Shown: in pieces, positions 1-64,000 of the stretch
Position numbering within the stretch: the stretch's first letter is position 1
Layout of the letters: every line of letters starts with the position of its first letter
DNA from: an uncultured bacterium
GTDB taxonomy: Bacteria; Patescibacteriota; Minisyncoccia; Moranbacterales; UBA2206
Assembly: GCA_903841185.1 (NCBI GenBank)
Contig: CAIMIV010000042.1
Location: 11,319 to 75,318 of the forward strand
Reading direction: 5' to 3'
DNA: 64,000 nt
Made by a program: the position numbers and the translations under genes
Notes under the pieces: generated by a model
The model's database searches: none
Told to the model about the DNA's origin: nothing
The model's input: only the letters and a program-made list of their open reading frames with translations

Positions 1-1
1 T

Positions 2-1111
2 CGTGTGCTGGAAAATATTAAGAAAATAGTGCGGGAAGAAATGAATGCTGTCGGTGGGCAAGAAGTGATGATGACCACTTTGCAACCGAAGGATATTTGG
101 GAAAAGACAGATCGCTGGGATGATGCCAAGGTGGATAACTGGTTCAAGACAAAGCTGGTTAACGGCACCGAGCTGGGTGTGGGGCTTACTCACGAGGAGC
201 CAATAGTGGATGCGGTTAGCAACTATTTGAATTCTTATAAGGATATGCCATTTGCGGTGTATCAGATTCAAAATAAATTTCGCAACGAGCTTAGGGCTAA
301 GAGTGGATTGTTGCGCGGTCGTGAATTTGTGATGAAGGATATGTATACATTTTGTCGCAATCATGAGCAACATGATCAGGAATATGAAAAAATAGTAGCG
401 ACCTATTATAAGGTTTACGATAGATTGGGGTTGGGTGCGATTACTTATCGAACTTACGCCGATGGTGGAATTTTTACCCCACGTTTTAGCGATGAATTTC
501 AAACGCTCAGTGAAGTGGGGGAAGATACGATTTATGTTGACGAGGCCAAGCGAATTGCTATTAATGAAGAAATTTATACTGATGAAAATCTGGCGAAGCT
601 GGGACTTAATAAGAGCGAACTCGTTGCTAAAAAAGGTATTGAAGTTGGAAATACTTTTCATCTGGAATCTAAATATACGGACGCGTTAGGTTTATATTAC
701 AAAGACGAAAAGGGTGAAAAGCAGTCAATTATTATGGGATGTTATGGTATTGGCGTTAGTCGCTTAATGGGAGTAATCGCGGAACTGTTTGCGGATGATA
801 AAGGTTTGATCTGGCCGGAGGCGATTGCACCTTTTCGAGTGCATTTGCTGAGTCTCAATCAAAACGAAAAAGCCCAAGAAATCTATGATGCGCTAAATGC
901 TGCCGGCGTGGAAGTGTTGTTTGATGATCGCGAGGTGAATGCCGGGGTGAAATTTGCCGATGCGGATTTGATGGGGATGCCCTTTCAACTGGTGGTGAGT
1001 GAGAAGAATATGCGGGACAATCGTGTGGAACTTAAAAATAGAAAAACCGGAGCGGTGGAATATATCCCCTTGGATAGTTCGGAGATAGTCAAATATTTTC
1101 AGAACAAATAA
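2..1111 (+). CDS. proS: prolyl-tRNA synthetase, C-terminal portion (5' end lies outside the window)
   Basis: The frame is open from the window edge. It contains class II aaRS motif 2-like RGREFVMKDMYTF, a GCYGIGVSRLMGVIAE motif 3 region and a C-terminal anticodon-binding-like domain, typical of ProRS. Confidence 0.75.
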   Translation, partial: RVLENIKKIVREEMNAVGGQEVMMTTLQPKDIWEKTDRWDDAKVDNWFKTKLVNGTELGVGLTHEEPIVDAVSNYLNSYKDMPFAVYQIQNKFRNELRAKSGLLRGREFVMKDMYTFCRNHEQHDQEYEKIVATYYKVYDRLGLGAITYRTYADGGIFTPRFSDEFQTLSEVGEDTIYVDEAKRIAINEEIYTDENLAKLGLNKSELVAKKGIEVGNTFHLESKYTDALGLYYKDEKGEKQSIIMGCYGIGVSRLMGVIAELFADDKGLIWPEAIAPFRVHLLSLNQNEKAQEIYDALNAAGVEVLFDDREVNAGVKFADADLMGMPFQLVVSEKNMRDNRVELKNRKTGAVEYIPLDSSEIVKYFQNK

Positions 1112-1127
1112 CCCAAGAGAAGAAAGA

Positions 1128-1160
1128 TACCGCTCCGCTAAAACGGGGCGGTAATTATTT
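1128..1160 (+). terminator. rho-independent terminator after proS
   Basis: A 10-bp stem taccgctccg/cggggcggta with loop ctaaaa is followed by a T-rich attattt. Confidence 0.45.
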
Positions 1161-1177
1161 GCGAATTAGAAAAATAT

Positions 1178-2965
1178 ATGAGTAAAAAAGAGAATAAGAA
1201 AAAACAGGAGGGGATTGATTTGAGGCGCTTTTGGACGCGTCTTTGGCGGCTGTTGGAACCCAGTCATAAGCAGATTATAAGATTGCTGTTCTTGACTATT
1301 GTGATAGAGATAATCAGCTTACTGGGTCCATATATGCTGAAATTGGTGATTGATAAAATTACTCATTTTGATGTGGCTCAAATAGGTAGCATCATTGGTT
1401 TGGTTATTGTAACATTTTTGGTTAATCAGTTGGTTTCAGTGACGGATTATTTTCGTGATCGAAGAGTATTTGATGTCTTGACGGATATTATCTCCTACCT
1501 GGCTAATAATGCACACAAAAAAATGGTATTTTTGAGTTTAGGCTATCACGAAAAAGAAAGCACCGGCAGTAAAATCATTAAAATCAGTCGGGGGATTGAT
1601 AAGATTGACAATTTGTTCGGCAATTTTTTCTGGGAAGTGGCGCCCACAATTTTTCAAGTGATTTTTACCGCCATTACGCTGTTTGTCATTGATTGGCGTT
1701 TTGCTATTATTATCATTATCTTTATACCGGCTTTTGTTTTTCTGACTGTGCGGGTTAATAAGATGGTATTTCCCTTTCGCAAAAAGCGTTTCGATGAGCA
1801 AGAAGTGGCTTCCGGGATGATGGCGCAATCTATTATTAATATCAATACGGTCAAATCTTTTGTGCAAGAATGGCGAGAATATGGGCGGTTTTCTCGGGCG
1901 ACGGAAAATATCAGAACAAGTATCTTGGGTGAATATCGCAAGATTTTGAAATACAACTTGTTGCGCAATTTGATCATTGATTTAGGGCGAGGATCAGTGT
2001 TGATGCTTGGCGTGTATTTGGTGATGCGTAGTCAGATTACCTTAGGAAGTTTAGTGTTTGTTTTCACTATCTCGGAAAAAGGTTTGATTTCCCTTTTCCG
2101 TGTTTCGCGATTGTATGATCGCATCATGGAATCCAGTGAAGCGGTGGAAAGATTGTATGTGCTGTCTACGGAAGAATCGGAAATAGAAAACAATCCCCAT
2201 GGTTTCAAACCGAAAAGCATTGAAGGGCAGATTGAATTCAAAGACCTTTCCTTCTATTATAACGATAGCAAAAATAGCGCCATCAGCCATGCCAGTTTTC
2301 AAATTTCTTCCAATTGTGTCACCGCGCTGGTGGGCCCTTCCGGCGGTGGCAAGACCACAGTGGTGCGTATGCTCTATCGGCATTATGATCCCAGCAGTGG
2401 ACAGATTTTGCTGGATGGCAGGGATCTGCGCGAATATGACCTATATGCTTTTCGCAAATTCATGGCTATCGTGCCTCAGGAAGTGGATATTTTTGATACT
2501 AGTGTCAAAGAAAATATTGCTTATGCCAAACCGGGAGCCAGTCAGGAAGAAATCGTGGCGGCGGCGCGCATTGCTAATGCTGAAGAGTTCATTTTGCAAC
2601 TGAATGCCGGTTATGATACGATGGTCGGCGAGCGCGGTATCAAATTGTCCGGCGGGCAAAGGCAACGGATCGGCATCGCGCGGGCCATTCTGGCTAATCC
2701 GAAAATTTTGATTTTCGACGAAGCCACGAGCAATTTGGATTCGCAAAGCGAACGCTTGATCCAGGATGCCATGGACAAGATTTCCAAAAACCGCACGGTG
2801 ATTATGATCGCTCATCGCTTGAGCACCATTCGCAAGGCGGACAAGATTATTGTCTTGGAAAAGGGACGAGTCATCGAATCCGGCAGTCATCACGAATTGG
2901 CCAAATCCGATGGCGGACTGTACCAAAAATTGCTCCAATTGCAGCAAATGGGGGAAGTGGATTAA
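1178..2965 (+). CDS. ABC transporter, fused permease/ATP-binding subunit (exporter half-transporter)
   Basis: Six N-terminal TM helices are followed by Walker A GPSGGGKTT, signature LSGGQRQRIGIARA, Walker B ILIFDEATS and H-loop IAHRL. Confidence 0.85.
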   Translation: MSKKENKKKQEGIDLRRFWTRLWRLLEPSHKQIIRLLFLTIVIEIISLLGPYMLKLVIDKITHFDVAQIGSIIGLVIVTFLVNQLVSVTDYFRDRRVFDVLTDIISYLANNAHKKMVFLSLGYHEKESTGSKIIKISRGIDKIDNLFGNFFWEVAPTIFQVIFTAITLFVIDWRFAIIIIIFIPAFVFLTVRVNKMVFPFRKKRFDEQEVASGMMAQSIININTVKSFVQEWREYGRFSRATENIRTSILGEYRKILKYNLLRNLIIDLGRGSVLMLGVYLVMRSQITLGSLVFVFTISEKGLISLFRVSRLYDRIMESSEAVERLYVLSTEESEIENNPHGFKPKSIEGQIEFKDLSFYYNDSKNSAISHASFQISSNCVTALVGPSGGGKTTVVRMLYRHYDPSSGQILLDGRDLREYDLYAFRKFMAIVPQEVDIFDTSVKENIAYAKPGASQEEIVAAARIANAEEFILQLNAGYDTMVGERGIKLSGGQRQRIGIARAILANPKILIFDEATSNLDSQSERLIQDAMDKISKNRTVIMIAHRLSTIRKADKIIVLEKGRVIESGSHHELAKSDGGLYQKLLQLQQMGEVD

Positions 2966-2986
2966 GAAAAAGACTAAATTGAAATT

Positions 2987-4777
2987 ATGAAAAAAAATAA
3001 GAATCCTTTAATAAACTTGTTGAAATATTCTTGGAGGTATTCGCCAAAAAAGAAATTTTTTGTGCTGTTTGTAATTCTTTCCATCATCGCTAATGCTATT
3101 GGACTGCTGGATATCATTTTGATCGGACGTGTTTTTAACTCCGTGCAATTTGATTCAGCTGATCCGAATTTGTTGACATATATTATAAAAAATTTAGCTT
3201 TGCTTGTGTTGGTGACGTTGGGGTTTTGGATATTTCATGGTATTTCTCGGATTATTGAAACGAAAAACGCCTTCCTGGTCAGAAAAAACTACAAAAAAGA
3301 AATGTTTGATCGCGTGATGGATTTGCCGGTCGAATGGCAGAAGGATAATCACAGCGGGGATACGATCAATAAGATAAATAAGGCTTCTGAGGCTTTGTTT
3401 GCTTTTTCCGAAGAGATTTTTACTGTGGTGCAGAATATTGTCAAATTGACCGGGTCAGTTCTGATTCTGTTCTTTTTTGATTGGAAGATGGCGCTCGTCG
3501 CAGTTTTCGTTTCTGTTCTGGCAGTTCTGACTTCCATAAGATTCGACAGGGTTTTAGAGGAGGGATATGAAAAAGTTTATCGAGCTGAGAATTATTTGGC
3601 TGCAGGCATCCATGATTATGTCAGTAATATTATAACTGTCATTTCTTTGCGATTGAAAGAAAAGGTTTCGCGGGAGATCAATAGCCGGTCGATGACAGCA
3701 TTCGGAGTCTTTAAGAAAAATACAGTGATTAATGAAGTTAAATGGTTTTCTATTGCCATGTATCTTTCGGTTGTTATTTCTGGAGTCTTGATTTACAACG
3801 CCTATGTTTCGTATAAGGCGACGGGGGTGATAGTGATGGGGACGTTGTTTGTTCTATATAGTTATTTGAAAAATGTGGGAGATTTCTTTTTCAATTTTGC
3901 GTGGATGTATAACGTGATGGTGCAGAGGAATACCGCTGTTTCTTTGGCAGAAACCATTTGTGATGAGCATGAAAAAATTACTCTGAAAAATAAAACTTAT
4001 TATTTGCCGGAAAATTGGAAGGTCTTGCAAATTAAGAATTTGAAATTCAGTTACAAGAAGAAGAGTGATGAGGATTATGTCGGAGAGAATATCAATGATA
4101 TTTCAATTTGCTTGGAAAGAAAAACAAAAGTTGCTCTGATTGGAGAAAGTGGCTCCGGTAAGAGCACGGTTCTAGCGCTTATTCGGGGACTGCACAATGC
4201 AGAAAAGGCGAATGTTTATTGCGATGGGAAAAAACTGTCTAATGGGATGGAACATTTCTATGAACACTCGGCTTTGGTGCCGCAGGATCCCGAAATTTTT
4301 AATGCTTCTGTAGAGGAGAACATAACTATGGGCATAAAAAATGAGCTTTCTGAGGTTAAGAACGTTATTCGCTACGCCTGTTTTGATACGGTATTGGCAC
4401 GTTTGAAAAAAGGACTAAAAACTAATGTGCTAGAAAAAGGCGTTTCATTGAGTGGTGGAGAAAAACAGCGCTTAGCTCTGGCGCGCGGGTTGCTCATGGC
4501 TAAAAAATACGACTTTTTACTCTTAGATGAGCCGACCAGTAGCGTAGACAGTGAAAATGAGTTGAATATTTATAAACATATCTTTGAGAATTATAAAGAA
4601 AAGACCATTATTTCTGCCATTCATCGATTGCATCTATTGAGATATTTTGATTACATCTATTTTTTCGAAAAAGGAAAAATAATTGCGGAGGGAAATTTCA
4701 ATACATTATTGAATGATGAAAAATTTAAAATTCTTTGGAGTAACTATTCAAAAAGCCAATCCGATACTAACGCTTAA
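2987..4777 (+). CDS. ABC transporter, fused permease/ATP-binding subunit (probable heterodimer partner)
   Basis: A TM domain precedes Walker A GESGSGKST, signature LSGGEKQRLALARG, Walker B LLLDEPTSSVD and H-loop AIHRL. It lies 21 bp after the previous gene. Confidence 0.85.
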   Translation: MKKNKNPLINLLKYSWRYSPKKKFFVLFVILSIIANAIGLLDIILIGRVFNSVQFDSADPNLLTYIIKNLALLVLVTLGFWIFHGISRIIETKNAFLVRKNYKKEMFDRVMDLPVEWQKDNHSGDTINKINKASEALFAFSEEIFTVVQNIVKLTGSVLILFFFDWKMALVAVFVSVLAVLTSIRFDRVLEEGYEKVYRAENYLAAGIHDYVSNIITVISLRLKEKVSREINSRSMTAFGVFKKNTVINEVKWFSIAMYLSVVISGVLIYNAYVSYKATGVIVMGTLFVLYSYLKNVGDFFFNFAWMYNVMVQRNTAVSLAETICDEHEKITLKNKTYYLPENWKVLQIKNLKFSYKKKSDEDYVGENINDISICLERKTKVALIGESGSGKSTVLALIRGLHNAEKANVYCDGKKLSNGMEHFYEHSALVPQDPEIFNASVEENITMGIKNELSEVKNVIRYACFDTVLARLKKGLKTNVLEKGVSLSGGEKQRLALARGLLMAKKYDFLLLDEPTSSVDSENELNIYKHIFENYKEKTIISAIHRLHLLRYFDYIYFFEKGKIIAEGNFNTLLNDEKFKILWSNYSKSQSDTNA

Positions 4778-4788
4778 ATAATAATTTT

Positions 4789-5286
4789 ATGGAAGTATAT
4801 AAATTAAAGTCAGAAGAATGGCAGGTATATAAGAATTTACGGCTAGAGGCTTTGCAACAAGTTCCAGTAGCCTTCGGCGCCTCATATGAAGAGTCAATGA
4901 GGATGACTAATGATGAGTGGCGAGGAAAATTGGAAAATCCAAAGAGTCATGTTTTTGTCGCTCGAGATGGAGATGATTATGTCGGCATGGCGGCGGCTTA
5001 TCAAGAACAAGGTGAAAAAATGGCACATATTGGTTATATTTGGGGCGTGTATGTGCGGGACACCTATCGCGGACAAAAACTGGGCAAGCAATTGTTGCAA
5101 GCAGTGTTGGATGAATTGATGAGCAACAAGGAAATTGAAAAAGTAAACTTGAACGTGAATGTTGCGCAACTTGCGGCAGTGAAGTTATACGAAACATTTG
5201 GCTTCCAAATTGCTGGCACGTTGCACAAAGAAATGAAGATTGGTAATGAGTATATTGATGAATATGTGATGGAAAGGATATTTTAA
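4789..5286 (+). CDS. GNAT family N-acetyltransferase
   Basis: Size is 165 aa. The acetyl-CoA binding motif region RGQKLGKQLLQAVLDEL is typical of GNAT. Confidence 0.6.
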   Translation: MEVYKLKSEEWQVYKNLRLEALQQVPVAFGASYEESMRMTNDEWRGKLENPKSHVFVARDGDDYVGMAAAYQEQGEKMAHIGYIWGVYVRDTYRGQKLGKQLLQAVLDELMSNKEIEKVNLNVNVAQLAAVKLYETFGFQIAGTLHKEMKIGNEYIDEYVMERIF

Positions 5287-5303
5287 ATGAGTAAAATGAA
5301 TAT

Positions 5304-5882
5304 ATGCATAGAAAAATAATCTTAGCCTCCGGTTCTCCTCGACGCAAGGAGTTGTTGGAGCGATTGGGTTTGGCATTTGAAGTCGTGAGCAGCAATTATG
5401 AGGAGGATATGAGTTTGACTATGTCGCCATTGGAGCTGGCTAAATTTTTGTCGCAGGGCAAGGCGCAGGAAGTAGCTCGCAAATATACTAACCACCTTAT
5501 TATCGCGGCGGATACTTTTGTAGCGTTGGGAACTGAACTGCTGGGCAAGCCTCATACGGAAGCGGCTGCAGAGAAAATGCTGGAAAAAATCAGTGGCCAA
5601 GTGGTGTCGATTATCACCGGTTACACGGTAATGGATAGTGCTAGCAATAAAATAATTTCCGAGGCGGTGGAAGCTCGGGTACATATTAAAAAACTAACTG
5701 AGGAGGAAATTGCCAATTATATCCAAACTAAAGAACCTCTGGATAAGGCCGGTGCTTTTGCGGTGCAGGGCATCGGAGCGGTGATTATTGAAAAAACAGA
5801 AGGGGATTTTTTCGGCATCGTGGGCTTACCTCTCTATGCTTTAGCTAAAACACTCAAAAAATTTGGCGTGCAGGTGATTTAG
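5304..5882 (+). CDS. maf: Maf-like nucleoside triphosphate pyrophosphatase (septum formation protein Maf)
   Basis: The N-terminus IILASGSPRRKELLERLGL and a length of 192 aa fit the Maf family. Confidence 0.8.
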   Translation: MHRKIILASGSPRRKELLERLGLAFEVVSSNYEEDMSLTMSPLELAKFLSQGKAQEVARKYTNHLIIAADTFVALGTELLGKPHTEAAAEKMLEKISGQVVSIITGYTVMDSASNKIISEAVEARVHIKKLTEEEIANYIQTKEPLDKAGAFAVQGIGAVIIEKTEGDFFGIVGLPLYALAKTLKKFGVQVI

Positions 5883-5911
5883 CTGCATAGCGATGAAAAT
5901 CTTCCAGGGTG

Positions 5912-5940
5912 TTGTAAAATAGCGGGAAATGCTGTATATT
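5912..5940 (+). promoter_or_regulatory. candidate sigma70-type promoter upstream of response regulator gene
   Basis: TTGTAA, a 17-nt spacer, then TATATT, about 37 nt upstream of the ATG at 5977. Confidence 0.3.
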
Positions 5941-5976
5941 TAAGAGAGAAACTAAATCTTTAGGAACTATAAAAAA

Positions 5977-6789
5977 ATGACCAAAATTATTATTGTAGAG
6001 GATGACCCGATGATCTCGGAAATCTATCATCGAAAATTTTCTGAATCCGACTTTGAGGTGTTGATTGCCACTAGTGCGGAACAGGCGCTTAATTTGGCGA
6101 AAACCGAGGAGAATGTTGATTTGGTTATGACGGATCTCATTATGCCCAAGATGGATGGCTTTGAATTGATTGAAGCTTTGCGGGGTGGGGATTATGATGA
6201 AAATATCAAAATCATCGTGACCAGCAACCTGAGCGAGCAGGCAGATCGGGAACGGGCGGCGACGCTCGGCGCCAATGGTTTTGTAGCGAAATCGGATTAT
6301 AGTCCCAGTGAGCTGGTGACTGAAGTGGAGAGATTAATGGATCAATATCAGCAACAGCAGAAAAATTCATCTAAGATAGAAAATTCTCAAAAGGGCGAAG
6401 GACATTCCAACGGCAAGAAAGTGTTATTGATTGAGGATGAGGAGATTTTCATCGAGATGTTTGGGGATAAATTGCGGCAAGATGGTTTCATAGTAGAAGC
6501 GGCCAGGAACGGGGCTTGGGGGGTGAAAGAAGTCATGAAAAATCCTTATGATCTTTTGGTGGTCGACATGGTCATGCCGGCCATGACGGGAGAGGAAATG
6601 GTGGCCAGAATCAAACTTAATGAAGATACGAAAAACATCCCCATTATTGTCCTATCAGCTTCTGTTGAGGAAGATGTGGCTAAGCGAGTGAAGGAGATGG
6701 GAGTGCAAGCTTTTTTTGTGAAAACCCAAATCACCCCAAGCATGTTGAGTCGAAAAGTTGAGGAGCTGCTAGGCATATTAGCAGCATAA
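5977..6789 (+). CDS. response regulator with two tandem receiver (REC) domains and no output domain
   Basis: REC1 spans IIIVEDDPM to DLVMTDLIMPKMDG; REC2 spans VLLIEDEE to DLLVVDMVMPAMTG. A Gln-rich linker QYQQQQ lies between them. Confidence 0.75.
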   Translation: MTKIIIVEDDPMISEIYHRKFSESDFEVLIATSAEQALNLAKTEENVDLVMTDLIMPKMDGFELIEALRGGDYDENIKIIVTSNLSEQADRERAATLGANGFVAKSDYSPSELVTEVERLMDQYQQQQKNSSKIENSQKGEGHSNGKKVLLIEDEEIFIEMFGDKLRQDGFIVEAARNGAWGVKEVMKNPYDLLVVDMVMPAMTGEEMVARIKLNEDTKNIPIIVLSASVEEDVAKRVKEMGVQAFFVKTQITPSMLSRKVEELLGILAA

Positions 6790-6862
6790 AAATAATTATA
6801 TATAGACCTGTCGCGTAATAACTCACTACTGCAACTTATTAAGCAACAGATCTAAAAAAGAT

Positions 6863-8182
6863 ATGGAAAGAACATTGATTGAAAAAACCCCCGGTTTAGT
6901 GGGTCAGATAATTAAGTTGAGAGGCTGGGTCAGTATTCGTCGTGACCATGGCAAGCTGATCTTTATTGATTTACGTGATCGCACTGGCAAGATTCAAATG
7001 GTGATTATCCCGGACAAGGAAGAAGCCTACAACGCGGCCAAGGAAGTACGCAATGAATATATTATTGAAGTGGAAGGCTTGGTGAAAGCCCGTCCGGGAG
7101 GAGCCAAGAACGAAAAAACCCCCACCGGTGGCGTGGAGATTGAGGTGGAAAAATTATTGGTGATTACCAAACCAGAGGTGGAATTTCCTGTTAATATCGC
7201 GGATGAAGAAATGAATTTGCAACTGGAAACTTTGCTGGATAATCGGACGGTTACTTTGCGCAACGAAAAAATCAAAGCTATTTTCAAGATCTATGCCGAG
7301 ATGGTGGGTGCTTATGCCAGATTTATGAAAGGCGAGAGTTTTGTGGAAATCAAAACGCCTAAAATTCTTAATTCCGCCACGGAAGGAGGGGCAAATTTTT
7401 TCAAAATAAAATATTTTGACCAGGATGCCTATCTGGCGCAAAGTCCGCAGTTCTATAAGCAAGCCGGAGCGGCGGTTTTTGAACGTGTGTTTGAAATAGG
7501 TTCTGTTTTTCGCGCCGAGCCTCACTATACGACCAGGCACGTCAATGAATATATTGGACTGGATGCAGAAATGGCTTTTATCGACAGTTTCGAGGAGGTG
7601 ATGGACGAGCTGGAAAAAACTATGCAATATGTGATAGGTGAAATTGCCAAAAATTGTCCAGCAGAGCTGGCTCTATACGGAGTGGAAATCTCGCCGGTAG
7701 AAAAAATCCCCAGAATGAAATTGACAGAAGCTTTGGAAATTTTAGATAAAGAATATGGGAAAAAAATGGAAGACGTGGATATTGATGCGGAAGGGGAACG
7801 CTTGATTTGCGAATGGGTGAAGAAAAATCACAACAGTGATTTCGTGTTTTTGACGCACTATCCGACCAACATCCGGCCGTTTTATTCTATGCCCAGTCCT
7901 GATCCGCAATACACCGAAACTTTTGACTTGTTATTTATGGGCGTGGAAATCGCCAGTGGTGGCCAGCGGATTCATGACTACAACCAACTGGTGGCCAGCA
8001 TGAAAAAACATCATCTCAATCCGGAAGATTTTGCGCATTATTTGGATATTTTCAAATATGGCATTCCTCCACATGGCGGATGGGGATTGGGTTCAGAGCG
8101 CATCGTGCAAAAAATTCTTGGCTTGGGCAGCATCAAAGAGGCGGTGCTTTTCCCGCGAGACGTGAAAAGACTGACGCCCTAA
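6863..8182 (+). CDS. aspS: aspartyl-tRNA synthetase, archaeal/eukaryal type (type 2, probably non-discriminating)
   Basis: Size is 439 aa. Motifs TPKILNSATEGGANFF, FRAEPHYTTRHVNE, GGQRIHDY, YGIPPHGGWGLGSERI and C-terminal FPRDVKRLTP match archaeal-type AspRS closely. Confidence 0.85.
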   Translation: MERTLIEKTPGLVGQIIKLRGWVSIRRDHGKLIFIDLRDRTGKIQMVIIPDKEEAYNAAKEVRNEYIIEVEGLVKARPGGAKNEKTPTGGVEIEVEKLLVITKPEVEFPVNIADEEMNLQLETLLDNRTVTLRNEKIKAIFKIYAEMVGAYARFMKGESFVEIKTPKILNSATEGGANFFKIKYFDQDAYLAQSPQFYKQAGAAVFERVFEIGSVFRAEPHYTTRHVNEYIGLDAEMAFIDSFEEVMDELEKTMQYVIGEIAKNCPAELALYGVEISPVEKIPRMKLTEALEILDKEYGKKMEDVDIDAEGERLICEWVKKNHNSDFVFLTHYPTNIRPFYSMPSPDPQYTETFDLLFMGVEIASGGQRIHDYNQLVASMKKHHLNPEDFAHYLDIFKYGIPPHGGWGLGSERIVQKILGLGSIKEAVLFPRDVKRLTP

Positions 8183-8232
8183 ATAGCCAATAATCTTATT
8201 GCCCAACAGGTTTAATAAAAACAAAAAAAATT

Positions 8233-9405
8233 ATGCACACAGAACACTTGGACGAAAATAAATTGCGCCTAACCAGTTTTGTTACTTTCTTGATGGGCTT
8301 TGCCCAAGCCATGTTGGCCTACATCCTGTCTTCCTATTTTAAGTTGGCCAGCGGTACTGAGAGTATCGGCATATTCTACGGTTTTTCCTATATCGTTTTT
8401 TTGTTGATAGTGCTCAATTTGCATAAGCTGGTGCGCTGGTGGGGGAAAGCGAGTATTTTTTATTTTTCCCTGCTGGCAAAAATTGTTATTTTGACCTTGC
8501 TGATTTTCGTGGATCCCTCCAAAATGGCTGTTTTTTTGATGATGCTATACATTATTTTTGGCAGTCTGGAATGGGTGGCGTTGGATACGATTGTGGAAAG
8601 TTTTTCCGTGGACCGAATGTCCGGACGAATTCGCGGTTTGCATTTGACGATTGTCAATGCGGGATTTTTGTTTGGGCCGTTTGTTTCAACTTTCATTTTG
8701 GGGAAGATGGATTTTTACGGGGTTTTTGTCATGGCGCTAGTTTTTAACTGCTTTGTTTTTATCTTCTCTTTGATAGGCTTCCGTCATGTGAATCATAAAT
8801 TTGAGCAAAAATTGAAGATAGCCGATGTCTTGCGGAAAATTGTGGTGCGAAAAAATATTCTGCGCATCTACTATATCTCATTGGTACTTGATTTTTTCTA
8901 CGCCTTGATGACCATCTATACCCCTATTTATCTGAAGGATCTGGGTTATTCTTGGGAGCAGATTGGTGTTATTTTCACTATCATGCTATTGCCTTTTGTG
9001 GTGGTGCAATATCCGATGGGCCGGTTGGCGGACAAGCGAACCGGGGAAAAAGAATTTATCATTTTATCGCTTTTGGTGATGGCCGCCTCCACTATCGCGA
9101 TTTATTTCATCGGTACGGGAACGGTTTTTCTTTGGGCACTGGTGCTCTTTGTTACCAGAATCGGAGCGGCTCTTTTGGAAATTCTGCGGGATTCTTATTT
9201 TTTCAAAAAAATTGATGCGGCTGACGTCGACATTATCGGCTTCTTTCGTACTTCGGTTCCGGTGGCCTATATTGCCGCCACGCTGTTTTCCGCCTTGATC
9301 GTTTTTTTCTTATCCATGCGATATGCTTTTATTTTGTCCGGACTGGTGACGCTTTCTGCTTTGTATCCGGCTTTTAAGCTCCGGGATAATAAAGCGGAGA
9401 AATAA
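8233..9405 (+). CDS. MFS transporter
   Basis: About 12 predicted TM helices. An MFS motif A-like MGRLADKRTGEKE lies between TM helices. Confidence 0.6.
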   Translation: MHTEHLDENKLRLTSFVTFLMGFAQAMLAYILSSYFKLASGTESIGIFYGFSYIVFLLIVLNLHKLVRWWGKASIFYFSLLAKIVILTLLIFVDPSKMAVFLMMLYIIFGSLEWVALDTIVESFSVDRMSGRIRGLHLTIVNAGFLFGPFVSTFILGKMDFYGVFVMALVFNCFVFIFSLIGFRHVNHKFEQKLKIADVLRKIVVRKNILRIYYISLVLDFFYALMTIYTPIYLKDLGYSWEQIGVIFTIMLLPFVVVQYPMGRLADKRTGEKEFIILSLLVMAASTIAIYFIGTGTVFLWALVLFVTRIGAALLEILRDSYFFKKIDAADVDIIGFFRTSVPVAYIAATLFSALIVFFLSMRYAFILSGLVTLSALYPAFKLRDNKAEK

Positions 9406-9540
9406 ATTATAGAGTGGAAAAAATGGAGAATACCCCCATTTCAAGGTTATTTGGAGTAATTTGAAAAAAAAGAGAATTAGTGCTATGATAGATGAGTATT
9501 TAACCTCATTGGCGGGCAAGACAGATGGATATTTTGAATT

Positions 9541-10263
9541 ATGATTTATAACGTAAAAACGGACAAATTTGAAGGCCCCATGGAGTTGCTCTTGGAGCTG
9601 ATTGAAAAGGAAAAGCTCAGTATCACTGAACTGAGTTTGGCGCATGTCGCCAATCAATATCTGGAATATATCCGGCAGGAAGAGGGCATTAAGTTGGAGC
9701 ATTTGGCGGAATTTCTGGCGGTCGCTGCTAAGCTGATTTTGATAAAATCCAGAGCGCTTCTGCCTATGCTGGAGTTCACAGAAGAAGAGGAGGAGGAAAT
9801 CAAGGATCTAGCTCAACAACTGGCGGAATATAAAAAGTTCAAAGAGGCGTCGCTGGTGCTGGGCAATATGAGTGAGGCGGGAAAGATTAGTTATAACCGA
9901 CCTAATTTTGTCGGAGTGCAAACTATTTTCTATCCCCCGGAGGATATTAATATCTATGATTTCAGAAAATATTTTCAGCTGGTGTTGCAAGAAATTCCCA
10001 TTATTGAAAAGCTAGACGAAGAAACGGTGCGCGAAGTGATTACGCTGGAAGAGAAGATTAATGACCTGCAGAACACGTTGCGACAAAGAGTGGAAATGTC
10101 CTTTGCGGAACTGACACAGGGTGCTGTGGACAAAATTGACGTCATTCTCTCCTTTCTGGCGATGCTGGAAATGGTGAAGCAACGTATTATTGACGTGGAG
10201 CAGGGTGAGCTATTCCAGGAAATACGACTAAAACATAAAACTGTTAATAATAGTAGTGTATAA
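9541..10263 (+). CDS. scpA: segregation and condensation protein A
   Basis: N-terminus FEGPMELLLELIEKEKLSITELSLAHVANQYLEYI and a length of 240 aa fit ScpA. Confidence 0.8.
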   Translation: MIYNVKTDKFEGPMELLLELIEKEKLSITELSLAHVANQYLEYIRQEEGIKLEHLAEFLAVAAKLILIKSRALLPMLEFTEEEEEEIKDLAQQLAEYKKFKEASLVLGNMSEAGKISYNRPNFVGVQTIFYPPEDINIYDFRKYFQLVLQEIPIIEKLDEETVREVITLEEKINDLQNTLRQRVEMSFAELTQGAVDKIDVILSFLAMLEMVKQRIIDVEQGELFQEIRLKHKTVNNSSV

Positions 10264-10296
10264 AAGTTAAAAGATACAATAATCAAGACACAATAA

Positions 10297-10346
10297 CCCT
10301 GCCTACCGGCAGGCAGGCAAACAAATCTCATCCGCCAGCTGGCGGA
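10297..10346. repeat. two short GC-rich palindromic hairpin sequences in the scpA-scpB spacer
   Basis: ccctgcctaccggcaggcaggcaaa is identical over 25 nt to 29464-29488. tccgccagctggcgga is identical over 16 nt to 22502-22517. Confidence 0.5.
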
Positions 10347-10398
10347 CAATAATCAAAATTTGTTTATTAAATATTGTTTGTACCTTGTTTCTTGGTAA

Positions 10399-10953
10399 TT
10401 GATTATTGTTTTTATGGATCAAGAAAAAATAAAATCTATTCTCGAGAGCGTGCTGTTTGTGAGCGGCGAGGCTATTAGCGTGGCCAAGCTGGTGAAGATT
10501 ACGGGTGTAGTTGAAGAGGAAATTGAAGCGGCTATCATATCCTTGCAAGCAGATTATGGAAAAGATCGGGGCATAGTAATCATCCGCAAAGAGCAGGAGT
10601 TACAAATGGCCACTAATCCCGAAAATGCGGCTATGGTGGATCAATTGATTAAAAGTGAGATTCAAGAAAATCTCAGCCGAGCCGCTTTGGAAGTGTTGTC
10701 CATCATCGCGTATCGGGGACCAATTACGCGCGTCGAAGTGGAGGCCATTCGCGGAGTCAATTGCAGTTTCACGGTTCGATCGCTCATGATGCGAGGTCTG
10801 TTGGAGCGCATGGAAAATCCCAAGGATAATCGGGGCTATTTGTATAAAATTTCTTTTGATTTTTTGCGCAAGCTGGGCATCGATAGTATTGACAAATTGC
10901 CTGATTACGAAACGCTTTCTGTGGATGCGCGAATAGAAAGCATTATTGCCTGA
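10399..10953 (+). CDS. scpB: segregation and condensation protein B
   Basis: SILESVLFVSGEAISVAKLVKITG and the ScpB winged-helix pattern; it follows scpA. Confidence 0.8.
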   Translation: MIIVFMDQEKIKSILESVLFVSGEAISVAKLVKITGVVEEEIEAAIISLQADYGKDRGIVIIRKEQELQMATNPENAAMVDQLIKSEIQENLSRAALEVLSIIAYRGPITRVEVEAIRGVNCSFTVRSLMMRGLLERMENPKDNRGYLYKISFDFLRKLGIDSIDKLPDYETLSVDARIESIIA

Positions 10954-10991
10954 CGGCAATTTAAAATTATAAATTTAAATTTTTTTCGCAT

Positions 10992-12032
10992 ATGTTACAA
11001 GCAATCATCACTTTTCTCATCATGCCCTTAGCGCCATTTTGGTTCTATGGGGATATGGCGGCTAGTTTGCAAAATGAGCCTGTTTCCAACGGGGAGGTTT
11101 TTCAGTTGGATCAGCGGGCTTCCGCGGCTTCTCTAGAGGAGACGACCTTTGATTCTGAAGCCTTGGCGAGTCACAGTATTTTCCCGGTGGATTCTGCGCT
11201 GGCCGCCGGACTGGTTCCTATAAGAAAAGCGGATGTAGCTGATCTCAAGGTTTGGGCGGGGTCCTCCGTGGCTATTGATGTGGATACCGGCACGATCATT
11301 CACTACGATGACGGTCGAAAGCGAACGCAGATTGCCTCGCTCACAAAAATGATGACAGCTGTTTTGGCAGTAGAAAATATCAAAGACCTTAACGAAGACG
11401 TGGTGATTACCAAGGAGGCCTTGAATATGGTCGGCACAGTAGTGGGTTGTCCGACGAGTGTTTTTTGCAACGGAAATCGGATGTACGTGGGGGAAAAAGT
11501 GCGGGCTATGGATCTTTTGAAAGTGATGCTGATGAACAGTGCGAATGATTCCGCTACGGCGCTGGGCATTCATATCGCCGGTACGCCCGAAAAATTTGTG
11601 GAAATGATGAACAAAAAAGCCAAAGACTTGGGATTGAAAGACACGAATTTTTGTACTCCCTCAGGACTGGAAATCGATGGCAAAGAGGATCAATGTTATT
11701 CGTCAGCCTATGACATCGCTCGCATTGCCGCCTATTCTTTGAAATATGATGTTATTTGGGATATTATGAAAATTCCGGAAGGCAAATTCTATTCTACTGA
11801 TGGAAAATATGTGCATGAACTGAAAAATACGGATATGCTATTAAATACCCTGCCCAATTGTATTGGAGGAAAGACGGGTTTTACTCCTTTGGCGGGCAAA
11901 TCGCTTATGTTGGGCACGGAAGATCCTACTGGAAAGCACAAAGTCATAGCGGTGTTGCTCAATGATGAACAACGTTGGGATGATATGCGAACCTTGGTCG
12001 GTTGGGTATTTAATAATTATAAATGGCAATAA
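10992..12032 (+). CDS. D-alanyl-D-alanine carboxypeptidase (S11 peptidase, PBP5-like)
   Basis: SxxK motif IASLTKMMTA, SxN motif SANDSA, KTG motif KTGFT, and an N-terminal signal/TM segment. Confidence 0.75.
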   Translation: MLQAIITFLIMPLAPFWFYGDMAASLQNEPVSNGEVFQLDQRASAASLEETTFDSEALASHSIFPVDSALAAGLVPIRKADVADLKVWAGSSVAIDVDTGTIIHYDDGRKRTQIASLTKMMTAVLAVENIKDLNEDVVITKEALNMVGTVVGCPTSVFCNGNRMYVGEKVRAMDLLKVMLMNSANDSATALGIHIAGTPEKFVEMMNKKAKDLGLKDTNFCTPSGLEIDGKEDQCYSSAYDIARIAAYSLKYDVIWDIMKIPEGKFYSTDGKYVHELKNTDMLLNTLPNCIGGKTGFTPLAGKSLMLGTEDPTGKHKVIAVLLNDEQRWDDMRTLVGWVFNNYKWQ

Positions 12033-12033
12033 T

Positions 12034-13134
12034 ATGGAAATTGCACAAATACAAAACATCCCTATCGTGATGAATGTGTTGAAAGTGTTGGTAACCGGTT
12101 TTTCCGCGTTTGTACTGGCCTTTGTTTTTACTCCGCTGCTAACGAATTTCTTATACAATAATAAGATTGGCATCAAGATTAAGAAAAATTCCGTCGATGG
12201 AGAGAAGTTGACCTATGTCAGTCAAATGCATAAAAGCAAGGAAGGCACACCCACGATGGGAGGAATTTTGATCTGGCTAACAGTGACTATCCTAATCTTT
12301 GCTTCGCACTACATCTTTCCATTCCTAGCTCAATGGTTAGGTATTGATTTCATTGCTCGGCTGGATTTTTTACACCGCTCAGAAACTTGGCTGCCTCTGT
12401 TTGCGCTGGTTTCGGCAGGAATTTTGGGTCTTTTTGATGATTGGATGAGCGTCAAGGGGATTGGAAAAAATAAAGGTGGCGGGATGCGCTTTATGATGCG
12501 TTTTGGCTGGTTGATTTTGATTGCTATTTTAGGGGCGTGGTGGTTCTATTTCAAACTTAATTGGAATATTATTCACATTCCGGCTGTGGGCAACTTTGGT
12601 ATTGGGCTGTGGTATATACCCCTTTTTATTTTCGTTATTCTATTTACAGCTGTCTCATCTAACGAGACTGATGGATTGGATGGACTTAATGGGGGGATCA
12701 TGCTGATTGCTTTCAGCTCCTTCGCCTTGATTTCCTTTTTTCACAATATGATGGACATGGCGGCTTTTTGTGCGGCGATTTCCGGCGCTCTCCTGGCTTT
12801 TTTGTGGTTTAATATTTACCCCGCTCGATTTATTATGGGGGACACCGGCGCCATGGCCTTAGGTACGGCCTTAGGAGTGGTGGCTTTGATGACCAACTCA
12901 GTACTGGTACTTTTCGTGATTGTTTTTATCTATATTATTGAATCCGGATCAGTTTGTATTCAGCTGACATCTAAAAAATTATTCAAGAGAAAGGTTTTTC
13001 TAGCCGCTCCAATCCATCATCACTTTGAGGCCTTGGGATGGCCGGAAACCAAGGTGACTATGCGGGCCTGGATTTTTACCGTAGTGACGGCTACTATCGG
13101 CACTATCATCGCTATTTTAGGAATGGGAAAATGA
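12034..13134 (+). CDS. mraY: phospho-N-acetylmuramoyl-pentapeptide transferase
   Basis: KEGTPTMGGILIWL, NETDGLDGL, FIMGDTGAMALG, about 10 TM helices. The start is taken at the ATG at 12034 in place of the longer upstream ORF that overlaps the previous gene. Confidence 0.85.
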   Translation: MEIAQIQNIPIVMNVLKVLVTGFSAFVLAFVFTPLLTNFLYNNKIGIKIKKNSVDGEKLTYVSQMHKSKEGTPTMGGILIWLTVTILIFASHYIFPFLAQWLGIDFIARLDFLHRSETWLPLFALVSAGILGLFDDWMSVKGIGKNKGGGMRFMMRFGWLILIAILGAWWFYFKLNWNIIHIPAVGNFGIGLWYIPLFIFVILFTAVSSNETDGLDGLNGGIMLIAFSSFALISFFHNMMDMAAFCAAISGALLAFLWFNIYPARFIMGDTGAMALGTALGVVALMTNSVLVLFVIVFIYIIESGSVCIQLTSKKLFKRKVFLAAPIHHHFEALGWPETKVTMRAWIFTVVTATIGTIIAILGMGK

Positions 13135-13185
13135 ACGCACAGAGTGCGTAAGGATAAATTTTTAATTTTTAATTTTTAAAGTACT

Positions 13186-14223
13186 ATGGAGATTAAAAAA
13201 ATACAAGACATGGACATTGCCGGCAAGAATGTTATTTTGCGGGTGGATTTTAATGTGGCCATGGAAGACGGCAAGGTAAAAGAAATGTTTAAGATTATAG
13301 CGGCCAAAGAAACAATTGACTATTTGCTCAGTCGCGATTGTCAGATAGCGCTGATTACTCATCTGGGAAGGCCTGATGGCAAAGTGGATTCGAAATTTTC
13401 TCTGGATCAAATTGCTACGGAGGTGGAAATTATCCTGGGGAGAAAAGTGACTTTTGTTCCGGACTGCATTGGAGAAAAAGTGCAAGCCGCCCTGGAAAAT
13501 TTGGAGGAAGGCGTGCTGCTGCTGGAAAATGTCAGATTTTATGCGGGTGATGAAACCAATGACGCCGCCTTTGCCGGCCAACTGGCGGAGCATTTTGAGG
13601 TGTTTGTGCAGGATGCCTTTAGTGTTTGTCATCGCGACCAGGCTTCAGTGACGGGCATCGCCAAGGTCTTGCCGAGCTGTGCCGGCTTTCGCTTGCTGGA
13701 AGAACTCCATGGCATGACCATTATCAAAGATCATCCCGTGCATCCGGCGGTGGCCATTATCGGTGGCGCTAAGATTGAAACCAAACTTCCGGTGATTAAA
13801 TTTTTTGAAGAAAAATATGATTATATTTTGGTGGGCGGGAAAATTGCCAACGAAGCCTTGGATCAGAAAATTGAATTTTCCGAGAAAGTAATTTTGCCGG
13901 TGGATTTTGTGGATGACCGTCTAGACATCGGACCCAAGACAGTGGAAAAATTCAAAGAGATTATTGCTACGGCCAAGACCATTGCTTGGAACGGGCCGAC
14001 CGGAAAATTTGAAGAGGAAAAATATGCCGTCAGTTCCAATGCGATTTTGGAAGCGGTGATTGACAGCGGGGCTTTTGTTTTGGTGGGCGGAGGAGAAACG
14101 CTGGAAATTTTGGAGAAAAATATCGCCATGGATAAAATCTCCTTTGTTTCCACCGGTGGCGGGGCGATGCTGGACTATTTGTCCGGAGCGGCGATGCCGG
14201 GCATTGATATTTTGCAAAAATAG
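13186..14223 (+). CDS. pgk: phosphoglycerate kinase
   Basis: N-terminal GKNVILRVDFNV, ALITHLGRPDGK, and C-terminal STGGGAMLDYL. Confidence 0.85.
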   Translation: MEIKKIQDMDIAGKNVILRVDFNVAMEDGKVKEMFKIIAAKETIDYLLSRDCQIALITHLGRPDGKVDSKFSLDQIATEVEIILGRKVTFVPDCIGEKVQAALENLEEGVLLLENVRFYAGDETNDAAFAGQLAEHFEVFVQDAFSVCHRDQASVTGIAKVLPSCAGFRLLEELHGMTIIKDHPVHPAVAIIGGAKIETKLPVIKFFEEKYDYILVGGKIANEALDQKIEFSEKVILPVDFVDDRLDIGPKTVEKFKEIIATAKTIAWNGPTGKFEEEKYAVSSNAILEAVIDSGAFVLVGGGETLEILEKNIAMDKISFVSTGGGAMLDYLSGAAMPGIDILQK

Positions 14224-14240
14224 ATTATAAAGTAGTAAAA

Positions 14241-14272
14241 ACCGCCTCTAAAAAAGATAGGGCGGTTTTTAA
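14241..14272. terminator. bidirectional rho-independent terminator between convergent genes
   Basis: A perfect 8-bp stem accgccct/agggcggt is flanked by an A-run upstream and a T-run downstream. Confidence 0.6.
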
Positions 14273-14279
14273 TTTGGAA

Positions 14280-16490
14280 TTAGCTAAGGGGAATAATCTT
14301 TAATTCAGTTTCAGTGGAGAAATAGAAGAGATTATTTTTTTCATCTAGGAGGATACTGATCGCTTGTTGCAATTCTGGAAAATAATATTGCTTGATGATT
14401 TGGCCATCTTTGTCGAAATAGACGGCTCTTGCGTTGGCTTTATCAAGAATAAGCATATTGCCATTTTCACTTTCGATGGACAAGCGGAACATCTCCAAAG
14501 GCGTAGTGGTAGTTTCCAATGCAAAGGGCTCTTTTTTGCCTCGGAACAATTTGGTCAGCGCATCTTTTTTAGCGACAAAGACATTTTCATTGATGGAAAA
14601 GTCCATGACGCTGGCTAAATCAAAATCTTCTTTGAGCCAATTGGTTTTTTCGCCAAAGCCACCTTCTGCTCGGGGATAGCGATAGATCTGGTTGGCTTGG
14701 GAGTCTGCCAAATAGAGATAGGTGAGATAGGTGCCCATAGCCACTATATTAGCTGTTGCCGGAATGGTGATGGCATTCTCTTGAAAATTTCCTGAGGTGG
14801 GGCTGAAGGATAATACTTGCTTGTTTTTATTGATGAGAAAGATTAGATTAAGGTCGGCCATGCCTTGGGCGTAGGCGGGTGCGGAAAAACTGGGTGGCAA
14901 AGCAGATTTAGTATTTTTAGCCACATCAATAATTTCCTGAGCAGTGATGATATAGAGCCGGTCATTTAACTTGAGAGTGTTGATAATCGCATTGGTGGTA
15001 TAGACGCTAGTAGCATTTTCCACACGCGTCACATTCTTATCTTTTTCCAAGGGGAGGGCAATGGTTTCCACTATATCGGGAACGGCGGCGGTGTTTTTTT
15101 GCGCCGCTCGTTCATTGAGAAATTGCGCTACAAAAAAAGGCACTATAAAAATGAGGACTAAAACCAAGAGGCCATAGAGTCGTTGTTGATAGTCCATGCG
15201 CAAAACAATGCGTTTGATTTTTTGCAGGCTGGGGGTTAGTTTGGCAGAAAGTGGTTGGAGGACTTGAACTAGGTTTTTTCCCCAGGAAAGTAAGATAGCG
15301 GTATTTTTTTTCGGCCAAACTCGTTGAAAAAGGGAAGTTTTTTCTTTGGGGGGCAGGGATGTTATGACATGGGCAGCTTTTTTTGAAGATGCCGGCTGGG
15401 CATTGGCGGCACTTTGCTTGGGAGTGTATTTTTGCAGTTGACGTTTTCCGCTCCGTGCTACTGTTAGAATCATTTCTTTGGAAAGAGTGGCTTTTTTGAG
15501 GAGGAGTTGACTGGTGTTTTGCAAGAGGAGGGTCACTTTTTCTGTGTAGGGAGTGGTGGGTTCTTTTGGATAATTCTCAGTTTCATAATGATCTTCTTTG
15601 ATATAGATATGTCCGGTTTTTTGATCAATAAACTCAGCTTGAGATTTTTTAATTTCCTCTTGTAATTCTCCCTCCGCTATTGCGAGATTATGATCTTTTT
15701 TGCTGACGGGATGCTTGAAAGCATCATTACTGAAAGCATTAAGTGGCTGAGTGGAGGTTTTTTTGAGAGGAATTTTTTTGAGAGGGGTTTCTTTAGCGCT
15801 AAAATCCACCACCAACACCGCGGCTTTTTCCAACTCTGAACCCAGGGCAGTGCGCAGGAATTGCACGAACTCTTCCTTGGAAAAGCGGAGCGCACTTTTT
15901 TTGATTTCTTCTAGGGAAAAAATGTCAAAAATACTGGAGGTGGTGATAATAAGTTTATCCTCTTCCTCCATTCTGCCACTGGAGACATTGACAAATGTCT
16001 TCAGCGGGTTAGGCTCTCTATCTAGTGGAGAAAGGCCATCGCTGATATCGGTGAAAATTTTAGAGCGCAACAAAAAAGCCGAAGCATTGCCTGCTTGAGA
16101 AAAATGCAATCCATTTTTTTCTGTCACCGCAATCAGGGCATTGAGGTTGCCCAGCCAATCAATATTTTCGTGCTCAGCCAGATTGGAAAGAGCCAGATTG
16201 GCTTTGTGCAATGAGGCTTCCAGGCTTTCGATGGGTCCGCGTTTGGGCTTAGAAAAATATTCCTTTTTAATGATGGAAACCAAATAGTTGACGATATAGG
16301 AAGAATCTTCCGAAGAGTTTGTGACCTCGAAAACTCCTACTAACGTTCCCAGGTTATGACTATCGATGTTTTCCGGCTCCTGGATGAGAATCTGAATGTA
16401 GGGGCATAATTTCTTGTCATGACATACCAAAATACTTTCAAATTCTGGTTTGACTTCGACAATCCGATTGTGGGGTTTTTTTCTGGTCAT
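14280..16490 (-). CDS. membrane protein with N-terminal cytoplasmic PP2C-like (PPM-fold) domain, one TM helix and a C-terminal extracytoplasmic domain
   Basis: 736-aa ORF. The segment LNALIAVTEKNGLHFSQAGNASAFLLRSKIFTDISDG resembles the PPM GDSRAYLLR region but has Asn in place of the metal-binding Asp. The TM segment is LYGLLVLVLIFIVPFFVAQFL. Confidence 0.45.
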   Translation of the reverse strand: MTRKKPHNRIVEVKPEFESILVCHDKKLCPYIQILIQEPENIDSHNLGTLVGVFEVTNSSEDSSYIVNYLVSIIKKEYFSKPKRGPIESLEASLHKANLALSNLAEHENIDWLGNLNALIAVTEKNGLHFSQAGNASAFLLRSKIFTDISDGLSPLDREPNPLKTFVNVSSGRMEEEDKLIITTSSIFDIFSLEEIKKSALRFSKEEFVQFLRTALGSELEKAAVLVVDFSAKETPLKKIPLKKTSTQPLNAFSNDAFKHPVSKKDHNLAIAEGELQEEIKKSQAEFIDQKTGHIYIKEDHYETENYPKEPTTPYTEKVTLLLQNTSQLLLKKATLSKEMILTVARSGKRQLQKYTPKQSAANAQPASSKKAAHVITSLPPKEKTSLFQRVWPKKNTAILLSWGKNLVQVLQPLSAKLTPSLQKIKRIVLRMDYQQRLYGLLVLVLIFIVPFFVAQFLNERAAQKNTAAVPDIVETIALPLEKDKNVTRVENATSVYTTNAIINTLKLNDRLYIITAQEIIDVAKNTKSALPPSFSAPAYAQGMADLNLIFLINKNKQVLSFSPTSGNFQENAITIPATANIVAMGTYLTYLYLADSQANQIYRYPRAEGGFGEKTNWLKEDFDLASVMDFSINENVFVAKKDALTKLFRGKKEPFALETTTTPLEMFRLSIESENGNMLILDKANARAVYFDKDGQIIKQYYFPELQQAISILLDEKNNLFYFSTETELKIIPLS

Positions 16491-16494
16491 AGAT

Positions 16495-16680
16495 TCTTTA
16501 GTAACTGTCTAATATCTCACCGCCATAAAATGGCTTGCCGGCTGAAATCCCGAAATTTCGGCTGCAAAACCTGTAAGCCTCGTCAGGTTGTCACAAACAG
16601 CCATTCATCACCTTCTAGGTTTTTCGCTCGAAATTTCAGGATTTAAACTCGACATGAGATATTAGACAGTTACTTAGATT
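16495..16680. ncRNA. candidate structured ncRNA (6S-like extended hairpin) or MITE-like element with 22-bp terminal inverted repeats
   Basis: agtaactgtctaatatctca at the 5' end pairs with tgagatattagacagttact at the 3' end. A second nested 16-bp stem (gaaatcccgaaatttcg / cgaaatttcaggattt) and an apical hairpin (aacctg..caggtt) lie inside. The element sits between divergent genes. Confidence 0.35.
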
Positions 16681-16861
16681 CGTCTTTATTATAGCATAAA
16701 TTACCCAGAGAGGATATTTTTTGTGCCTGAGCGAGGGAAAGGATAGGAAATACCTCTATATTGTAGCATTTCTATGGGTTTACTTTTTGCCTGACAACCA
16801 CTATACTATATACATAGATAGCTTGTAACGTAGACCATTATAAATATTTAAGATTAACTCT

Positions 16862-17461
16862 ATGTCGTCAGAAGTTTTAGAAATCCTTTTTGGTTCCAAA
16901 GAAAAAGCGCGTCTGTTGAGATTTTTTTTGCAGAATCCCGGTCAAGACTATGCTTACGCTGAGGTAGTGCGGAGAAATATGTTTCGAGGGAATGTTAAAA
17001 AGGAAATGGAGAGCTTAAAAAAGATAAAGTTTATTTTAAGTCGTACTAAGAAAGGCAAAATTTCCTATGTTTTGAATCAGGAGTTTAGTTTTTATCCGGA
17101 GTTGAAAAATCTGATTTCCAAATCCAACGTCTATCCTCAATGCAAAAGCATCGCTACCGTGGAGAAAATCGGCAATATCAAGCTGGCAGCTATTAGTGGA
17201 GTGTTTATTAATTATCCCAAAAGCAAAGCGGATATGATTATTGTAGGGGATGATATCAAACGTACTAAGTTGAAGAGCTTGATGTCCAATTTGGAAGCGG
17301 AGATTGGCAAGGAAATTGATTTTGTATTGATGAACGGAGAAGAGTTTAAATATCGTTTGAATATGCTGGATAAATTTATTTTGGAATTTCTGGAAGGTCC
17401 GCATGAAGAGCTGATTAACAAGATTCCCGGACTGAAACATTTTATTGCTAAACGGAGATAA
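16862..17461 (+). CDS. hypothetical protein with possible N-terminal winged-helix domain
   Basis: 199-aa ORF with good coding texture. N-terminus SKEKARLLRFFLQNPGQDYAYAEVVRR is wHTH-like. Confidence 0.45.
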   Translation: MSSEVLEILFGSKEKARLLRFFLQNPGQDYAYAEVVRRNMFRGNVKKEMESLKKIKFILSRTKKGKISYVLNQEFSFYPELKNLISKSNVYPQCKSIATVEKIGNIKLAAISGVFINYPKSKADMIIVGDDIKRTKLKSLMSNLEAEIGKEIDFVLMNGEEFKYRLNMLDKFILEFLEGPHEELINKIPGLKHFIAKRR

Positions 17462-17547
17462 TTATAAGAGCTACGCCTTTTATCACTCAGTAACCGTATT
17501 TTCAAATATAGTCGCTGAATTCAAATGCGTAAGACATAAATTAAAAA

Positions 17548-18633
17548 ATGACCTATTTCTTAATAATAATTCTTACCTTGATCATTGCCGGGTTTTTACT
17601 GTGGCTGAGTTTTTTTCTGCAGAGTAGTCAGAGAAATAAAAATAGTGATATTGGGGCTATCGCGGAGCGTCTCAAGATGTTGTCCGAGCAAAACAATGAT
17701 TTGCGCAATATGATGGATCGCAAACTTTCCGAGACGCATCGTACCACGCAGGCGCAAATCAATCAGACCATTCAAACCGTGCAGGGCATCAGCGGGCAAT
17801 CTCACAAGCTCATCAGCGATGTTACGGAAAAACTGACTAAATTAGATGAAACTAATCGGCAGGTGGTGAATTTTTCGGCCCAGTTGCAAAGTTTGCAAGA
17901 TATTTTGAAGAATCCCAAGCAACGTGGTATCTTGGGAGAATATTTTTTGGAAGAAACTCTGAAAAATGTCCTGCCGCCCAATTCCTATCAGATGCAATAT
18001 GCTTTTGCGAACAACGTGATTGTGGACGCCGTGGTTTTTGTTAAAGATAAACTGGTGCCTATCGATTCCAAATTTTCCTTGGAGAATTACGAGCGCATTT
18101 TGAATGCCACCAGCACCAAAGAGAAGGAGGATCTGGAAAAGGTGTTCAAGCAAGATCTCAAAAATAGAATCGATGAAACTTCGAAATATATCAAGCCGGA
18201 AGAGGGGACAATGGATTTTGCCTTCATGTTCATTCCCTCCGAAGCCATCTATTATGATTTGCTCATCAATAAGGTGGGGGCGGTGAAAGTGAATACGCGT
18301 GATTTGATTGAATATGCCTTTCAGGACAAAAAAGTGATTATTGTTTCCCCGACTTCTTTTTTGGCCTATCTGCAAACAGTGTTGCAAGGTTTGCGCGCTT
18401 TTCAAATTGAGGAAAGTGCCAAGGAGATTCGGGTGAATGTGGAAAAATTAGGCAAGCATATTCTGGCTTTTGAGGAGTATATGCGCAAGGTGCAAGGCAG
18501 TCTGGGGACGACGGTCAATCATTTTAATGTGGCCTATAAGGAACTGGGTAAAATAGATAAGGACGTTTCTCGAATAACTAAAGCGGAAAAAACAATCGAG
18601 CCGGTAATGCTGGATAAACCGATCGTGGATTAA
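17548..18633 (+). CDS. rmuC: DNA recombination protein RmuC
   Basis: An N-terminal TM helix and a coiled-coil are followed by KQRGILGEYFLEETL and the IDSKF nuclease-like core typical of RmuC. Confidence 0.7.
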   Translation: MTYFLIIILTLIIAGFLLWLSFFLQSSQRNKNSDIGAIAERLKMLSEQNNDLRNMMDRKLSETHRTTQAQINQTIQTVQGISGQSHKLISDVTEKLTKLDETNRQVVNFSAQLQSLQDILKNPKQRGILGEYFLEETLKNVLPPNSYQMQYAFANNVIVDAVVFVKDKLVPIDSKFSLENYERILNATSTKEKEDLEKVFKQDLKNRIDETSKYIKPEEGTMDFAFMFIPSEAIYYDLLINKVGAVKVNTRDLIEYAFQDKKVIIVSPTSFLAYLQTVLQGLRAFQIEESAKEIRVNVEKLGKHILAFEEYMRKVQGSLGTTVNHFNVAYKELGKIDKDVSRITKAEKTIEPVMLDKPIVD

Positions 18634-18637
18634 TGTT

Positions 18638-19057
18638 ATGGATAAAAAGGTGTTGCGGAAAATGGGAGGAAGGAAGATAGAGAAGTTACGCTTAGTGTGG
18701 CAGTCTTTTTTCAGGCAGGAATATTTCCAAAGCCATATCGTGATTTGGCTTTTAATTTTGAGTGGCATTACCAATATTATCAATTGGCTGATTTTACGCA
18801 TCTGGGTGCAACCGGTGGATTTCTCAATTATCTTGCATTATAATGTGTATTTCGGGGTGGATTCAATTGGGGACTATCGCCAGGTGTATGTTTTGCCATT
18901 CATTGGGTTGATTCTATGGGGGATTAATTTTATGTTGTCGTTATATTTTTATCAGCAAAAAGAGCGCATCGCCAGCTATATTCTGCTCATCGCTATGCTT
19001 ATGGTCCAATTGAGTTTGATAGTGGCCGCAACCAGTGTGATTTTAATTAACTATTAA
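18638..19057 (+). CDS. small integral membrane protein
   Basis: 139 aa with four predicted TM helices; no recognisable motif. Confidence 0.4.
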   Translation: MDKKVLRKMGGRKIEKLRLVWQSFFRQEYFQSHIVIWLLILSGITNIINWLILRIWVQPVDFSIILHYNVYFGVDSIGDYRQVYVLPFIGLILWGINFMLSLYFYQQKERIASYILLIAMLMVQLSLIVAATSVILINY

Positions 19058-19125
19058 AAACTTGGCGGAGGTTGTCACTTCCTAACTCTTAGGAACAAAA
19101 ACTTTCGGCAGACGCAAAAAAAACG

Positions 19126-20142
19126 ATGGCAAAATACCTCATTTCTTTTCTCTTGGCTTTTCTGCTGACCGTTGCTTTTATCTTTTTGCTGAAATCTTTT
19201 ACCGGCAAGATTAAGTGGCGAGGGCGGGTTTCGGCGCGACACATTAATAGAGTAGATGTTTTTCGGGTGGGCGGCATAGCGATGATAATCGCTTTTAATT
19301 TAGCGCTACTGCTGAATAATGCTTTGGTGATCACACCGGCTTTGTCGGGCGTGATGTTAGCCTCGCTATTTGTTTTGGTGGTGGGAATTTGGGACGACGT
19401 GCGGGAAGTTTTTTGGAAAACCCAACTTTTCTATCAAGTAGCCATTGCCATGCTGGTGTATATTTTTGGTTTGCGGATTTATGCCATCACCAATCCGCTG
19501 GGAGGCGTCATAGGGTTCGATAGCAGTTGGGGAATCATAATTTCAGTGCTTTTAGTAATCGCTTGGATTGTGACCATTATCAATTCCATGAATTGGCTGG
19601 ATGGCATTGACGGTCTTTCCGGAGGGGTGTCTTTTATTTGCGCTATGACCATGGTTGTCCTCAGTCTCACGCCCGACGTCAACCAGCCGCCCGTGGCTAT
19701 TATAGCATTGGCTGTGGCCGGATCTATTCTGGGATTCTTGGTGTTTAATTTTTATCCTTCCATCATCATCGCCGGCACATCCGGATCGATGTTTATGGGA
19801 TTTTCCTTGGCCATTTTGGCTATTTTTGCCGGAACCAAAATTGCCACGGCCATTCTGGTGCTGGCTTTGCCTATTATTGATTTTGTCTGGGTGATTGGGG
19901 AGCGTCTAAAAAAGAAAAAATCTATTTTCAAAGCGGATAAGAATCATCTGCACTATAAATTGATGGAATTGGGCTGGTCGCAAAGAAAAATTGCTTTGTA
20001 TTATTATGCTGTCACGTTAGTCATTGCTATCGTGGCTTTAAATACGCGCGTGATTGGGAAAACCATTACCTTGTTAGCGGCTATGATTGTCATGACCAGT
20101 GCTCTTTTTTTTATCAATAAAAAATTGGCTCAAAAAAAGTAA
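19126..20142 (+). CDS. glycosyltransferase family 4, WecA/TagO/MraY-like undecaprenyl-phosphate sugar-1-phosphate transferase
   Basis: NSMNWLDGIDGLSGG, polytopic membrane protein, 338 aa. Confidence 0.7.
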   Translation: MAKYLISFLLAFLLTVAFIFLLKSFTGKIKWRGRVSARHINRVDVFRVGGIAMIIAFNLALLLNNALVITPALSGVMLASLFVLVVGIWDDVREVFWKTQLFYQVAIAMLVYIFGLRIYAITNPLGGVIGFDSSWGIIISVLLVIAWIVTIINSMNWLDGIDGLSGGVSFICAMTMVVLSLTPDVNQPPVAIIALAVAGSILGFLVFNFYPSIIIAGTSGSMFMGFSLAILAIFAGTKIATAILVLALPIIDFVWVIGERLKKKKSIFKADKNHLHYKLMELGWSQRKIALYYYAVTLVIAIVALNTRVIGKTITLLAAMIVMTSALFFINKKLAQKK

Positions 20143-20159
20143 ATATCTTTCTGTAAATG

Positions 20160-20192
20160 CAAAACCCCACAACATATAGTTGCGGGGTTTTG
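20160..20192 (+). terminator. rho-independent terminator
   Basis: Stem ccccacaac/gttgcgggg (one mismatch) followed by tttt. Confidence 0.45.
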
Positions 20193-20287
20193 CTATTAGA
20201 AAGTAGTAATATACTTAATTATGCAGTGGCCTGAAGCCACTAAGGAACAAGGTTATGTCTCATCATAGCTCTATCTTCTAGAAAAAA

Positions 20288-20881
20288 CTATGAGAGAGAG
20301 GGCACTCTAACGGCATATTTGTGTAGATTCTGGAGTTGCTTTTCGTTGAGAATTTTCGCTCTTCCGATGGCCTCTTGAATCAAATCTTTAGAAAATTCTA
20401 CTGAAGTTCCCACGTGGACAGAGCCAGAATGAGAAACTTTCTTTCGCAGATAGTCTTCGATGTAGATCTTGTGTTCAGCACTGAGCGTCGCATCTTGGTT
20501 TTTTTCCAGATAATTGGCCAGCGCTCGACGCGCCAATACAGTTTTTCCGTCTCCTCGTCCAGCGGTTTCCACAAAAGATTTTTCAGTCTCTTGGCTAGTC
20601 GCCTTAGGAGTTTCTTTTACATCGCCCTTCTTGGCAGTCGCAGTTTCCGCTACTTGATCGGTCGTAACAGCTAGATTTTCCGGGGAAGTGCTTTCTTCCA
20701 CGGCAGTTTCCTTAGTCAGCATAGACTGTTCGCTTCTCTTGGAGTAGGAATAGATGCCACCGGCGATAGCTACTACAATCAAAATGCTGATGATAACCCG
20801 GAGGTTATCTTGCAACCATTGCTTGGCTGTGGCTTGATTGATTTCTTCGTCAATATTGATATTATCTTGCATTTGTTTCAC
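20288..20881 (-). CDS. membrane-anchored hypothetical protein
   Basis: 197 aa with N-terminal TM helix VIISILIVVAIAGGIYSY, a low-complexity linker and a C-terminal globular domain. Confidence 0.45.
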   Translation of the reverse strand: MKQMQDNINIDEEINQATAKQWLQDNLRVIISILIVVAIAGGIYSYSKRSEQSMLTKETAVEESTSPENLAVTTDQVAETATAKKGDVKETPKATSQETEKSFVETAGRGDGKTVLARRALANYLEKNQDATLSAEHKIYIEDYLRKKVSHSGSVHVGTSVEFSKDLIQEAIGRAKILNEKQLQNLHKYAVRVPSLS

Positions 20882-21674
20882 CTACCTTTCTATTTTTAAT
20901 TTGTTAAGGGGCTTGCGTTGAAGCTATTTGCCCAAATAAAGGGGTTTCCTTGAGGGAAGACACCTGAATTCAAGACAATTCGACCAAAAATGTGTCTGTT
21001 TCTAAATTCTAGCAAAGCTGCCAGCGACGTCAACTAGACAAAAGGCTGTATTTTAGGTGTAATAGCGGGCGAATTTTCCCGTCTCGACTCGTGGAGGCGA
21101 CCACTCGCCGACCCGAGGCGGATAATTTTTAATTTCCAATTTTTAAAATAATGTTTAAATTTTTAATTTTCAATCCTAAATCGGGTATGATAAAAACTAA
21201 ATCTCAATCCCGAGGACTCAGGACCAAATGTCTAAATAATTAAAATTTTAAAAATTACAAAGTTATGCGGGACGTCGAATGTGAGAAAGAAAAATATGGA
21301 TAGAGGAAAATTTTTTCTAAAAAAGGGATGTGAGAAAATAAAAAGGAGGGGGTAAAAAATATTTTTTTATGTCAGAAAAAAAGAATTTATTTTTAGGGAA
21401 AAAAAATAGTCCGGCAAAATTATTTTTCACAGATTGAAAGAAAAAATAAAATGTTTATTTTAACGCAGTAAATATCGAAGAATAAAAAAAATATTTTTTG
21501 TGAAAAAATTTGGAGGCTGTGGATAACTTCTTCTATTGCAAAAAAAACTATTTGTTCTATAATTTAGATAGACAAAAATATTTTTTAAATAAAAAATAAA
21601 TTTGTTGAAATAAAAAAGGTCGAACAATGTATTATAAAGATAAAAATAAAATAGAAAGGAAGGTGAAATAAAAT

Positions 21675-21887
21675 ATGGCAGTAAAAAAAGCAGCAGCTAA
21701 AAAAGTTGCGAAAAAGGTTGTAAAAAAAGTAGCAGCTAAAAAAGTTGTGAAAAAGGTTGTAAAAAAAGTAGCAGCTAAAAAAGTTGTGAAAAAAGTAGCA
21801 GCTAAGAAAGTTGCTAAGAAGGTTGTGAAAAAAGCTGTAAAAAAAGCAGCTCCAAAGAAAAAAGTTGTAGCAAAAAAGAAGAAATAA
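21675..21887 (+). CDS. lysine/alanine-rich histone H1-like nucleoid protein
   Basis: 70 aa composed almost entirely of AAKKV/VVKKV repeats, encoded by ~45-bp tandem DNA repeats. A bidirectional terminator follows. Confidence 0.6.
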   Translation: MAVKKAAAKKVAKKVVKKVAAKKVVKKVVKKVAAKKVVKKVAAKKVAKKVVKKAVKKAAPKKKVVAKKKK

Positions 21888-21984
21888 TCTTTTTTTAGAT
21901 AAACTATCAACTTCTATCCAATCTACGCAGATATTATGCTTAACAGCAAATAACTATGATTGATTGAGGCAGAAGTCATACACT

Positions 21985-22012
21985 AAAAAACCCGCTATCA
22001 CGCGGGTTTTTT
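21985..22012. terminator. bidirectional terminator between H1-like gene and prmC
   Basis: aaaaaa cccgc tatcac gcggg tttttt. Confidence 0.6.
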
Positions 22013-22024
22013 AGTTGGCTAAAT

Positions 22025-22945
22025 TTAAACCGTGATTTGACAGAGGCGCCATTTTTGTGCCAGGTCTTTATGAAATGCGATGTGCGCTTGCGGAAGACGC
22101 TTTCGGATTAGCACCGGCAGTTGTCTTTTTTGCTCCGGACTGATCTCCATGTAACATGTTACATGTACCAAGGCATGAGTATTTTTTAGAGTTTCCATTT
22201 GCTGCAGCAGCTCCTCATAGTGTGCCAGTCCGGCAGCGGCGCTGTAGAGAGCGGATCGCGGTTCATATTTTTGCACGGTGGGGTGGGTGGCGGCATAGAT
22301 TTCGTCGGAGAGATAGGGGAGGTTGGCCAAGATTATCATCTTGGAATTTTCAATGTTCAATTTACAATTTTCAATTAGTGTTTCAAGAAGATTTCCTTGT
22401 AAGAATTTTATTTTTTTGGCCACGCCGTGGGTCTGGGCGTTTTGCTGTGCAACCGTTAGCGCTGCATTAGAAATATCCACGGCGAAGAATTTTGAATTTT
22501 GTCCGCCAGCTGGCGGATTGAATTTCGAATCAATGATTAAATTTTTTAAGATAGAAATAATAATATTGCCCGACCCAGTTCCCACGTCTACAATCATTTG
22601 ATGTTTGATGTTTGATGTTTGATGTTTGCTGGATATTTCCTGCAAGGCCATCTCGACCATCAATTCGGTCTCAGGACGGGGGATGAGCGTATCTGGGGTC
22701 ACAGCGAATGACAGGCCAAAAAACTCCCTGTAGCCCAGAATATAGGCCAAGGGCTCATCGCTCATTCTTCGCGTAATTTTTAAGTCTAAATTTTTAATTT
22801 TTAATGATGGAAGGACATATTCCGGGTAGGTCAGGACGAACTCGCGCGACTTTCCAATTTCTGCCGCAATCAGCACATCCAAGTCCAAGCGGTCAATTTT
22901 CCCGGCATATTTTTTCTGCAGGTCCGCGATGGTGGTCTTTGTCAT
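22025..22945 (-). CDS. prmC: peptide chain release factor N5-glutamine methyltransferase
   Basis: EPLAYILGYREFFGLSFAVTPDTLIPRPETE, SAM motif VDVGTGSGNI, and NLPY in place of NPPY. Confidence 0.75.
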   Translation of the reverse strand: MTKTTIADLQKKYAGKIDRLDLDVLIAAEIGKSREFVLTYPEYVLPSLKIKNLDLKITRRMSDEPLAYILGYREFFGLSFAVTPDTLIPRPETELMVEMALQEISSKHQTSNIKHQMIVDVGTGSGNIIISILKNLIIDSKFNPPAGGQNSKFFAVDISNAALTVAQQNAQTHGVAKKIKFLQGNLLETLIENCKLNIENSKMIILANLPYLSDEIYAATHPTVQKYEPRSALYSAAAGLAHYEELLQQMETLKNTHALVHVTCYMEISPEQKRQLPVLIRKRLPQAHIAFHKDLAQKWRLCQITV

Positions 22946-22954
22946 AATATTTTT

Positions 22955-23815
22955 TTAATCCAGTGGGCTTTTGATAGTCTGCAAATTAGTATTGGCCACC
23001 CTGGTGTAGATCTGTGTCGTTTCAAGGCGTGCATGACCCAGCAACTCTTGGATATAGCGAATGCTCGTGCCGGCTTCTAAAAGGTGAGTGGCGAAAGAAT
23101 GGCGCAAGCTGTGGCAAGAAACTTTTTTAGCAATGCCGGCCAGCTCAACTGCTTTTTTAACTATTTTTTCAGCACTTTCAGCAGTCAGATGTCCTTGTCC
23201 ACCAGCTCCAGTAAATAAATAGTCATTTGGCTTCTTCAGGGTTAATTGTTTTTGTAATGTTGGAATGAGTTTTTCAGATAACAGTGTGCAACGATCTTTT
23301 CCTCCCTTACCTTGGCGAACCATAATCATTTTTCTATCCAAATCAAAATCGCACATTCGGATTTTGATTGTCTCACTAACGCGCAGACCTGCCGAATACA
23401 TTAGTGATATCAAAAAATTATGTTTGGGGTTAGTTGTTTTCTCGAGCATTCGTTCAATCTCTTCTTTACTAAGGATTGTCGGCAGATAGTTGGTTTTTTT
23501 GGCACCTTTTATATCAAAGAAAAATTTGCGTTTCAATATTTGACGGTAATAGAATTTAAGGGCATTAAGTGCAACATTCAGGGTGGAATTGGCACAGTCC
23601 TTGTCTTTCAAAGAGATTAGGTATTGGCGAATGTCATCATTGGTTACTAGTTTGGGGCTTTTATCAGTAAATTGCAAAAAAAGCTTATTATAAAGTACAT
23701 AAGACTTTATAGTTTTTGGGCTAAAACCCCTGATTCTCAACTCTTGTTCTAAATTATACAGAGGGTCTCGTTCTTGAGTTGTTGTTTTTCCATCCATATG
23801 ATAGTATGTGTTCAT
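22955..23815 (-). CDS. tyrosine site-specific recombinase, XerC/XerD-like
   Basis: Catalytic residues in RVSE, KGGKDR, HSLRHSFATHLL, LLGH and QIYTRV. Size is 286 aa. Confidence 0.8.
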   Translation of the reverse strand: MNTYYHMDGKTTTQERDPLYNLEQELRIRGFSPKTIKSYVLYNKLFLQFTDKSPKLVTNDDIRQYLISLKDKDCANSTLNVALNALKFYYRQILKRKFFFDIKGAKKTNYLPTILSKEEIERMLEKTTNPKHNFLISLMYSAGLRVSETIKIRMCDFDLDRKMIMVRQGKGGKDRCTLLSEKLIPTLQKQLTLKKPNDYLFTGAGGQGHLTAESAEKIVKKAVELAGIAKKVSCHSLRHSFATHLLEAGTSIRYIQELLGHARLETTQIYTRVANTNLQTIKSPLD

Positions 23816-23894
23816 ATGATAGTTATGATTACATCAAAATCATAGCATAAACCATTGCTCAAGCCAATAACTTAGCAGGTACGAATAAAACTAG

Positions 23895-24189
23895 TTATCG
23901 GAAATAATTTATCACCTATGAATGAAAAATACAAAAAAATAGCCTTATCAGCATATATTCTTACAGCTGCCTATTTATCGACCGTATATAATTTCATTGG
24001 TCTCGTGGGGGCTGATTTTATCTTGGCGATTTTGGTTGCGATTTTACTAAATAGCTTTTTAGCATATCTGATATGGTCGAGTGATAAAACGCGAAAGTAT
24101 TCGGCTATTATTTTGACGATATTATTGTTGTTGGCCGCTCTTCATTTGTTGCCAGTATTTTAAAGGTGGTGATAAATTACATCCGATAA
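23895..24189. repeat. 295-bp unit bounded by 22-bp inverted repeats, enclosing a small ORF
   Basis: Left ttatcggaaataatttatcacc (23895-23916) against the reverse complement of right ggtgataaattacatccgataa (24168-24189) matches at 20 of 22 positions. The enclosed ORF starts 2 nt after the left IR and stops 5 nt before the right IR. Confidence 0.45.
23918..24163 (+). CDS. small membrane protein (2 TM)
   Basis: 81 aa with two hydrophobic helices. Confidence 0.45.
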   Translation: MNEKYKKIALSAYILTAAYLSTVYNFIGLVGADFILAILVAILLNSFLAYLIWSSDKTRKYSAIILTILLLLAALHLLPVF

Positions 24190-24386
24190 CAAAGAATATC
24201 TGGTTCAAAAAATTTGCCACAACTAAAACTAAAAGGAGGGCAAATTTTTCTCTCCCAAATCCCGCACTTTTCCGTTTTGTTGTAATTTAGAGTATAATGA
24301 GATGAATAAATAAATAAGAATATTAAGGTTTTGTGCCTAAAAGCCAAAGTGCAGGACTTCAGATATTCTTAAACGTTAAACGAAAT
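24187..24386 (+). repeat. copy 1 of a ~200-bp island repeat
   Basis: Begins taacaaagaatatctggttc and ends cttaaacgtta. Contains the hairpin aaaaatttgcc..ggcaaattttt with AAGGAGG in the loop and a tagagTATAATgag -10-like box. It is more than 90 percent identical to copies at 24886 and 29396. Confidence 0.7.
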
Positions 24387-24440
24387 TTTGTTCAAAAATA
24401 TTTTTTCATTTTTTATTGAGCCTTTTTGAAATTTTTTTAG

Positions 24441-24486
24441 AAAAAAGAAAGCCCCAGGTGGAATTGAATTTTCCACGAGGGGCTTA
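24441..24486 (-). terminator. rho-independent terminator for minus-strand small gene
   Basis: Hairpin agccccaggtggaa..ttccacgaggggct with a T-run on the minus strand. Confidence 0.45.
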
Positions 24487-24506
24487 GTTGTTGGCGTGTA
24501 ATGCGC

Positions 24507-24749
24507 TTATAAGTAACAAACGGGTCCGTTCTCACCTTTTTTTGTGTAAATTAGTGAAACCATTTGTGCAATAAGGCAGACCAGAAAAAATTCATACCTG
24601 CTTCCATTGATTTTTGGAATGTCAAATACCACGCTTGTGATTGCACTTAACATTCCAATGGTCCCCATAATTACGCCGATCCAGGCAAAAAACGTGTTAT
24701 TTTTATGCCAAATTTCTTTCATTATGACATCCTCCTTTTCGAGTTTCAT
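24507..24749 (-). CDS. small membrane protein
   Basis: 80 aa, two TM helices, followed by a terminator. Confidence 0.4.
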   Translation of the reverse strand: MKLEKEDVIMKEIWHKNNTFFAWIGVIMGTIGMLSAITSVVFDIPKINGSRYEFFLVCLIAQMVSLIYTKKGENGPVCYL

Positions 24750-24885
24750 GGTTTAATGTACTGTTTAACACCAAAATTAGCGTTCAAAGTAGCATAGCAG
24801 AAAACCAGTAACCCGTCAAGCCCACGGCCAAAAAATTTCAAAAAGGCTCTTTTAATAAGGAATATATTTTTGAACAAAACATCGT

Positions 24886-25088
24886 TTAACAAAGAATATC
24901 TGGTTCAAAAAATTTGCCGCAGTTAAAAACTAAAAGGAGGGCAAATTTTTCTCTCCCAAATCCAGCACTTTTCCGTTTTGCTGTAATTTAGAGTATAATG
25001 AGATTAACAAAGTAAATAGGAATATCAAGGTTTTGTGCATAAAAACCAAAGTGCAGGACTTCAGATATTCTTAAACGTTAAGTGAAAT
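24886..25088 (+). repeat. copy 2 of the ~200-bp island repeat
   Basis: Near-identical to copy 1 and lies upstream of the + strand ORF at 25216. Confidence 0.7.
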
Positions 25089-25215
25089 AAATCTTTATCT
25101 TTGTGGAAATTTCGAGCCAGGTTGCGTTGAACCAAGACGAAAATTTGATTTTTTTAAAAGTTTTTCCGCCACAGGCGGGATTATTTGGGGCTATTTTATT
25201 TTTAAATATAAAAAT

Positions 25216-26001
25216 ATGGAAAAAATTAACAAAAGCACAACACTGTTATTAAGTTCTTTTGCATTACTTCTGGTGCTAATCATTGCTGGGGTCATATCTT
25301 TCAAAAAAGAAATATCAACCTTAAAAAAAACACAGCAGTCATTATTACAAGAGAATGCGAAACTAAAGCAGGTCACAATTACTGATTCTCCTCAAAAAGC
25401 TCCCGTTGCTGAAATAACGGTTGGCAGTCCATGCGATGTGAATAATGGAAATATTTTAAATTCTAAGGGTCTGCAATGTTATTTTTATGATAGCTTAGAT
25501 TCAAGTGGAAATGAAATATTTCCTCGACACGGGGTATGGATTAAGCCTGATTTACGAAATATGCAAATTGATTCAAAGCTATATGAAATATATTTTAAGT
25601 CATGGAAAAAATATGTAAGTCCGGATAAAACTATTAGTTTTTCTTACCCACAAAACTGGAAAGTTGATGAGTCAAGTTGGAAGGATGGTAACTTATCTAT
25701 ACAATCAAGTGACTATTCACCGATATCAATTTCTAAGATTGAAAATAATGCTATTACAATAGAGCAGAGAATTAGTGATGATGAAAATGATAGACCATTT
25801 GAGAGAACTATTATCGAATTAAATGGCGTTAGTGGCACGAGACTCGACATCGCCCCAAAAGATAATTTAAGTGACCAAGAGCAAATAAAATTCTATTTTC
25901 AAAAGGATAAATATTACGTTGAATTAAGTGTTGCAAAAGCTGGATATGCTGCGTATGATTTTCCGACAGAATATTTATTGAGTACGATAAAAATAAAATA
26001 G
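25216..26001 (+). CDS. secreted or membrane-anchored hypothetical protein
   Basis: 261 aa with an N-terminal signal/anchor helix and no recognisable domain. Confidence 0.5.
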   Translation: MEKINKSTTLLLSSFALLLVLIIAGVISFKKEISTLKKTQQSLLQENAKLKQVTITDSPQKAPVAEITVGSPCDVNNGNILNSKGLQCYFYDSLDSSGNEIFPRHGVWIKPDLRNMQIDSKLYEIYFKSWKKYVSPDKTISFSYPQNWKVDESSWKDGNLSIQSSDYSPISISKIENNAITIEQRISDDENDRPFERTIIELNGVSGTRLDIAPKDNLSDQEQIKFYFQKDKYYVELSVAKAGYAAYDFPTEYLLSTIKIK

Positions 26002-26117
26002 CCCCAAATAATTGTTTTGCCATTCTGCAAAACAAAAACTTTTAAAAAAAATCAAATTTTCTATTAGCATGGATAAAGTTTGTGCTAATAAAAATGAAGA
26101 TAAAAATTTACATCACT

Positions 26118-26298
26118 TAACACGGCATATGCGGTTCAAAAATTTTGCGCTATTATATTTCAAGGAGTGCAAAATTTCCTCTCCCAAATTGCGCTGACGG
26201 AATGGCAAGTTTAGTGATATAATCAAGATAAGCGAAATTAACAAAATAATCAATCAATCCACGGCGCAACTTCGCATGTGCCGATACGTTAGACGAAA
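26118..26298 (+). repeat. diverged copy 3 of the island repeat
   Basis: Shares the start tacatcacttaac, a hairpin with compensatory changes (aattttgc/gcaaaatt), AAGGAG in the loop, ctctccc and a gtgaTATAATc box. It ends cgttagacgaaat. Confidence 0.5.
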
Positions 26299-26435
26299 TA
26301 AATTTATTTTATTTTTTAAATTCGCTTTTTATAATAAGAAAAAATAAGTTTTTTTATCTATTTATATAGGGGTAAAAAGGTGTTTTCTCCGCTGAGGCTG
26401 CGAAAACGGATTTATTAATATAATTTGTTTATATT

Positions 26436-28172
26436 ATGCAAAAAAATAACGAGATTGATTCATTAAAATTCAGCTGGGGTGATTTGGCGCGAGCGATTTT
26501 ATATTTATTTGGGGAAAAGAAAAATGAATATCTTTTTTCTTTGTTTGTCGTGGCTGTATTTAATTTATACGTAATTGTGCCGCCTTTGATAATTGGAAAA
26601 GTGATTGATTTTTTCAGCACATACAAATCAGGTGAATCGTTGAATACTTTTTATTTTTATGTGATTTTTCTGGGAATTTTCATTGGCGCCGTGCATTATT
26701 TCAATCTCTCCGCAATCCAGAAATTTCTACGTCTTAGCAACGAGTTAGTTTATAAGATTCGCGTCCAGGGCTTTGAGAAGTTATTGGAACAATCACTGTC
26801 CGAGCATGGTGAAGAAAATACAGGCGCCAAAAATCAAAAGATTCAAAATGGCGTGACGGCTTTTAATTTGTTTTCCGAAGCCTTGAATGACAGAATACTT
26901 CCCTCAATAGCGACGCTAGTCGGTGTTTTTGGCGTATTTTTGTATTTGAATTTTATCTATAATATTATTCTGATCGCTTATTTAATTGGCTTTGTCTACA
27001 TCCTTAGATTTTTCAGAAAGAAATTCGTAATGCTTCATTATGAAAAGAGTTTAGCTATGGAAAAATCAAGTGGTACTTATATTGAAGGTTTGAGCAATAT
27101 TACCACGATTAAGGCTAGTGGTGCAGAAAAAAATTTCAAAAGATCAGTCAGCAAAAACGAAGAGGCACGTAATTTTTTTGATCAAGAGATTTTGCGTGTC
27201 CGTGTAAATCAGTGGAAGTTATTTAACATTTATAACGGTATTTATACGGGAATATTTTTGTTTGTTATTGGTAGGGATGTAATCGCTGGCGTGGTTTCGA
27301 TCGGATCAATTGCAATTTTGTTGGCTTATTTAGAGAAAATAACCGACGCATCTGGCAAAGTGCTTGGTATGTATGGCTATTTAATTGACAAAAGAACATC
27401 TATCGCCCGCATGATGACTATTTTTTGGGCTGATAACAATATTTTAACTGGCGAAAAAGAATTCCCAGTCGATTGGCAGGAGATAAAATTAAGCAATGCG
27501 AGTTATGCTTATAAAAATGAAAAAAACACTAAAACTAATATTAACGGTGTCAATCTGGTGATTCAAAAAAACCAAAAAGTTGGCATCATTGGCACAACTG
27601 GCAGTGGCAAATCAACGCTTGTAAAATTATTGCTTGGCCTATACCCGCTTGATAAAGGAGAATACAAAATCGGCACAACTAATTTTTATGACATCAAGCA
27701 TGATGAAATATTCAAGCACATAGCAATTGTCTTACAAGAGTCGGAAATGTTCAATATTTCACTCAAAGAAAATATTGCGTTAAGTGAAAAAATTGATGAA
27801 GGGCGTTTATTGCACGCGATCAACATTGCTCAATTGGATGAGGTGGTGAAAAGCTTACCTAATGGCTTTGAAACTTTAATCGGGGAAAAGGGATACCATC
27901 TTTCTGGCGGCGAACGCCAACGCGTCGGCATTGCTCGAGCGATTTATAAAGATCCTGAAATTATGATTTTTGACGAAGCTACTTCATCACTTGATGTGCA
28001 AACAGAAAAGAAAATTCAAAAAGCACTTTTGGACAATCTTCAGCAAAAAACTATTATCATAGTCGCACATCGAACGAATACCCTGGAAAAAGTAGATGTT
28101 ATCTATAAAGTGGAAGGTGGAAAAATTGTTCAACAAGGAAGTTATGAGGAGTTTTTTGGTATTCACCAATGA
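26436..28172 (+). CDS. ABC transporter, fused permease/ATP-binding subunit
   Basis: TM domain plus GTTGSGKSTL, LSGGERQRVGIARA, IMIFDEATSSLD and VAHR. Confidence 0.85.
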   Translation: MQKNNEIDSLKFSWGDLARAILYLFGEKKNEYLFSLFVVAVFNLYVIVPPLIIGKVIDFFSTYKSGESLNTFYFYVIFLGIFIGAVHYFNLSAIQKFLRLSNELVYKIRVQGFEKLLEQSLSEHGEENTGAKNQKIQNGVTAFNLFSEALNDRILPSIATLVGVFGVFLYLNFIYNIILIAYLIGFVYILRFFRKKFVMLHYEKSLAMEKSSGTYIEGLSNITTIKASGAEKNFKRSVSKNEEARNFFDQEILRVRVNQWKLFNIYNGIYTGIFLFVIGRDVIAGVVSIGSIAILLAYLEKITDASGKVLGMYGYLIDKRTSIARMMTIFWADNNILTGEKEFPVDWQEIKLSNASYAYKNEKNTKTNINGVNLVIQKNQKVGIIGTTGSGKSTLVKLLLGLYPLDKGEYKIGTTNFYDIKHDEIFKHIAIVLQESEMFNISLKENIALSEKIDEGRLLHAINIAQLDEVVKSLPNGFETLIGEKGYHLSGGERQRVGIARAIYKDPEIMIFDEATSSLDVQTEKKIQKALLDNLQQKTIIIVAHRTNTLEKVDVIYKVEGGKIVQQGSYEEFFGIHQ

Positions 28173-28232
28173 CCTCAAACATGATAAAATAAAGATAAGT
28201 TTCACTGCCTATTTTAATAAAATACAAAATTC

Positions 28233-29255
28233 ATGTCCAAAAACAATCATAAAATTAGCATAAAAGACGAATTGACCGAATTTCTGCTTTACACAGCCCC
28301 AAGTGGCAAGGTAAAAGTAGAAATTTACTTTCATGACGAAAATATTTGGCTTACCCAAGACAAAATGGCCAAATTATTTGGCGTGCAACAACCAGCTATT
28401 GCCAAACACTTGAAGAATATTTTTGAAAGCGGTGAATTGCTGGAAAATTCAGTTCATTCCATTTTGGAATATACTGCCAGCGATGGCAAAAAGTATCAAA
28501 CCAAATTTTATAATCTTGACGCCATAATTTCCGTTGGATATCGGGTAAATTCAGCTCAAGCTACTCAATTTCGCATCTGGGCAACAGAAAGGCTTAAAGA
28601 GTACATCATAAAAGGTTTCACCATAGATGATGAGAGATTGAAGAATGGAAGATATTTTGACAAAGATTATTTTCTCGAACTTTTGGAAAGAGTCCGTTCA
28701 ATTCGTGCTAGTGAGCGAAAAATTTATCAGCAAATTACGGATATTTTTGCTGAATGTAGTATGGATTACAGTCCAACATCAGAAATTGCTAAAAATTTTT
28801 ATGCAATGATTCAAAATAAATTCCATTTTGCTATTACTGGCAAAACTGCAGCTGAGATTATTTATGAGACGGCTGACAAGCAAAAACCATTTATGGGACT
28901 TAAGACTTGGAAAAATTCACCAAATGGCAGAATTATCAAATCCGACACAGTTATCGCTAAAAATTATCTTAACGAGGATAAAATAAAAAAACTGGAAAGA
29001 GGCATTGTCGGCTATTTTGATTACATTGAAAGATTGATTGAGAATCACACCGCTCTCACGATGGAAAAGTTGGCGGAATCTGTAAATAACTTTTTGGAGT
29101 TTAACAAGTACGAAGTGCTTGAAGGAAAGGGCACGATTTCTCATGCCCAAGCAGAACAAAAAGCGTTTCAAGAATATGACGAATATAATAAGACGCAGGC
29201 AATAGAATCTGATTTTGACAAACTTGTAAAATCTTTACCGACTGGAGAAAAATAA
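28233..29255 (+). CDS. RhuM-family virulence/DNA-binding protein
   Basis: N-terminal VKVEIYFHDENIWLTQDKMAKLFGVQQPAIAKHL and the AIISVGYRVNS region match the RhuM family. Confidence 0.65.
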   Translation: MSKNNHKISIKDELTEFLLYTAPSGKVKVEIYFHDENIWLTQDKMAKLFGVQQPAIAKHLKNIFESGELLENSVHSILEYTASDGKKYQTKFYNLDAIISVGYRVNSAQATQFRIWATERLKEYIIKGFTIDDERLKNGRYFDKDYFLELLERVRSIRASERKIYQQITDIFAECSMDYSPTSEIAKNFYAMIQNKFHFAITGKTAAEIIYETADKQKPFMGLKTWKNSPNGRIIKSDTVIAKNYLNEDKIKKLERGIVGYFDYIERLIENHTALTMEKLAESVNNFLEFNKYEVLEGKGTISHAQAEQKAFQEYDEYNKTQAIESDFDKLVKSLPTGEK

Positions 29256-29395
29256 GGAGTTTTGAATTTTAGGCATTCCCGCCAGAGGCGGACAGGCATC
29301 CCTGACCCCTCTGCCCAAAATCCAAAACAAAAAAACTTATTTAATCTATTTAGAATAAAAAGCGAATTTAAAAAAGAAAATAAATTTACATCGTC

Positions 29396-29615
29396 TAACA
29401 AAGAATATCTGGTTCAAAAAATTTGCCGCAGTTAAAAATACAAGGAGGGCAAATTTTTTTCTCCCCTGCCTACCGGCAGGCAGGCAAATCCCGCACTTTT
29501 CCATTTTGTCGTAATTTAGGGTATAATAGGATTAATAAATAAATAGGAATATTAAGGTTTTATGCATAAAAACCAAAGTGCAGGACTTCAGATATTCTTA
29601 AACGTTAGGTGTAAT
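29396..29615 (+). repeat. copy 4 of the ~200-bp island repeat carrying a 22-bp palindromic insertion
   Basis: Same as copies 1 and 2, except that ctgcctaccggcaggcaggca is inserted after ctccc. The same 25-mer occurs at 10297. Confidence 0.7.
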
Positions 29616-29652
29616 TTATTTAAAATCCCTTAAAAAATAAATTAAGAAAAAT

Positions 29653-29955
29653 ATGACAACAATAAATGAGTTTCAAGAAATGTGTGCCAAGGTGGTGGGG
29701 GAGATTGACGCAAAATATGGCATTGCTCGTGACCCGCATTTTAGCTTCACACAATTTATGGAAGAAGTTGGTGAACTGGCGAAAGAGATAAATAAGCCGA
29801 AGTTGCGCAACAAAGAAATGGATCGGGAAAATTTGAACGGTGAATTTGCCGACGTCATCTTGCAGTTTTTCACACTTGCCAGTATGCTAGAAGTAGATGT
29901 GGAAAAGGCAGTTGAAGCTAAAATGGCGATACTGAAAGAGCGACATGATTTATAA
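29653..29955 (+). CDS. MazG-like nucleotide pyrophosphohydrolase domain protein
   Basis: 100 aa with the EEVGELAKEI...EFADVILQ pattern of the MazG/NTP-PPase all-alpha fold. Confidence 0.55.
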   Translation: MTTINEFQEMCAKVVGEIDAKYGIARDPHFSFTQFMEEVGELAKEINKPKLRNKEMDRENLNGEFADVILQFFTLASMLEVDVEKAVEAKMAILKERHDL

Positions 29956-29972
29956 TTTTAAATTACAATCCT

Positions 29973-30392
29973 ATGGGAAGGGAACAACCGCCGACATTTG
30001 ATCCGCGTGATGAGAAATATAAAAAAGTGGAGGATTTGCCGGAAGAAGAGCAGGAGAATTTTGTAAAAGTGAATGGTGGATTTATTACGCAAAAGGCCAA
30101 GCGCTTTGAGGACGCGGTTTTGAAGCAGGAGGAATTGCTTAATCCAAAGATCTTTAGGGGAAAAACTGCTGACATAATTCAAAATAGCTTGAAGGAGTCA
30201 CCGGAGGAATATATAAAGCACCATCGGCGACTAAGGCGGTGTAAAGCGTGGGCCGCTGGAGAGGAAGCCGCTGTGGCCGAAAAAAATATTATGCCGAATG
30301 AGGAGACTATTCCGGAAGACGCTAGTACGGCGGATGGACAGTCAGCTTTGACAGAAGAGGAATTGTCTGAAAAAACATGCAAAAGAATATGA
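29973..30392 (+). CDS. hypothetical acidic protein
   Basis: 139-aa ORF with no motif; its 3' end overlaps the next gene. Confidence 0.35.
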   Translation: MGREQPPTFDPRDEKYKKVEDLPEEEQENFVKVNGGFITQKAKRFEDAVLKQEELLNPKIFRGKTADIIQNSLKESPEEYIKHHRRLRRCKAWAAGEEAAVAEKNIMPNEETIPEDASTADGQSALTEEELSEKTCKRI

Positions 30393-30778
30393 AAAAAGAT
30401 AACAGAAAAAATAGCCGGCGCAGCCTGGTTTTTGTATTAGGTGCTATTTTGTGGTTGAGTGTTATTTTTTTATTTTCTGCCGAGCCGAATTTGCGCTCAC
30501 CTTTTTCCTATAACGTAGATTTCGTTTTACGCAAAATAGCGCACATTGTGGAATATCTTATTTTGACGGTGCTGGTATGGAAGGCTTTGTTGCCGCGAGC
30601 CAAAGGCAACTTGTTGCTGGCGGTTTTTTTGATAGTCTTGAGCGCGGCGGTTTTGGATGAATGTCATCAATTGTTTGTCGCAGGGCGGGAAGGCACGCTC
30701 CGCGACGTGTTGTTTGACGCGGGGGGAATTTTCATTGCTTGGTATTTTATTATTAGAAAAAAAAATGAAAAAAGATAG
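30377..30778 (+). CDS. VanZ-like membrane protein
   Basis: Hydrophobic helices and LDECHQLFVAGREGTLRDVLFDAGG typical of the VanZ family. Confidence 0.55.
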   Translation: MQKNMKKDNRKNSRRSLVFVLGAILWLSVIFLFSAEPNLRSPFSYNVDFVLRKIAHIVEYLILTVLVWKALLPRAKGNLLLAVFLIVLSAAVLDECHQLFVAGREGTLRDVLFDAGGIFIAWYFIIRKKNEKR

Positions 30779-31790
30779 CATCATTGAATTGGAGATGGGT
30801 GGCGGGGGAGAAAAATCATCGCAACTGATTGCGCAGATCCGGAAAAATTTCACGGTGAAGTCCAAATGGAAAAATAGCGCCGATGATGGAGCTGTTTTTG
30901 ATCTTGGTATAAATAATGTGGAGACGCCCCGCCAGGGCGTCTCCACAGCGTCGGATAAATTGGTGTTCACCACGGATGCTTTTATTGTGGATCCGATTTT
31001 TTTTGCCGGCGGCGACATTGGCAAGATTGCTATGTGTGGCACCATCAATGATTTATGCGTGATGGGCGCGCAGCCGATTGGCATTGGTTTGAGTGTGGTA
31101 ATTGAAGAAGGCTTTCCCGTAGATGATTTGGAAAAAATTATGCAGTCTATTGGAAAAATTTCCCAGGAAACCGGCGTGCCGATTGTGACGGGCGACACTA
31201 AGGTGACGGAAAAAGGCAAGCTCGACAAAATTGAAATTACTACATCGGGTGTCGGTTTGGCTAAAATAATAATCAATAATGGTGGAGCCAAGGTGGGCGA
31301 CGCCGTGATTGCCTCGGGCAATCTCGGCGAACACGCGGTGGCGCTTTTGGCGAGCCGCTTTAATTATAAAACAAAAATCCAGAGCGATTGTCAGCCCTTG
31401 ATTAAAGAAATTCAGAATGTTTCCCCGTATCTTACCTCGTGCAAAGACCCGACCCGCGGAGGTATGGCGGCGGTGCTTAATGAAATCGCGGAAAAATCTA
31501 AAGTAAAAATTGTTCTGGAGGAAGAGCTGTTGCCGTTTGCCAAGGAAACGGTGGCACTTTCCGGACTCTTGGGCATTGATAAATTTTCCTTTCCTTCTGA
31601 AGGGCGCTTTGTGGCCACGGTGCCGGAAAAACAGGCCAAAAAAGTGATTAAAATGCTGCAAAAATTCAATCCCGAGGCTAAAATTATCGGCCACGTGGAG
31701 CGTGGACGAGGCGTGCACCTGCAAACATCGCTAGGCAGCAGCAAAAAAATCGAAGTACCGCGAGGAAAGCTAATCCCGCGAATTTGTTAG
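30765..31790 (+). CDS. hypE: hydrogenase maturation protein HypE
   Basis: PurM-like fold, N-terminal ELEMGGGGE, and the C-terminal PRIC motif carrying the thiocyanate-carrier cysteine. The start is taken at the ATG at 30765. Confidence 0.8.
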   Translation: MKKDSIIELEMGGGGEKSSQLIAQIRKNFTVKSKWKNSADDGAVFDLGINNVETPRQGVSTASDKLVFTTDAFIVDPIFFAGGDIGKIAMCGTINDLCVMGAQPIGIGLSVVIEEGFPVDDLEKIMQSIGKISQETGVPIVTGDTKVTEKGKLDKIEITTSGVGLAKIIINNGGAKVGDAVIASGNLGEHAVALLASRFNYKTKIQSDCQPLIKEIQNVSPYLTSCKDPTRGGMAAVLNEIAEKSKVKIVLEEELLPFAKETVALSGLLGIDKFSFPSEGRFVATVPEKQAKKVIKMLQKFNPEAKIIGHVERGRGVHLQTSLGSSKKIEVPRGKLIPRIC

Positions 31791-33119
31791 AAAATATATA
31801 ATCTGCCCAAATGAAAGTCCAGCGTCGCCACGCGGAATTTGCACAACCGGTATCCTTGAGGAGGAGCCGGTTTTTTTATTTTCAAAATATTCAGAAATTA
31901 TTTTGTTGTTGGCGATTCCGCCGGCGATAAAGATTTGTGGTGAGCAACTTTTGGATTGCAGTTCAATAATCTCGCTCAAGCCTTCAGCGATGTAGCGCTG
32001 GGCAGTCGCAGCCAGCCTCCTTTTGTCTTTGTTTATATTTTTAATTAGATATTCAAACAAATAAGTTGTATTCAGTATGTAATGTTTTTTTGAAAATTTA
32101 GTCATTGAAAATTCATTGTAAATTGTAAATTGTAAATTGGAAATTGAAGGGCTTTCCATAACTTCAATCTTTGGTTTTATATCCATATAGGGCTTACCGG
32201 AGTTGCTTTCTAAGAGGTCTATCGCTTCGTGTTTGTAGGTTCTCTTATTGTCGCAAAAACCCAGTAGCAGCGAGACGGCATCTAGGATGCGACCCGTGCT
32301 GGAAGTTTCCAGACAATTAAAATTTTGTTGAAGTTGATTATACAGAACTTCAAATTCCTGCGCGGAATAATATTTTTTCGCGAAATTGTAGATAAAGTTT
32401 TTTTGAGATTTGAGATTTGAGATTTGAGATTTGTTTGTCCCTTGTTTTTTGTAGCTTGTGATTTTATCAAGTATCGCGATTAGCATTCTCGCCGGCTCCT
32501 GAATAGCCAACTCTCCTCCCAGCAATATTTGATTTTCCAAATGCCCAACGCGCTCATTGGAAATTTTAAATTTTAAATTTGTAATTTTAAATATCTCTCC
32601 TCCCCAAATTTTCTCATCTAATCCATACCCCGTTCCATCGAGAGCAATTCCGAAAAAGTTTTGAGTTTTGAGTTTTGAGTTTTGAGATTTGTTTGTATCT
32701 TGTGTCTTGTATCTTGTATCTTGCGTGAGCTCTCCCAATTGGGAGAAGATATGGGCCACGTGGTGTTGAACCTGGACATGCTCAGCTTTAAATTTTTTTG
32801 CTAATTCCTTTCCCCATAAAGTGGTGTTCATATCCGGGTGCAGGTCAGTGATGATGACATCCGGCGTAACGGATGTTTTTTTGAGAAACGCTAGGACAGT
32901 CTTTTGAAAGGCCTTGAAATTAGCGTCTTCTTGGAGATCGCCAAAATCAGGGGAGAAAAAAAGTTGACCATTTTTGAAAAAGGAAAAATTGCCAGCCGAT
33001 TCGGCTCCTAGAGAGAGGATTTGTTGAATGGTGGAATGAGGGTATTTAAAAATTTGCATGATTCGGGTAAAAAGATTATATATGTATGTAGTGTATAATA
33101 GAAATAATGAATTTGACAA
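31770..33119 (-). CDS. HypF-like carbamoyltransferase, Kae1/YgjD-like domain only
   Basis: TDLHPDMNTTLW and VQHHVAH match the HypF C-terminal domain. No acylphosphatase, Zn-finger or YrdC domain is present. Heptanucleotide tandem repeats encode low-complexity inserts. Confidence 0.55.
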   Translation of the reverse strand: MSNSLFLLYTTYIYNLFTRIMQIFKYPHSTIQQILSLGAESAGNFSFFKNGQLFFSPDFGDLQEDANFKAFQKTVLAFLKKTSVTPDVIITDLHPDMNTTLWGKELAKKFKAEHVQVQHHVAHIFSQLGELTQDTRYKTQDTNKSQNSKLKTQNFFGIALDGTGYGLDEKIWGGEIFKITNLKFKISNERVGHLENQILLGGELAIQEPARMLIAILDKITSYKKQGTNKSQISNLKSQKNFIYNFAKKYYSAQEFEVLYNQLQQNFNCLETSSTGRILDAVSLLLGFCDNKRTYKHEAIDLLESNSGKPYMDIKPKIEVMESPSISNLQFTIYNEFSMTKFSKKHYILNTTYLFEYLIKNINKDKRRLAATAQRYIAEGLSEIIELQSKSCSPQIFIAGGIANNKIISEYFENKKTGSSSRIPVVQIPRGDAGLSFGQIIYFLTNSRD

Positions 33120-33270
33120 ATCACGTCACTGTGTTATAAATAAGATTAAGAAGAAAAAAACTATGAATTATTCTTATACACAACAAAATAACTGGCGGCA
33201 TATTCAACTCTTGTAGGAAGAGCTTGGTTATGTTTTGTTATGTATAAAAACAATCACACATAAATATCCA

Positions 33271-33296
33271 ACCCCTTCCTGGAAGGGTTTTTTTGT
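33271..33296 (+). terminator. plus-strand intrinsic terminator-like hairpin
   Basis: cccttc ctg gaaggg followed by ttttttt. Confidence 0.4.
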
Positions 33297-33403
33297 ATGC
33301 AAAAAAGGTTTTTCTTGGAAGGCAGTTCTTTTAAAAGGTCTATTTCAATAGATAAATTGTTTGTCAAAAATTTAAGTGTGTCTGAGGCACAAGGAGGTGG
33401 AAA

Positions 33404-34195
33404 ATGGGTAAATATGGCGCATGGCAAGTGGGTGCAGGCATGGCGACATTGGGAGATTTGTCAATACCAATTACCCGGGACAAGCCGGGGGTATATGCTC
33501 GCGGAGAATATGGCGCGTTTTCTTCGGAAAGACGTGTAGCGATTTCAGGAGTGTGTTTGTTTGACGCTCGTTGGAGCGTGGAGTTCTCTACGGGCGGTGT
33601 GCGGTCAATCGCTTTGCCGTTGGATCGCTCGCGGGTACAAGATCGTATCCGGGAGCGGGGTTTTGAAGTCTCGCGGGTGATTTTTCCGTTGACGCTGACG
33701 GATTATCACACCAAGCTGTTGCATTTTGTTGCCAATACGGTGGAAAAATTGCAACCGGAAAAGTTGCTTTTCCATATTCCAATTGATGAATATTACGTGT
33801 ATATCCAGGAACTGGAAACGTTGATTGGGGGTGTGATTCCCGATGCCCAGGAGATTCTGGCGGGTTTTGCCGGGAAAGTGACGGACTGTTTTCGGGCAGA
33901 AATGCAGCGGGTCAAATTCGAGCGCTTTGAATTGATCCGGCCGATGCAGTGTGGCGCGGCGGATACGGAGCAATCCTATGCTATGCCCTACCAACAGCCA
34001 GAAGTTTTTGGCACAAACAAGGAGGCAATTTATGCTATTGAGGACCTGGTCGAAATGAAGATTGCTTTATTGACAGAGCAATGTCAGGGATACACCGTGC
34101 CAGTGAAATTCTGCGTGCTGGATATCCCGCATCCCTACGTAACTTTTTCAAAGAAGAATGTTATGCGGGGTGACATGGCAACGGTTTCTCTCTAG
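33404..34195 (+). CDS. hypothetical protein (higher GC than surroundings)
   Basis: 263 aa. A strong SD aggaggtg lies 7 nt upstream. No recognisable motif. Confidence 0.5.
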   Translation: MGKYGAWQVGAGMATLGDLSIPITRDKPGVYARGEYGAFSSERRVAISGVCLFDARWSVEFSTGGVRSIALPLDRSRVQDRIRERGFEVSRVIFPLTLTDYHTKLLHFVANTVEKLQPEKLLFHIPIDEYYVYIQELETLIGGVIPDAQEILAGFAGKVTDCFRAEMQRVKFERFELIRPMQCGAADTEQSYAMPYQQPEVFGTNKEAIYAIEDLVEMKIALLTEQCQGYTVPVKFCVLDIPHPYVTFSKKNVMRGDMATVSL

Positions 34196-34336
34196 GGAGT
34201 GGTCTTCATGGCGACATGTCTAACCATACCTCATCTGTTATTATTACAGATGAGGTATGGTATATTAAATGAATGCAGGAGTTTTAAAAATTAACAATAG
34301 GCCTATTGTGTAATGAGTTGCGTAACAGGTCTAATA

Positions 34337-35328
34337 TTTGTTTTATGAAAATTACAAAGTACAATGTGGATACATATATCCAGGGGAGTGTCTTTTTTGG
34401 CACCGGGGGTGGCTTGCCGGGTGATTTGCACCAAAAAATATTTCAAGATTTACTGGACAGTACGGATGAAATCAATGCGCATCCATTGGAAGCATTCCCG
34501 GATGAGGCGATATTGGTTTCGGCGTATGGCGTGGGCGACCCGTCAAAAATTCCGGAGAATTTCGTGGACAAGGTGCGAGAGGGATTTGCAAAATATAAAA
34601 AATTGACAGGCATAAAAATTGCCGGAATTGTTCCAGGGGAAATCGGTGCAGAGGGATTGGCTTTTCAAGTGGGGGCGTGTGTGGATCTGCCTATTGTGGA
34701 CGCCGATCTTGTAGGTGGGAGAGCTGCTCCGGAAATACAACTAGATGTTTTTAGTGTTTTCGGATTGCCAATAGTCCCAGTGGTTTTGTATGCCATGAAT
34801 GACAAGAGTATTTTTCTGGAAGGCAATTTTAGCGCGCAGGAAATAGAGCATATTTCACGTAATTTCTTCGCGCAAAATGGAGACAGCGGCTTCTTGATCG
34901 GTTATGGCATGTCAGCAGGAGAATATAAGAAATATGCGATGGCAGGCACTTTGTCGCAGACGATGCGAGCAGGGGAATTATTGCACGCTAAAAATAGCGC
35001 CGGCCTGGTAAGTTTGTTTGACGGGAAGATTATGAGCGAGGGGGTTATAGAGGCAGTAGAATTGAAGAGTCAGGATGGTTTTTTGGTAGGAAAAATTAAG
35101 CTCGCAGGAGGCGTGATGGAGGTCAAGAATGAGAACATTTCTTTTTTGCAAAAAAATGGTTCATTGGTGCAAGCACCGGACATCCTGATATTGCTTGCTG
35201 ATGATGGCACTCCTATACATAATACAAAAATAGCTGCCATGGTTGGACAGCACGTACGATTGATTTATCTGCCGGCGCAGGGATACTGGAATAGTGTCAT
35301 AGGGCGAGAACTATGGGAATTGCGGTAG
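34337..35328 (+). CDS. hypothetical protein, possibly DUF917-like
   Basis: A GTGGGLPGD glycine-rich N-terminus. The family assignment is tentative. Confidence 0.4.
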
Positions 35329-35428
35329 TGAATTATTACGCAGCAGGTCTGGCTTATAGATATTCAAAACATAAAAAATGTGGTAGAATATAAGTATTAA
35401 AAAGAGTGAAGAAAAAATAAAAAATATT

Positions 35429-36199
35429 ATGGAAGAAAATATTAAAAAACCCCGAGTAGCCATTGTCAGTCTGACGTCTTGTGAAGGTTGTCAATTTGCT
35501 CTCCTGGACTTGGGAGAGAAGTTTATCGAATTTGCCACGCAGGTGGAGTTGGTGGATTTTCGTTTGATCGAGGATGAGGAAGATGACGGCCGGGAATTGG
35601 ATTTGGTGTTGGTGGAAGGCAATCCGGTGACGGAAGCTAATTTGAAAACATTGCAGTCGCTGCGCAAAAGAAGCAAGCTTTTAGTGGCCTTAGGAAATTG
35701 TGCGGCCATGGGAGGAGTGCCCGAAATTAAAAATTATCACGAAGGAGTGAACACCATCAAGCACGTCTACAAATATATTCATGGCATTAACAACCCTGAA
35801 ATCAGAGAGATTGATAATTTTGTGAAAGTGGATTTCACTTTTCCGGGATGTCCGATTACGGGAGAAGAATTTTTGCAATATATCCCGTTTCTTTTACGCG
35901 GTGAGATTCCCACAATTCCCGATCAACCGGTGTGTGTGGAATGTCGCGCGGCTGGCAATCGCTGTTTGCTGCTCGATAAGAAGCCTTGTTTTGGTCCGAT
36001 GATCCAAGGAGGGTGTGGCGCGGTTTGTCCCACTTCACGTATGACCTGCCAAGGTTGTCGCGGTTTGCGCCCCACGGGAAATGTCAAGGCGATGCGAGCG
36101 GCGCTTAAGAATATGATTAGTGACCATGAGTTTGAAAATATCGCGGAGATTTTCGGTTTGCGCGATGATATTGAGGCTAGGGAAAAAGAAACGAAATAA
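35429..36199 (+). CDS. NiFe hydrogenase small subunit (group 3-like, delta-type)
   Basis: N-terminal SLTSCEGCQ and GNCAAMGG, plus C-terminal Fe-S cysteine clusters CVECRAAGNRC and CGAVCPTSRMTCQGC. Confidence 0.8.
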   Translation: MEENIKKPRVAIVSLTSCEGCQFALLDLGEKFIEFATQVELVDFRLIEDEEDDGRELDLVLVEGNPVTEANLKTLQSLRKRSKLLVALGNCAAMGGVPEIKNYHEGVNTIKHVYKYIHGINNPEIREIDNFVKVDFTFPGCPITGEEFLQYIPFLLRGEIPTIPDQPVCVECRAAGNRCLLLDKKPCFGPMIQGGCGAVCPTSRMTCQGCRGLRPTGNVKAMRAALKNMISDHEFENIAEIFGLRDDIEAREKETK

Positions 36200-36244
36200 A
36201 TTTAGTTAACTAATTAGGAGGAATAATCACTACTTATCAAAAAT

Positions 36245-37504
36245 ATGCAAATAAAAATCAATCATATTGCAAAGATGGAGGGACATACCGGCTTTATGGC
36301 CAGTGTCATTCATGGGGATGTGCGGAGTGCTAAATTGGAAGTGCAAGAAGGCATCCGCCTGATTGAAGGTGTGTTGATTGGCCGGCACTATGTGGACATG
36401 CCTATTATCGCTCAGCGCATCTGTGGCATCTGTCCGGTAGTGCACAATCTGACTTCCATCAAAGCCTTGGAGAATGCGATGGGGGTGACAGTGACGCCGG
36501 AAACAGAGAAGTTGCGTTCCGTCATGGAGTTGGGACAATTTATTCATTCTCATGCACTGCATCTTTTCTTTTTGTCGTTGGCCGATTTCTTGGATATGGA
36601 TAATGACATCCAGCTGATCAGCACTTATCCGGAAGAAACCAAAATTGCGGTGCGGTTGCGAGAGTTTGGTATGAGCATCGTCAAAGTGATTGGTGGGAGA
36701 GTGATTCATCCGATGAACAACGAGGTGGGCGGATTCAAAAAAGCGCCTGACGCAGAAGCTTTGCGCAAGATTGTGGAGAATAGTGAAGCTATTTTACAAG
36801 ACGCCTTGGCCTTGGGGGAATTTTTCAGAACCATAAAAATTCCGGATTTTCAAAGAAAAACCGAATATATCGCTTTGGGAAAGAAGGGAGAATATGCTAT
36901 TTATGCCGGGGATATTATTTCTTCGGAAGGGTTGCACATCGGTGTGGATAAGTTTGAAAATAATTTCCAGGAATTGCAAAAACAAAAAGAGGTGATTAAG
37001 CGCGTGGAGCATGAGGGCAAGAGTTATATGACCGGGGCCATCGCTCGCATCAATTTGAATCGCGATAAGCTCAATCCTCAAGCGAGTGCCTATTTGGACA
37101 GTTTGGGATTTGTTTTTCCGGATTACAATCCTTTTCATAATATCCTGGCGCAAATGGTGGAAGTGATTCATTGTGTGGAAGAAACCAGTCGCAAATTGAA
37201 AGAAATTTTGCAGAGTGATTTGGAAAAAGTGGTTACACAGCCTTATGAAGTGGCGGAAGGCGTGGGTGTCGCGGCCGTGGAAGCTCCGCGCGGAACACTC
37301 TATTATCACGTGGAAGTGGATGGTAATGGTTATATTAAAAATGCCAACATCATCACTCCCACCGCGCAGGTGCTGGCTAATCTGGAAGATGATATTGCGG
37401 ATTATATCAAGCAAATTATCGATTTGGAAGACGGGACGCGCCAAAAGAAATTACGGGCTTTCATTCGGGCGTATGATCCCTGTATTTCTTGCGCGGTACA
37501 CTAG
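36245..37504 (+). CDS. NiFe hydrogenase large subunit
   Basis: L1 motif RICGICPVVH and L2 motif DPCISCAVH at the extreme C-terminus, with no C-terminal extension. Confidence 0.9.
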   Translation: MQIKINHIAKMEGHTGFMASVIHGDVRSAKLEVQEGIRLIEGVLIGRHYVDMPIIAQRICGICPVVHNLTSIKALENAMGVTVTPETEKLRSVMELGQFIHSHALHLFFLSLADFLDMDNDIQLISTYPEETKIAVRLREFGMSIVKVIGGRVIHPMNNEVGGFKKAPDAEALRKIVENSEAILQDALALGEFFRTIKIPDFQRKTEYIALGKKGEYAIYAGDIISSEGLHIGVDKFENNFQELQKQKEVIKRVEHEGKSYMTGAIARINLNRDKLNPQASAYLDSLGFVFPDYNPFHNILAQMVEVIHCVEETSRKLKEILQSDLEKVVTQPYEVAEGVGVAAVEAPRGTLYYHVEVDGNGYIKNANIITPTAQVLANLEDDIADYIKQIIDLEDGTRQKKLRAFIRAYDPCISCAVH

Positions 37505-37632
37505 ATGCGAATGGGGTGCGAATGTTAAGAAAATAAATGCGAATAGTATATAATTTAATAATTTTTTTAATAAGTTGTTTGTGTTGAAATTAGAATAAAT
37601 TCGTTTTAGCATTAGCAATTATTTGCGAATAT

Positions 37633-38007
37633 ATGACAGAACTAAACCAGGTGTACAAATGTAATATCTGTGGCAATATGACCGAGGTCATCCATGTTGG
37701 CGGCGGGGAGTTGGTGTGTTGCGGAGCGGCGATGGAGCTGCAAGTGGAAAGAAATGATGAGGAGAGATATGAAAAACATAATCCAATAGTTGAGAGAGTG
37801 GAAGGTGGCATAATTGTGACTGTGGGAAGCATGCCTCATCCCATGGAAAGCGAGCATTATATCGAATGGATTGAAGTCATTACGGAACACCGCACTTACC
37901 GAAAAAATTTAGAGCCGGGTGGAGTGCCGGAAGCTGAATTCTTCTTTGAGGCGGAACATTTTGAAGTGCGAGCCTATTGTAATCTGCATGGAATGTGGGT
38001 GGCCTGA
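37633..38007 (+). CDS. dfx: desulfoferrodoxin (2Fe superoxide reductase)
   Basis: An N-terminal desulforedoxin-like domain KCNICGNMTEV...LVCCG is followed by a neelaredoxin domain with His/Cys ligands (HNP, HPMESEH, CNLHGMW). Confidence 0.8.
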   Translation: MTELNQVYKCNICGNMTEVIHVGGGELVCCGAAMELQVERNDEERYEKHNPIVERVEGGIIVTVGSMPHPMESEHYIEWIEVITEHRTYRKNLEPGGVPEAEFFFEAEHFEVRAYCNLHGMWVA

Positions 38008-38053
38008 AGATATTATCCCAGCACTAATTCCGATATAGTTTGTAGGTAATATG

Positions 38054-38173
38054 GGGATGCGTGTGCGAATTCGCCTCCGGCTAGGTTGAAATTTAATAAA
38101 TTAATTCAAGTGCGAATTAGTGCGGGATGCTTATTTTTATAGCTACTCGTTCCTCGCAGATAAAAATAGCATG
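38054..38173 (+). promoter_or_regulatory. partial copy of a structured leader element shared with nusG and rplK
   Basis: gtgcgaattcgcctccggcta ... tgcgaattagtgcgggatgc, then the stem tatttttat/ataaaaata enclosing the ATG at 38171. Confidence 0.4.
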
Positions 38174-38446
38174 CATGATTTTTTTCTGGCCAAACAAATA
38201 TTGGAAAAAATTAGAGAGATAGTCATGGAAAAGAAGTTGGAAAGAATTTCCAAGGTGTCGCTGGAAATTGGCAGTATTGTTTTGGCGCATGACAATCTGC
38301 CGGAACACCTGGAGGATATTAATATTGAAAATCTGGTATTCGGATTGAAAAGTTTTGCGAAAGACACCGCGCTGGCGCAAGTGGAATTTGATGTCCAAAA
38401 AGTGGCGGGAGAAAGTTGGAAAATAACCAGTATTGAGGTAGAATAA
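38171..38446 (+). CDS. HypA-like protein lacking the C-terminal zinc-finger
   Basis: The N-terminus MHDFFLAKQILEKI resembles the HypA MHE(L/M)S start. Length is 91 aa with no CxxC pairs. Confidence 0.35.
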   Translation: MHDFFLAKQILEKIREIVMEKKLERISKVSLEIGSIVLAHDNLPEHLEDINIENLVFGLKSFAKDTALAQVEFDVQKVAGESWKITSIEVE

Positions 38447-38537
38447 AATCATATAACATAAAATATATAATACAAAACATACAACATGAAACAACTTCTG
38501 AAGAAGGACTTGTTACATGCTAGATGTTGCATATCAC

Positions 38538-39554
38538 ATGACCAAGATTGCAATCAATGGCTTCGGTCGCATCGGCAGACCGGCCTTCAAAATCGCTTTT
38601 GAAAAGTCTCGCCAAGGCGGAATGGAAGTGGTGGCGATTAATGACCTGACAGATTTGAAAACCGTGGCGCATCTGCTCAAATATGATTCCAGCTATGGAC
38701 AATACAATCGCAGTGTGGAAGTGGATGAGACTAGTTCAGAGCTGATTATTGATGGACAAAGAATAAAATATCTGATGGAACCTGATCCGGAAAAGCTTCC
38801 TTGGGGAGAATTGGGAGTGGAGATTGTTTTGGAATGTACGGGAATTTTTGAAGATCGGGAAAAATCGCAAAAGCACCTGGCTGCGGGAGCCAAAAAAGTG
38901 ATTCTTTCTGCTCCGCCGAAAGGAGATATTCCGGTATATTTGATTGGTATTAATGAAGAGAAATATAATCCCGAACAGGATCATATTATTTCTAACGGCT
39001 CTTGCACGACCAATTGTTTGGCGCCGATGATAAAAATTTTGGACGAAAATTTTGGCGTAGAAAAAGGTTTTATGACTACTACGCATTCCTATACCAATGA
39101 TCAACGCTTGCAAGATTTGCCGCATCGTGATTTGCGAAGAGCCAGGGCGGCAGCGTTGAATATTATCCCAACCACTACCGGTGCTGCCAAGACGGTAGGA
39201 CTAGTAATGCCGCATCTGGAGGGAAAGTTAGATGGCATCTCTCTGCGCGTGCCGACTCCTGTGGTGTCAATTGTGGATTTCATTTGTACATTGAAAAGAG
39301 ACACTAGCGTGGAAGAATTAAATACTGCCTTTCGAGCGGCAGCTCAGGAGCAGCTAAAGGATATCTTGGCAGTGGAGGAGGGGCAACTGGTTTCTATGGA
39401 TTTCAAGGGCAACCCGCATTCAACGATTGTGGATTTGCCATTGACCATGGCCAATGGCAACCTGGTCAAGGTGGTGGGTTGGTATGATAATGAGTGGGGA
39501 TACTCAAATAGGTTGGTGGAGATGGCCGAATTAGTAGGAAGTAAATTGGCATAA
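38538..39554 (+). CDS. gapA: glyceraldehyde-3-phosphate dehydrogenase
   Basis: KIAINGFGRIGR Rossmann motif and catalytic SNGSCTTNCLAP. Confidence 0.9.
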   Translation: MTKIAINGFGRIGRPAFKIAFEKSRQGGMEVVAINDLTDLKTVAHLLKYDSSYGQYNRSVEVDETSSELIIDGQRIKYLMEPDPEKLPWGELGVEIVLECTGIFEDREKSQKHLAAGAKKVILSAPPKGDIPVYLIGINEEKYNPEQDHIISNGSCTTNCLAPMIKILDENFGVEKGFMTTTHSYTNDQRLQDLPHRDLRRARAAALNIIPTTTGAAKTVGLVMPHLEGKLDGISLRVPTPVVSIVDFICTLKRDTSVEELNTAFRAAAQEQLKDILAVEEGQLVSMDFKGNPHSTIVDLPLTMANGNLVKVVGWYDNEWGYSNRLVEMAELVGSKLA

Positions 39555-39702
39555 TGTAATTTTAATAGTAATTTTTGTAACAAAATTTTTAATTTCCAAT
39601 TTTTAATTTTATAAATAAATCTTAATTTCTAAATTTTTAAACATTAGAAATTAAAACATTATTTAAAAATTACAAAATTAAAAATTATAAAATTATATTC
39701 TC

Positions 39703-41274
39703 ATGTACGACATCATCATAAAAAACGGCACCCTAATTGATGGCAGTGGTGAGCCGATGTATCGAGCGGATATTGGTATTAAGGATGATCGGATAGTGAA
39801 AATCGGAAAATTGCAAAATGAAAAAGGCGAGATTGAAATCGACGCCTCAGATCGTTTGGTTTGTCCGGGATTTGTGGATGTGAATAATCATAGTGATGTG
39901 TATTGGCGAATTTTTTCTAATCCGGAATTGGAAAGTCTCGTTTATCAAGGAATAACCACTATTGTGGGCGGCAACTGCGGCACCTCCCTGGCTCCGCTTT
40001 TGGGCGCCAAAGCGATTGAATCTTTGCAAAAGTGGTCTAATATTGATACAACTAGCTTGAATTGGCTGACAATGGAAGAATTTTTGGATGAAGTGGAAAA
40101 AAGAAAGTTGGCAGTCAATTTTGCCACTTTAGTGGGTCATGCGACGGTGCGTCGAAGGCTGGTAGGGGATGATATGCGCAGCCTTCATTTGAATGAGATT
40201 GATTTTTTAGCCAAAAAAATAAAGGTGGCCATCAAGGATGGGGCGCTGGGCATGTCTTCCGGGCTGGTATATACGCATGCCAGGAGCACTACGGAAGAGG
40301 AATTGTTGGCTTTGGCGAAAGTAATCAAAAAATATGATGGCGTGTACGTGACGCATATGCGCAATGAGGGAGCGGGCCTGCTGGAGTCGGTGGAAGAATC
40401 ATTGGAGATTGCCAGGAAAACAAAAGTTAAATTGCATATTTCTCATCTCAAGGCGGTCGGTGAAGAGAATTGGGGATTAATGGACGCGGCCTTAAATATG
40501 ATTACCCAGGCCAGGGATAATGGTGTCGACGTCACTTTCGATGTCTACCCCTATACTAATATTGGATCAGTACTCTATACCTTGCTGCCTATTTGGGTAA
40601 CGGATGGCGGCAAGAAGATGATGCTTAATCGCTTGAAAGATCCTGCGTTGCGTGTTCGAATAATTGATGATATGAGGGCTTCCGGAGTGGATTATGCTAA
40701 GATTGAGATTGCCAGTTCTTCTTTGGACAAAACCTTGGCTCGCAGAAAAATCGCCGAAATTGCGGCGTCGCAAGAAAAGTCAGTGGAAGAGGCGGTGTTG
40801 GACACTTTGGTTGCTTCGGACGGCCGGATGATTATCTCCATGGATGTTTTAAGCGAAGAAAATATCCAAAAGGCTCTAGTGCATCCCGCTTCAATGATTT
40901 CTACTAATGGAGCAGGGTATCGTGATATCCACGGCCGAACAGGCGAAGTGGTGCATCCCAGAAGCTTTGGGTCTTTTCCTCGAATTTTCCCCGAATATGT
41001 TTTAGGGAAAAGAATTTTGCGCTGGGAAGAGGCTGTGGCTAAAATGACTTCCCTTCCGGCGGAGAAATTTGGCATTGAAAAAAGAGGTCGGTTGAAAGAA
41101 AAATATTATGCCGATATCGTTATTTTCAATCGGGATGAAATTAGAGATTTGGCCACGACAGAGAACCCCTATCAATATAGCCAAGGCATTGATTTCGTGC
41201 TGGTTAACGGACAGGTCCTTTTGCAAGAAGGCCGGTATAATGGGAACAAGGCGGGGGAGGTAATAAGAAGGTAA
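39703..41274 (+). CDS. D-aminoacylase / N-acyl-D-amino-acid deacylase (amidohydrolase family)
   Basis: N-terminal IIKNGTLIDGSG, PGFVDVNNHSD metal-binding motif, 523 aa. Confidence 0.7.
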   Translation: MYDIIIKNGTLIDGSGEPMYRADIGIKDDRIVKIGKLQNEKGEIEIDASDRLVCPGFVDVNNHSDVYWRIFSNPELESLVYQGITTIVGGNCGTSLAPLLGAKAIESLQKWSNIDTTSLNWLTMEEFLDEVEKRKLAVNFATLVGHATVRRRLVGDDMRSLHLNEIDFLAKKIKVAIKDGALGMSSGLVYTHARSTTEEELLALAKVIKKYDGVYVTHMRNEGAGLLESVEESLEIARKTKVKLHISHLKAVGEENWGLMDAALNMITQARDNGVDVTFDVYPYTNIGSVLYTLLPIWVTDGGKKMMLNRLKDPALRVRIIDDMRASGVDYAKIEIASSSLDKTLARRKIAEIAASQEKSVEEAVLDTLVASDGRMIISMDVLSEENIQKALVHPASMISTNGAGYRDIHGRTGEVVHPRSFGSFPRIFPEYVLGKRILRWEEAVAKMTSLPAEKFGIEKRGRLKEKYYADIVIFNRDEIRDLATTENPYQYSQGIDFVLVNGQVLLQEGRYNGNKAGEVIRR

Positions 41275-41277
41275 TGT

Positions 41278-43812
41278 TTGAATAGTATGAATCCTAATCC
41301 GAAAAGTTTTGAATTTACTTCGTACAAAATAAATAAAGAAAAGTCAGCAATAATTTTTTCTTATGAGATGGCTTTTTTTAATGCTGCTCCAATTCAATTC
41401 TCTGAAACAATTTCTTTTAGAGAATCTTTTTCGCTTGAAAATATTCCGGCAGAACTTTTAGAAAATTTATTGCAAAGTGTGCACATTGCACTCGGCGTAA
41501 GTTATTATAAATTATATTGTCCTAAGGAAATAAAAATTAATTCTATTCTCTCCCAAAAACAAGCTGAATTTTGGAATACGGTATATCGCAAGGGTTTGGG
41601 GGAGTTTTTTTATCGCAATCAAATTGATTCTGCGGGGCTGATAAATTTTCCTTTTGAAAAAGAAAAAAATGAAAAAGTATATCGACTAAAAAGAAAGACT
41701 AGATCTCTAGTGGGTATTGGTGGCGGAAAAGATTCTATTGTGGCAGTCGAGTTGCTACGAGAGCAGGGAGATGATGTGACAGCTTTTTTGGTGGAGACGC
41801 AACGGGAGGATAGCATTTCGCAGAATGTTGTATCCAAACTAGAAATTGGCTCAATTAAAATTGAGCGAAAATTGGACGAAAAACTTTTTGGAACATTTGA
41901 GGGAGCGTATAATGGTCATGTGCCCATTTCTTCTATCTTTGCTTTTCTAGGCTATTTAACGGCGATCTTGTACGATTATTCGCAAGTAGTGGTAGCTAAT
42001 GAATATAGTAGTAATTTTGGAAATATTATTTATGAAGGTCAGGAAATAAATCACCAATGGAGCAAATCTATGGAATTTGAAAAACTCTTTCAAGACTATA
42101 CTCGAGAAAATATTTGTCCAGACGTGCTTTATTTTTCTCTGTTGCGACAATTTTACGAAATTCGCATTATGGAGATGTTTGTTAAATATAAAAAATATTT
42201 CCCTATTTTTACCAGTTGCAACCGTAATTTCAGGGTGCATAAGGATAGGCCACAATCTTTGTGGTGCGGGGAATGTCCTAAATGTGTCTTTGCTTGGATT
42301 CTTTCGTCAGCTTTTTTAGAAAAAGAAGAATTGATTTCTATTTTCCATAAAAATCTCTACGATGACAAAAATCTTCTTCCACTATTCAAAGATATTTTAG
42401 GTTATGGCGAGATGAAACCTTTTGATTGCGTGGGAACTTTTGAGGAGTCTCGAGTGGCCTTGCACATGGCCAAGGAAAAATTTCCAGACAGTTTTATTGT
42501 GCAAAATTTGGAAGAAAAATTAGGTAACCAAGACGAGCATAAGCGCATTGTCTTCGGGACAAACGTTGCTCCAACGCTGCCAGACAAGTATAAATTATAT
42601 GGCGTAAAAAACGTGCTTATTGTTGGCTATGGAAAAGAAGGCCAGACGACTGAAAAATATTTGAAAAAATATTTCCCCCAAATAGCGATAGCGGTTGCGG
42701 ATGAAAAAGACGGCGAAAATTATTTAGATAATCAAAATGGTTATGATTTGGCAATAAAAACTCCAGGTTTACAAAAAGAAAAAATAACCATCCCATATAC
42801 CACCGCCACGAACCTGTTTTTTTCTCAGACAAAAAATAATTTGAAAATCGGAGTGACGGGTAGCAAAGGGAAAAGCACTACGGCATCGCTTATCTTTGTT
42901 ATCCTGAAGGAAGCTGGAAAAAAAGTGCGCTTAGTAGGAAACATTGGTGAGCCGATGTTGGAAACTCTACTAGAATCTCTGGATGAAGAAGAAATTTTTG
43001 TGATTGAACTTTCTAGCTATCAATTGGATGATCTGCACTATTCTCCAGAAATAGCTGTGGTGACCAATCTTTTTTCCGAGCATATGAATTATCATGGCAG
43101 TGTAGAAAATTATTATTTAGCTAAACAGAATATTATTAAATATCAGAATGTGGATAACCATTTTATTTTTAATGCTGCTAACGCTGATTTACAATCATGG
43201 ATTTCTCTGGCAAAAGCCAAAAAAGTAGCTTTTAATGAAATTGAAATTGCGCAGATAAAAAGTTCCCTCCTGGGTGATCATAACGCGGACAATATTAAAG
43301 CTGCTATGGCGGTGGCTGATGTTTTGGATATTCCTGATGATATCGTTGTAAGCGCGATAGAAAAATTTCAGCCACTTTTGCACCGTATGGAATTTGTGGG
43401 GGAATTCCGGCAGATAAAATTTTATAATGATGCCAATGCCACAATTCCGGAGGCCACCATAGGAGCCATAGGAGCTCTCCCTGAGGTGGAAACAATCTTT
43501 TTGGGAGGATTGGATAGGGGTTATGATTTTTCTAGCTTGGCGCAAATTATTGACGCGTCAGGAATAAAGAATATAGTATTTTTCCCTGATAGTGGCAGAA
43601 AAATAGAAGAGACATTGCAGATGATTAATCCTACAAAAAAATATAATGTTTTACATACGAAAGATATGGAGGAAGCGGTGCGGTTTGCCTATGCTAATAC
43701 AGGAAATGGAAAAGTTTGCTTGCTTTCAACAGCTTCTCCAAGCTATAGCATTTGGAAAAATTTTGTAGAAAAAGGAGAAAAATTCAAAGAGGCAATTGCA
43801 TGCCTAAAATAG
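41278..43812 (+). CDS. murD: fusion protein: N-terminal PP-loop ATP-pyrophosphatase-like domain plus C-terminal UDP-N-acetylmuramoylalanine-glutamate ligase (MurD)
   Basis: N-domain GIGGGKDS (SGGxDS PP-loop) and CGECPKC. C-domain VLIVGYGKEGQ, Mur ligase P-loop IGVTGSKGKSTT and a Mur C-terminal domain. Confidence 0.7.
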   Translation: MNSMNPNPKSFEFTSYKINKEKSAIIFSYEMAFFNAAPIQFSETISFRESFSLENIPAELLENLLQSVHIALGVSYYKLYCPKEIKINSILSQKQAEFWNTVYRKGLGEFFYRNQIDSAGLINFPFEKEKNEKVYRLKRKTRSLVGIGGGKDSIVAVELLREQGDDVTAFLVETQREDSISQNVVSKLEIGSIKIERKLDEKLFGTFEGAYNGHVPISSIFAFLGYLTAILYDYSQVVVANEYSSNFGNIIYEGQEINHQWSKSMEFEKLFQDYTRENICPDVLYFSLLRQFYEIRIMEMFVKYKKYFPIFTSCNRNFRVHKDRPQSLWCGECPKCVFAWILSSAFLEKEELISIFHKNLYDDKNLLPLFKDILGYGEMKPFDCVGTFEESRVALHMAKEKFPDSFIVQNLEEKLGNQDEHKRIVFGTNVAPTLPDKYKLYGVKNVLIVGYGKEGQTTEKYLKKYFPQIAIAVADEKDGENYLDNQNGYDLAIKTPGLQKEKITIPYTTATNLFFSQTKNNLKIGVTGSKGKSTTASLIFVILKEAGKKVRLVGNIGEPMLETLLESLDEEEIFVIELSSYQLDDLHYSPEIAVVTNLFSEHMNYHGSVENYYLAKQNIIKYQNVDNHFIFNAANADLQSWISLAKAKKVAFNEIEIAQIKSSLLGDHNADNIKAAMAVADVLDIPDDIVVSAIEKFQPLLHRMEFVGEFRQIKFYNDANATIPEATIGAIGALPEVETIFLGGLDRGYDFSSLAQIIDASGIKNIVFFPDSGRKIEETLQMINPTKKYNVLHTKDMEEAVRFAYANTGNGKVCLLSTASPSYSIWKNFVEKGEKFKEAIACLK

Positions 43813-44018
43813 CAGGCAAACAGAGGAAAATGGGGTTTTAGAATTTGAATCCTGTGTTTGATGTAGTGCGTTGCTTTGCCTACATGCCTATGATAGGATA
43901 AAAGTGTTGAAAATATCGGATTGTTGCTGTATGATGAAATAAATAGCGTATAATGTTGGAATAAATAACCCTCCTTGCGGCAAGCTGCGGGGAATTAACT
44001 CTAAAAGTATAAAATGAT

Positions 44019-46496
44019 ATGGAAAATTATCCGCCACACGTAAACTCCAGTTTTAAAGTTGAATCTGTAGTAGAAAAAGATGCCAGCTCTAAATTTACAG
44101 TGAAAATGATGGATGCTGTCAGTATAGTCAGCATTTTTATGCTTTTTTTCGGCTTGCCAATCTTTTTCACCGGGCTATCGCTGCAAGGTATCGTTTTTGA
44201 AAAACAAATGTATTTCTATTTCTGGACACTCCTGGCTTTGATTTGTTGGGCAGGCAAGGGAGTGCTTTTGGGCGAGATGAAAATTCGGCGAACCCCGTTG
44301 GATATTCCAATTTTGTTGTTTTGGGTGGTGTACTTATTGGCAACCGTAATCTCTGTTGACCGCTGGCACAGCTTTGTAGGCCTATCAGTTGATCCATCAC
44401 GAGGTTTCATGAATGTAACAGCTTTGGTGTTGGTATATTATGTCATTATGAGCAATTTCAGTGAAAAAATGTTTCGCTGGATTGTGGGAGCGATTACTTC
44501 TTCCAGTCTGATTGTGTTTGTTTGGTCAACTCTGGGTATTTTGGGCGTTAATTTTTTACCGGCAAAGATAGCCGCATACGCGCCGCTGAGCCTGTTGGGA
44601 ACAGTTTCCAGTTTGGGAATATTTCTGGGCATCATGTTGCCAATTGTTATTACGATCTTGTTTAAGGTACGGGGCAATGATGCAATGCGCAAATGGCTTA
44701 AGAATAGCCTAACAGTGGTGCTTTTGCTTGACTTAGCGCTGAATGTTTTTTTGCTGTTAGCCTTGTATGGATTTGTATCTTGGGTTGTCTTTATGATAGG
44801 TATTGGTTTCTTTTTGATATTTATCTTAGCTAGGATTGTGCGTCCGATCGAGAGTTGGTCATGGGTGCTGATTACAACTTTTATCCTGCTGATGGTTATT
44901 TGGATGTCGGGGGACAGTTTCAAAATAGTGCAGATTAATTTACCGACAGAGGTTAGTCCGGCATATAATCTTTCTTGGCAAGTAGCGAAAGATTCTGTGA
45001 GAAATAATTTTTTCCTGGGAACAGGCGCGGCTTCGTATGGCTATGATTTTTCTTTGTACAAACCGCAAGATTTCAATTTGAATCAGTTGTACAATCTGCG
45101 CTTCTATCAAGGCACGGGAATTGTTTTTGAAGCGCTTTCGACAATCGGTGTAATAGGAATATTGGCATTGGCTTTGATATTGCTATCTTTCATTAGTCTC
45201 AGTGTATTTTATTTGATTGTGCGGAAAGAAAAAGACAAGGTCTATTCTTTGGGATTTGTAACAGCAGCCTTGATTTTCCTTATGTCCGCTGTTTTGAACC
45301 GTGTGGAAGGATCATTGCTGATAGTCGGCAGCCTATTGGCTGTCGTGTCCTTGGCGGTTTTGATTCGGGAGAGTGACTCGGAGGAGAGATTTTTAAAATT
45401 ATCGCTTAAGGCCTCACCTAAATATGCTTTGACGCTAGCGTTTATTTTTATAGTGGTTAGTGCCGGCGTGGCCTACTCATTCGTTTTTGTGGGAAAAATG
45501 TATATCGCAGATTTGTATGCCGGAGCAGCCATGCGTCAAGCGCAAGTCACTGAAGACGGTTCTATTGCGAAAATATTGCGGGCGGCCAATCTGAATAGCA
45601 AAGAGGATAAATATTATACAAACATCGGACAACAGTATATGGTTTTGGCTAATAGTGAAATGCTTAAGCCGAGTGAACAGCGAGACGTGACGGCGGTGCA
45701 GAATTATTTAAATAATTCTATTATGGCTGTGACTCATGCTCGCGATTTGGTGCCTAATGACGTGGCTACTGTGGAAGCTTTGGCGCAAGTGTATGAAAAT
45801 GCCGGTATGTATGTGGCCGATCCTGGGTATGTGGCTGATTCGTTGAAATGGGCAGAAGATACGTATAATCAAGCGTTGAAATTAGAGCCGAACAATCCGA
45901 ATTTTAACTTGGAACTGGGGAAAATCAAGCTTAGCCAAACGGCAATTGCAAAGACTGATGATGAAAAGAAACAACTAGTGGGTCAGGCTAAGGACTTATT
46001 CCAAAAATCAATTGATGAAAAAAATAATTTCGCTCCGGGATATTATCAATTGGCCCTTGCTCAATCAGCGCTGAATGACCTTGATGCGGCCATTGAAACG
46101 ATGGGTAAAGCCAAATATTTTGATAGTGCTAATATTAACTATTTCTTTAGCCAGGCTAGATTGTATCAGCAAAGAGGCAAAGGTGATGACAATAAAACTG
46201 CTGAAGCTATTTTCAAGCAAATTCTGGGCGTGAATGACAAGGAGATCAATACACATTTCAGTTTGGCGATGTTATATGAGAAAATGAATGAAAGAGATCA
46301 GGCGATTACTGAGTACAATCGCGTGATTGAATTGTTGCCAGCGGATAACAAGGACGTGACAGACAAGGTCAAGGCAATGATTGAAAATGTGAAGAACGGA
46401 GTTTCTAATTTGCAAACCAAGGCGGCGGATGTCGCGACTGAATCAGTGCAGTCCGCTGCTCCAGCTCAACCAGCTGCGTCAAAGGTGAATCCATAG
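44019..46496 (+). CDS. O-antigen ligase/oligosaccharyltransferase-like polytopic membrane protein with C-terminal TPR repeats
   Basis: About 12 TM helices with a Wzy_C-like large loop, and a C-terminal ~350 aa with TPR-like repeats. Confidence 0.55.
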   Translation: MENYPPHVNSSFKVESVVEKDASSKFTVKMMDAVSIVSIFMLFFGLPIFFTGLSLQGIVFEKQMYFYFWTLLALICWAGKGVLLGEMKIRRTPLDIPILLFWVVYLLATVISVDRWHSFVGLSVDPSRGFMNVTALVLVYYVIMSNFSEKMFRWIVGAITSSSLIVFVWSTLGILGVNFLPAKIAAYAPLSLLGTVSSLGIFLGIMLPIVITILFKVRGNDAMRKWLKNSLTVVLLLDLALNVFLLLALYGFVSWVVFMIGIGFFLIFILARIVRPIESWSWVLITTFILLMVIWMSGDSFKIVQINLPTEVSPAYNLSWQVAKDSVRNNFFLGTGAASYGYDFSLYKPQDFNLNQLYNLRFYQGTGIVFEALSTIGVIGILALALILLSFISLSVFYLIVRKEKDKVYSLGFVTAALIFLMSAVLNRVEGSLLIVGSLLAVVSLAVLIRESDSEERFLKLSLKASPKYALTLAFIFIVVSAGVAYSFVFVGKMYIADLYAGAAMRQAQVTEDGSIAKILRAANLNSKEDKYYTNIGQQYMVLANSEMLKPSEQRDVTAVQNYLNNSIMAVTHARDLVPNDVATVEALAQVYENAGMYVADPGYVADSLKWAEDTYNQALKLEPNNPNFNLELGKIKLSQTAIAKTDDEKKQLVGQAKDLFQKSIDEKNNFAPGYYQLALAQSALNDLDAAIETMGKAKYFDSANINYFFSQARLYQQRGKGDDNKTAEAIFKQILGVNDKEINTHFSLAMLYEKMNERDQAITEYNRVIELLPADNKDVTDKVKAMIENVKNGVSNLQTKAADVATESVQSAAPAQPAASKVNP

Positions 46497-46583
46497 CTTT
46501 TTTATTGCGTGCAACTGACCTAAATGATATAATAAAACCACGGAAAAAGAATAAATTCCCTAAACTAAAAAACAAAGAAAAAC

Positions 46584-49500
46584 ATGTCGCAAGCTGAGGA
46601 ATCATGCTCGATTTTTGAAAAATATAAACTGCACAAAAATTACTTCTTGTTGTTTGTAGTTTTTTGTGTCTTTGCCTTACTCAAATATCTTTCTCGATAC
46701 GAATCTTTGAGCAATTTTGTCATGGGGGCAATAGCCGTTTCCCCCTTCATCCTAACCACTGCTTTTCTCACTTGGGTCTATCTGAAGGATCGCAAGAACC
46801 ATGTCTTGTATAAGCTGATGATGAAGCAGGATGTTTTTCTCAAACTGGCTTTCAAATTGACTCTATCAGTTCTGGTGATATTGGTGGTTTTGTTTCCGGG
46901 CGATTGGAAACCGCTGTTGAATTTTTTTGATGTCGTCCGCCGGTCATTTTCCCTGGAGATGTATTTTCTTATTGCCTCATATCTCGCCGCCTTCATTCTC
47001 GCCGGCGAACTGATTTCTTTTTTTGTACGCTTGTATCAAATCAGTGTAGGCACCTATCATCACAAGATTTATCATGTTTTTAAAAAAACCCTCTACTCGA
47101 CTTTTTTTGTTTTTTTCCTGTTATTGCTTTTTTCCGTCCTGACTTATCCGCAAGCTTTCTATCCGATTACCGACGCTGTGTCCGATGTCATGTTCACCGT
47201 TAGTCAAGGTACCGTGGCTTTGTCTAAGTTATCCGGCGGGGAATTGCAAAGCAATACTTCGCTACTTAATCTGGCTAAGAATGCTTTTTCCAAAACTTCC
47301 TCCAATCTAGTCCGCAAGATGGATACAACTCAGTCGGATCTGGCCAAGTCTGTAGCACTCAGCCGGGATGCCCTTGTGCAATCGGTAGCGGACACTTCCA
47401 AAAATCTGACCGAATCGACTAATGGCAAAGTATCTTCCGATGGCGGCAAGATCAGTGGGGCGGTGGTTCTGTCCGGCAAAGGTTCTGACTTGACAGTGGA
47501 GGGCACCACTATCACTAAAGACATTCTACCGGATGCATCGTTGTCATATAATTTGGGCAGCGCAGGCAAGACTTGGAACACGGTGTATGCTCATCGCCTC
47601 ATCGGAGCGTCCCCGGTTTTCATCGGCACCGGTTCTTCCGCTCAAGGTTTGACTAATGATGGCGACCTAGTCGTGTCAAGCGATTTGGAAGTGCGAGGGA
47701 AAATTTATGCCACGCAAATTATCGGACCGGTTTCGAACACAAATAAATTTGAAGGCGGAATAATAACCAGTAGCATCGTTCCGGATGGATCAAATATCAA
47801 CCTCGGCAGCGCCAGCAATCATTTTTCCACGGTCTATGCCAACAGTCTCGTGGGTGTGCCTTTGAATTTTCTGCCGCTGATCGGTGGCACGCTTTCCGGT
47901 AATTTGAATTTAGGCAATCATAGTTTTACCACTTTCAATTCAGTCCTAGTGGACAATCTCAATGCGGATTTGTTGGATGGCAGTCAGGCCAGTGCTTTTG
48001 CCATGCTCAACGGCAGAAGTGGCGGACAAACAATCACTGGCGACACAGCGGCCGGCGGTAATCTGACCTTGTCTTCTACGAACAATGCTGCCAAAGGCAA
48101 AATAGTTTTTGGCAATTCTGCCTATGATGAAAAATCTAATCGATTGGGAATTGGCACAAACACTCCGGGCGCTCTGCTGCACCTGAACAATGCCACTGCC
48201 GGCCAAAAATCTTTGATCATCCAAGGTGCGCAAAACCAATCCGCTAATTTGGTGGAAATCTATGGCTATGATTCCGGTGGCATTCCGAATGGCCAGACTT
48301 TTGACAACGCGCCGGTTTTTGATGACGCGCATACCTTTGACAACGCACCGTCTTTGATCAATCTAACTTTTGATAATAATCCTTCTAGTCTATCTGCCAT
48401 CGCCAATTACAACAGCAGTTCAGCCTACAGCGCTTACAACAATTCGCATTCGTTGAAAATATATGCCTACAAAATAATCAACGGAATTAAAATTTTTAAT
48501 CCGACGCCGATTGTAACTGCATTGAATGACGACAACAGCGGTCGTACCTACACTATCAGCTGGTCTTGGTCGCCAGCCACGGATGCGGATGGTTATCGCA
48601 TCTTCAAATCCATTAGTGACGGCTCAGCTAATTTTGATAAATTCACGGATGTAGTCGGCACGAGTTTCTACGACACTGGCGCCACTGATTTTTCTCAAGA
48701 CGGAACCTTTGACGGACGCACGAGCTTGGCCTATGCGGTCAATTACAATACCGGTTCAAGCTACGCGGCTAACGGCAGTCAGCATCAATTAGTAGTGTAT
48801 GCCTATGAATTGCATAATGGCGTCAAAATTTTCAATAACGCGCCGTTGCACATCATCCCACAGATTGATTCCAGTGGTCGAAATTTTTCTCTGGATTATT
48901 CGTGGACAGCGGCCAGTGGCGCCGACGGTTATCGGGTGTTTGACTATGACAGCTCCGCCGGAATCTATGTCAGTCGCTATGCAGACATCACGACTACGAA
49001 CTTCCATGATGCCGGTCAAAATGATTTCACGAGCAGCGGAACATTCAATGGATCTACGAGCTATACCGACGGCCATGTAGTCAATTATGGCTCCGGTTCG
49101 AGCTACGTTGCCAATGGCCAAGAACACGGCGTACGCGTCTATGCATATAAAGAATATGCCGGCACCAAGATTTTCAATCCGGATTATGCGCAAGCCCAGT
49201 TTACTGACAATAACAGCGGTCAGCACTATACCATCGATTGGTCATGGACGGCGGCCGCGGGTGCCACCGGTTATCGCGTGTTTGATTTCGACAGTGGCAA
49301 CAGCATCAATTTTGATAAATATAGCGATGTCACTAATTCCAATTTCCAAGACGCCAGTCCCGGCAGCTTCACTCACACTGGTACTTTTGACGGCATGACG
49401 GAATATACCGGTTCGATGATGGCTTCTATTTCCAAAGACGGCATTATCGACGCCGCTGGTTTTTCCATCAATGGCGTGGCGCTTAGCGTTTCCGGCTGGG

Positions 49501-52500
49501 GGAATATTGGTGGCAATCTAGCCGATCAAACTGATTTGGTGTCAGCCTTGGGAGCCAAATTGAGTCTCACAGGCGGCACGATGAGTGGTATCTTGAATTT
49601 ACCCAGCAATGGTTTGATAGTCGGCACTACTCAGATAGTCGCCCTTAACGGAGCGGTGGGCATTGGCACAGCGACCCCGTCAGCCAGTTATCAATTGACC
49701 GTCAATGGCGATGTCAATGTGACTAACGGCCTGTTGCGTTTTTCCGGCACGCAGATCGGACTTAATAATTTGAAAAATGTCGCAGTCGGTTCGCCCGCGG
49801 TCAATCAAGTACTGGCGTTCAATGGCACCAATTGGGTCAATACCACCTTAAGCAGTGTTTCCGCGGGCAATGTCGTGTCTTTCTATTTGCAAACTCAAGC
49901 TGGTGACATTTCACCTTTCAAGCAATTGCAAGCTACTCCGGGCGCGGGTTCTGAGGTGGATGTGCATGCCACAGTCAGCAACAACCTGAGCAGTCCAACT
50001 TTGCTGGAAGAATATATCTCTTCCGCCGCGGGACTTGGTGGCAATCAAATTGATGGCGGGGAGTGGGAATTTGACACCTTCGGTTTCGTTTCCGATGCAA
50101 GCGGCGATTCGGAAATTCAAATCGATGTTTTTACGCGAGCTACCAACGGCACCGAGACCTATCTATTCACCGCCAATACCGGATCAATCACCGGCACTAC
50201 CGCTGATGCACAAGCGATGGCAGTCAATTCGACTCAATCAGCTTTCAGCATCGCACCCAGTGACCGTTTAGTGGTCAAATATTCGGCTAAAACGGATTTG
50301 CTCAGCGGAACAACAATCCATCTTTTGCATAACGGTCAAGATCATTATTCACATTTTCATACGCCAATGCTCACGCGCCATAATGATATGGCCGGTTTGC
50401 AAGGCGGAACCAATCAGCAATATTATCATCTAACATCTTCTGAATACACCGGGACAGGGACAGGGACTTTTGTGCGGCAATCTTCACCGGCTTTCACCGG
50501 CACAACGACCGGTATCACCGCAACTATGGTGGGGTTGGGGAATGTGCCGAATTTGGCGTTCAGCGGTTCCAATACGGGCGACAATGCCGTCAATTCTCTG
50601 TATAGTGGCTTGATTACTAATGCCACGCACACAGGTGACGCGACGGGCGCAAGCGCTTTGACCGTGGTGGGCATCAACGGCACGCAATTGTCAGCATTAG
50701 CGACCGGCATTTTGAAAAACACCACCACCACTGGCGTGCCGAGTATCGCCGTGGCGGGAGATTTTCCGACTTTGAATCAAAACACCTCCGGCACCGCCGC
50801 CGGACTTTCTGCTATATTGGTATCTACCAGTGGCGGTTCTGGCATTAACAATTCCGGCACTTTGACTTGGGGCACAGGTGGCACCTTGGGAACAAATGCT
50901 TTCACGAGCACAGCCTATGCGCCATTGGCTTCACCGACATTTACGGGAGACATAAATTTCCCTGGTTCTGGGGTTTGGAATTCGAGTGGCAACGTGGGGA
51001 TTGGGACGATTTCGCCAAACGCACTACTAGATATAAATCATATTGGTGCAATTGCTATTCCCGGCTTTAATATTGCGGCAACAGATGCAAACAATGCCTA
51101 TCAATTAAAAATCTTGGGCCACACAGGAGGGGTCTCTCATACACAAATTGTAACGGACAATTCCAATAGCAGATTAACAGTAATGGCAGGAGCGCAAAAT
51201 GACTTTGCTCCACGCATGTTCTTTATTGGTGCGCAAGATGCAACAACATCCTTGCGAGGTTGGGGAACATTTGATTATGGTTCAAATTTATATGATTTAG
51301 ATACTGCAGAGTTCCAAGTAAGACAGGTCTCCACTGGTGGGTTCACTACCATGTTCAGATCAGTTGGAAAAGCTGGGTCATTATTTCCTTCTGGAACAGT
51401 TGGAATAGGAAGTTCTGTCATATCTGTCGCCAAATTTTCGGTAGAAAATACCGGAACTACGGATTCTTTTTTAGTTAACGATGAGGCGAGTGACACAACG
51501 CCGTTTGTAATTAATACAGATGGTAACGTTGGTATTGGGAGGACAAGTCCGGGCTATAAATTAGATATTTCTACGCCAGGAAATTCTGATGCACAATTAC
51601 ATATTAATTCATCAAATCCTTATAGTGATACGGGAGGGTATATTAGTAGCGGAGCGGCGGCTAATCTAGGTTTGGCAGGAGGAACCGCACTTAGTGGTGG
51701 GGCATGGAAAGTTAAAACAACTACCGGAGCTTCACTTATAAATTTGGGTTCAGGCGCAATGACTTTTTATACAAATGACACAAGTGCTGCTACTCCCGGA
51801 GATATCTTGAGCCTGTCAGCCCGTATGAAAATAACCAATACCGGCAACGTCGGCATCGGGGCGACGAGTCCTCTATACAAATTTGATGTATCAAATGACG
51901 GAGTAGCGAAATCCTTGCTCCACTTTTCTCAGAGCGGAACGGACGTTGGTGGATGGTTAACATCTGTGGGTGACGGTAATTTTTATATGTCATCTGGCAT
52001 GGAATATGATGCGGGAGCTGGTGGCTGGATTCAAAAATCATCAAACGGAGTTGGCAATATCATTGGCGGTGATTCGCCAGGACTGTCATTTTACACGACA
52101 AGCGGAACGGCAGTTGGATCTGTTGCAACCCTTGCTGTACGTATGAGAATAGATACGAGTGGTAACGTCGGGATTGGAACGACGGCTCCATCAACTAATT
52201 TTGAAGTTTATAGTCCCACAGTGACAAATGGTATTGTTATCCCTTTGAGAGTTAATGGAAGAATTGGAAATACGAGCGGTCAAGATGGAGTGGGAATGGA
52301 TTTTAATGGCATTTGGGATTCTTCCGGATCTGCTTTTACATTGGGTAGAATTGTCGGCAGAGAATATGGTGGTTATAAAGGAGGTTTATCTTTTTTGGTT
52401 AACAATAATGGAGCTACTGCTCCCAATTCTGCAGTAATGTCCGAGGCAATGAGAATGGATAATGTCGGTAACGTGGGGATTGGGACATCGAGTCCTGTGG

Positions 52501-55500
52501 CGAGGTTAGATGTTTCGCCAACAGTTATTACCACCACTGACCTGAAGGGGATGAATAGTGGATTGGTCTATAACGGTGGATCTACTATGACGAATTATTA
52601 CGGCCATTACATTGCCACCCCATCCGGAACAGGAATCATTACAAATAAATATGCCTTAGTAACTGAAGCTGGAGCTGGCAACGTTGGCATCGGCACGACG
52701 AGTCCAACAAACATCTTGTCTCTCGGCAACGGGGCAGCGCAAAAATTTTGGATTGAAAACTCAGTCAGTGGAACTGTCGGTCGAGCCTTGACTGTCGCTG
52801 CTGGCGGGACTGTCGCTGGCGGGACTGACATTGCGGGTGGCAATCTGATTTTGCAATCCGGTCTTGGCACGGGCACTGGCGCTAGTGCAATTTCTTTTCA
52901 AACCGGCACAACTCTCACAACCGGCACAACTTTGCAGACAATGTCTACAAAGATGACGATTTTGGGGAATGGGAATGTGGGGATTGGAACGACGAGCCCG
53001 GCAACTTTAGCGCATGTGAATCTTTCATCGGCTGCGGTGGGGACAGCGTTATATTCTTCTAATTCTGCGCTGACCCTTTCTAATCAGGATAATTCCGTGT
53101 CAGCAGATTACGTGGTTGCTGATGGAACTGCTACGCCAGGGTATCGAGGAGTTATAAGAGGTATCAGGGCGCGTGGAACTTTGGCATCTCCCACTGTGCC
53201 AGTATTAAATGATATTGTCTTTTCAGTTTTGGGTGGTATTTATGATGGTGCATCGGTTTTAAATACGGCTGCCGTAGACCTTAAAGTTGATGGTACTGTG
53301 TCTTCTGGTGTAGCTCCGCAGAGAATATCTTTTAGTACAAAGACCGGCGGGAGTGGTGGATTTGTTGAAAGGCTGACAATAAAAAATGACGGACTTATCG
53401 GGATTGGCACGACGAGCCCGGCGAGTTCTTTGAATATTGCATCATCCTTAGTGAGCACTGCTAATTATGGAACTTTGTCGGTGGGATCTTCTCCATGGGA
53501 CGGATCAACTAGTGGTAAGTTTGTTGGAGGCAGTAGTGGCACCCTAATTGCGGTTAATGCTCCTAATGTTGCAGGACTTGGATTGATTGATCTCCAATCA
53601 TTCGGCGTCAGTAGATTCAGAGTGGATTCAACGTCTGGTGTTACGATTGGAAATGCCAGTGCGGGTGCACAAAACGGTACTCACATAAGTGACCTGATGA
53701 TTTACCCTACTAGCGCTATCAATCTGACGGCCGAAGGCAGTCCAAACCTGATTATGAATGCTAATTCGTTTACAATTACTGGTGGGTATGCTACGCAAAG
53801 ATTTAATTTATTTAACCAATCAACTATCACAGCTGTTTCAGCTTTAAACATTTCAACCGAAGCGGATACATTGAATATAGCCGGCGCACCAATTTCCGCT
53901 GGTTCGGCCACGATCGCCAAATCAATTGGACTGCGGATTTCCGCCGGGACCTCGGTCGCCGCGGGGGTGACGAACGCGTACGGTTTGTATGTTGATGCTC
54001 CAACTGGTGCGAGTAATAATTATGCAGCGGTATTTAATACCGGCAATGTGGGGATTGGGACGACGAGTCCCGGATATAAATTATCAGTGGCGACACCAGG
54101 AGTGACGGCTTCACAGATGCAGATTAATTCAGCCAATCCGGCGGATGATACGGGGATGTATCTGACTTCAGCAGCGTCTGGCAATGGATTTGTTTCGGCA
54201 GGGGCTGCTTATAATGGCAGCGCTTGGGTCGCGAAGTCTGCGACCGCTTGGTCATTTGGTGGCGGAGCGTCTGGTATCAGTTGGTCTTATGATACTGGAT
54301 TAACTGCAGGCAATACTTTTACACAATCGACACGATTGAAAATTGGCACGACAGGACTGATTAGTATAGGGACTGGCAATTTATTAGCTGGGCTGGACGT
54401 TCAAAATAGCATTACTGCTACTTCGGCAGTGGCTTATGGAACAAGGCTTCAGCAAACATTAACCGCGGCGGCTAACAATGATGCGCTTGATGCCGTTTAT
54501 ATTAATCCAACTTTTACAGATGGGGCGAATACAGGCGTGACACATAACGGATTAATCGTAGTAAGTGGCAATGTCGGTATCGGGACAACGACGCCGGCCT
54601 ATACACTGGATGTCAAAGCCGCCGGCACTGGCGTCATTGCTCGCTTCAATAATAATAACAGCACCGGATGCACAGTTGCTGATGGCGGAACGATCACTTG
54701 CACTTCCGATGTCAGGCTAAAAAAGAACATCAATGATTTGAATTATGGATTGAACGAAATCATGTCTTTGCGTCCGGTTGACTATAATTGGAGATATCAA
54801 AATGACAATGGCCAAAAATATCTAGGTTTCATCGCTCAAGAAGTGGAACAACTGTTGCCACAGTTAATTATGACAGACGCTAACGGCTACAAAGAACTTA
54901 ACACAATCGGGCTTATTCCAATCCTGACTAAATCCGTGCAAGAGCAGCAGACTGAAATTGGTGTGCAGACGCAATCAATTGCGTCTCTACAGATCAAGAC
55001 TGATAGCAACATCACCACTCTGACGGATCTGCAAAAATCAGTTGACACGCAATTGAATGTGGTGGGCAAGAGTTTGAATGTGATTAACACGCAGATCAGC
55101 GCCCAGGCGCAATCGATTGCGTCGCTGCAAGGCAAATTGGATGATCAGGAAACGAGATTGAAAGATCAAGAAGCTTTGTCAATTACTTTGCAAGCACAAA
55201 TTGCCAAATTGCAAGAACTGGTTAATCCGGATGCACTGGCATTGCTAAGCAGCAAACTGGATGCTATCTCAGAATTTATTACGATTTCTGACGGAAAATT
55301 TGATTTACTGCAAGGCACATTGAAAGCTAGTGGTGTGGAGACGGGCAAATTGGTGATTTCTGTTTCTGCGGGATCTGAAAACAACACTATCGGTGAAGCG
55401 GTTATTTGTCCGGCCGGTAAAAAAATAGACTCGACTATCCTCGCGGGAGGGACTGATTATAACAAATGTATTCTGGATGACGCAAGTTCTGATGGCAAGA

Positions 55501-55682
55501 GCGTGAAGGTGAAAGCTAGCGCGGTGACCAAGGATTCCAAAGTTTTCGTAACAGCTAAGACTGTTTCCGATAAGCCTTTGGCTGTTTCTGTGATTGAAGA
55601 CGGCAAGGGCTTTACAGTGGAAACCAAAACAGTAGTCAGTGAAGATCTGAAATTTGACTGGTGGATCGTAGGTGCAAAATAA
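46584..55682 (+). CDS. giant membrane-anchored cell-surface fibre protein with C-terminal phage tail-fibre-type intramolecular chaperone (peptidase S74) domain
   Basis: 3032 aa. Five to six N-terminal TM helices, three FN3-like repeats (W-S-W-xxA-DGYR-F), about 20 NVGIGT(T/S)SP repeats, TSDVRLKKNI...LRPVDYNW S74 autoproteolytic motif, and a coiled-coil tail. Confidence 0.7.
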   Translation: MSQAEESCSIFEKYKLHKNYFLLFVVFCVFALLKYLSRYESLSNFVMGAIAVSPFILTTAFLTWVYLKDRKNHVLYKLMMKQDVFLKLAFKLTLSVLVILVVLFPGDWKPLLNFFDVVRRSFSLEMYFLIASYLAAFILAGELISFFVRLYQISVGTYHHKIYHVFKKTLYSTFFVFFLLLLFSVLTYPQAFYPITDAVSDVMFTVSQGTVALSKLSGGELQSNTSLLNLAKNAFSKTSSNLVRKMDTTQSDLAKSVALSRDALVQSVADTSKNLTESTNGKVSSDGGKISGAVVLSGKGSDLTVEGTTITKDILPDASLSYNLGSAGKTWNTVYAHRLIGASPVFIGTGSSAQGLTNDGDLVVSSDLEVRGKIYATQIIGPVSNTNKFEGGIITSSIVPDGSNINLGSASNHFSTVYANSLVGVPLNFLPLIGGTLSGNLNLGNHSFTTFNSVLVDNLNADLLDGSQASAFAMLNGRSGGQTITGDTAAGGNLTLSSTNNAAKGKIVFGNSAYDEKSNRLGIGTNTPGALLHLNNATAGQKSLIIQGAQNQSANLVEIYGYDSGGIPNGQTFDNAPVFDDAHTFDNAPSLINLTFDNNPSSLSAIANYNSSSAYSAYNNSHSLKIYAYKIINGIKIFNPTPIVTALNDDNSGRTYTISWSWSPATDADGYRIFKSISDGSANFDKFTDVVGTSFYDTGATDFSQDGTFDGRTSLAYAVNYNTGSSYAANGSQHQLVVYAYELHNGVKIFNNAPLHIIPQIDSSGRNFSLDYSWTAASGADGYRVFDYDSSAGIYVSRYADITTTNFHDAGQNDFTSSGTFNGSTSYTDGHVVNYGSGSSYVANGQEHGVRVYAYKEYAGTKIFNPDYAQAQFTDNNSGQHYTIDWSWTAAAGATGYRVFDFDSGNSINFDKYSDVTNSNFQDASPGSFTHTGTFDGMTEYTGSMMASISKDGIIDAAGFSINGVALSVSGWGNIGGNLADQTDLVSALGAKLSLTGGTMSGILNLPSNGLIVGTTQIVALNGAVGIGTATPSASYQLTVNGDVNVTNGLLRFSGTQIGLNNLKNVAVGSPAVNQVLAFNGTNWVNTTLSSVSAGNVVSFYLQTQAGDISPFKQLQATPGAGSEVDVHATVSNNLSSPTLLEEYISSAAGLGGNQIDGGEWEFDTFGFVSDASGDSEIQIDVFTRATNGTETYLFTANTGSITGTTADAQAMAVNSTQSAFSIAPSDRLVVKYSAKTDLLSGTTIHLLHNGQDHYSHFHTPMLTRHNDMAGLQGGTNQQYYHLTSSEYTGTGTGTFVRQSSPAFTGTTTGITATMVGLGNVPNLAFSGSNTGDNAVNSLYSGLITNATHTGDATGASALTVVGINGTQLSALATGILKNTTTTGVPSIAVAGDFPTLNQNTSGTAAGLSAILVSTSGGSGINNSGTLTWGTGGTLGTNAFTSTAYAPLASPTFTGDINFPGSGVWNSSGNVGIGTISPNALLDINHIGAIAIPGFNIAATDANNAYQLKILGHTGGVSHTQIVTDNSNSRLTVMAGAQNDFAPRMFFIGAQDATTSLRGWGTFDYGSNLYDLDTAEFQVRQVSTGGFTTMFRSVGKAGSLFPSGTVGIGSSVISVAKFSVENTGTTDSFLVNDEASDTTPFVINTDGNVGIGRTSPGYKLDISTPGNSDAQLHINSSNPYSDTGGYISSGAAANLGLAGGTALSGGAWKVKTTTGASLINLGSGAMTFYTNDTSAATPGDILSLSARMKITNTGNVGIGATSPLYKFDVSNDGVAKSLLHFSQSGTDVGGWLTSVGDGNFYMSSGMEYDAGAGGWIQKSSNGVGNIIGGDSPGLSFYTTSGTAVGSVATLAVRMRIDTSGNVGIGTTAPSTNFEVYSPTVTNGIVIPLRVNGRIGNTSGQDGVGMDFNGIWDSSGSAFTLGRIVGREYGGYKGGLSFLVNNNGATAPNSAVMSEAMRMDNVGNVGIGTSSPVARLDVSPTVITTTDLKGMNSGLVYNGGSTMTNYYGHYIATPSGTGIITNKYALVTEAGAGNVGIGTTSPTNILSLGNGAAQKFWIENSVSGTVGRALTVAAGGTVAGGTDIAGGNLILQSGLGTGTGASAISFQTGTTLTTGTTLQTMSTKMTILGNGNVGIGTTSPATLAHVNLSSAAVGTALYSSNSALTLSNQDNSVSADYVVADGTATPGYRGVIRGIRARGTLASPTVPVLNDIVFSVLGGIYDGASVLNTAAVDLKVDGTVSSGVAPQRISFSTKTGGSGGFVERLTIKNDGLIGIGTTSPASSLNIASSLVSTANYGTLSVGSSPWDGSTSGKFVGGSSGTLIAVNAPNVAGLGLIDLQSFGVSRFRVDSTSGVTIGNASAGAQNGTHISDLMIYPTSAINLTAEGSPNLIMNANSFTITGGYATQRFNLFNQSTITAVSALNISTEADTLNIAGAPISAGSATIAKSIGLRISAGTSVAAGVTNAYGLYVDAPTGASNNYAAVFNTGNVGIGTTSPGYKLSVATPGVTASQMQINSANPADDTGMYLTSAASGNGFVSAGAAYNGSAWVAKSATAWSFGGGASGISWSYDTGLTAGNTFTQSTRLKIGTTGLISIGTGNLLAGLDVQNSITATSAVAYGTRLQQTLTAAANNDALDAVYINPTFTDGANTGVTHNGLIVVSGNVGIGTTTPAYTLDVKAAGTGVIARFNNNNSTGCTVADGGTITCTSDVRLKKNINDLNYGLNEIMSLRPVDYNWRYQNDNGQKYLGFIAQEVEQLLPQLIMTDANGYKELNTIGLIPILTKSVQEQQTEIGVQTQSIASLQIKTDSNITTLTDLQKSVDTQLNVVGKSLNVINTQISAQAQSIASLQGKLDDQETRLKDQEALSITLQAQIAKLQELVNPDALALLSSKLDAISEFITISDGKFDLLQGTLKASGVETGKLVISVSAGSENNTIGEAVICPAGKKIDSTILAGGTDYNKCILDDASSDGKSVKVKASAVTKDSKVFVTAKTVSDKPLAVSVIEDGKGFTVETKTVVSEDLKFDWWIVGAK

Positions 55683-55861
55683 TAAGCATATTTTGCCTTA
55701 GAGCCGAAAAAGTTTGACCCGGTTGCGTCTTTGCCCTATACTATAAAGGCTATTCCAGAAGATCTTTTGGAGACTGAATTTGGCAGGGACTATAGACAAA
55801 TTTTTTATATCTGTTATAATAAATTACAGTTTTTAGAAAGCAGAATTAGGGTAAAAATTAT

Positions 55862-55935
55862 GGGCCCTTAGCTCAGTTGGCTAGAGCGCCTCGTTTGCAC
55901 CGAGGAGGTCGGGAGTTCGAATCCCCCAGGGTCCA
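55862..55935 (+). tRNA. tRNA-Ala (anticodon UGC)
   Basis: Cloverleaf with acceptor GGGCCCU/AGGGUCC, anticodon loop uuUGCac and T-loop GTTCGAATC. Confidence 0.9.
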
Positions 55936-56065
55936 CACTTCGACTCATCTTGATTTACATCAAGATTCGCTCAGTGTAAACACCAGCCAATGAATATTCA
56001 TTGAGCTTGAGAAACAACACTGAGTCGAAGTACCATGAGCTTGTCGAATGGCAAGCGTAGTAACT

Positions 56066-56341
56066 ATGGAAATTATTGAAAAAGAGGGTCTCTGGTATGT
56101 TTATATAGCCAGAGCAAGAACAAATAAATACTACGTAGGAATCAGCAATAATGTTGAAAAAAGAATAGACAAGCACAATAGTGGGAACGGTTCCAATATG
56201 GCAAAGCAACAAGGACCATTTTGCTTGGTTTATAAATCTGGGTCATTTATAAACAAATCAGAAGCAAGAAAGAGAGAGGCTCAAATAAAAAAATGGAGTA
56301 GAGTTAAAAAAGAGAATCTCTTGAATGGAGAGTGGAAATAA
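56066..56341 (+). CDS. GIY-YIG nuclease superfamily protein (UPF0213/YhbQ-like)
   Basis: LWYVYIARARTNKYYVGISNNVEKRIDKHN...IKKWSR. Confidence 0.75.
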   Translation: MEIIEKEGLWYVYIARARTNKYYVGISNNVEKRIDKHNSGNGSNMAKQQGPFCLVYKSGSFINKSEARKREAQIKKWSRVKKENLLNGEWK

Positions 56342-56349
56342 AATAGCAC

Positions 56350-56431
56350 GGGCGTATAGCTCAGTTTCCGCCGGTAGGCGGACCAGCCTATGGCTGGGGT
56401 CGAAAAATGACGAGGCCTCTGGTTCGAGTCC
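56350..56431 (+). pseudogene. partial duplicate of tRNA-Ile with an internal 41-nt GC-hairpin insertion
   Basis: The first 19 nt are identical to tRNA-Ile (gggcgtatagctcagtt). Then comes tccgccggtaggcgga ccagcctatggctgg, then tgacgaggcctctggttcgagtcc identical to the tRNA-Ile 3' half. No 3' acceptor strand follows. Confidence 0.4.
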
Positions 56432-56460
56432 GAGAAAAGCAGTTCACAATATAAAATGTA

Positions 56461-56534
56461 GGGCGTATAGCTCAGTTGGTTAGAGCGCGTCACTGATAAT
56501 GACGAGGCCTCTGGTTCGAGTCCAGATATGCCCA
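56461..56534 (+). tRNA. tRNA-Ile (anticodon GAU)
   Basis: Cloverleaf with anticodon stem cguca/ugacg, loop cuGAUaa, T-loop GTTCGAGTC and acceptor gggcgua/uaugccc. Confidence 0.9.
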
Positions 56535-56661
56535 CCTATGTTTTTTGTTTATGTTGACAACATTATTTTTATAGTATACACTTATATATAGAAAAGCCTT
56601 CAGGGGCTTTTTAAAAAACCGTAAAAACGCTTTTAAGTAAAAAAGGCTTAAATAAAAGAAA

Positions 56662-56847
56662 ATGTCTAATATAACAATGTTTTTGAAAGAGGCTAAATCG
56701 GAATTGCTAAAGGTTAATTGGCCCAGCAAAAACCAAATCATTAATTATACTATTTTGGTCATCGGCATCAGCATTGCCGGCGCTATCTTTTTGGGAAGTT
56801 TAGATTTTGGATTTAGTTATTTATTAAAAACATTTATCATTAAATAA
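56662..56847 (+). CDS. secE: preprotein translocase subunit SecE
   Basis: 61 aa with a single C-terminal TM helix and ELLKVNWPSK, immediately upstream of nusG. Confidence 0.8.
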   Translation: MSNITMFLKEAKSELLKVNWPSKNQIINYTILVIGISIAGAIFLGSLDFGFSYLLKTFIIK

Positions 56848-56853
56848 ATGCTG

Positions 56854-57010
56854 GCATCCCGCAACGAATTCCATAATAGTTTTGTGTTATGGAAAAATTT
56901 GTTTGCAGATTCGCCTGCGGCTACACTAAATTATAAAAATTAAAGATTAATTAGCGAATTCGTGCGGGACGCTCATATTTGTAGCTGCTCGTACCTCGCA
57001 AACAAATATG
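56854..57010 (+). promoter_or_regulatory. structured ~155-nt leader element upstream of nusG
   Basis: A long-range stem pairs gcatcccgcaacgaattc with gaattcgtgcgggacgc. The proximal stem catatttgt/acaaatATG contains the start codon. Confidence 0.45.
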
Positions 57011-57553
57011 GCGAAACAAACCCAACATCACGGAAGAGCGTGGTATGTGATTCATACCTACAGTGGCTATGAAGACAATGTGGCGCGCAACCTGAAACAA
57101 AGAATCGAATCGATGGATATGCAGGATTTGATTTTTGATGTCATGGTTCCGATTGAAAAGAAAATCAAGATCAAAGCGGGCAAGCGCACGGTGATTGAAG
57201 AGAAGATCTATCCCGGCTATGTGCTAGTGGAGATGATTGTCACCGATGCTTCCTGGTACGTGGTGCGAAACACGCCGAACGTCACTGGATTTATCGGACT
57301 CGGTACTACTCCAACCCCGGTGGATACAGCTGAAATTGAGATGTTGAAGAAACGCATGGGTGTGTCTGAACCGAAATATAAGATTGACGTGGCCGTGGGC
57401 GATTCCATCAAAGTGGTGGATGGACCCTTCAAGGATTTTGATGCCAAGGTGGATGAGGTGGATGAGGCTAAGGGCAGAGTGAAAGTTCTGGTGTCTATCT
57501 TCGGTAGAGAAACCCCGGTGGAACTAGACTTTTTACAGATACATAAATTATAA
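57008..57553 (+). CDS. nusG: transcription termination/antitermination factor NusG
   Basis: NGN domain WYVIHTYSGYE and a KOW motif. Confidence 0.9.
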   Translation: MAKQTQHHGRAWYVIHTYSGYEDNVARNLKQRIESMDMQDLIFDVMVPIEKKIKIKAGKRTVIEEKIYPGYVLVEMIVTDASWYVVRNTPNVTGFIGLGTTPTPVDTAEIEMLKKRMGVSEPKYKIDVAVGDSIKVVDGPFKDFDAKVDEVDEAKGRVKVLVSIFGRETPVELDFLQIHKL

Positions 57554-57567
57554 GAAATGTAGGTGTG

Positions 57568-57725
57568 GCGTCCCGCAAAGAATTCCAAAATAGCTTCTAT
57601 ATTGTGGATAAATTTGTTTGCGAATTCGCCTTACGGCTACGTGCAGTTTTAACTAAAAAAATTAATTAGCGAATTCGTGCGGGATGCTCATATTTGTAGC
57701 TACTCGTACCTCGCAGACAAATATG
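57568..57725 (+). promoter_or_regulatory. structured ~155-nt leader element upstream of rplK
   Basis: About 90 percent identical to the nusG leader, with the same two stems. The rplK ATG (57723) lies in the 3' strand of the proximal stem. Confidence 0.45.
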
Positions 57726-58148
57726 GCAAAAAAGATTAAAACAGTTATTAAGTTACAAATCGGAGCCGGGAAAGCAAATCCAGCGCCTCCAGTTGGTCCG
57801 GCTTTGGGTCAACATGGTTTGAATATTCAAGAATTTTGCACCAAATTTAATGAAGCTACCAAGGCTCAAATGGGAGACATTATCCCGGCAGAAATCACAG
57901 TCTATGAGGATCGCACTTTCTCATTTGTCCTAAAAACTTCTCCGGCTTCTGACTTGTTGCGCAAAGCAGCTGGCGTACCGAAAGGAGCTGGCAACCCATT
58001 GAAAGATAAGGTAGGGAAAATCAGTGAAGCGCAACTGCGAGAAATTGCCGAAAAGAAGTTGACTGATTTGAACGCCAATGATGTAGAAGCCGCCATGAAG
58101 ATCATTGCTGGCACAGCGAGATCTATGGGAATCAAAATCGAAGGATAG
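57723..58148 (+). CDS. rplK: 50S ribosomal protein L11
   Basis: [32 protein letters not shown]. Confidence 0.9.
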
Positions 58149-58149
58149 A

Positions 58150-58230
58150 CCCGATGCGAAACTACGAAACATGCATGAATCTACGAACTGTTCGTAGATT
58201 CGCATTTCATTCGTAGGTTCGAATCGGTTT
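58150..58230 (+). promoter_or_regulatory. nested stem-loop structure between rplK and rplA (candidate L1 autoregulatory site)
   Basis: Perfect 11-bp hairpin gaatctacgaa ctg ttcgtagattc, nested inside cgaaactacgaa..ttcgtaggttcg and atgcgaa..ttcgcat pairings. Confidence 0.35.
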
Positions 58231-58296
58231 AATAATTTAATTTATGTGGAAGAAGTTTATACAAGAAAATAACTTCGCTAATACCACGACAAATAT

Positions 58297-58971
58297 ATGA
58301 GACACGGAAAAAAACATCGTGCAGTAGCCGAGAAAATCGACAAGAACACCATCTATTCCTTGGAAGAAGCGGTGAAGATGATGAAGGAAAACAAGATGGC
58401 TAAATTTGATGAATCAGTGGAGGTGCACATCAAAACTAGCGTGGATCCCAAGAAAGGTGATCAACAAGTTCGTTCTACAGTAGTGTTGCCACATGGCACA
58501 GGCAAGACCAAGATTGTTGCCGTTATCACTTCCACCAGCGTGGAGGAAGCTAAATTGGCCGGAGCTGACATCGTGGGTGGAGAAGAATTAATTGAAAAAT
58601 TTGCTAAAAAAATTGATTTTGACGTCTTAGTAGCTACTCCGGAAATGATGCCCAAGCTGGCGCGCGTGGCGAAAGTGCTGGGGCCAAAGGGTTTGATGCC
58701 AAATCCCAAAACAGAAACCGTGACCACCAAAATCAAGGAAGCAGTGGAAGCTTTGAAAAAAGGACGAGCGGCTTTCAAGAATGATGATTCCGCTAATATC
58801 CATCAAGCTGTGGGAAAACTTTCCTTCGATGATGCAAAAATCATTGAAAATATCAAGGCTTTTGTAGAAGCCGTGGAAAGAGCCAAGCCAGCCGGTTCTA
58901 AAGGAAAACTGATTACCAACATCACTCTTTGCTCTACTATGGGCAATGGCATCCGAGTGAAAATGGCCTAA
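58297..58971 (+). CDS. rplA: 50S ribosomal protein L1
   Basis: MRHGKKHRAVAEKIDKNTIYSLEEAV and the L1 fold. Confidence 0.9.
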   Translation: MRHGKKHRAVAEKIDKNTIYSLEEAVKMMKENKMAKFDESVEVHIKTSVDPKKGDQQVRSTVVLPHGTGKTKIVAVITSTSVEEAKLAGADIVGGEELIEKFAKKIDFDVLVATPEMMPKLARVAKVLGPKGLMPNPKTETVTTKIKEAVEALKKGRAAFKNDDSANIHQAVGKLSFDDAKIIENIKAFVEAVERAKPAGSKGKLITNITLCSTMGNGIRVKMA

Positions 58972-58989
58972 TATTCATATAGCACAATA

Positions 58990-59024
58990 AAAAACACTGA
59001 TTACTGAAATAATCAGTGTTTTTT
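58990..59024 (+). terminator. rho-independent terminator after rplA
   Basis: cactgatta ctgaaa taatcagtg followed by tttttt. Confidence 0.7.
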
Positions 59025-59103
59025 CAATTGTTGGTTTGTTGACCTGGCTTAAATTTGTTGCTAAAATAAGATGGTGTTTAATCGGCCTAAAAAATAAATA
59101 GAA

Positions 59104-59664
59104 ATGGAAAAAAGCAATAAGATTGTCATTGGCCTCTTGGGAGAAAGTGGATCCGGCAAAGACACGGTGGCGAAATATCTGCACGAAAAATATGGCGCCA
59201 AGTTGATGCGTTTTGCGGATCCCATCAAAGAGACATTGAATATTTATTTTGAAAAAAGTTCCCGGGAGGATCAGCAATGGCTGGCCTTGGAATTCCGCAA
59301 GCGGTTTGGAGCAGACATTCTGTCACGCGCGCTGGCAAAAAAAATTGCCGATACGGACGGCATTATTGTGATTAATGGGATTCGTTTTTGGGAGGATTAT
59401 GATTTCGTAGAAAGCTTTGGGCATGGAAAAACTCTCTATATCACGGCTGATCAACAGTTGCGCTGGGAAAGAATCACTACGCGCCATGAAAAATCGGATG
59501 ACGTCATGAGCTTGGCACAATTTCAAGAGCTGGAAAGAGGGGAGACAGAAGTGCATATCCCGGAGATCGGGACGAAGGCCGATTGCATCATTTGCAATGA
59601 AAAAGATTTAGCCTTTTTGCTGCAAGAAACGGACGTGTTTATGCGCAGCGTGATGTCTCAATAA
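59104..59664 (+). CDS. P-loop nucleoside/nucleotide kinase family protein
   Basis: Walker A GLLGESGSGKDT. At 186 aa it fits a dNMP/dephospho-CoA-kinase-like fold. Confidence 0.5.
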   Translation: MEKSNKIVIGLLGESGSGKDTVAKYLHEKYGAKLMRFADPIKETLNIYFEKSSREDQQWLALEFRKRFGADILSRALAKKIADTDGIIVINGIRFWEDYDFVESFGHGKTLYITADQQLRWERITTRHEKSDDVMSLAQFQELERGETEVHIPEIGTKADCIICNEKDLAFLLQETDVFMRSVMSQ

Positions 59665-59767
59665 GACCATGAAATCCCTCGCTAAAAGAGGGATTTTTTG
59701 ACTAAAAAAGCGAAAAAGGGTACGCTTGAAAGACGCAGAAGTGCCGATAAAATTTAAGATAGTCAGA

Positions 59768-60325
59768 ATGAAAAAGCAAACTATTATTGCCGTGTTGGGG
59801 CTTCCCGGATCAGGAAAATCAGTGGTGATAGACTATTTGATAAAAAAGTATGGCTGGCCGAAGATCTATTTCGGTGAGGTGACTTTTGATGAAATGCGCA
59901 GACTGGGTTTGGAGGTTAATGAAAAAAATGAAAGGCGGGTGCGGGAAGGATTGCGCAAAAAATTTGGCGAATTGTGCTATGCCAAGCGAGTGGCAAAAAA
60001 GATTTTGCAATTGGGTTCGGCACCTATCATTTTGTTGGAAAGTATGTACTCTTGGCCGGAATATTTATTTTTGAAAAAGAAATTTGGAGAGCAATTCCAG
60101 ACTATCGCGGTCTATGCTGCGCCGGAAAAAAGATATGCTCGACTGAAGGAGAGAAAGGTGCGTCCGCTGACTCCCCAGGAAGCCCAAAGTCGAGACTATT
60201 CCCAGATTGAGAATCTGTCCCAGGCGGGACCCATCGCCATGGCGGATCAGCTGATAATCAATGAGAGTTCCAAGAGGAGTTTATATAGCCAAATTGACCA
60301 GCTGATCGTGGAAGAAAATAATTAA
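59768..60325 (+). CDS. P-loop nucleoside/nucleotide kinase family protein (paralogue)
   Basis: Walker A VLGLPGSGKS. Similar size and architecture to the preceding gene. Confidence 0.5.
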   Translation: MKKQTIIAVLGLPGSGKSVVIDYLIKKYGWPKIYFGEVTFDEMRRLGLEVNEKNERRVREGLRKKFGELCYAKRVAKKILQLGSAPIILLESMYSWPEYLFLKKKFGEQFQTIAVYAAPEKRYARLKERKVRPLTPQEAQSRDYSQIENLSQAGPIAMADQLIINESSKRSLYSQIDQLIVEENN

Positions 60326-60404
60326 ATATAAGGTTTTTGACTAAGATGGTTAAAAAATAGTATAATGGAATAACTATAAACAGTAAGACTAGAGGCATAA
60401 AAAT

Positions 60405-61382
60405 ATGATAAACAATGAAGTTAAGGGTGGAATAGAAGGAGGCATTAATTATCTCCCTTTTGGTGAGAGAATTCCTGATTTGCAATATCAAGAATTGCTT
60501 AAAAAAATTAAAACAATAGGAAAAGATAAGGTACCTATTCATGCAAGACTTGATGAAAATGCTAATTCCGGTCATCAGAATTCAAAAGAAATAACAGGAG
60601 CTATGTTGCAATTTGAAATGAATAATGGTTTTCCTGTTTTGACAGAGCGTGATTTGAGTAAATCATTTTATGGATCAATAGGCGAACTGGTGGCGTTTTT
60701 AAATGGACAAAGCACATTGAGTGGTTTGAAAGAATATGGTTGCCCGGAAGTTTTTTGGAGAGATTGGGTTACAAAGGAAAAATGTGCAATATTTGGTTTG
60801 CCAGAGGGTGATTTGGGCGATGGATCCTATGGAGCTTCTCTGGGGTGTTTTCAATCCGCAAAAGGAGAATTTGATCAAATCAGTGCTGTTCAAAGGCAAA
60901 TGGAAAAAATGCCGTTTCTAAGAACTCACGTTCTGACGACATGGAATCCACCGCTATCAATGGGGGATGAAGAACAAGGCTTCAAGCGCAAAGTTGTTGT
61001 CGCTCCTTGTCACGGCAATTTCATTCATTTCGTACTTTTTGATGAGCAAAAAGAATTAGAAATGACACATACACAGCGATCAGCTGACGTTCCGGTAGGC
61101 TTGCAGTTCAATCTTATTGAATGGTCCGCTCTCGGACTAATGGTGGCACATCTGTTGGGTTATAAATTTACTAAGTATACTCACTTCCTATCCAATCCGC
61201 ATTATTATGACGTTCAAGCCGAATCTGTGGATAAAATTTTGGCCATTGAGCCAAGTCCTTTTCCAACGGTGACACTGAAACCAAATAGGAAAGTTACAAG
61301 GCTCCAGGATTTTCGTAAAGAGGATTTTGTGCTTGAAGATTATGATCCAAATCCTTGGTTTAAAATTCCGACACCGGTATAG
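60405..61382 (+). CDS. thymidylate synthase family protein (divergent ThyA-like)
   Basis: TTWNPP, catalytic VVAPCHG, QRSADVPVGLQFNLIEWSALGLMVAHLL and YDPNPWFKIPTPV align with the ThyA core, after an extended N-terminus. Confidence 0.7.
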   Translation: MINNEVKGGIEGGINYLPFGERIPDLQYQELLKKIKTIGKDKVPIHARLDENANSGHQNSKEITGAMLQFEMNNGFPVLTERDLSKSFYGSIGELVAFLNGQSTLSGLKEYGCPEVFWRDWVTKEKCAIFGLPEGDLGDGSYGASLGCFQSAKGEFDQISAVQRQMEKMPFLRTHVLTTWNPPLSMGDEEQGFKRKVVVAPCHGNFIHFVLFDEQKELEMTHTQRSADVPVGLQFNLIEWSALGLMVAHLLGYKFTKYTHFLSNPHYYDVQAESVDKILAIEPSPFPTVTLKPNRKVTRLQDFRKEDFVLEDYDPNPWFKIPTPV

Positions 61383-61409
61383 GTCAAATAATTTACAAAT
61401 ATTATTGAT

Positions 61410-61850
61410 ATGAATAAAAGCGGATTAGACTTAAAGAATGCTCGCAAGGAGGAGCAGATTGCAGTGATGAAAAAAATTATTTCTGACGGAGTGTGTCCTT
61501 TTTGTCATGATTTTGTTGATAAAGAAAAACCAGCTTATCATTCCAATCCTGTTTTAGTAGAGACTGATTTTTGGGTGGTAACGAGAAATGCTTGGCCGTA
61601 TGAGCACACAAAAGAACATTTAATCCTTGTGATTAAACGCCATATTCTAACTCCCGAGGAGATGAAAAGTGAAGAGATTTTGGATTTATGGAATATTATT
61701 AAAAAAGTCAAGCAAGAACTTAAGATAACTCATAGTACTTTCTTGATGCGTTCGGATAGCACTGGTATGACAGGTGCAACCGTTCAGCATTTGCATGCCC
61801 AATTGGTTGTTGCTGGTGGCAAGGAACCGGTCATTACGAGGGTCGGCTAG
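61410..61850 (+). CDS. HIT family hydrolase
   Basis: Histidine triad VQHLHAQLV and an upstream CPFC zinc motif. Confidence 0.65.
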   Translation: MNKSGLDLKNARKEEQIAVMKKIISDGVCPFCHDFVDKEKPAYHSNPVLVETDFWVVTRNAWPYEHTKEHLILVIKRHILTPEEMKSEEILDLWNIIKKVKQELKITHSTFLMRSDSTGMTGATVQHLHAQLVVAGGKEPVITRVG

Positions 61851-61915
61851 GATTGCAAGTTTATGAATTTAAAAAGCCCGTCGGTAAAACCGATGGGCTT
61901 TTTTTGCATCCCGTG

Positions 61916-62770
61916 CTATTTAACCAAAATAAGTTCAATCCCGGCATTCTTGAGAATATCTTCAGCATCAGAAAGGGAATAACCACTTTCGTAATAAACT
62001 TTTTTGATGCCAGCTTCTGCTACCAGTTTGGCGCAAGTTGGGCAAGGAAACGTGGTAACATACAAATTAGTGTTATTTAGACTGATTCCGTCTCTAGCAG
62101 CTTTTCCGACTAGGGATGCTTCTGCATGAATAGAATTGGATAAATGATGATTTTCTCCGGCATCAAAGCACATTCTCAAGTCTCCATAAACAGCCATGTT
62201 TTCTTGGGTGGGCACATGGCGATTGAATGCCGAAAGTATGATGGAGCCTTTTGTGTCTGTGATGAGAGCACCAATTTGCCTCCACCAATTGGCACTTTTT
62301 TCTTTTAGCGCCTTGGCTTTGCTCATGAGCTCTGCATGTGCTTTTTCCTGTGTAATGATTCTGTCGCTGGAAACTTCCAGCTCTTGGGTGGACACCGGCT
62401 TGTTCCATCTCAAGAAGACATTTTCAAATTCAACTTTTTCATGCGGAAGGAATTCTTTTGCAAACCAATGAGACACATCCTCATCTGGCATAACAATAAC
62501 AATATTTTCCTCTTTTGCGTTCTTCAAATCACTTAAATTATCTAATGTCAATAAATCAACTTTTTTTAAGATAGCTGATTTTTTAATGAAATGATAAATA
62601 GTCTCTTGATCAATTGACCGTAAATCTCTTTTTAGGTTTTCAAATTTGTCCCATTTTTTCAGAATGGTGTCATCCAGAATATAAAGATGATCTGGATATT
62701 TTTTGAATAATTCTAGGTATTTAATGTGAATAACAGGAACCAAAGCGATTAAGATTTTTTTTTCAGACAT
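61916..62770 (-). CDS. dCMP/cytidine deaminase domain protein with ~140-aa N-terminal extension
   Basis: C-terminal zinc motifs HAEASLV and PCPTCAKLV. The N-terminal half has no recognisable motif. Confidence 0.65.
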   Translation of the reverse strand: MSEKKILIALVPVIHIKYLELFKKYPDHLYILDDTILKKWDKFENLKRDLRSIDQETIYHFIKKSAILKKVDLLTLDNLSDLKNAKEENIVIVMPDEDVSHWFAKEFLPHEKVEFENVFLRWNKPVSTQELEVSSDRIITQEKAHAELMSKAKALKEKSANWWRQIGALITDTKGSIILSAFNRHVPTQENMAVYGDLRMCFDAGENHHLSNSIHAEASLVGKAARDGISLNNTNLYVTTFPCPTCAKLVAEAGIKKVYYESGYSLSDAEDILKNAGIELILVK

Positions 62771-62787
62771 CCGTGTGATATAAGAAA

Positions 62788-63375
62788 TTATAGCTTATTG
62801 TTGTATAAGAAATTTTCTATTGATTTTTGTAATTCTTTTGCCAGATCTTCACCTCCTTTAATGGTTAGTAATCTAATTCGTGCAGTAGTGGAAGTTGTTG
62901 ATTGCGGCTTCAAGTTGATAATTTTTTTACAGAACTTGCTGTGTTCTTCTTTTACATCTTCAAAAAAACTCTTGTCCTTCTTATTGGATGCCGTGGATTC
63001 TGATATGACAAGAATATCTGGTTTGATAGTCCTAATCAATTTTCCATGATCTGTTTTTGATTCTTTCATGACAATCAAATCGACATGTTTCAAATGGGAG
63101 ATCATCTTGACCCTTTCTTTTTCCGGAACTATAGGACGATTAGGACCCTTGCGATATTTCACTACTTCATCAGTATCAACAGCCACAATTAACACGTCTC
63201 CAAGCTTTTTGGCTTTTTGAAGATATTGAGCGTGTCCTTCATGAATAAGATCCCACACGCCTTGTGTTAATACGATTTTGTAATTATTCTTCTTGAGAAT
63301 GGTTGCTATTTTGCCTATATCTTTTGTGGGAATAAGTCTTCCACTTCCCAAAATACCTGATATTGTAGTATTCAT
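62788..63375 (-). CDS. cytidylyltransferase-like nucleotidyltransferase (RfaE domain II / TagD-like)
   Basis: TQGVWDLIHEGHAQYL (HxGH) and NRPIVPEKERVKMISHLKHVDLIV. Confidence 0.6.
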   Translation of the reverse strand: MNTTISGILGSGRLIPTKDIGKIATILKKNNYKIVLTQGVWDLIHEGHAQYLQKAKKLGDVLIVAVDTDEVVKYRKGPNRPIVPEKERVKMISHLKHVDLIVMKESKTDHGKLIRTIKPDILVISESTASNKKDKSFFEDVKEEHSKFCKKIINLKPQSTTSTTARIRLLTIKGGEDLAKELQKSIENFLYNNKL

Positions 63376-63512
63376 AAGCGCTTGCAGTTATCATTTTTTT
63401 GTATAGTTATACTAGCACTTAGATATAATATTGGCAATACATTACCTTTTTGGTATAATAAATCAATAGACTTATTATACAACAGGTTTAATAACAAAGA
63501 TTAAGAAATAAT

Positions 63513-63986
63513 ATGATTTCACTTATCGTAGCGGTTGGAAAAAATAGGGCAATTGGACGTAATAACCAGTTGCTGTGGAACATTCCCGAGGACATGGCTC
63601 ATTTCAAAAAGATTACTACCGGCCACACGGTGATTATGGGGGACAGAACTTATCTTTCCATCGGCAAACCGTTGCCGAATCGAAAAAATATTGTTGTGAC
63701 ATTGAACAAAGATTTTGTGGCGGCTGGTTGTGAGGTGAGATTTGATTTGGATGAGGTTTTGCGAGAATATAAAAATAGTGCTGAAGAAGTTTTTATCATT
63801 GGCGGAGGAATAATTTATAAACTAGCTTTGCCAATGGTGGATAAATTGTACCTGACGGTGGTGGACGACGCTCCGGCAGATGCAGACACCTTCTTCCCGG
63901 ACTATGCCGAGTTTAGTCAGGTTATCAAGGAGGAGCAGGCGGATAATGGAGAGTATAAATTTTCCTTTCTAGAATTAACGAAATGA
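63513..63986 (+). CDS. folA: dihydrofolate reductase
   Basis: MISLIVAVGKNRAIGRNNQLLWNIPEDMAHFKKIT and VIMGDRTY. Confidence 0.85.
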   Translation: MISLIVAVGKNRAIGRNNQLLWNIPEDMAHFKKITTGHTVIMGDRTYLSIGKPLPNRKNIVVTLNKDFVAAGCEVRFDLDEVLREYKNSAEEVFIIGGGIIYKLALPMVDKLYLTVVDDAPADADTFFPDYAEFSQVIKEEQADNGEYKFSFLELTK

Positions 63987-64000
63987 AATAGCCTATGAAA

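What the first reader, a model, noticed from the sequence alone, without database searches (positions are those of the whole stretch)
10297..10346. Family of short GC-rich palindromes (tCCGCC-N3-4-GGCGGa and cctgcc-tacc-ggcagg) scattered in an AT-rich genome
Exact 16-mer tccgccagctggcgga is found at 10331 (intergenic) and 22502 (inside prmC, encoding PPAGG). Exact 25-mer ccctgcctaccggcaggcaggcaaa is found at 10297 and 29464, the latter as a clean insertion into island repeat copy 4. Related hairpins lie at 25170, 29283 and 56368. These are possibly a miniature mobile palindromic element (REP-like) or a recognition site.
Basis: seen in the sequence. Interest (0 to 1): 0.5.

Follow-up and report, generated by a model that had tools for sequence, protein, structure and literature searches.

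The report
Cross-phylum mobile GC-rich mini-palindromes
The short GC-rich hairpins are real, non-random repeats: 16-20-base palindromes that come and go between closely related genomes, sit in spacers and in frame inside essential genes, and one of them occurs letter for letter in at least 85 genome assemblies from about nine bacterial phyla.

Summary
The exact 16-mer lies at 10331 and 22502, and the exact 25-mer at 10297 and 29464. There are five CCGCC-N3-4-GGCGG hairpins where 0.03 are expected by chance.

The 25-mer is a 20-nt quasi-palindrome, CTGCCTACCGGCAGGCAGGC, inserted at a CC^AAA site. It is a clean 20-nt insertion in island repeat copy 4. It is also present or absent between about 99%-identical genomes inside miaA and miaB.

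The 16-mer in prmC replaces 4 nt of a low-complexity tract that relatives keep intact. The same hairpin with the same flanks sits in a different PrmC loop in another lineage.

At 10273-10412 both palindromes are modules of a roughly 140-nt long-hairpin repeat of the MITE type (miniature inverted-repeat element). This repeat fills the scpA-scpB spacer. Relatives carry other arms, a perfect-palindrome variant, or nothing at that spot.

The exact 25-mer occurs in at least 118 stretches from 85 assemblies: Patescibacteria, Bacteroidota including cultured Algoriphagus, Desulfobacterota, Omnitrophota and others. Its orientation is random with respect to transcription and GC skew.

No Rfam family, paper, RAYT (REP-associated tyrosine transposase) or other transposase was found.

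Best reading: a non-autonomous, DNA-level mobile mini-palindrome of the REP or mitochondrial GC-cluster kind. The enzyme that moves it is unknown.

The parts
10273..10412 (.). Composite long-hairpin (MITE-like) repeat. It fills the scpA-scpB spacer: AT-rich low-complexity inverted arms (agatacaa-type) carrying the two GC palindromes as branches.
   Evidence: The region folds as one long hairpin with two GC side hairpins (z -3.7 as RNA, -5.0 as DNA). It is 75-92% identical over 60-146 nt to elements in L029, L052, L053, L068, L069 and L089. The flanking genes are ScpA and ScpB.
10299..10318 (+). 20-nt quasi-palindromic core CTGCCTACCGGCAGGCAGGC.
   Evidence: The match is exact. The core boundaries come from filled/empty comparisons. 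The same 25-mer occurs in at least 118 public genome stretches.
10331..10346 (.). Perfect 16-bp palindrome TCCGCCAGCTGGCGGA, lying inside the right arm of the composite element.
   Evidence: Relatives of the composite have aattcaaaaaatcaataa at this position.
22502..22517 (.). The same 16-bp palindrome inside prmC (ORF 22025-22945, minus strand). It is read in frame as N-PPAGG-Q within a low-complexity SKF..QNSKF loop after SAM-binding motif I.
   Evidence: Relatives have ttcaa-aatt-caaaattc where the window has ttcaa-TCCGCCAGCTGGCGGA-caaaattc, a net gain of 12 nt.
25166..25178 (.). CCGCC-ACA-GGCGG hairpin, 38 nt upstream of the start codon of ORF 25216-26001 and downstream of island repeat copy 2.
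   Evidence: It is flagged as terminator-like on the + strand by a consensus scan only.
29279..29291 (.). CCGCC-AGA-GGCGG hairpin, 24 nt downstream of the RhuM-family ORF 28233-29255.
29466..29485 (+). The 20-nt core inserted into copy 4 of the ~220-nt island repeat, between ..TTCTCCC and AAATCCCGC..
   Evidence: Alignment A1 shows a single 20-column gap in copies 1-3. The strain contig L131 carries a hybrid repeat without the insert. The relative L037 has the filled form.
56367..56397 (.). Two adjacent GC hairpins, TCCGCCGGTAGGCGGA and CCAGCCTATGGCTGG. They replace the D-loop-to-anticodon part of a degenerate duplicate of tRNA-Ile (56350-56440), just downstream of a GIY-YIG ORF.
   Evidence: ARAGORN and Rfam do not call this duplicate as a tRNA. 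The GIY-YIG assignment is by Pfam.

Best explanation
The hairpins belong to a family of very small (16-21 nt), GC-rich, non-coding palindromic DNA modules. They are gained and lost at the DNA level in AT-rich genomes. In kind they resemble REP elements, Rickettsia palindromic elements and the GC clusters of yeast mitochondria.

The best-defined member is a 20-nt quasi-palindrome, CCTGCCTACC|GGCAGGCAGG, with one conserved A.C mismatch. A perfect variant with G at that position also exists. It is found inserted at C-C^A-A-A. This site usually lies inside tandem ~7-nt CA-rich low-complexity tracts whose inverted copies form 100-200-nt long hairpins (MITE-like composites), or in loops of other hairpins.

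What is shown:
- The insertion is exactly 20 nt with no visible target duplication beyond a possible single C.
- The composites and the cores are both indel-polymorphic between near-identical genomes.
- Copies inside genes are always in frame.
- Orientation is random with respect to transcription and to GC skew.

What is inferred:
- The core is a recognition module for a trans-acting, horizontally spread or widely shared DNA enzyme that copies or inserts it.
- The surrounding low-complexity tracts are places where insertions are tolerated. The reading frame can be restored there by slippage. Examples are +20 with +28 nt in miaA, and +16 with -4 nt in prmC.
- The elements are mainly selfish or neutral passengers rather than regulators.
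For: Non-randomness:
- Window counts far exceed shuffles.
By my own calculation, about 0.001 are expected in 596 Gb.
- CCGCC..GGCGG makes up 34 of 77 all-GC 5-bp hairpins in 895 kb. The arm-swapped GGCGG..CCGCC occurs only twice.
- In viral contigs the 16-mer has 56 sites against 21 for its arm-swapped control.

Insertion polymorphism:
- A clean 20-nt insert lies in island repeat copy 4, absent from copies 1-3 and from strain contig L131.
- In L089 versus L069 (98-99% identical flanks), the MiaA ORF differs by the 20-nt core plus a 28-nt tract. The MiaB ORF differs by a 198-nt in-frame segment carrying the 25-mer and a CCGCC hairpin.
- L041 versus L072 differ by 20 nt.
- PrmC shows filled and empty alleles, and the same hairpin with the same flanks sits at a second PrmC loop in P0032/L137.
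- The orthologous scpA-scpB spacer is empty in L150 and carries other arms plus the perfect-palindrome variant in L148/L149.

Composite structure and multi-copy nature:
- Folds and alignments show the long-hairpin composites.
- At least 5 copies occur in one MAG (metagenome-assembled genome).
- Three independent assemblies break exactly inside the 25-mer.

Target: the flank profile is ..TTCCAAAAT|CC[core]AAAT.CCAAAT...

Not a strand-specific RNA signal: 40 same-strand versus 33 antisense relative to genes, and 44 versus 35 relative to GC skew.
Against: - No mobilising enzyme was identified. No Y1/RAYT or other transposase occurs in the window ORFs tested, between the inverted copies in L033, or recurrently in the 118 loci.
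- The lack of orientation bias argues against an IS200/IS605-type single-strand mechanism.
- In the source population the scpA-scpB element is fixed and identical in all strain contigs, so there is no ongoing polymorphism at that site.
- The flank and target statistics come from loci ascertained with the 25-mer, which already contains CC and AAA. In GC-rich viral contigs the 3' flank is not AAA.
- CCGCC hairpins have many different loops. That part of the 'family' could be a selected or convergent motif rather than copies of one element.
- Genome-wide copy number could not be counted in any complete genome.
Confidence: 0.6

Rival explanations
1. The core is not independently mobile. Only the larger composite repeats (low-complexity long hairpins and the island repeat) spread. 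They do so by recombination or gene conversion between paralogous copies or by horizontal transfer, and the 20-nt difference reflects conversion between filled and empty paralogues.
For: - Composites are multi-copy and 75-92% identical between genomes.
- The same 79-nt piece at least (94.9% identical) occurs in miaA of L089 and miaB of L069.
- The island shows recombination between repeat copies (L131 hybrid).
- The prmC and P0032 copies share flanks as well as the hairpin.
Against: - The island repeat is unrelated in sequence to the low-complexity composites, yet it carries exactly the 20-nt core at a CC^AAA site with undisturbed flanks.
- The arms differ completely between lineages, and even between 73%-related ScpB loci, while the core stays identical or one base different.
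- The core also sits in loops of unrelated hairpins and in GC-rich phage contigs without any low-complexity arms.
Confidence: 0.2
2. The hairpins are functional structural signals kept by selection. Candidate roles are transcription terminators or attenuators, mRNA 3'-end stabilisers, or a binding site for a dimeric DNA-binding protein. Their recurrence would then reflect function rather than mobility.
For: - The stems are stable GC pairs.
- Most copies are intergenic, about 86% by a crude ORF call.
- On the G/T-rich strand the hairpin is followed by a T-rich tail, and a consensus scan flags 10298-10349 (minus strand) and 25164-25180 (plus strand) as terminator-like.
- The 20-mer is a near-perfect 20-bp palindrome, as expected for a dimer site.
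- The element is fixed in all strain contigs of the source population.
- E. coli REPs are known to stabilise mRNA (my own knowledge).
Against: - There is no orientation preference relative to flanking genes (40:33) and no enrichment between convergent genes.
- The 10297-10346 copies lie between co-directional scpA and scpB, with the terminator-like strand antisense to both genes.
- Copies sit in frame inside prmC, miaA, miaB, an aminoacyl-tRNA synthetase and others.
- Presence/absence occurs between ~99%-identical genomes.
- Orthologous spacers lack it.
- No Rfam family matches.
Confidence: 0.15
3. Chance, base composition, or an assembly or sequencing artefact.
For: - GC-rich palindromes can cause coverage drops and contig breaks. 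Three assemblies do break in the 25-mer.
- Many hits are MAGs, whose taxonomic labels may be wrong.
Against: - Shuffles give about 0 expected matches.
- The arm-swapped controls are much rarer.
- The same sequence is found in independent short-read and long-read assemblies, in Mb-scale contigs, and in cultured Algoriphagus genomes including a complete chromosome.
- The spacer is identical in three independent strain contigs.
- It is absent from 7.3 Gb of plasmids and 2.3 Gb of GenBank phages, so it is not a universal contaminant or adapter.
Confidence: 0.01

Closest known systems
REP / BIME / REPIN elements mobilised by RAYT (Y1 HUH transposases) in Proteobacteria
   Same: - 20-40-nt GC-rich imperfect palindromes.
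- Multi-copy and mostly extragenic.
- Found in either orientation.
- Occasionally inside ORFs (PMC3733652).
- Non-coding and presumably mobilised in trans.
   Different: - There is no GTAG or CGTC tag at the end of the palindrome. GTAG occurs only inside the loop of one strand of the 20-mer, and not at all in the 16-mer.
- No RAYT was found.
- REP sequences are species- or genus-specific, whereas this core is identical in 85 assemblies from about nine phyla.
- The insertion unit here is a single 20-nt palindrome rather than a REP doublet.
Mobile GC clusters and double-hairpin elements of AT-rich fungal mitochondrial genomes (my own knowledge)
   Same: - Short GC-rich palindromes scattered in an AT-rich genome.
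- Presence/absence between strains.
- Insertion into spacers, other repeats and even coding or RNA genes.
- No coding capacity and an unknown mobilising activity.
   Different: - Those are organellar and lineage-restricted.
- The elements here are bacterial, cross-phylum, and associated with CA-rich heptamer-like tracts.
Rickettsia palindromic elements (RPE) and other in-frame palindromic repeats (PARCELs, PMC2996958; Coxiella MITEs, PMC5896051)
   Same: - Palindromic repeats tolerated in frame inside essential genes, adding surface peptide segments.
- Examples here are PPAGG, LPTGRQA and PAYRQAGK in PrmC, MiaA, MiaB and an aminoacyl-tRNA synthetase.
   Different: - RPEs are 100-150 nt and restricted to one genus.
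- Here the conserved unit is only 16-21 nt.
- In the two cases resolved here (miaA, prmC), the reading frame is kept by an accompanying length change in the adjacent low-complexity tract.
MITEs and ERIC/IRU-type long imperfect palindromes
   Same: The composite at 10273-10412 and its relatives are 120-200-nt multi-copy elements with inverted arms. They fold into long hairpins and fill intergenic spacers.
   Different: - No target-site duplication could be defined and no parent IS was identified.
- The arms are low-complexity tandem motifs that differ between lineages, while an internal 20-nt module is invariant.

Membership tests
REP/RAYT system | Short (20-40 nt) GC-rich imperfect palindrome | tested here: met
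   The 20-nt quasi-palindrome has one A.C mismatch. The perfect 16-mer and the 13-16-nt CCGCC hairpins also fit.
REP/RAYT system | Conserved GTAG (or CGTC) tetranucleotide at one end of the palindrome | tested here: not met
   The sequences were read directly. The flanks of the 25-mer are CC/AAA. GTAG occurs only in the loop of the reverse strand (CCGGTAGG). The 16-mer has neither tag. The defining feature is taken from PMC3733652.
REP/RAYT system | A cognate RAYT (Y1 HUH transposase) gene in the genome, typically flanked by REPs | not testable with these tools
   Only 64 kb of the source genome and 8-kb loci are available. None was seen among the window ORFs scanned, among the L033 ORFs, or as a recurrent family in the 118 loci.
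REP/RAYT system | High copy number, predominantly extragenic | tested here: inconclusive
   The window holds 2 + 5 + 1 copies in 64 kb. About 86% are intergenic. No whole-genome count was possible.
MITE | Terminal inverted repeats and small size (50-500 nt), multi-copy | tested here: met
   This holds for the composite, not for the core. Inverted arms and defined ends are seen in the Syntrophaceae and CPR (Candidate Phyla Radiation) sets, and in the folds.
MITE | Target-site duplication and a related autonomous IS | tested here: inconclusive
   No consistent duplication was visible at the ends of 12 aligned copies. The low-complexity ends make the boundaries uncertain. No IS was found.
Intrinsic (Rho-independent) terminator | GC hairpin followed by a U-tract, on the sense strand at gene 3' ends | tested here: not met
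   Orientation relative to genes is 40:33. At 10298-10349 the terminator-like strand is antisense, and the site lies between co-directional scpA and scpB. Copies also occur inside ORFs.
Described RNA families (Rfam 15) | Match at or near a family's gathering score | tested here: not met
   Only two tRNAs reach gathering score in the window. E-value scans of 10150-10500, 20000-31000, 55800-56600 and L036 give only hits far below threshold.

The most novel reading that the evidence does not exclude
The 20-21-nt quasi-palindrome C-CTGCCTACCGGCAGGCAGG-C would be the smallest known horizontally spreading mobile DNA module. It would move as a bare palindrome into CC^AAA-type sites in at least nine bacterial phyla, including ultra-small CPR genomes. 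The agent would be an as yet unidentified enzyme, either widely shared or phage- or plasmid-borne. Alternatively, a templated-insertion activity could write this sequence de novo. This would be a mobilisation mechanism not covered by RAYT/REP, IS-derived MITEs or integrons.
Probability: 0.25. Interest if true: 0.85.

Novelty: new variant of a known kind. Interest (0 to 1): 0.6.

Why it matters
Short palindromic repeats are usually treated as lineage-specific curiosities. This case differs in three ways.

- **Cross-phylum identity.** One 20-nt palindrome is letter-identical in 85 species-level assemblies from very distant phyla. It is absent from 9.6 Gb of plasmid and phage records from cultured hosts. 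Either an unknown trans-acting activity is shared or transferred across environmental bacteria, or the element transfers unusually well.
- **Effect on proteins.** Together with the low-complexity tracts it lives in, it reshapes essential proteins (PrmC, MiaA, MiaB, aminoacyl-tRNA synthetases) in genome-reduced CPR bacteria. It varies between ~99%-identical genomes. It therefore contributes to protein length variation and is a potential strain marker.
- **Practical consequences.** It breaks metagenome assemblies. It also produces recurring peptide strings such as LPTGRQA, PAYRQAG and PPAGG that can mislead homology searches and annotation.

Cultured Algoriphagus strains carry the element, so the mechanism is open to experiment.

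Tried and rejected
- **Known RNA family.** Rfam gathering and e-value scans gave nothing.
- **Adapter or universal contaminant.** There are no exact hits in PLSDB plasmids or GenBank phages, and the element is present in isolate genomes.
- **Insertion preferentially into loops of pre-existing hairpins.** A fold-based test with ±45-nt flanks did not support this. Controls had more junction-spanning pairs. The test was poorly suited to long hairpins, so I dropped it.
- **Strand bias relative to transcription or replication**, as expected for a terminator or for IS200/IS605-type transposition. There is none.
- **An autonomous element between the two inverted 67-nt copies in L033.** Only housekeeping genes lie between them.
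- **Association with the GIY-YIG ORF next to the 56367 hairpins.** Homologues occur in only 3 of 118 loci, 0.4-2.8 kb from the core. DUF559-like and four-helix-bundle (23S IVS-type) ORFs recur in 3-4 loci each, and those I checked were 1.4 kb or more from the core.
- **Literature.** Searches for the DNA strings, the derived peptides and descriptive keywords found no description of this element. Two REP surveys do not list it.
- **Strain-level polymorphism at 10297-10346.** All available strain contigs are identical there. Polymorphism appears only at greater divergence.

Full report
**1. The observation**

- The 16-mer TCCGCCAGCTGGCGGA occurs exactly twice, at 10331 and 22502. No further copy appears even with two mismatches, and none in 100 shuffles.
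- The 25-mer CCCTGCCTACCGGCAGGCAGGCAAA occurs exactly twice, at 10297 and 29464.
- CCGCC-N3-4-GGCGG occurs five times against 0.03 expected.
- A scan for perfect GC stems adds CCAGCC-TAT-GGCTGG at 56383.

The window has 41% G+C and strong positive GC skew. By its proteins it comes from a Moraniibacteriota (CPR/Patescibacteria) genome.

- 10297-10346 lies in the 150-nt spacer between ScpA and ScpB.
- 22502 lies inside PrmC on the minus strand.
- 29464 is a clean 20-column insertion in copy 4 of a ~220-nt repeat that occurs four times in the island (A1).

**2. Anatomy of the core**

Filled and empty comparisons place the inserted unit at 20 nt, CTGCCTACCGGCAGGCAGGC, between CC and AAA. Shifted by one C, this is equivalently CCTGCCTACCGGCAGGCAGG.

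- Island copies 1-3 read TCTCCC|AAATCC. Copy 4 has the 20 nt between these two halves.
- In the MiaA gene, L069 reads CAATAACC|AAACAAATTTC. L089 has the same 20 nt inserted at that point.

The core is a 20-bp palindrome, CCTGCCTACC|GGCAGGCAGG, with one A.C mismatch. A perfect variant, CCTGCCTGCCGGCAGGCAGG, also occurs at several loci and in L148/L149.

Two viral-contig scans with the two 20-mer registers returned the same 14 sites. The unit is therefore flanked by C on both sides everywhere, and at least 21 nt are conserved.

**3. The composite at the finding's coordinates**

Positions 10255-10420 fold into one long AT-rich hairpin with the two GC palindromes as side branches. The z-score is -3.7 as RNA and -5.0 as DNA.

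The segment is 75-92% identical over 60-146 nt to elements in other CPR assemblies: L029, L052, L053, L068, L069 and L089. An alignment shows a shared architecture:
- (GATACAA)n;
- the core;
- CAAATCTCAAATTCAAAAAATCAATAA;
- a loop;
- the inverted G/T-rich arm.

In the window copy, the 16-mer replaces part of the right arm.

Deltaproteobacterial and Syntrophaceae genomes carry an analogous ~150-nt element with different arms (AAATGTCAAATGTCAAAAT ... ATTTGACATTTGACATT). It has clear ends and at least five copies in one MAG. The same core sits about 19 nt inside one arm as a bulge.

Across 116 non-redundant sites the flanks are periodic..TTCCAAAAT|CC[core]AAAT.CCAAAT.. The empty site is thus CC^AAA inside tandem ~7-nt CA-rich repeats. 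One caveat applies: CC and AAA were part of the search pattern.

In other loci the core lies in the loop of unrelated hairpins, including terminator-like ones (for example L111, L078, L117, L118), or in GC-rich phage contigs with no low-complexity flanks.

**4. Distribution**

By my own calculation, about 0.001 hits are expected in 596 Gb.

By accession prefix these stretches are 85 different assemblies. By record title they include:
- many Patescibacteria classes;
- Bacteroidota, including cultured Algoriphagus halophilus (complete chromosome), A. iocasae and A. pacificus;
- Deltaproteobacteria/Thermodesulfobacteriota on Mb-scale long-read contigs;
- Omnitrophota, Elusimicrobia, Planctomycetota, Bdellovibrionales, Gammaproteobacteria and Terriglobia.

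The sequence is absent from 7.3 Gb of PLSDB plasmids and 2.3 Gb of GenBank phages. It is rare in IMG/VR, with 14 sites.

In the 895 kb of fetched loci, CCGCC-loop-GGCGG accounts for 34 of 77 hairpins with all-GC 5-bp stems. The arm-swapped GGCGG..CCGCC accounts for 2. The loops vary widely.

In viral contigs the 16-mer has 56 sites against 21 for the arm-swapped control. Where local G+C is below 50%, the counts are 15 against 3.

**5. Evidence for gain and loss**

(a) *Paralogues.* Island copy 4 differs from copies 1-3 by the insert. Strain contig L131 has an identical PrmC but lacks about 4.5 kb of the island. It carries a hybrid repeat without the insert.

(b) *Near-identical genomes.* L089 (Ja1_bin-0683) and L069 (Kiruna_bin-03023) are 98-99% identical in their flanking DNA.
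- In MiaA (Pfam IPPT), L089 has the 20-nt core and, 12 nt further on, 28 nt more of the low-complexity tract. The total is 48 nt, in frame..YNNPAYRQAGKQISISNIQKTKSKIQN.. against ..YNNQTNFKIQN...
- In MiaB (UPF0004 plus Radical_SAM), L069 has a 198-nt in-frame segment that L089 lacks. It carries the 25-mer and a TCCGCC-CCGG-GCGGA hairpin.

(c) *L041 versus L072.* Their alignment is 83% identical over 324 nt and differs by the 20 nt.

(d) *PrmC.* The window reads ttcaa-TCCGCCAGCTGGCGGA-caaaattc. Three relatives read ttcaa-aatt-caaaattc, a net difference of +12 nt. More distant homologues lack the whole SKFKIQNSKF tract. P0032/L137 carries the same hairpin (loop AGCC) with the same flanks in a different PrmC loop, just before the NLPY motif.

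(e) *The scpA-scpB spacer.*
- It is identical in three strain contigs.
- Three other assemblies break exactly in the 25-mer.
- Orthologues at 73% ScpB identity have different AT-rich arms plus the perfect-palindrome variant.
- An orthologue at 63% identity has a short spacer with no element.

Other PrmC homologues carry further palindrome-derived peptides in variable loops, such as LPACRTGRK, PASPAGRQ, CHSRESGNP..SRIKCGMT and LDSRLHGND. The window has a 31-nt palindrome in frame in an AIRS-domain ORF. These genomes therefore host several types of such modules.

**6. What it is not**

- Its orientation is random relative to flanking genes (40 same-strand, 33 antisense) and there is no excess between convergent genes.
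- Its orientation is also random relative to local GC skew (44:35).
- At 10298-10349 a consensus scan finds terminator-like features only on the strand antisense to scpA and scpB.
- No Rfam family comes near threshold.

These results argue against a strand-specific RNA signal and against an IS200/IS605-like single-strand mechanism tied to replication.

No transposase was found in any of these places:
- among the window ORFs I scanned;
- between the inverted copies in L033;
- as a recurrent neighbour in the 118 loci.

GIY-YIG, DUF559-like and four-helix-bundle ORFs occur near a few copies. The closest I measured was about 0.4 kb away.

**7. Most likely mechanism**

*Shown:*
- a sequence-specific 20-21-nt palindrome, and a looser CCGCC hairpin family, are far over-represented;
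- they are inserted or deleted as discrete units;
- they are embedded in multi-copy long-hairpin composites;
- they are tolerated in frame in proteins;
- they are shared across phyla.

*Inferred:*
- the core is the recognition module of a trans-acting DNA enzyme, or of a horizontally moving agent, that copies it into CC^AAA-like sites;
- the low-complexity tracts are both permissive and slippage-prone, which explains why coding copies are always in frame through compensating length changes (+20/+28 and +16/-4);
- the elements are mostly selfish or neutral.

I put 0.6 on this overall reading. My confidence in any particular enzyme is much lower.

The main rivals are spread only as part of larger repeats by gene conversion (0.2) and a selected structural or binding function (0.15). 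Chance or artefact is effectively excluded.

**8. Comparison with known systems and novelty**

In kind these are REP-like or GC-cluster-like mini-palindromes nested in MITE/ERIC-like long hairpins. They show RPE-like in-frame tolerance.

Membership in the REP/RAYT family is not established. The terminal GTAG/CGTC tag is absent, which I tested. RAYT association could not be tested. The cross-phylum identity contrasts with lineage-specific REPs (PMC3733652, PMC12306157).

Full-text searches for the sequences, the derived peptides and descriptive terms found no description of this element.

I therefore rate it a new variant of a known kind. The surprising feature is the letter-perfect conservation of a 20-nt mobile palindrome across about nine phyla. 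Cultured Algoriphagus strains offer a tractable experimental handle.

Noticed in passing
window 22955-29700 (repeat copies at 24174-24396, 24874-25098, 26084-26300, 29383-29625): The layout is integron-like. A tyrosine recombinase ORF (22955-23815, minus strand) is divergent from a string of gene cassettes separated by a ~200-220-nt structured repeat. Each copy starts ..CGTTTAAC (RYYYAAC-like) and ends AAACGTTA[A/G][A/G][C/T] (GTTRRRY-like), and has a closing stem and internal hairpins. Copy 3 keeps the structure through compensatory changes. A strain contig (L131) lacks ~4.5 kb (three ORFs) and has one hybrid repeat joined at AAACGTTA|GG. The repeat is 91-92% identical in L139/L140, although PrmC there is only 56% identical. 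The recombinase-prmC pairing is conserved in relatives, so the recombinase may be a Xer-type housekeeping enzyme.
   Followed up: partly
window 55937-56440: A GIY-YIG nuclease ORF (56048-56341) lies between tRNA-Ala and tRNA-Ile. It is preceded by a long-range stem (acttcgactca..tgagtcgaagt). It is followed by a degenerate duplicate of tRNA-Ile (56350-56440) that keeps the 5' acceptor/D-stem and the T-arm. In that duplicate the D-loop-to-anticodon part is replaced by two GC hairpins. It looks like the scar of a small mobile cassette inserted at the tRNA gene.
   Followed up: partly
window 30917-30947: A perfect 13-bp-stem palindrome, TGTGGAGACGCCCCGCCAGGGCGTCTCCACA, lies in frame (..NNVETPRQGVSTAS..) inside an AIRS-domain ORF (30765-31790). 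This is a second type of GC-rich palindrome inserted in a gene. I did not check whether homologues lack it.
   Followed up: partly
window 39560-39700: A ~140-nt AT-rich low-complexity long hairpin (aatttccaatttttaatttt...aaaattaaaaatt) without any GC core. It is 73-75% similar to an element in L046 and may be an 'empty' relative of the composite at 10273-10412.
   Followed up: no
window 38026-38180, 56808-57016, 57519-57731: Three copies (74-77% identical) of a ~160-210-nt structured repeat with a GCATCCCGCA...TGCGGGA(T/C)GC stem, lying in spacers before genes. No Rfam match reached gathering score. It could be a leader or another repeat family.
   Followed up: no
L144, L145, L146 (contig ends corresponding to window 10297-10301): Three independent metagenome assemblies of this population end exactly inside the 25-mer. 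The palindrome acts as an assembly breakpoint, through repeat ambiguity or a coverage drop.
   Followed up: partly
PrmC homologues P0008, P0018, P0022, P0027, P0038, P0084, P0089, P0117 (alignment A2); MiaB-like ORFs of L069 and L089: Variable loops of CPR housekeeping proteins carry recurring peptides that look like translations of other GC-rich palindromes. Examples are CHSRESGNP..SRIKCGMT, LDSRLHGND, VIPDLIRNP, LPACRTGRK, PACRQAGL and LPTGQAGK. Several families of such modules therefore seem to exist.
   Followed up: no
window 21632-21910 and 21982-22015: A tandem 12/27-nt repeat encodes a Lys/Ala-rich (AAKKVAKKV-type) small ORF. Next to it is a classic bidirectional terminator-like hairpin (AAAAAACCCGC-loop-GCGGGTTTTTT) just beyond the stop codon of prmC. 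This shows what ordinary terminators look like in this genome.
   Followed up: no
L033 179-245 and 6155-6221: Two 67-nt inverted copies (91% complementary) lie 5.9 kb apart, each centred on the perfect palindrome variant. They bracket housekeeping genes and no recombinase. This could be an invertible segment or simply two repeat copies.
   Followed up: partly

What the first reader, a model, noticed from the sequence alone, without database searches (positions are those of the whole stretch)
16495..16680. A ~185-nt element with 22-bp terminal inverted repeats and nested stems in a divergent promoter region (6S-RNA-like or MITE-like)
The outer 20-22-bp perfect stem, an inner 16-bp stem and an apical hairpin give an extended rod with internal bubbles. 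This resembles the 6S RNA architecture. The terminal inverted repeats are equally compatible with a miniature transposable element. No ORF is present, and it sits between the start of the minus-strand 736-aa gene and the next plus-strand gene.
Basis: seen in the sequence. Interest (0 to 1): 0.55.

Follow-up and report, generated by a model that had tools for sequence, protein, structure and literature searches.

The report
Small hairpin transposon (MITE) in Moranbacteria
The 175-base hairpin is a miniature, non-coding jumping-gene remnant (a MITE of the IS5/IS1031 type) that landed in the leader of a gene in a Moranbacteria (candidate phyla radiation) genome; it is not a 6S RNA, and it is an ordinary kind of element in a little-studied host group.

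Summary
A perfect 20-nt inverted repeat (16500-16519 / 16655-16674) encloses further nested stems, and the fold z-score is about -10 on both strands.

The 6S RNA reading fails. No Rfam family matches, the element is absent from orthologous loci, and it occurs at unrelated sites.

The MITE reading holds:
- The element is 173 nt (16501-16673) with 19-nt terminal inverted repeats, GTAACTGTCTAATATCTCA.
- All four complete copies carry a 3-bp TTA/TAA target-site duplication.
- I found five insertion sites in three Moranbacteria genomes.
- Two sites have empty counterparts in relatives. At the window's own locus, three orthologous loci carry a single TAA exactly where the window has TAA-element-TAA.

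The TNA duplication and the ends point to the IS1031 subgroup of the IS5 family. The ends are 14-15/17 identical to those of ISLrh (GAACCTGTCTAGTATCT). No partner transposase was found in any DNA I could reach.

In the window the element lies 11 nt downstream of a conserved extended -10 box (TGCTATAAT) and 7 nt upstream of the start codon of the 736-aa gene. It is therefore probably transcribed as a long 5'-leader hairpin.

Three copies show 10 compensatory pair changes, so the palindrome appears to be maintained, with no consistent strand bias.

Verdict: a new member of a known kind, of modest interest.

The parts
16501..16673 (.). MITE body, 173 nt, a near-complete palindrome. In the orientation used to compare copies it reads 5'-GTAACTGTCTAATATCTCATGTCGAG... 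on the window's minus strand.
   Evidence: The boundaries come from the empty-site alignment with orthologous loci L011, L013 and L016 and from the alignment of copies. nhmmer finds the same element in L001-L004.
16498..16500 (.). Left target-site duplication, TTA on the + strand (TAA on the - strand).
   Evidence: Read from the sequence. The empty sites carry a single TAA here.
16674..16676 (.). Right target-site duplication, TTA on the + strand.
   Evidence: Read from the sequence. The same 3-bp TWA duplication flanks the copies in L002, L003 and L004.
16501..16519 (+). Left terminal inverted repeat, GTAACTGTCTAATATCTCA (19 nt). The A of the duplication makes the repeat look 20 nt long.
   Evidence: Perfect inverted repeat. 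It is 14/17 identical to the ISLrh repeat GAACCTGTCTAGTATCT.
16655..16673 (-). Right terminal inverted repeat, the same 19 nt on the minus strand.
   Evidence: This end is identical in the window, L001, L002, L003 and L004.
16545..16577 (.). Inner arm of the long hairpin. It pairs with 16612-16644.
   Evidence: Inverted repeat I1, 33 nt, 79% complementary. Compensatory changes occur between copies.
16612..16644 (.). Inner arm of the long hairpin. It pairs with 16545-16577.
16522..16534 (.). Side hairpin GCCATAAAATGGC, present in one arm only. It makes the element asymmetric and is kept in every copy that covers this arm, including the 91-nt derivative.
   Evidence: Folds, alignment of copies and helix 5.
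16688..16696 (-). Extended -10 promoter box TGCTATAAT of the 736-aa gene, 11 nt upstream of the insertion point.
   Evidence: These columns are invariant across four orthologous loci in an otherwise variable spacer. Its function as a promoter is inferred, not shown.
14280..16490 (-). 736-aa gene for a conserved Moranbacteria protein with no Pfam domain. The element sits in its predicted 5' leader, and the start codon lies 7 nt beyond the duplication.
   Evidence: ORF list, Pfam result, homologues.
16862..17461 (+). Divergent 199-aa gene. Together with the 736-aa gene it forms the conserved gene pair used for the empty-site test.
16663..16692 (+). Promoter-like match made of TAGACA inside the right terminal repeat, an 18-nt spacer, and TATTAT in the flank. 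It faces outward towards the 199-aa gene. This is a consensus match only.

Best explanation

Mechanism (inferred). A DDE transposase supplied in trans binds the two 19-nt terminal inverted repeats. It cuts the target with a 3-nt stagger at 5'-TWA-3' and joins the element in, and repair of the stagger produces the TTA/TAA duplication. The TNA target and the end sequence match the IS1031 subgroup of the IS5 family, so the mobilising enzyme is most likely an IS1031-type transposase. That enzyme was not found.

Hosts (shown). All three host genomes are Candidatus Moranbacteria, in the candidate phyla radiation (Patescibacteria).

Effect in the window (inferred). The element landed at a TAA between the conserved extended -10 box and the ribosome-binding site of the 736-aa gene. 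That places it about 5 nt downstream of the predicted transcription start. The gene's short leader of about 15 nt would then have become a leader of about 190 nt whose first part is a hairpin of about -80 kcal/mol. The ribosome-binding region and AUG lie just outside the stem and the ORF is intact, so the insertion is tolerated. It may alter mRNA stability or processing.

What is shown and what is inferred:
- Shown: terminal repeats, target-site duplications, several insertion sites, empty sites, similarity of the ends to IS1031-group elements.
- Inferred: the identity of the transposase, transcription of the element, and any effect on expression.
For: Terminal repeats:
- Perfect 20-nt inverted repeat, unique in the window.

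Copies elsewhere:
- A search with the exact 20-mer found copies in three contigs of MAG DYDB01 and in Moranbacteria UBA2282, each with different flanks.
- DYDB01 is titled 'Micavibrio sp.', but its EF-G is closest to named Moranbacteria/Moraniibacteriota sequences and its loci are about 40% G+C.
- One DYDB01 contig breaks inside the element, as assemblies do at repeats.

Target-site duplications:
- TTA/TTA in the window and in L002, TAA/TAA in L003 and L004.
- The chance of four 3/3 flank matches is about 1e-7, and of four TWA sites about 7e-6.

Empty site 1:
- The same divergent 199-aa / 736-aa gene pair in L011, L013 and L016 (736-aa orthologues 74%, 61% and 61% identical) has spacers of 192, 174 and 169 nt, against 371 nt in the window.
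- The alignment shows ...TGCTATAATAAAGAAGAATC-TAA-GGAATCTATG in L011 against ...GAATC-TAA-[173 nt]-TAA-AGAATCTATG in the window.

Empty site 2:
- The L001 copy abuts the TAA that aligns with the rpsG stop codon of the relatives.
- Relatives L018, L021 and L022 have an uninterrupted 42-68-nt rpsG-DUF1189 spacer.

Family assignment:
- ISLrh belongs to the IS1031 subgroup of the IS5 family. It has 17-bp repeats GAACCTGTCTAGTATCT and inserts at TNA with a 3-bp duplication (PMC12016507).
- The MITE ends match it at 14/17, and the L003 variant at 15/17 (binomial p about 1e-5 to 1e-6).
- Six IS1031-type elements fetched from plasmids are all flanked by TTA, TAA or TCA, and their ends start GA(A/G)NC(T/C)G.

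Not an Rfam family:
- No Rfam family matches.
Against: - No transposase gene was found in the window (Pfam on 26 ORFs).
- tblastn with the ISLrh ORFs found none in about 500 kb of held DNA.
- No full-length element with these ends turned up among 185,579 species-representative genomes.
- Only five insertion sites are known, and only one in 64 kb of this genome, so this is a low-copy family.
- Copies within one genome are only 89-93% identical, so the activity may be old.
- Conservation of the whole palindrome goes beyond what transposase binding to the ends requires.
- Transcription of the element is not shown.
Confidence: 0.9

Rival explanations
1. It is a 6S RNA or another stand-alone structured small RNA gene, transcribed from the divergent promoter region and acting through its rod-like fold.
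For: The length (about 180 nt) and the extended rod with internal loops resemble the 6S outline. The fold is very stable.
Against: - No 6S or other Rfam match, even at E <= 10.
- Absent from the orthologous spacer in three relatives.
- Present at unrelated loci, in either orientation relative to genes.
- Flanked by target-site duplications.
- No large central bubble.
- No consistent strand bias in folding energy or G-U pairs among copies.
Confidence: 0.02
2. It is a MITE that has been co-opted. The full-length hairpin would be kept by selection because it acts as an RNA or DNA module, for example a 5'-leader stabiliser, an RNase III processing site, or a source of an outward promoter, as reported for Correia and bcr1 elements.
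For: - 10 of 70 pairs show compensatory double changes among three copies, against 3.7 +/- 1.5 in shuffles (0/500) and 0-1 in slid controls. One pair shows three different Watson-Crick types.
- The window copy lies inside a predicted 5' leader, and the L001 copy lies inside the rpsL-rpsG-fusA gene cluster.
- The TAGACA in each terminal repeat gives promoter-like matches with flank -10 boxes in the window and, read by eye, in L002.
Against: - Only three full copies from two lineages, so the covariation test is weak.
- The orientation relative to host genes is not consistent.
- Folding energy favours different strands in different copies.
- Arm-to-arm correction within a palindrome, or matching transposase sites in both arms, could give the same pattern without any host function.
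- There are no expression data.
Confidence: 0.2
3. It is a MITE mobilised by a transposase family other than IS5/IS1031, for example IS630/Tc1-mariner (TA duplication) or IS30 (2-3-bp duplication).
For: No partner transposase was found, so the assignment rests on ends and target only. The end contains CAGT, which is reminiscent of Tc1-type termini (my own recollection, not tested).
Against: - A 2-bp TA model places the element boundaries inconsistently between the window copy and L002, whereas the 3-bp TWA model fits all copies and the empty site.
- The ends are 14-15/17 identical to an IS1031-subgroup element, and all six IS1031-type elements examined show TNA flanks.
Confidence: 0.08

Closest known systems
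IS1031 subgroup of the IS5 family (for example ISLrh of Lacticaseibacillus rhamnosus), and MITEs derived from such elements
   Same: Both make a 3-bp duplication of a TNA target. The terminal repeats are closely similar: GTAACTGTCTAATATCT here against GAACCTGTCTAGTATCT in ISLrh, 14-15/17 identical (PMC12016507).
   Different: This element has no transposase gene and is 173 nt rather than about 860 nt. The whole element is a palindrome, not just its ends. The hosts are Moranbacteria, whereas the closest ends come from Lactobacillales. No autonomous partner is known.
Tourist-type MITEs of the PIF/Harbinger superfamily in eukaryotes
   Same: They make a TWA (TTA/TAA) 3-bp duplication, are short and non-coding, and have terminal inverted repeats. 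PIF/Harbinger transposases are related to the bacterial IS5 family (PMC4482050, PMC12730594).
   Different: They occur in eukaryotes, have different end sequences, and their autonomous partners carry a second Myb-like ORF.
Nezha MITE of Anabaena and Nostoc
   Same: It is 130-170 bp, forms a stable hairpin, and was validated by filled and empty sites in related genomes. Its ends are shared with an insertion sequence (ISNpu3) that is not found in the same genome (PMC3184786).
   Different: Different sequence and host phylum. I did not verify its duplication or its IS family.
Correia elements (Neisseria) and bcr1 (Bacillus cereus group)
   Same: These are small palindromic MITEs, often on the 5' side of genes. 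They are transcribed with neighbouring genes. Correia elements carry promoters, and bcr1 shows compensatory changes that keep its structure (PMC3184786).
   Different: Correia elements have 26-bp repeats (PMC3184786 reference list) and, from my recollection, a TA duplication, while bcr1 has 5-bp direct repeats. There is no sequence similarity, and their effects on expression are experimentally documented whereas here they are inferred.
6S RNA
   Same: Similar length and an elongated, mostly double-stranded fold.
   Different: No covariance-model match, no central bubble, multi-copy, mobile, and absent from orthologous loci.

Membership tests
MITE (non-autonomous DNA transposon) | Terminal inverted repeats of at least 10-15 bp | tested here: met
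   19-nt perfect repeats (20 nt counting the duplication base). They are conserved in all copies.
MITE (non-autonomous DNA transposon) | Target-site duplication flanking each copy | tested here: met
   TTA/TTA or TAA/TAA in four of four complete copies.
MITE (non-autonomous DNA transposon) | Several copies at unrelated loci | tested here: met
   Five insertion sites in three genomes. Only one copy lies in the 64-kb window, and the copy number in the source genome is unknown.
MITE (non-autonomous DNA transposon) | Filled versus empty orthologous sites differing by the element plus one copy of the duplication | tested here: met
   The window locus against L011, L013 and L016. The right junction of L001 against L018, L021 and L022.
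MITE (non-autonomous DNA transposon) | Small and without coding capacity | tested here: met
   173 nt. The only overlapping ORF is mechanical and has no Pfam match.
MITE (non-autonomous DNA transposon) | Mobilised in trans by a transposase that recognises the same ends | not testable with these tools
   No transposase was found in the window or in any locus.
IS5 family, IS1031 subgroup (as source of the ends) | Exclusive 3-bp duplication at 5'-TNA-3' | tested here: met
   TTA or TAA at every site. The rule is stated in PMC12016507 and is seen in six fetched elements.
IS5 family, IS1031 subgroup (as source of the ends) | Terminal repeats like those of subgroup members | tested here: met
   14-15/17 to ISLrh and 15/19 to an element from Lactiplantibacillus plantarum. 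Only 5-9 matches to proteobacterial and cyanobacterial members.
IS5 family, IS1031 subgroup (as source of the ends) | A cognate IS1031-type transposase in the same or a related genome | not tested
   Only 8-kb loci of the other host genomes and 64 kb of this one were available. None was seen there.
6S RNA (Rfam RF00013 and related models) | Match to the covariance model | tested here: not met
   No match at gathering score across the window, or at E <= 10 in 16300-16900.
6S RNA (Rfam RF00013 and related models) | A single conserved gene at a syntenic position in related genomes | tested here: not met
   Absent from the orthologous spacer in L011, L013 and L016. Several copies occur within one MAG.
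6S RNA (Rfam RF00013 and related models) | A large central bubble mimicking an open promoter | tested here: not met
   The predicted folds are almost continuously paired, with only 1-3-nt bulges below the apical region.
IS200/IS605-derived palindromic elements, or REP elements | No terminal inverted repeats and no target-site duplication; insertion next to a fixed tetra- or pentanucleotide | tested here: not met
   This element has terminal repeats and a 3-bp duplication.

The most novel reading that the evidence does not exclude
The element is more than a decaying transposon relic. Its full 80-bp-arm palindrome would be kept by selection in Moranbacteria, either because the unseen CPR transposase needs the whole hairpin or because host genes use it as a structured 5' leader or processing module. 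Since no partner with these ends exists in 185,579 representative genomes, it might be mobilised by an enzyme from outside the cell lineage, for example from a host bacterium or a phage of these episymbionts.
Probability: 0.12. Interest if true: 0.55.

Novelty: new member of a known kind. Interest (0 to 1): 0.3.

Why it matters
Candidate-phyla-radiation bacteria have very small genomes, and their mobile elements are little described. My two text searches found no paper describing MITEs in them, and a survey of 183,232 genomes does not mention them in its main text.

This element gives a cleanly documented transposition event in that group, with a filled site, empty sites and a target duplication. 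It also places an IS1031-type transposition system in or near Moranbacteria.

In practical terms, it explains a contig break in a public MAG, and it warns annotators not to call this hairpin a small RNA gene.

If the leader hairpin affects expression of the 736-aa gene, it would be an example of transposon-driven regulatory change in a reduced genome. That remains untested.

Tried and rejected
- 6S or other known RNA: Rfam at gathering score on the whole window, and at E <= 10 on 16300-16900, gave only chance-level hits (CRISPR-DR31 at 17 bits, and similar).
- Strand-specific RNA structure: folding energy favours the element's sense strand in the window, neither strand in L002, and the antisense strand in L003. 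My hand tally of the pair types gives 9 G-U cells against 5 A-C cells, so no strand bias is supported.
- The 'TAGATTC' flank repeat as a target-site duplication: rejected, because it is already present in the empty sites.
- A 2-bp TA duplication model: rejected, because it gives inconsistent element boundaries between copies.
- More copies: a JGI metagenome scan gave one chance match and a viral scan gave none. nhmmer on about 200 kb of loci from related genomes found nothing new. blastn against plasmids and phages found nothing.
- Autonomous partner:
  - Pfam on 26 window ORFs found only a tyrosine recombinase and no DDE transposase.
  - tblastn with ISLrh ORF A and ORF B against all held DNA gave only a chance hit containing a stop codon.
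  - A viral scan with a degenerate end pattern gave 22 single matches without partner ends. The one I checked lies inside a coding sequence.
- I ran no further search on a transposase query. Its best 120 hits would have been close relatives of the query from Lactobacillales, not CPR sequences.

Full report
**1. Observation**

- The repeat finder reports a perfect 20-nt inverted repeat at 16500-16519 / 16655-16674, 135 nt apart. It also reports an inner pair of 33-nt arms at 16545-16577 / 16612-16644, 79% complementary.
- The 20-mer occurs nowhere else in the window, even with three mismatches allowed, and in none of 100 shuffles.
- Either strand folds into a long rod. The + strand gives -71.5 kcal/mol (z = -9.9) and the - strand gives -83.3 kcal/mol (z = -10.5).
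- The element lies between the divergent 736-aa gene (14280-16490, minus) and 199-aa gene (16862-17461, plus).

**2. Not a known RNA**

Rfam finds only two tRNAs in the whole window at gathering score. In 16300-16900 it finds nothing better than 17 bits at E <= 10. There is no 6S match.

**3. Other copies**

An exact search for the 20-mer in one genome per species (185,579 species) returned four loci.
- Three loci are on different contigs of MAG DYDB01, titled 'Micavibrio sp. IMS_BF-2'. One is in Candidatus Moranbacteria UBA2282.
- L002 and L003 hold full-length copies.
- L001 starts in the middle of a copy, so the contig broke at the repeat.
- L004 holds a 91-nt internal-deletion derivative.
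- The flanking genes differ at every site.
- EF-G of the 'Micavibrio' MAG is up to 86% identical to sequences named Moranbacteria or Moraniibacteriota, and its loci are about 40% G+C. It is therefore also a Moranbacteria genome.
- The window organism is Moranbacteria as well, judged from homologues of the 736-aa protein.
- The JGI metagenome scan gave only a chance match and the viral scan gave none. nhmmer found no further copies in the loci I held.

**4. Target-site duplication**

With the element defined as GTAAC...GTTAC, every complete copy is flanked by the same trinucleotide on both sides.
- The window and L002 have TTA/TTA. L003 and L004 have TAA/TAA on their + strands.
- A 2-bp TA model gives inconsistent boundaries between copies.
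- The chance of four 3/3 flank matches is about 1e-7, and of four TWA sites about 7e-6.
- In L004 the TAA is the stop codon of the upstream gene. In L001 the TAA abutting the element aligns with the rpsG stop codon of the relatives.

**5. Empty sites**

- Contigs carrying proteins identical to the window's all carry the element, with a 371-nt spacer.
- More distant orthologues of the 736-aa protein (74%, 61% and 61% identity) sit in the same divergent pair with the 199-aa gene. Their spacers are 192, 174 and 169 nt.
- The alignment shows L011 as ...TGCTATAATAAAGAAGAATC-TAA-GGAATCTATGACC. The window (minus strand) reads ...TGCTATAATAAAGACGAATC-TAA-[173 nt]-TAA-AGAATCTATGACC.
- This is a clean insertion of the element plus 3 bp.
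- The GAATCTA repeat seen on both flanks already exists in the empty sites, so it is not the duplication.
- A second case: relatives of the DYDB01 MAG have an uninterrupted 42-68-nt rpsG-DUF1189 spacer where L001 carries the element next to a TAA.

**6. Family**

- A paper on ISLrh states that this 857-bp element of the IS1031 subgroup of the IS5 family has 17-bp terminal repeats GAACCTGTCTAGTATCT. It also states that IS1031-group members insert at 5'-TNA-3' and make an exclusive 3-bp repeat (PMC12016507).
- The MITE ends, GTAACTGTCTAATATCT(CA), match at 14/17, and the L003 variant at 15/17 (binomial p about 1e-5 to 1e-6).
- I fetched an ISLrh copy and five relatives from plasmids and located their ends. 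All are flanked by TTA, TAA or TCA, and their ends start GA(A/G)NC(T/C)G.
- The Lactobacillales elements are closest to the MITE (14/17 and 15/19). Proteobacterial and cyanobacterial ones are distant (5-9 matches).
- PIF/Harbinger transposons, the eukaryotic relatives of IS5, also duplicate TWA (PMC4482050).
- The element is therefore best read as an IS1031-type MITE.

**7. Partner transposase not found**

- Pfam scans of 26 window ORFs found no DDE transposase. The only recombinase is a tyrosine recombinase at 22955-23815.
- tblastn with the ISLrh ORFs against all held DNA gave only a chance hit.
- A degenerate end pattern in viral contigs gave 22 single matches without partner ends.
- No full-length element with the exact ends exists among the species representatives.

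**8. Structure conservation**

- There are two subfamilies. The window copy and the L004 derivative are 93% identical over the aligned part. The DYDB01 copies are 89-93% identical to one another. The subfamilies are 74-86% identical to each other, and the window's full-length copy is 76-79% identical to the full DYDB01 copies.
- The ends are nearly invariant.
- On the three full copies, RNAalifold predicts 70 pairs.
- Ten of those pairs carry compensatory double changes, against 3.7 +/- 1.5 in shuffles (0/500) and 0-1 in slid controls. One pair appears as A-U, C-G and G-C in the three copies.
- A side hairpin present in one arm only is shared by every copy that covers that arm. The common ancestor was therefore already asymmetric, and pairing was kept afterwards.
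- There is no consistent strand preference. Sense versus antisense energies are -80.6/-67.8, -78.5/-76.3 and -61.2/-67.9 kcal/mol. The orientation relative to neighbouring genes also varies.
- The constraint therefore looks like a DNA-level palindrome, or acts on both transcripts. Arm-to-arm correction is an alternative that needs no selection. With three sequences this test is weak.

**9. Local consequence in the window (inferred)**

- TGCTATAAT, an extended -10 box, is invariant in all four orthologous spacers. It lies 11 nt upstream of the duplicated TAA.
- A start about 7 nt downstream of the box would put the whole element into the 5' leader of the 736-aa mRNA.
- The stem ends 10 nt before the AUG.
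- The ribosome-binding motif reads AAAGA in the window and AAGGA in the three relatives.
- No terminator-like site is present.
- Stable 5'-proximal hairpins are known from other bacteria to protect mRNAs from 5'-end-dependent decay. Long perfect duplexes are RNase III substrates, as I recall for Correia elements; this was not checked in any paper I read. Which of these applies here is unknown.
- The TAGACA inside each terminal repeat forms a promoter-like match with a flank -10 box on the + strand (16663-16692). Read by eye, the same happens upstream of the gene next to the L002 copy. These are consensus matches only.

**10. Comparison and verdict**

- The element behaves like well-known bacterial MITEs. 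Nezha was validated by filled and empty sites, and its ends are shared with an insertion sequence from another species. bcr1 shows compensatory changes. Correia elements lie 5' of genes and carry promoters (PMC3184786).
- Two text searches found no paper describing MITEs in CPR or Patescibacteria. A large prokaryotic MITE survey does not mention these groups in its main text.
- It is a new family of a known kind in an under-studied phylum.

Noticed in passing
window 23890-26200, next to 22955-23815 (-): A non-coding unit of about 215 nt occurs three times as a direct repeat (24174-24386; 24874-25088, pieces 79-95% identical; partial at 26105-26194). The two full units contain a TATAAT (-10-like) box. 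Between the units lie small ORFs: 81 aa, 80 aa and a 261-aa PsbP_2-like ORF. Each ORF is bracketed by its own inverted repeats, including a perfect 25-mer at 25180-25204 / 25988-26012. A tyrosine recombinase gene (Phage_integrase plus Phage_int_SAM_4) lies beside the array. The layout looks cassette-like or like invertible segments.
   Followed up: partly
window 21675-21887 (+): A 70-aa ORF made almost entirely of lysine/alanine/valine repeats (KKVAKKVVKK...), built from 12- and 27-nt DNA repeats. It resembles a histone-H1-like or HU-tail-like basic protein.
   Followed up: no
L001-L003 (GenBank DYDB01000001, DYDB01000006 and DYDB01000007): The MAG titled 'Micavibrio sp. isolate IMS_BF-2' appears mislabelled. 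Its loci are about 40% G+C, and its EF-G is up to 86% identical to sequences named Candidatus Moranbacteria or Moraniibacteriota.
   Followed up: partly
L004 1868-1880 and L001 85-90: The L004 copy uses the TAA stop codon of the upstream gene as its target, so the duplication restores the stop codon. The L001 copy abuts a TAA that aligns with the rpsG stop codon of relatives, inside the rpsL-rpsG-DUF1189-fusA cluster.
   Followed up: yes
flanks of the L001, L003 and L004 copies: On one side of the element, three of five sites read TTA followed within 0-3 nt by (T/G)GCAAA. The L001 flank is inferred from its relatives. This may be an extended target preference, or chance in AT-rich spacers. It was read by eye.
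   Followed up: no
window 16491-16497 (minus-strand leader of the 736-aa gene): The ribosome-binding motif is AAGGA in all three orthologous loci without the element, but AAAGA in the window copy that carries it. This could be coincidence or a change after the insertion.
   Followed up: no
window 13186-14223 (+): The phosphoglycerate kinase ORF is 345 aa against a Pfam model of 379 positions, and it matches in two stretches. The same 345-aa form is called in related contigs, so it is probably a genuinely short CPR variant rather than a frameshift.
   Followed up: no

What the first reader, a model, noticed from the sequence alone, without database searches (positions are those of the whole stretch)
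22590..32700. Perfect heptanucleotide tandem-repeat tracts inside conserved enzyme genes
prmC contains tttgatg four times (22593-22626). The hypF-like gene contains ttgagat four times (about 32396-32430), tttgagt three times plus variants (about 32650-32690), tcttgta three times and taaattg four times. Seven-bp units are out of frame, and three units add 7 aa of low-complexity insert. Loss or gain of a single unit would frameshift the gene. The tracts are either slipped-strand contingency sites in unusual (non-surface) genes or the footprint of a lineage-specific repeat-expansion process.
Basis: seen in the sequence. Interest (0 to 1): 0.5.

Follow-up and report, generated by a model that had tools for sequence, protein, structure and literature searches.

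The report
Seven-base repeat tracts inside enzyme genes
The perfect seven-base repeats in prmC and hypF are real and belong to a genome-wide family of short heptanucleotide arrays in these ultra-small (CPR/Parcubacteria) bacteria; they sit in frame in tolerant protein loops, turn over quickly, and occasionally slip by one unit and break the gene.

Summary
Observation confirmed. The window holds seven strong period-7 arrays. All lie in prmC (22025-22945, -) and the C-terminal-half hypF (31770-33119, -). No array appears in 100 shuffles, and other periods give at most one.

The organism is a Moranbacteria/Parcubacteria (CPR) bacterium. In 80 related loci (1.15 Mb), period 7 dominates every repeat census. 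There are 78 perfect tracts of at least 3 copies, against 3-7 for periods 5, 6 and 8. 100 kb of E. coli has none.

The tracts are in-frame inserts. They are missing from solved HypF and HemK structures and fall in low-confidence loops. On the sense strand they are A-rich and G-poor.

Orthologues carry arrays at the same loop sites but with different units, so turnover is fast. One near-identical strain contig (1 SNP in 12.8 kb) lacks exactly one TCTCAAA unit, which splits hypF. Two 97%-identical relatives differ by a 21-nt (3-unit) in-frame indel.

The same (AAATCTC)n array sits in frame in TopA, GatB, LeuRS, MurE, TsaD, DnaG and LepA, and in a Verrucomicrobial MutL.

Best reading: these are slippage-prone, STRR-like heptanucleotide microsatellites filtered by selection, not adaptive switches. 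The cause of the seven-base preference is unknown. Small GC hairpin elements nest inside them.

The parts
22025..22945 (-). prmC (release-factor glutamine methyltransferase), host gene with 4-5 heptamer-derived segments
   Evidence: Pfam PrmC_N plus methyltransferase domains. Homologous to HemK structures 1SG9 and 2B3T.
22597..22628 (-). Perfect array, sense CATCAAA x4.6. It encodes K107-M117 (KHQTSNIKHQM), just before the SAM motif VDVGTGSG.
   Evidence: The segment is partly unmatched (two gaps, 5 residues) in the alignment to T. maritima HemK. Orthologues have SHQSSVI-type (CATCAGT) or non-repeat sequence there.
22487..22545 (-). Composite: GAATTTT arm, then 16-nt GC palindrome TCCGCCAGCTGGCGGA (22502-22517), then a degenerate arm. 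It encodes IDSKF-NPPAGG-QNSKFF.
   Evidence: Orthologues have the uninterrupted AATTCAA array (DSKFKIQNSKFF) or no array (DLKFF), a difference of 7 aa. An identical palindrome lies at 10331.
22345..22376 (-). Imperfect array, sense GAAAATT-type x4.6 (84%). It encodes I191-S201 (IENCKLNIENS).
   Evidence: Orthologues without the array are exactly 7 aa shorter here: P0153 DKVENIDNSIII against ETLIENCKLNIENSKMIIL.
22774..22805 (-). Weak period-7 segment (76%) encoding LKIKNLDLKIT. It is not an insert relative to homologues.
   Evidence: Ungapped in alignment A3 and against 1SG9.
31770..33119 (-). hypF C-terminal (Kae1-like carbamoyltransferase) gene. The likely start is at 33059 (MQIFKYP).
   Evidence: Pfam HypF_C plus HypF_C_2. 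P0122 is identical from M21. Matches 4G9I residues 401-754.
32657..32723 (-). Site 1: two abutting arrays, sense GATACAA x4.4 (32693-32723) and CTCAAAA x5 (32657-32691). They encode QDTRYKTQDTNKSQNSKLKTQN.
   Evidence: About 19 residues are absent from solved HypF 4G9I. pLDDT is below 50 at residues 135-152. The RNA is unstructured, z = +1.1.
32561..32592 (-). Site 2: imperfect AAATTTT-type array (84%) after KIWGGEIF. It encodes KITNLKFKISN.
   Evidence: The DNA is identical in relative L086. Modelled as a beta-hairpin with moderate confidence.
32402..32433 (-). Site 3: perfect array, sense TCTCAAA x4.6 (KSQISNLKSQ), preceded by a decayed array at 32434-32465. This is the tract that varies between strains.
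   Evidence: Contig L084 has 3.6 units, and hypF is split there into 256 + 129 aa. pLDDT is below 50 at residues 227-234.
32090..32146 (-). Site 4: conserved core TTTAGTCATTG plus ATTGTAA/ATTGGAA array x4.6. It encodes ISNLQFTIYNEFSMTKFSKK.
   Evidence: The same core-plus-array composite recurs in other genomes, both intergenic and in hypF. pLDDT is below 50 at residues 324-340.
10264..10398 (.). Intergenic scpA/scpB spacer: heptamer-like A-rich arms carrying two GC hairpins (CCTGCCTACCGGCAGG at 10298 and TCCGCCAGCTGGCGGA at 10331). It folds as one long hairpin.
   Evidence: MFE -36.1 kcal/mol, z = -4.55.
39556..39700 (.). Intergenic inverted pair of AATTTTT / TTAAAAA heptamer arrays
   Evidence: Fold z = -2.7.

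Best explanation
The tracts are heptanucleotide microsatellites of the kind long known from cyanobacteria as STRR. In this Parcubacteria lineage they are the dominant tandem repeat.

They arise and are re-homogenised by local replication slippage, or by slippage-like reiterative synthesis, of a 7-nt unit. They are commonest per kilobase in intergenic DNA, where inverted pairs form long hairpins.

Inside genes only a filtered subset survives:
- The net change must be a multiple of three units (21 nt = 7 codons).
- The unit must be stop-free in all three sense frames.
- The A-rich strand must be the sense strand, which gives hydrophilic K/N/Q/S/T/I peptides.
- The position must be a surface loop.

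The result is a set of tracts of about 3.5-5 units at a few permissive loops of prmC, hypF and many other enzymes. Single-unit slips still occur and give frameshifted null alleles, which selection normally removes. Repeated contraction and re-expansion keeps tracts perfect while the unit sequence drifts between lineages. Small GC-rich hairpin elements secondarily insert into the arrays.

Shown: the anatomy, the distribution, insert status, turnover, and one -1-unit and one 3-unit natural variant.

Inferred: slippage as the generating step, the selection filter, and the absence of an adaptive function.

Not explained: why the unit is seven bases long.
For: Period 7 dominates:
- 78 perfect tracts of at least 3 copies, against 6, 7 and 3 for periods 5, 6 and 8.
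- TRF finds 152 period-7 arrays.
- 193 lag-7 segments, against at most 23 for lags that are not multiples of 7.
- 0 in 100 kb of E. coli, against 6.4 per 100 kb in the related loci outside hypF.

Periods 6 and 9 would be frame-neutral, yet they are rare inside genes. The bias is therefore mutational rather than selective (inference).

Insert status:
- Gaps against 4G9I and 1SG9 fall at the tracts.
- pLDDT is below 50 at residues 135-152, 227-234 and 324-340.

Filters:
- Sense-strand composition is A 46%, G 9%.
- All 43 of 43 ORF-embedded (AAATCTC)n arrays have that strand as sense.
- Perfect tracts reach at most 39 nt in ORFs, but up to 105 nt outside them.
- The unit has stops on both strands in 15% of ORF arrays against 47% of non-ORF arrays.
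- Outside hypF, half of the arrays lie in the roughly 11% of sequence that is non-ORF.

Slippage and 21-nt quanta:
- L084 matches the window except for 1 SNP and one missing 7-nt unit in 12.8 kb.
- L086 and L004 (97.4% identical) differ by a 21-nt indel inside an array.
- Three array-versus-no-array comparisons differ by exactly 7 aa: two in PrmC, and hypF site 1, 12 against 19 aa.

Turnover:
- 28 of 70 orthologues have the same 19-aa loop at site 1, but with different heptamer units. Many of these arrays are perfect although the proteins are only 50-60% identical.

Generality:
- Hosts include TopA, GatB, LeuRS, MurE, TsaD, DnaG and LepA.

Background:
- Heptamer SSR excess in bacteria, and a polymerase-slippage idea, are reported in the literature (PMC4692102).
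- STRR are 7-bp repeats that form hairpins (PMC2670836).
Against: - No read-level data were available, and the one -1-unit allele is a single assembly.
- A pooled test of loop-length differences modulo 7 aa across five hypF sites is not significant (p = 0.71). The 3-unit quantum is shown only in clean pairwise cases.
- Some composites (TTTAGTCATTG core plus array, about 50 nt at 88-92% identity) recur at unrelated loci and in different genomes. This looks like copy-and-paste rather than local birth.
- An AT-rich AAATCTC array in a 59% GC Verrucomicrobial gene is hard to derive from a local seed.
- Arrays within one locus share units somewhat more often than arrays between loci (OR 1.64, p = 0.0035).
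- Nothing here explains why the slippage step is seven bases.
Confidence: 0.6

Rival explanations
1. The arrays are, or derive from, small non-autonomous mobile elements, like MITEs, Rickettsia palindromic elements or Nostoc small dispersed repeats. On this view they are copied into new sites, including in frame into genes. The heptamer periodicity would be a property of the element arms rather than of local slippage.
For: - Intergenic hairpin elements of about 110 nt, with heptamer arms and a conserved TTTAGTCATTG core, recur in L044 (x2), L024, L068, L005, L076 and L078. Half-copies lie in hypF of the window, L007 and L008. One such element folds with z = -4.8.
- The GC hairpin TCCGCC..GGCGGA occurs 35 times in the loci, and in two identical copies in the window.
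- The same array-plus-double-hairpin composite occurs twice in one hypF gene, L014.
- Units are shared within a locus more than between loci.
- An AT-rich array sits in a 59% GC gene.
Against: - Unit sequences are very diverse within one genome and at one orthologous site.
- No terminal inverted repeats or target-site duplications were seen around the genic tracts.
- The natural variants are unit-sized (7 nt, 21 nt) rather than presence or absence of a whole element.
- No associated transposase was identified.
- Genic tracts have no RNA or DNA hairpin potential (z = +1.1).
Confidence: 0.2
2. The tracts are adaptive contingency loci: reversible ON/OFF switches that let the population vary hydrogenase maturation (hypF) or release-factor methylation (prmC).
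For: - The unit is not divisible by 3.
- One natural allele with one unit fewer truncates HypF in an otherwise identical strain.
- hypF carries 13 times more arrays per kb than flanking DNA.
Against: - All 81 of 81 representative hypF genes are intact across 138 arrays.
- The PrmC protein is identical on 12 contigs from several samples.
- Tracts have at most 5 units, far fewer than classic phase-variable tracts (own knowledge).
- The same arrays sit in essential genes (LeuRS, TopA, DnaG, LepA, MurE), where an OFF state is lethal.
- The hypF excess is largely explained by five old sites inherited by all orthologues.
Confidence: 0.1
3. The repeats are kept by selection on the protein, as flexible hydrophilic linkers or 7-residue-periodic loops needed for function. 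The DNA periodicity would be a by-product.
For: - At hypF site 1 the loop length (19 aa) is conserved in 28 of 70 orthologues, as is a central aromatic-x-[IL] pattern.
- Site 2 is predicted as a beta-hairpin.
Against: - Arrays of the same architecture are commoner per kb in non-coding DNA.
- Peptide sequences at one site differ completely between lineages.
- The inserts are absent from solved homologues and are modelled as disordered.
- Protein-level selection would not produce perfect nucleotide repeats.
Confidence: 0.05
4. The tracts are an assembly or sequencing artefact.
For: Short tandem repeats can be mis-assembled. The -1-unit allele comes from a single contig.
Against: - The tracts are identical in independent assemblies from several samples (L001-L003, L085).
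- Reading frames are preserved.
- Arrays of the same kind appear in MAGs from dozens of unrelated studies.
- The 32-nt tract is shorter than the final k-mer (k141) of the L084 assembly, so a graph collapse is unlikely (inference).
Confidence: 0.01

Closest known systems
Cyanobacterial STRR (short tandemly repeated repetitive) heptanucleotide arrays
   Same: - Tandem 7-nt units with a few copies.
- Many dispersed arrays per genome, enriched in intergenic DNA.
- Inverted pairs form hairpins (PMC2670836).
- Known to invade a functional gene, RNase P RNA (title of Vioque 1997, cited).
   Different: - Different phylum (Parcubacteria/CPR).
- Different, A/T-rich and highly diverse units.
- Here the arrays are translated in frame inside many protein-coding housekeeping genes.
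General excess of heptameric simple sequence repeats in bacterial genomes (Mrazek et al. 2007, as summarised in PMC4692102)
   Same: Period 7 stands out among long SSR periods. A polymerase-slippage origin has been proposed.
   Different: PMC4692102 itself reports the excess in intergenic regions of Xanthomonas and Nostoc. It does not describe arrays inside genes. The original paper was not available to read.
Phase-variable simple-sequence contingency loci (Haemophilus, Neisseria)
   Same: Both have an intragenic repeat whose unit is not a multiple of 3. Here a one-unit change frameshifts the gene, and this was observed in nature.
   Different: Host genes are housekeeping enzymes rather than surface or restriction-modification genes. 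Tracts are short, and alleles are almost always in frame.
Rickettsia palindromic elements (RPE)
   Same: Short repeated DNA is tolerated in frame in unrelated metabolic genes, at positions compatible with the fold (PMC10969869).
   Different: RPEs are elements of about 150 bp with conserved sequence and a conserved peptide. The tracts here are about 30 nt, tandemly periodic and variable in sequence.
Nostoc small dispersed repeats (SDR; Elhai et al. 2008)
   Same: The 16-32-nt GC-rich hairpins (TCCGCC..GGCGGA, CCTGCC..GGCAGG) nested in the arrays behave like very small mobile hairpin repeats. That SDRs nest in heptamer repeats is recalled from memory. One search confirms only that SDR5 is a short mobile element in Nostocaceae.
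   Different: The sequences and the phylum differ. No sequence relationship was tested, and the paper could not be read.

Membership tests
Simple-sequence contingency (phase-variable) locus | Tandem repeat inside the ORF with a unit length not divisible by 3 | tested here: met
   7-nt units read through in frame in prmC and hypF.
Simple-sequence contingency (phase-variable) locus | Frequent unit-number variation between or within strains | tested here: inconclusive
   One of about 8 same-species hypF contigs has one unit fewer. Twelve of 12 prmC contigs encode the identical protein. No reads were available.
Simple-sequence contingency (phase-variable) locus | Host genes whose ON/OFF variation is adaptive (surface, host-interaction or restriction-modification genes) | tested here: not met
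   Hosts are PrmC, HypF, TopA, GatB, LeuRS, MurE, TsaD, DnaG and LepA.
Simple-sequence contingency (phase-variable) locus | Reversible switching of expression | not testable with these tools
   Needs culture or time-series read data.
STRR-type heptanucleotide arrays | Tandem heptanucleotide units, dispersed in many copies per genome | tested here: met
   152 period-7 arrays in 1.2 Mb; about 0.1 per kb outside hypF.
STRR-type heptanucleotide arrays | Mainly intergenic, often as inverted pairs forming hairpins | tested here: met
   57 of 117 arrays outside hypF lie in the roughly 11% non-ORF fraction. Hairpin folds have z = -4.6 and -4.8.
STRR-type heptanucleotide arrays | Heterocystous cyanobacteria with the canonical STRR unit sequences | tested here: not met
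   The organism is Moranbacteria/Parcubacteria. The units are AAAATTC, AAATTGG, AAACTAC, AAATCTC and others.
MITE / RPE-like in-frame mobile element | Conserved element sequence present at many unrelated sites | tested here: inconclusive
   True for the TTTAGTCATTG-core composite and for the GC hairpins. Not true for most tracts, whose units differ.
MITE / RPE-like in-frame mobile element | Terminal inverted repeats and target-site duplication | tested here: not met
   None is visible around the genic tracts in the flank listings. This was not searched exhaustively.
MITE / RPE-like in-frame mobile element | In-frame insertion at fold-compatible positions of conserved genes | tested here: met
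   Gaps against 4G9I and 1SG9, and loops with pLDDT below 50.

The most novel reading that the evidence does not exclude
The arrays may not be passive microsatellites. They could be the product of a dedicated, still unknown seven-base-stepping activity, such as a repair polymerase, primase or nuclease system, or a very small mobile element. Such an activity would write short heptamer arrays into the genomes of CPR and some other bacteria.

Inside essential genes these arrays would be 'frameshift-locked' selfish DNA. They could not be eroded one unit at a time, because every intermediate is lethal. They would therefore persist and be re-homogenised for very long periods at the same loop sites.
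Probability: 0.15. Interest if true: 0.75.

Novelty: new variant of a known kind. Interest (0 to 1): 0.45.

Why it matters
Heptanucleotide repeats are an old, unexplained oddity of some bacterial genomes, and they have been described mainly between genes. Here they are the main tandem repeat of an uncultured, reduced-genome lineage, and they are routinely translated inside core enzymes.

This has three consequences:
- They are a hidden source of loop insertions, protein-length variation and occasional null alleles in CPR genomes.
- They confound MAG annotation. They produce low-complexity 'KSQISNLKSQ'-type peptides and split genes.
- They offer a natural experiment on how reading-frame constraint shapes microsatellite dynamics, since only 3-unit steps are viable.

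The strong seven-base bias inside genes, where six- or nine-base units would be harmless, points to a specific mutational mechanism worth identifying.

Tried and rejected
- **Seven-residue quantisation of loop lengths.** I tested whether loop lengths at the five hypF sites differ from the mode by multiples of 7 aa. The pooled test was not significant (p = 0.71). I therefore claim the 3-unit step only for four clean cases.
- **A fixed cassette of about 31 nt.** The 31-32-nt mode in the hypF-centred sample did not hold up. In the unbiased metagenome sample, perfect tracts spread over 23-39 nt in ORFs and 21-105 nt outside them. The mode probably reflects shared ancestry.
- **RNA structure in genic tracts.** There is none: MFE -1.7 kcal/mol, z = +1.1.
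- **Rfam.** At gathering thresholds only two tRNAs match in the window.
- **DGR involvement.** An RT plus bAvd pair lies beside the hydrogenase genes in L086. I found no template-repeat or variable-repeat relation to the tracts and did not pursue it.
- **Literature.** Searches for heptamer, SSR or in-frame repeats in CPR/Patescibacteria found nothing relevant. Elhai 2008, Mrazek 2007 and Vioque 1997 are not held. They are cited through secondary sources or from memory.
- **Same-species hypF contigs.** The look-up of contigs carrying the intact hypF protein (P0122) returned no DNA. I could not test whether intact and -1 alleles coexist in one sample.
- **Megablast comparison of related loci.** It gave few informative indels, because alignments break at the arrays.

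Full report
**1. The observation**

The tracts exist, a few bases from the stated coordinates. TRF reports these arrays (sequence):
- TTTGATG x4.6, 100% matches, at 22597-22628.
- ATTGTAA x4.6, 96%, at 32115-32146.
- TTTGAGA x4.6, 100%, at 32402-32433.
- AGTTTTG x5.0, 96%, at 32657-32691.
- TTGTATC x4.4, 91%, at 32693-32723.

The same two genes also hold weaker period-7 arrays at 22148, 22345, 22487, 22774 and 32561.

Period 7 is the only period from 5 to 15 with perfect tracts of at least 3 copies in the window. A lag-7 autocorrelation scan finds seven segments, all in these two genes. Other lags give 0-1, and 100 shuffles give none.

The ORF at 22025-22945(-) is PrmC. The ORF at 31770-33119(-) carries the two Kae1-like C-terminal HypF domains. 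It corresponds only to residues 401-754 of the solved HypF 4G9I.

**2. Organism and scope**

The best protein hits are Moranbacteria, Parcubacteria and Patescibacteria MAGs. A scan of species-representative genomes with the HypF alignment returned 80 loci from this group, totalling 1.15 Mb.

Period 7 dominates these loci by every measure:
- 78 perfect tracts of at least 3 copies, against 6, 7 and 3 for periods 5, 6 and 8.
- 152 TRF arrays of period 7, with periods 14 and 21 next.
- 193 lag-7 segments, against at most 23 for other lags that are not multiples of 7.

As a control, 100 kb of E. coli K-12 has none. The related loci outside hypF have 6.4 per 100 kb.

Units are diverse: AAAATTC, AAATTGG, AAACTAC, AAACATC, AAATCTC and many singletons.

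**3. The tracts are in-frame loop inserts**

Against the solved HypF 4G9I, about 19 residues of site 1 (TRYKTQDTNKSQNSKLKTQN) are simply absent, and site 3 is gapped. Against T. maritima HemK 1SG9, gaps fall at KHQTSNIKHQ, at IDSKFNPPAGGQNSK and at NIENSKM.

An AlphaFold2 model of the HypF protein (pTM 0.76) has pLDDT below 50 at residues 135-152, 227-234 and 324-340. These are the tract-encoded segments.

On the sense strand, genic arrays are 46% A and 9% G, against a background of 33% A and 23% G. They have no RNA structure, z = +1.1.

**4. Distribution and filters**

Outside hypF, arrays split 60 in long ORFs to 57 outside them, although about 89% of the sequence lies in long stop-free frames. 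Per kilobase, arrays are therefore several-fold commoner in non-coding DNA.

In non-coding DNA they often form inverted pairs that fold as long hairpins:
- L044 8858-8978, z = -4.8.
- Window 10264-10398, z = -4.55.
- Window 39556-39700, z = -2.7.

The consensus unit has stop codons on both strands in 47% of non-ORF arrays, but only 15% of ORF arrays.

An unbiased metagenome scan for (AAATCTC)3 gave 79 arrays that were not at contig ends. Of these, 43 lie in long ORFs, and in all 43 the AAATCTC strand is the sense strand. The other strand contains TGA. Perfect tracts reach at most 39 nt in ORFs, but up to 105 nt outside them.

NCBIfam confirmed the hosts as TopA, GatB, LeuRS, MurE, TsaD, DnaG and LepA. 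In TsaD the array sits after the HLEAH motif. From the motif position, I judge this to be the same structural loop as hypF site 1.

One host is a MutL on a 59% GC contig whose relatives are labelled Verrucomicrobiae. The phenomenon is therefore not confined to CPR.

**5. Dynamics**

(a) Contig L084, from another sample, matches the window over 12,778 nt with one mismatch and one 7-nt gap. The gap is exactly one TCTCAAA unit of tract 32402-32433. As a result hypF is called as two proteins of 256 and 129 aa. Contig L085 and the window keep 4.6 units.

(b) L086 and L004 are 97.4% identical. They differ by a 21-nt indel, three units, inside the site-1 array.

(c) Three clean array-versus-no-array comparisons differ by exactly 7 aa:
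- PrmC NTDLKFF against VIDSKFKIQNSKFF.
- PrmC DKVENIDNSIII against ETLIENCKLNIENSKMIIL.
- hypF site 1, 12 aa against the modal 19 aa.

(d) At hypF site 1, 28 of 70 orthologues have the same loop length but quite different heptamer units: ATTCAAA, AATTGAA, CTACAAG, GGTTACG, TGCTTCA, ATACATG and others. Many are perfect, although the proteins share only 50-60% identity. Perfect repeats cannot be that old. They must be continually regenerated or homogenised.

(e) All 81 representative hypF genes are intact, and the PrmC protein is identical on 12 contigs. Out-of-frame alleles are therefore rare or short-lived.

A caution: a pooled test for 7-aa periodicity of loop lengths was negative. The sharp 31-32-nt mode seen in the hypF-centred sample is not reproduced in the unbiased sample.

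**6. Why hypF looks like a hot spot**

Array density is 1.38 per kb in hypF, against 0.106 per kb in flanking DNA. The arrays occupy about five recurrent sites that most orthologues share. The excess is therefore best read as a few old colonisations, inherited and kept periodic, rather than 138 independent events. This is inference.

**7. A second layer: nested GC hairpins and composite elements**

The palindrome TCCGCCAGCTGGCGGA occurs identically at 10331, in an intergenic spacer, and at 22502, inside prmC. In prmC it interrupts an AATTCAA array that is uninterrupted in orthologues: DSKF-NPPAGG-QNSKFF against DSKFKIQNSKFF. The same peptide signature appears at another PrmC site in P0155 and in the HypF of P0016.

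TCCGCC..GGCGGA hairpins occur 35 times in the loci, and CCTGCC..GGCAGG 12 times.

A composite of about 50 nt, made of the TTTAGTCATTG core plus an ATTGNAA array, recurs at 88-92% identity in several genomes. It is found both between genes and in hypF.

Arrays within a locus share units slightly more often than arrays between loci (OR 1.64, p = 0.0035).

These features argue that copy-and-paste or ectopic conversion contributes alongside local slippage. I give that rival a probability of 0.2.

**8. Comparison with known systems**

The closest analogue is the cyanobacterial STRR: 7-bp tandem repeats that form hairpins between genes (PMC2670836) and are known even inside the RNase P RNA gene (Vioque 1997, title only). 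A general excess of heptameric SSRs in bacteria, and a polymerase-footprint slippage hypothesis, have been reported (PMC4692102).

In-frame tolerance of repeated DNA in metabolic genes is best known from Rickettsia palindromic elements (PMC10969869).

The tracts here fail the membership tests of classic contingency loci, on host-gene type and tract length. They fail those of STRR proper, on taxon and units. They fail those of RPE/MITE elements, because most tracts have no conserved element sequence, terminal inverted repeats or target-site duplications.

I found no paper describing heptamer arrays in CPR genes in the searchable library.

**9. Verdict**

This is a new variant of a known kind, namely translated STRR-like heptanucleotide arrays in housekeeping genes of Parcubacteria. 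The cause of the seven-base preference remains open.

Interest is 0.45.

Noticed in passing
window 56349-56430: A degenerate duplicate of the neighbouring tRNA-Ile(GAT) gene (56461-56536). It shares GGGCGTATAGCTCAGTT and AATGACGAGGCCTCTGGTTCGAGTCC with that gene. Its D and anticodon region is replaced by a double GC hairpin, TCCGCCGGTAGGCGGA-CCAGCCTATGGCTGG. The same double hairpin sits in frame in hypF of L014 (twice) and L016.
   Followed up: partly
window 24153-24396, 24874-25098, 29362-29625 (and about 25088-29388): Three copies of a direct repeat of about 225 nt. Strain contig L001 lacks the 4.3 kb between two of them, which holds a PsbP-like protein, an ABC transporter and RhuM. This looks like a low-GC (0.33-0.35), strain-variable island bounded by the repeats, next to a tyrosine recombinase gene (22955-23815).
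   Followed up: partly
window 21632-21910 (-): A 92-aa Lys/Ala-rich ORF built from 39-nt and 12-nt tandem repeats (AAKKVAKKV-type), reminiscent of histone-H1-like basic proteins. It has no Pfam hit.
   Followed up: no
window 31770-33119: The hypF here encodes only the C-terminal Kae1-like half of HypF (residues 401-754 of 4G9I). The acylphosphatase, zinc-finger and YrdC half is not part of this gene. All 80 related loci show the same short form.
   Followed up: partly
L086 834-2641: A close relative (about 69% HypF identity) has a reverse transcriptase plus a bAvd accessory gene beside the hydrogenase genes, which are the hallmark of a diversity-generating retroelement. These genes are absent from the corresponding region of the window.
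   Followed up: no
L123 (metagenome contig, 59% GC): A Verrucomicrobiae-type MutL carries the AT-rich (AAATCTC)n array and a second, GC-richer array of 7-aa period (QSAIGNRQSAIEAIPQSAIRNPQ) in its linker. Close homologues range from 653 to 696 aa. In-frame heptamer arrays therefore also occur outside CPR.
   Followed up: partly
L086 vs L004, hypF site 5: Two 97%-identical genomes differ by wholesale replacement of a loop-coding segment of about 33 nt with a degenerate 36-nt heptamer array. SNP density is raised in the flanks. This looks like allelic recombination with a divergent strain rather than local slippage.
   Followed up: partly
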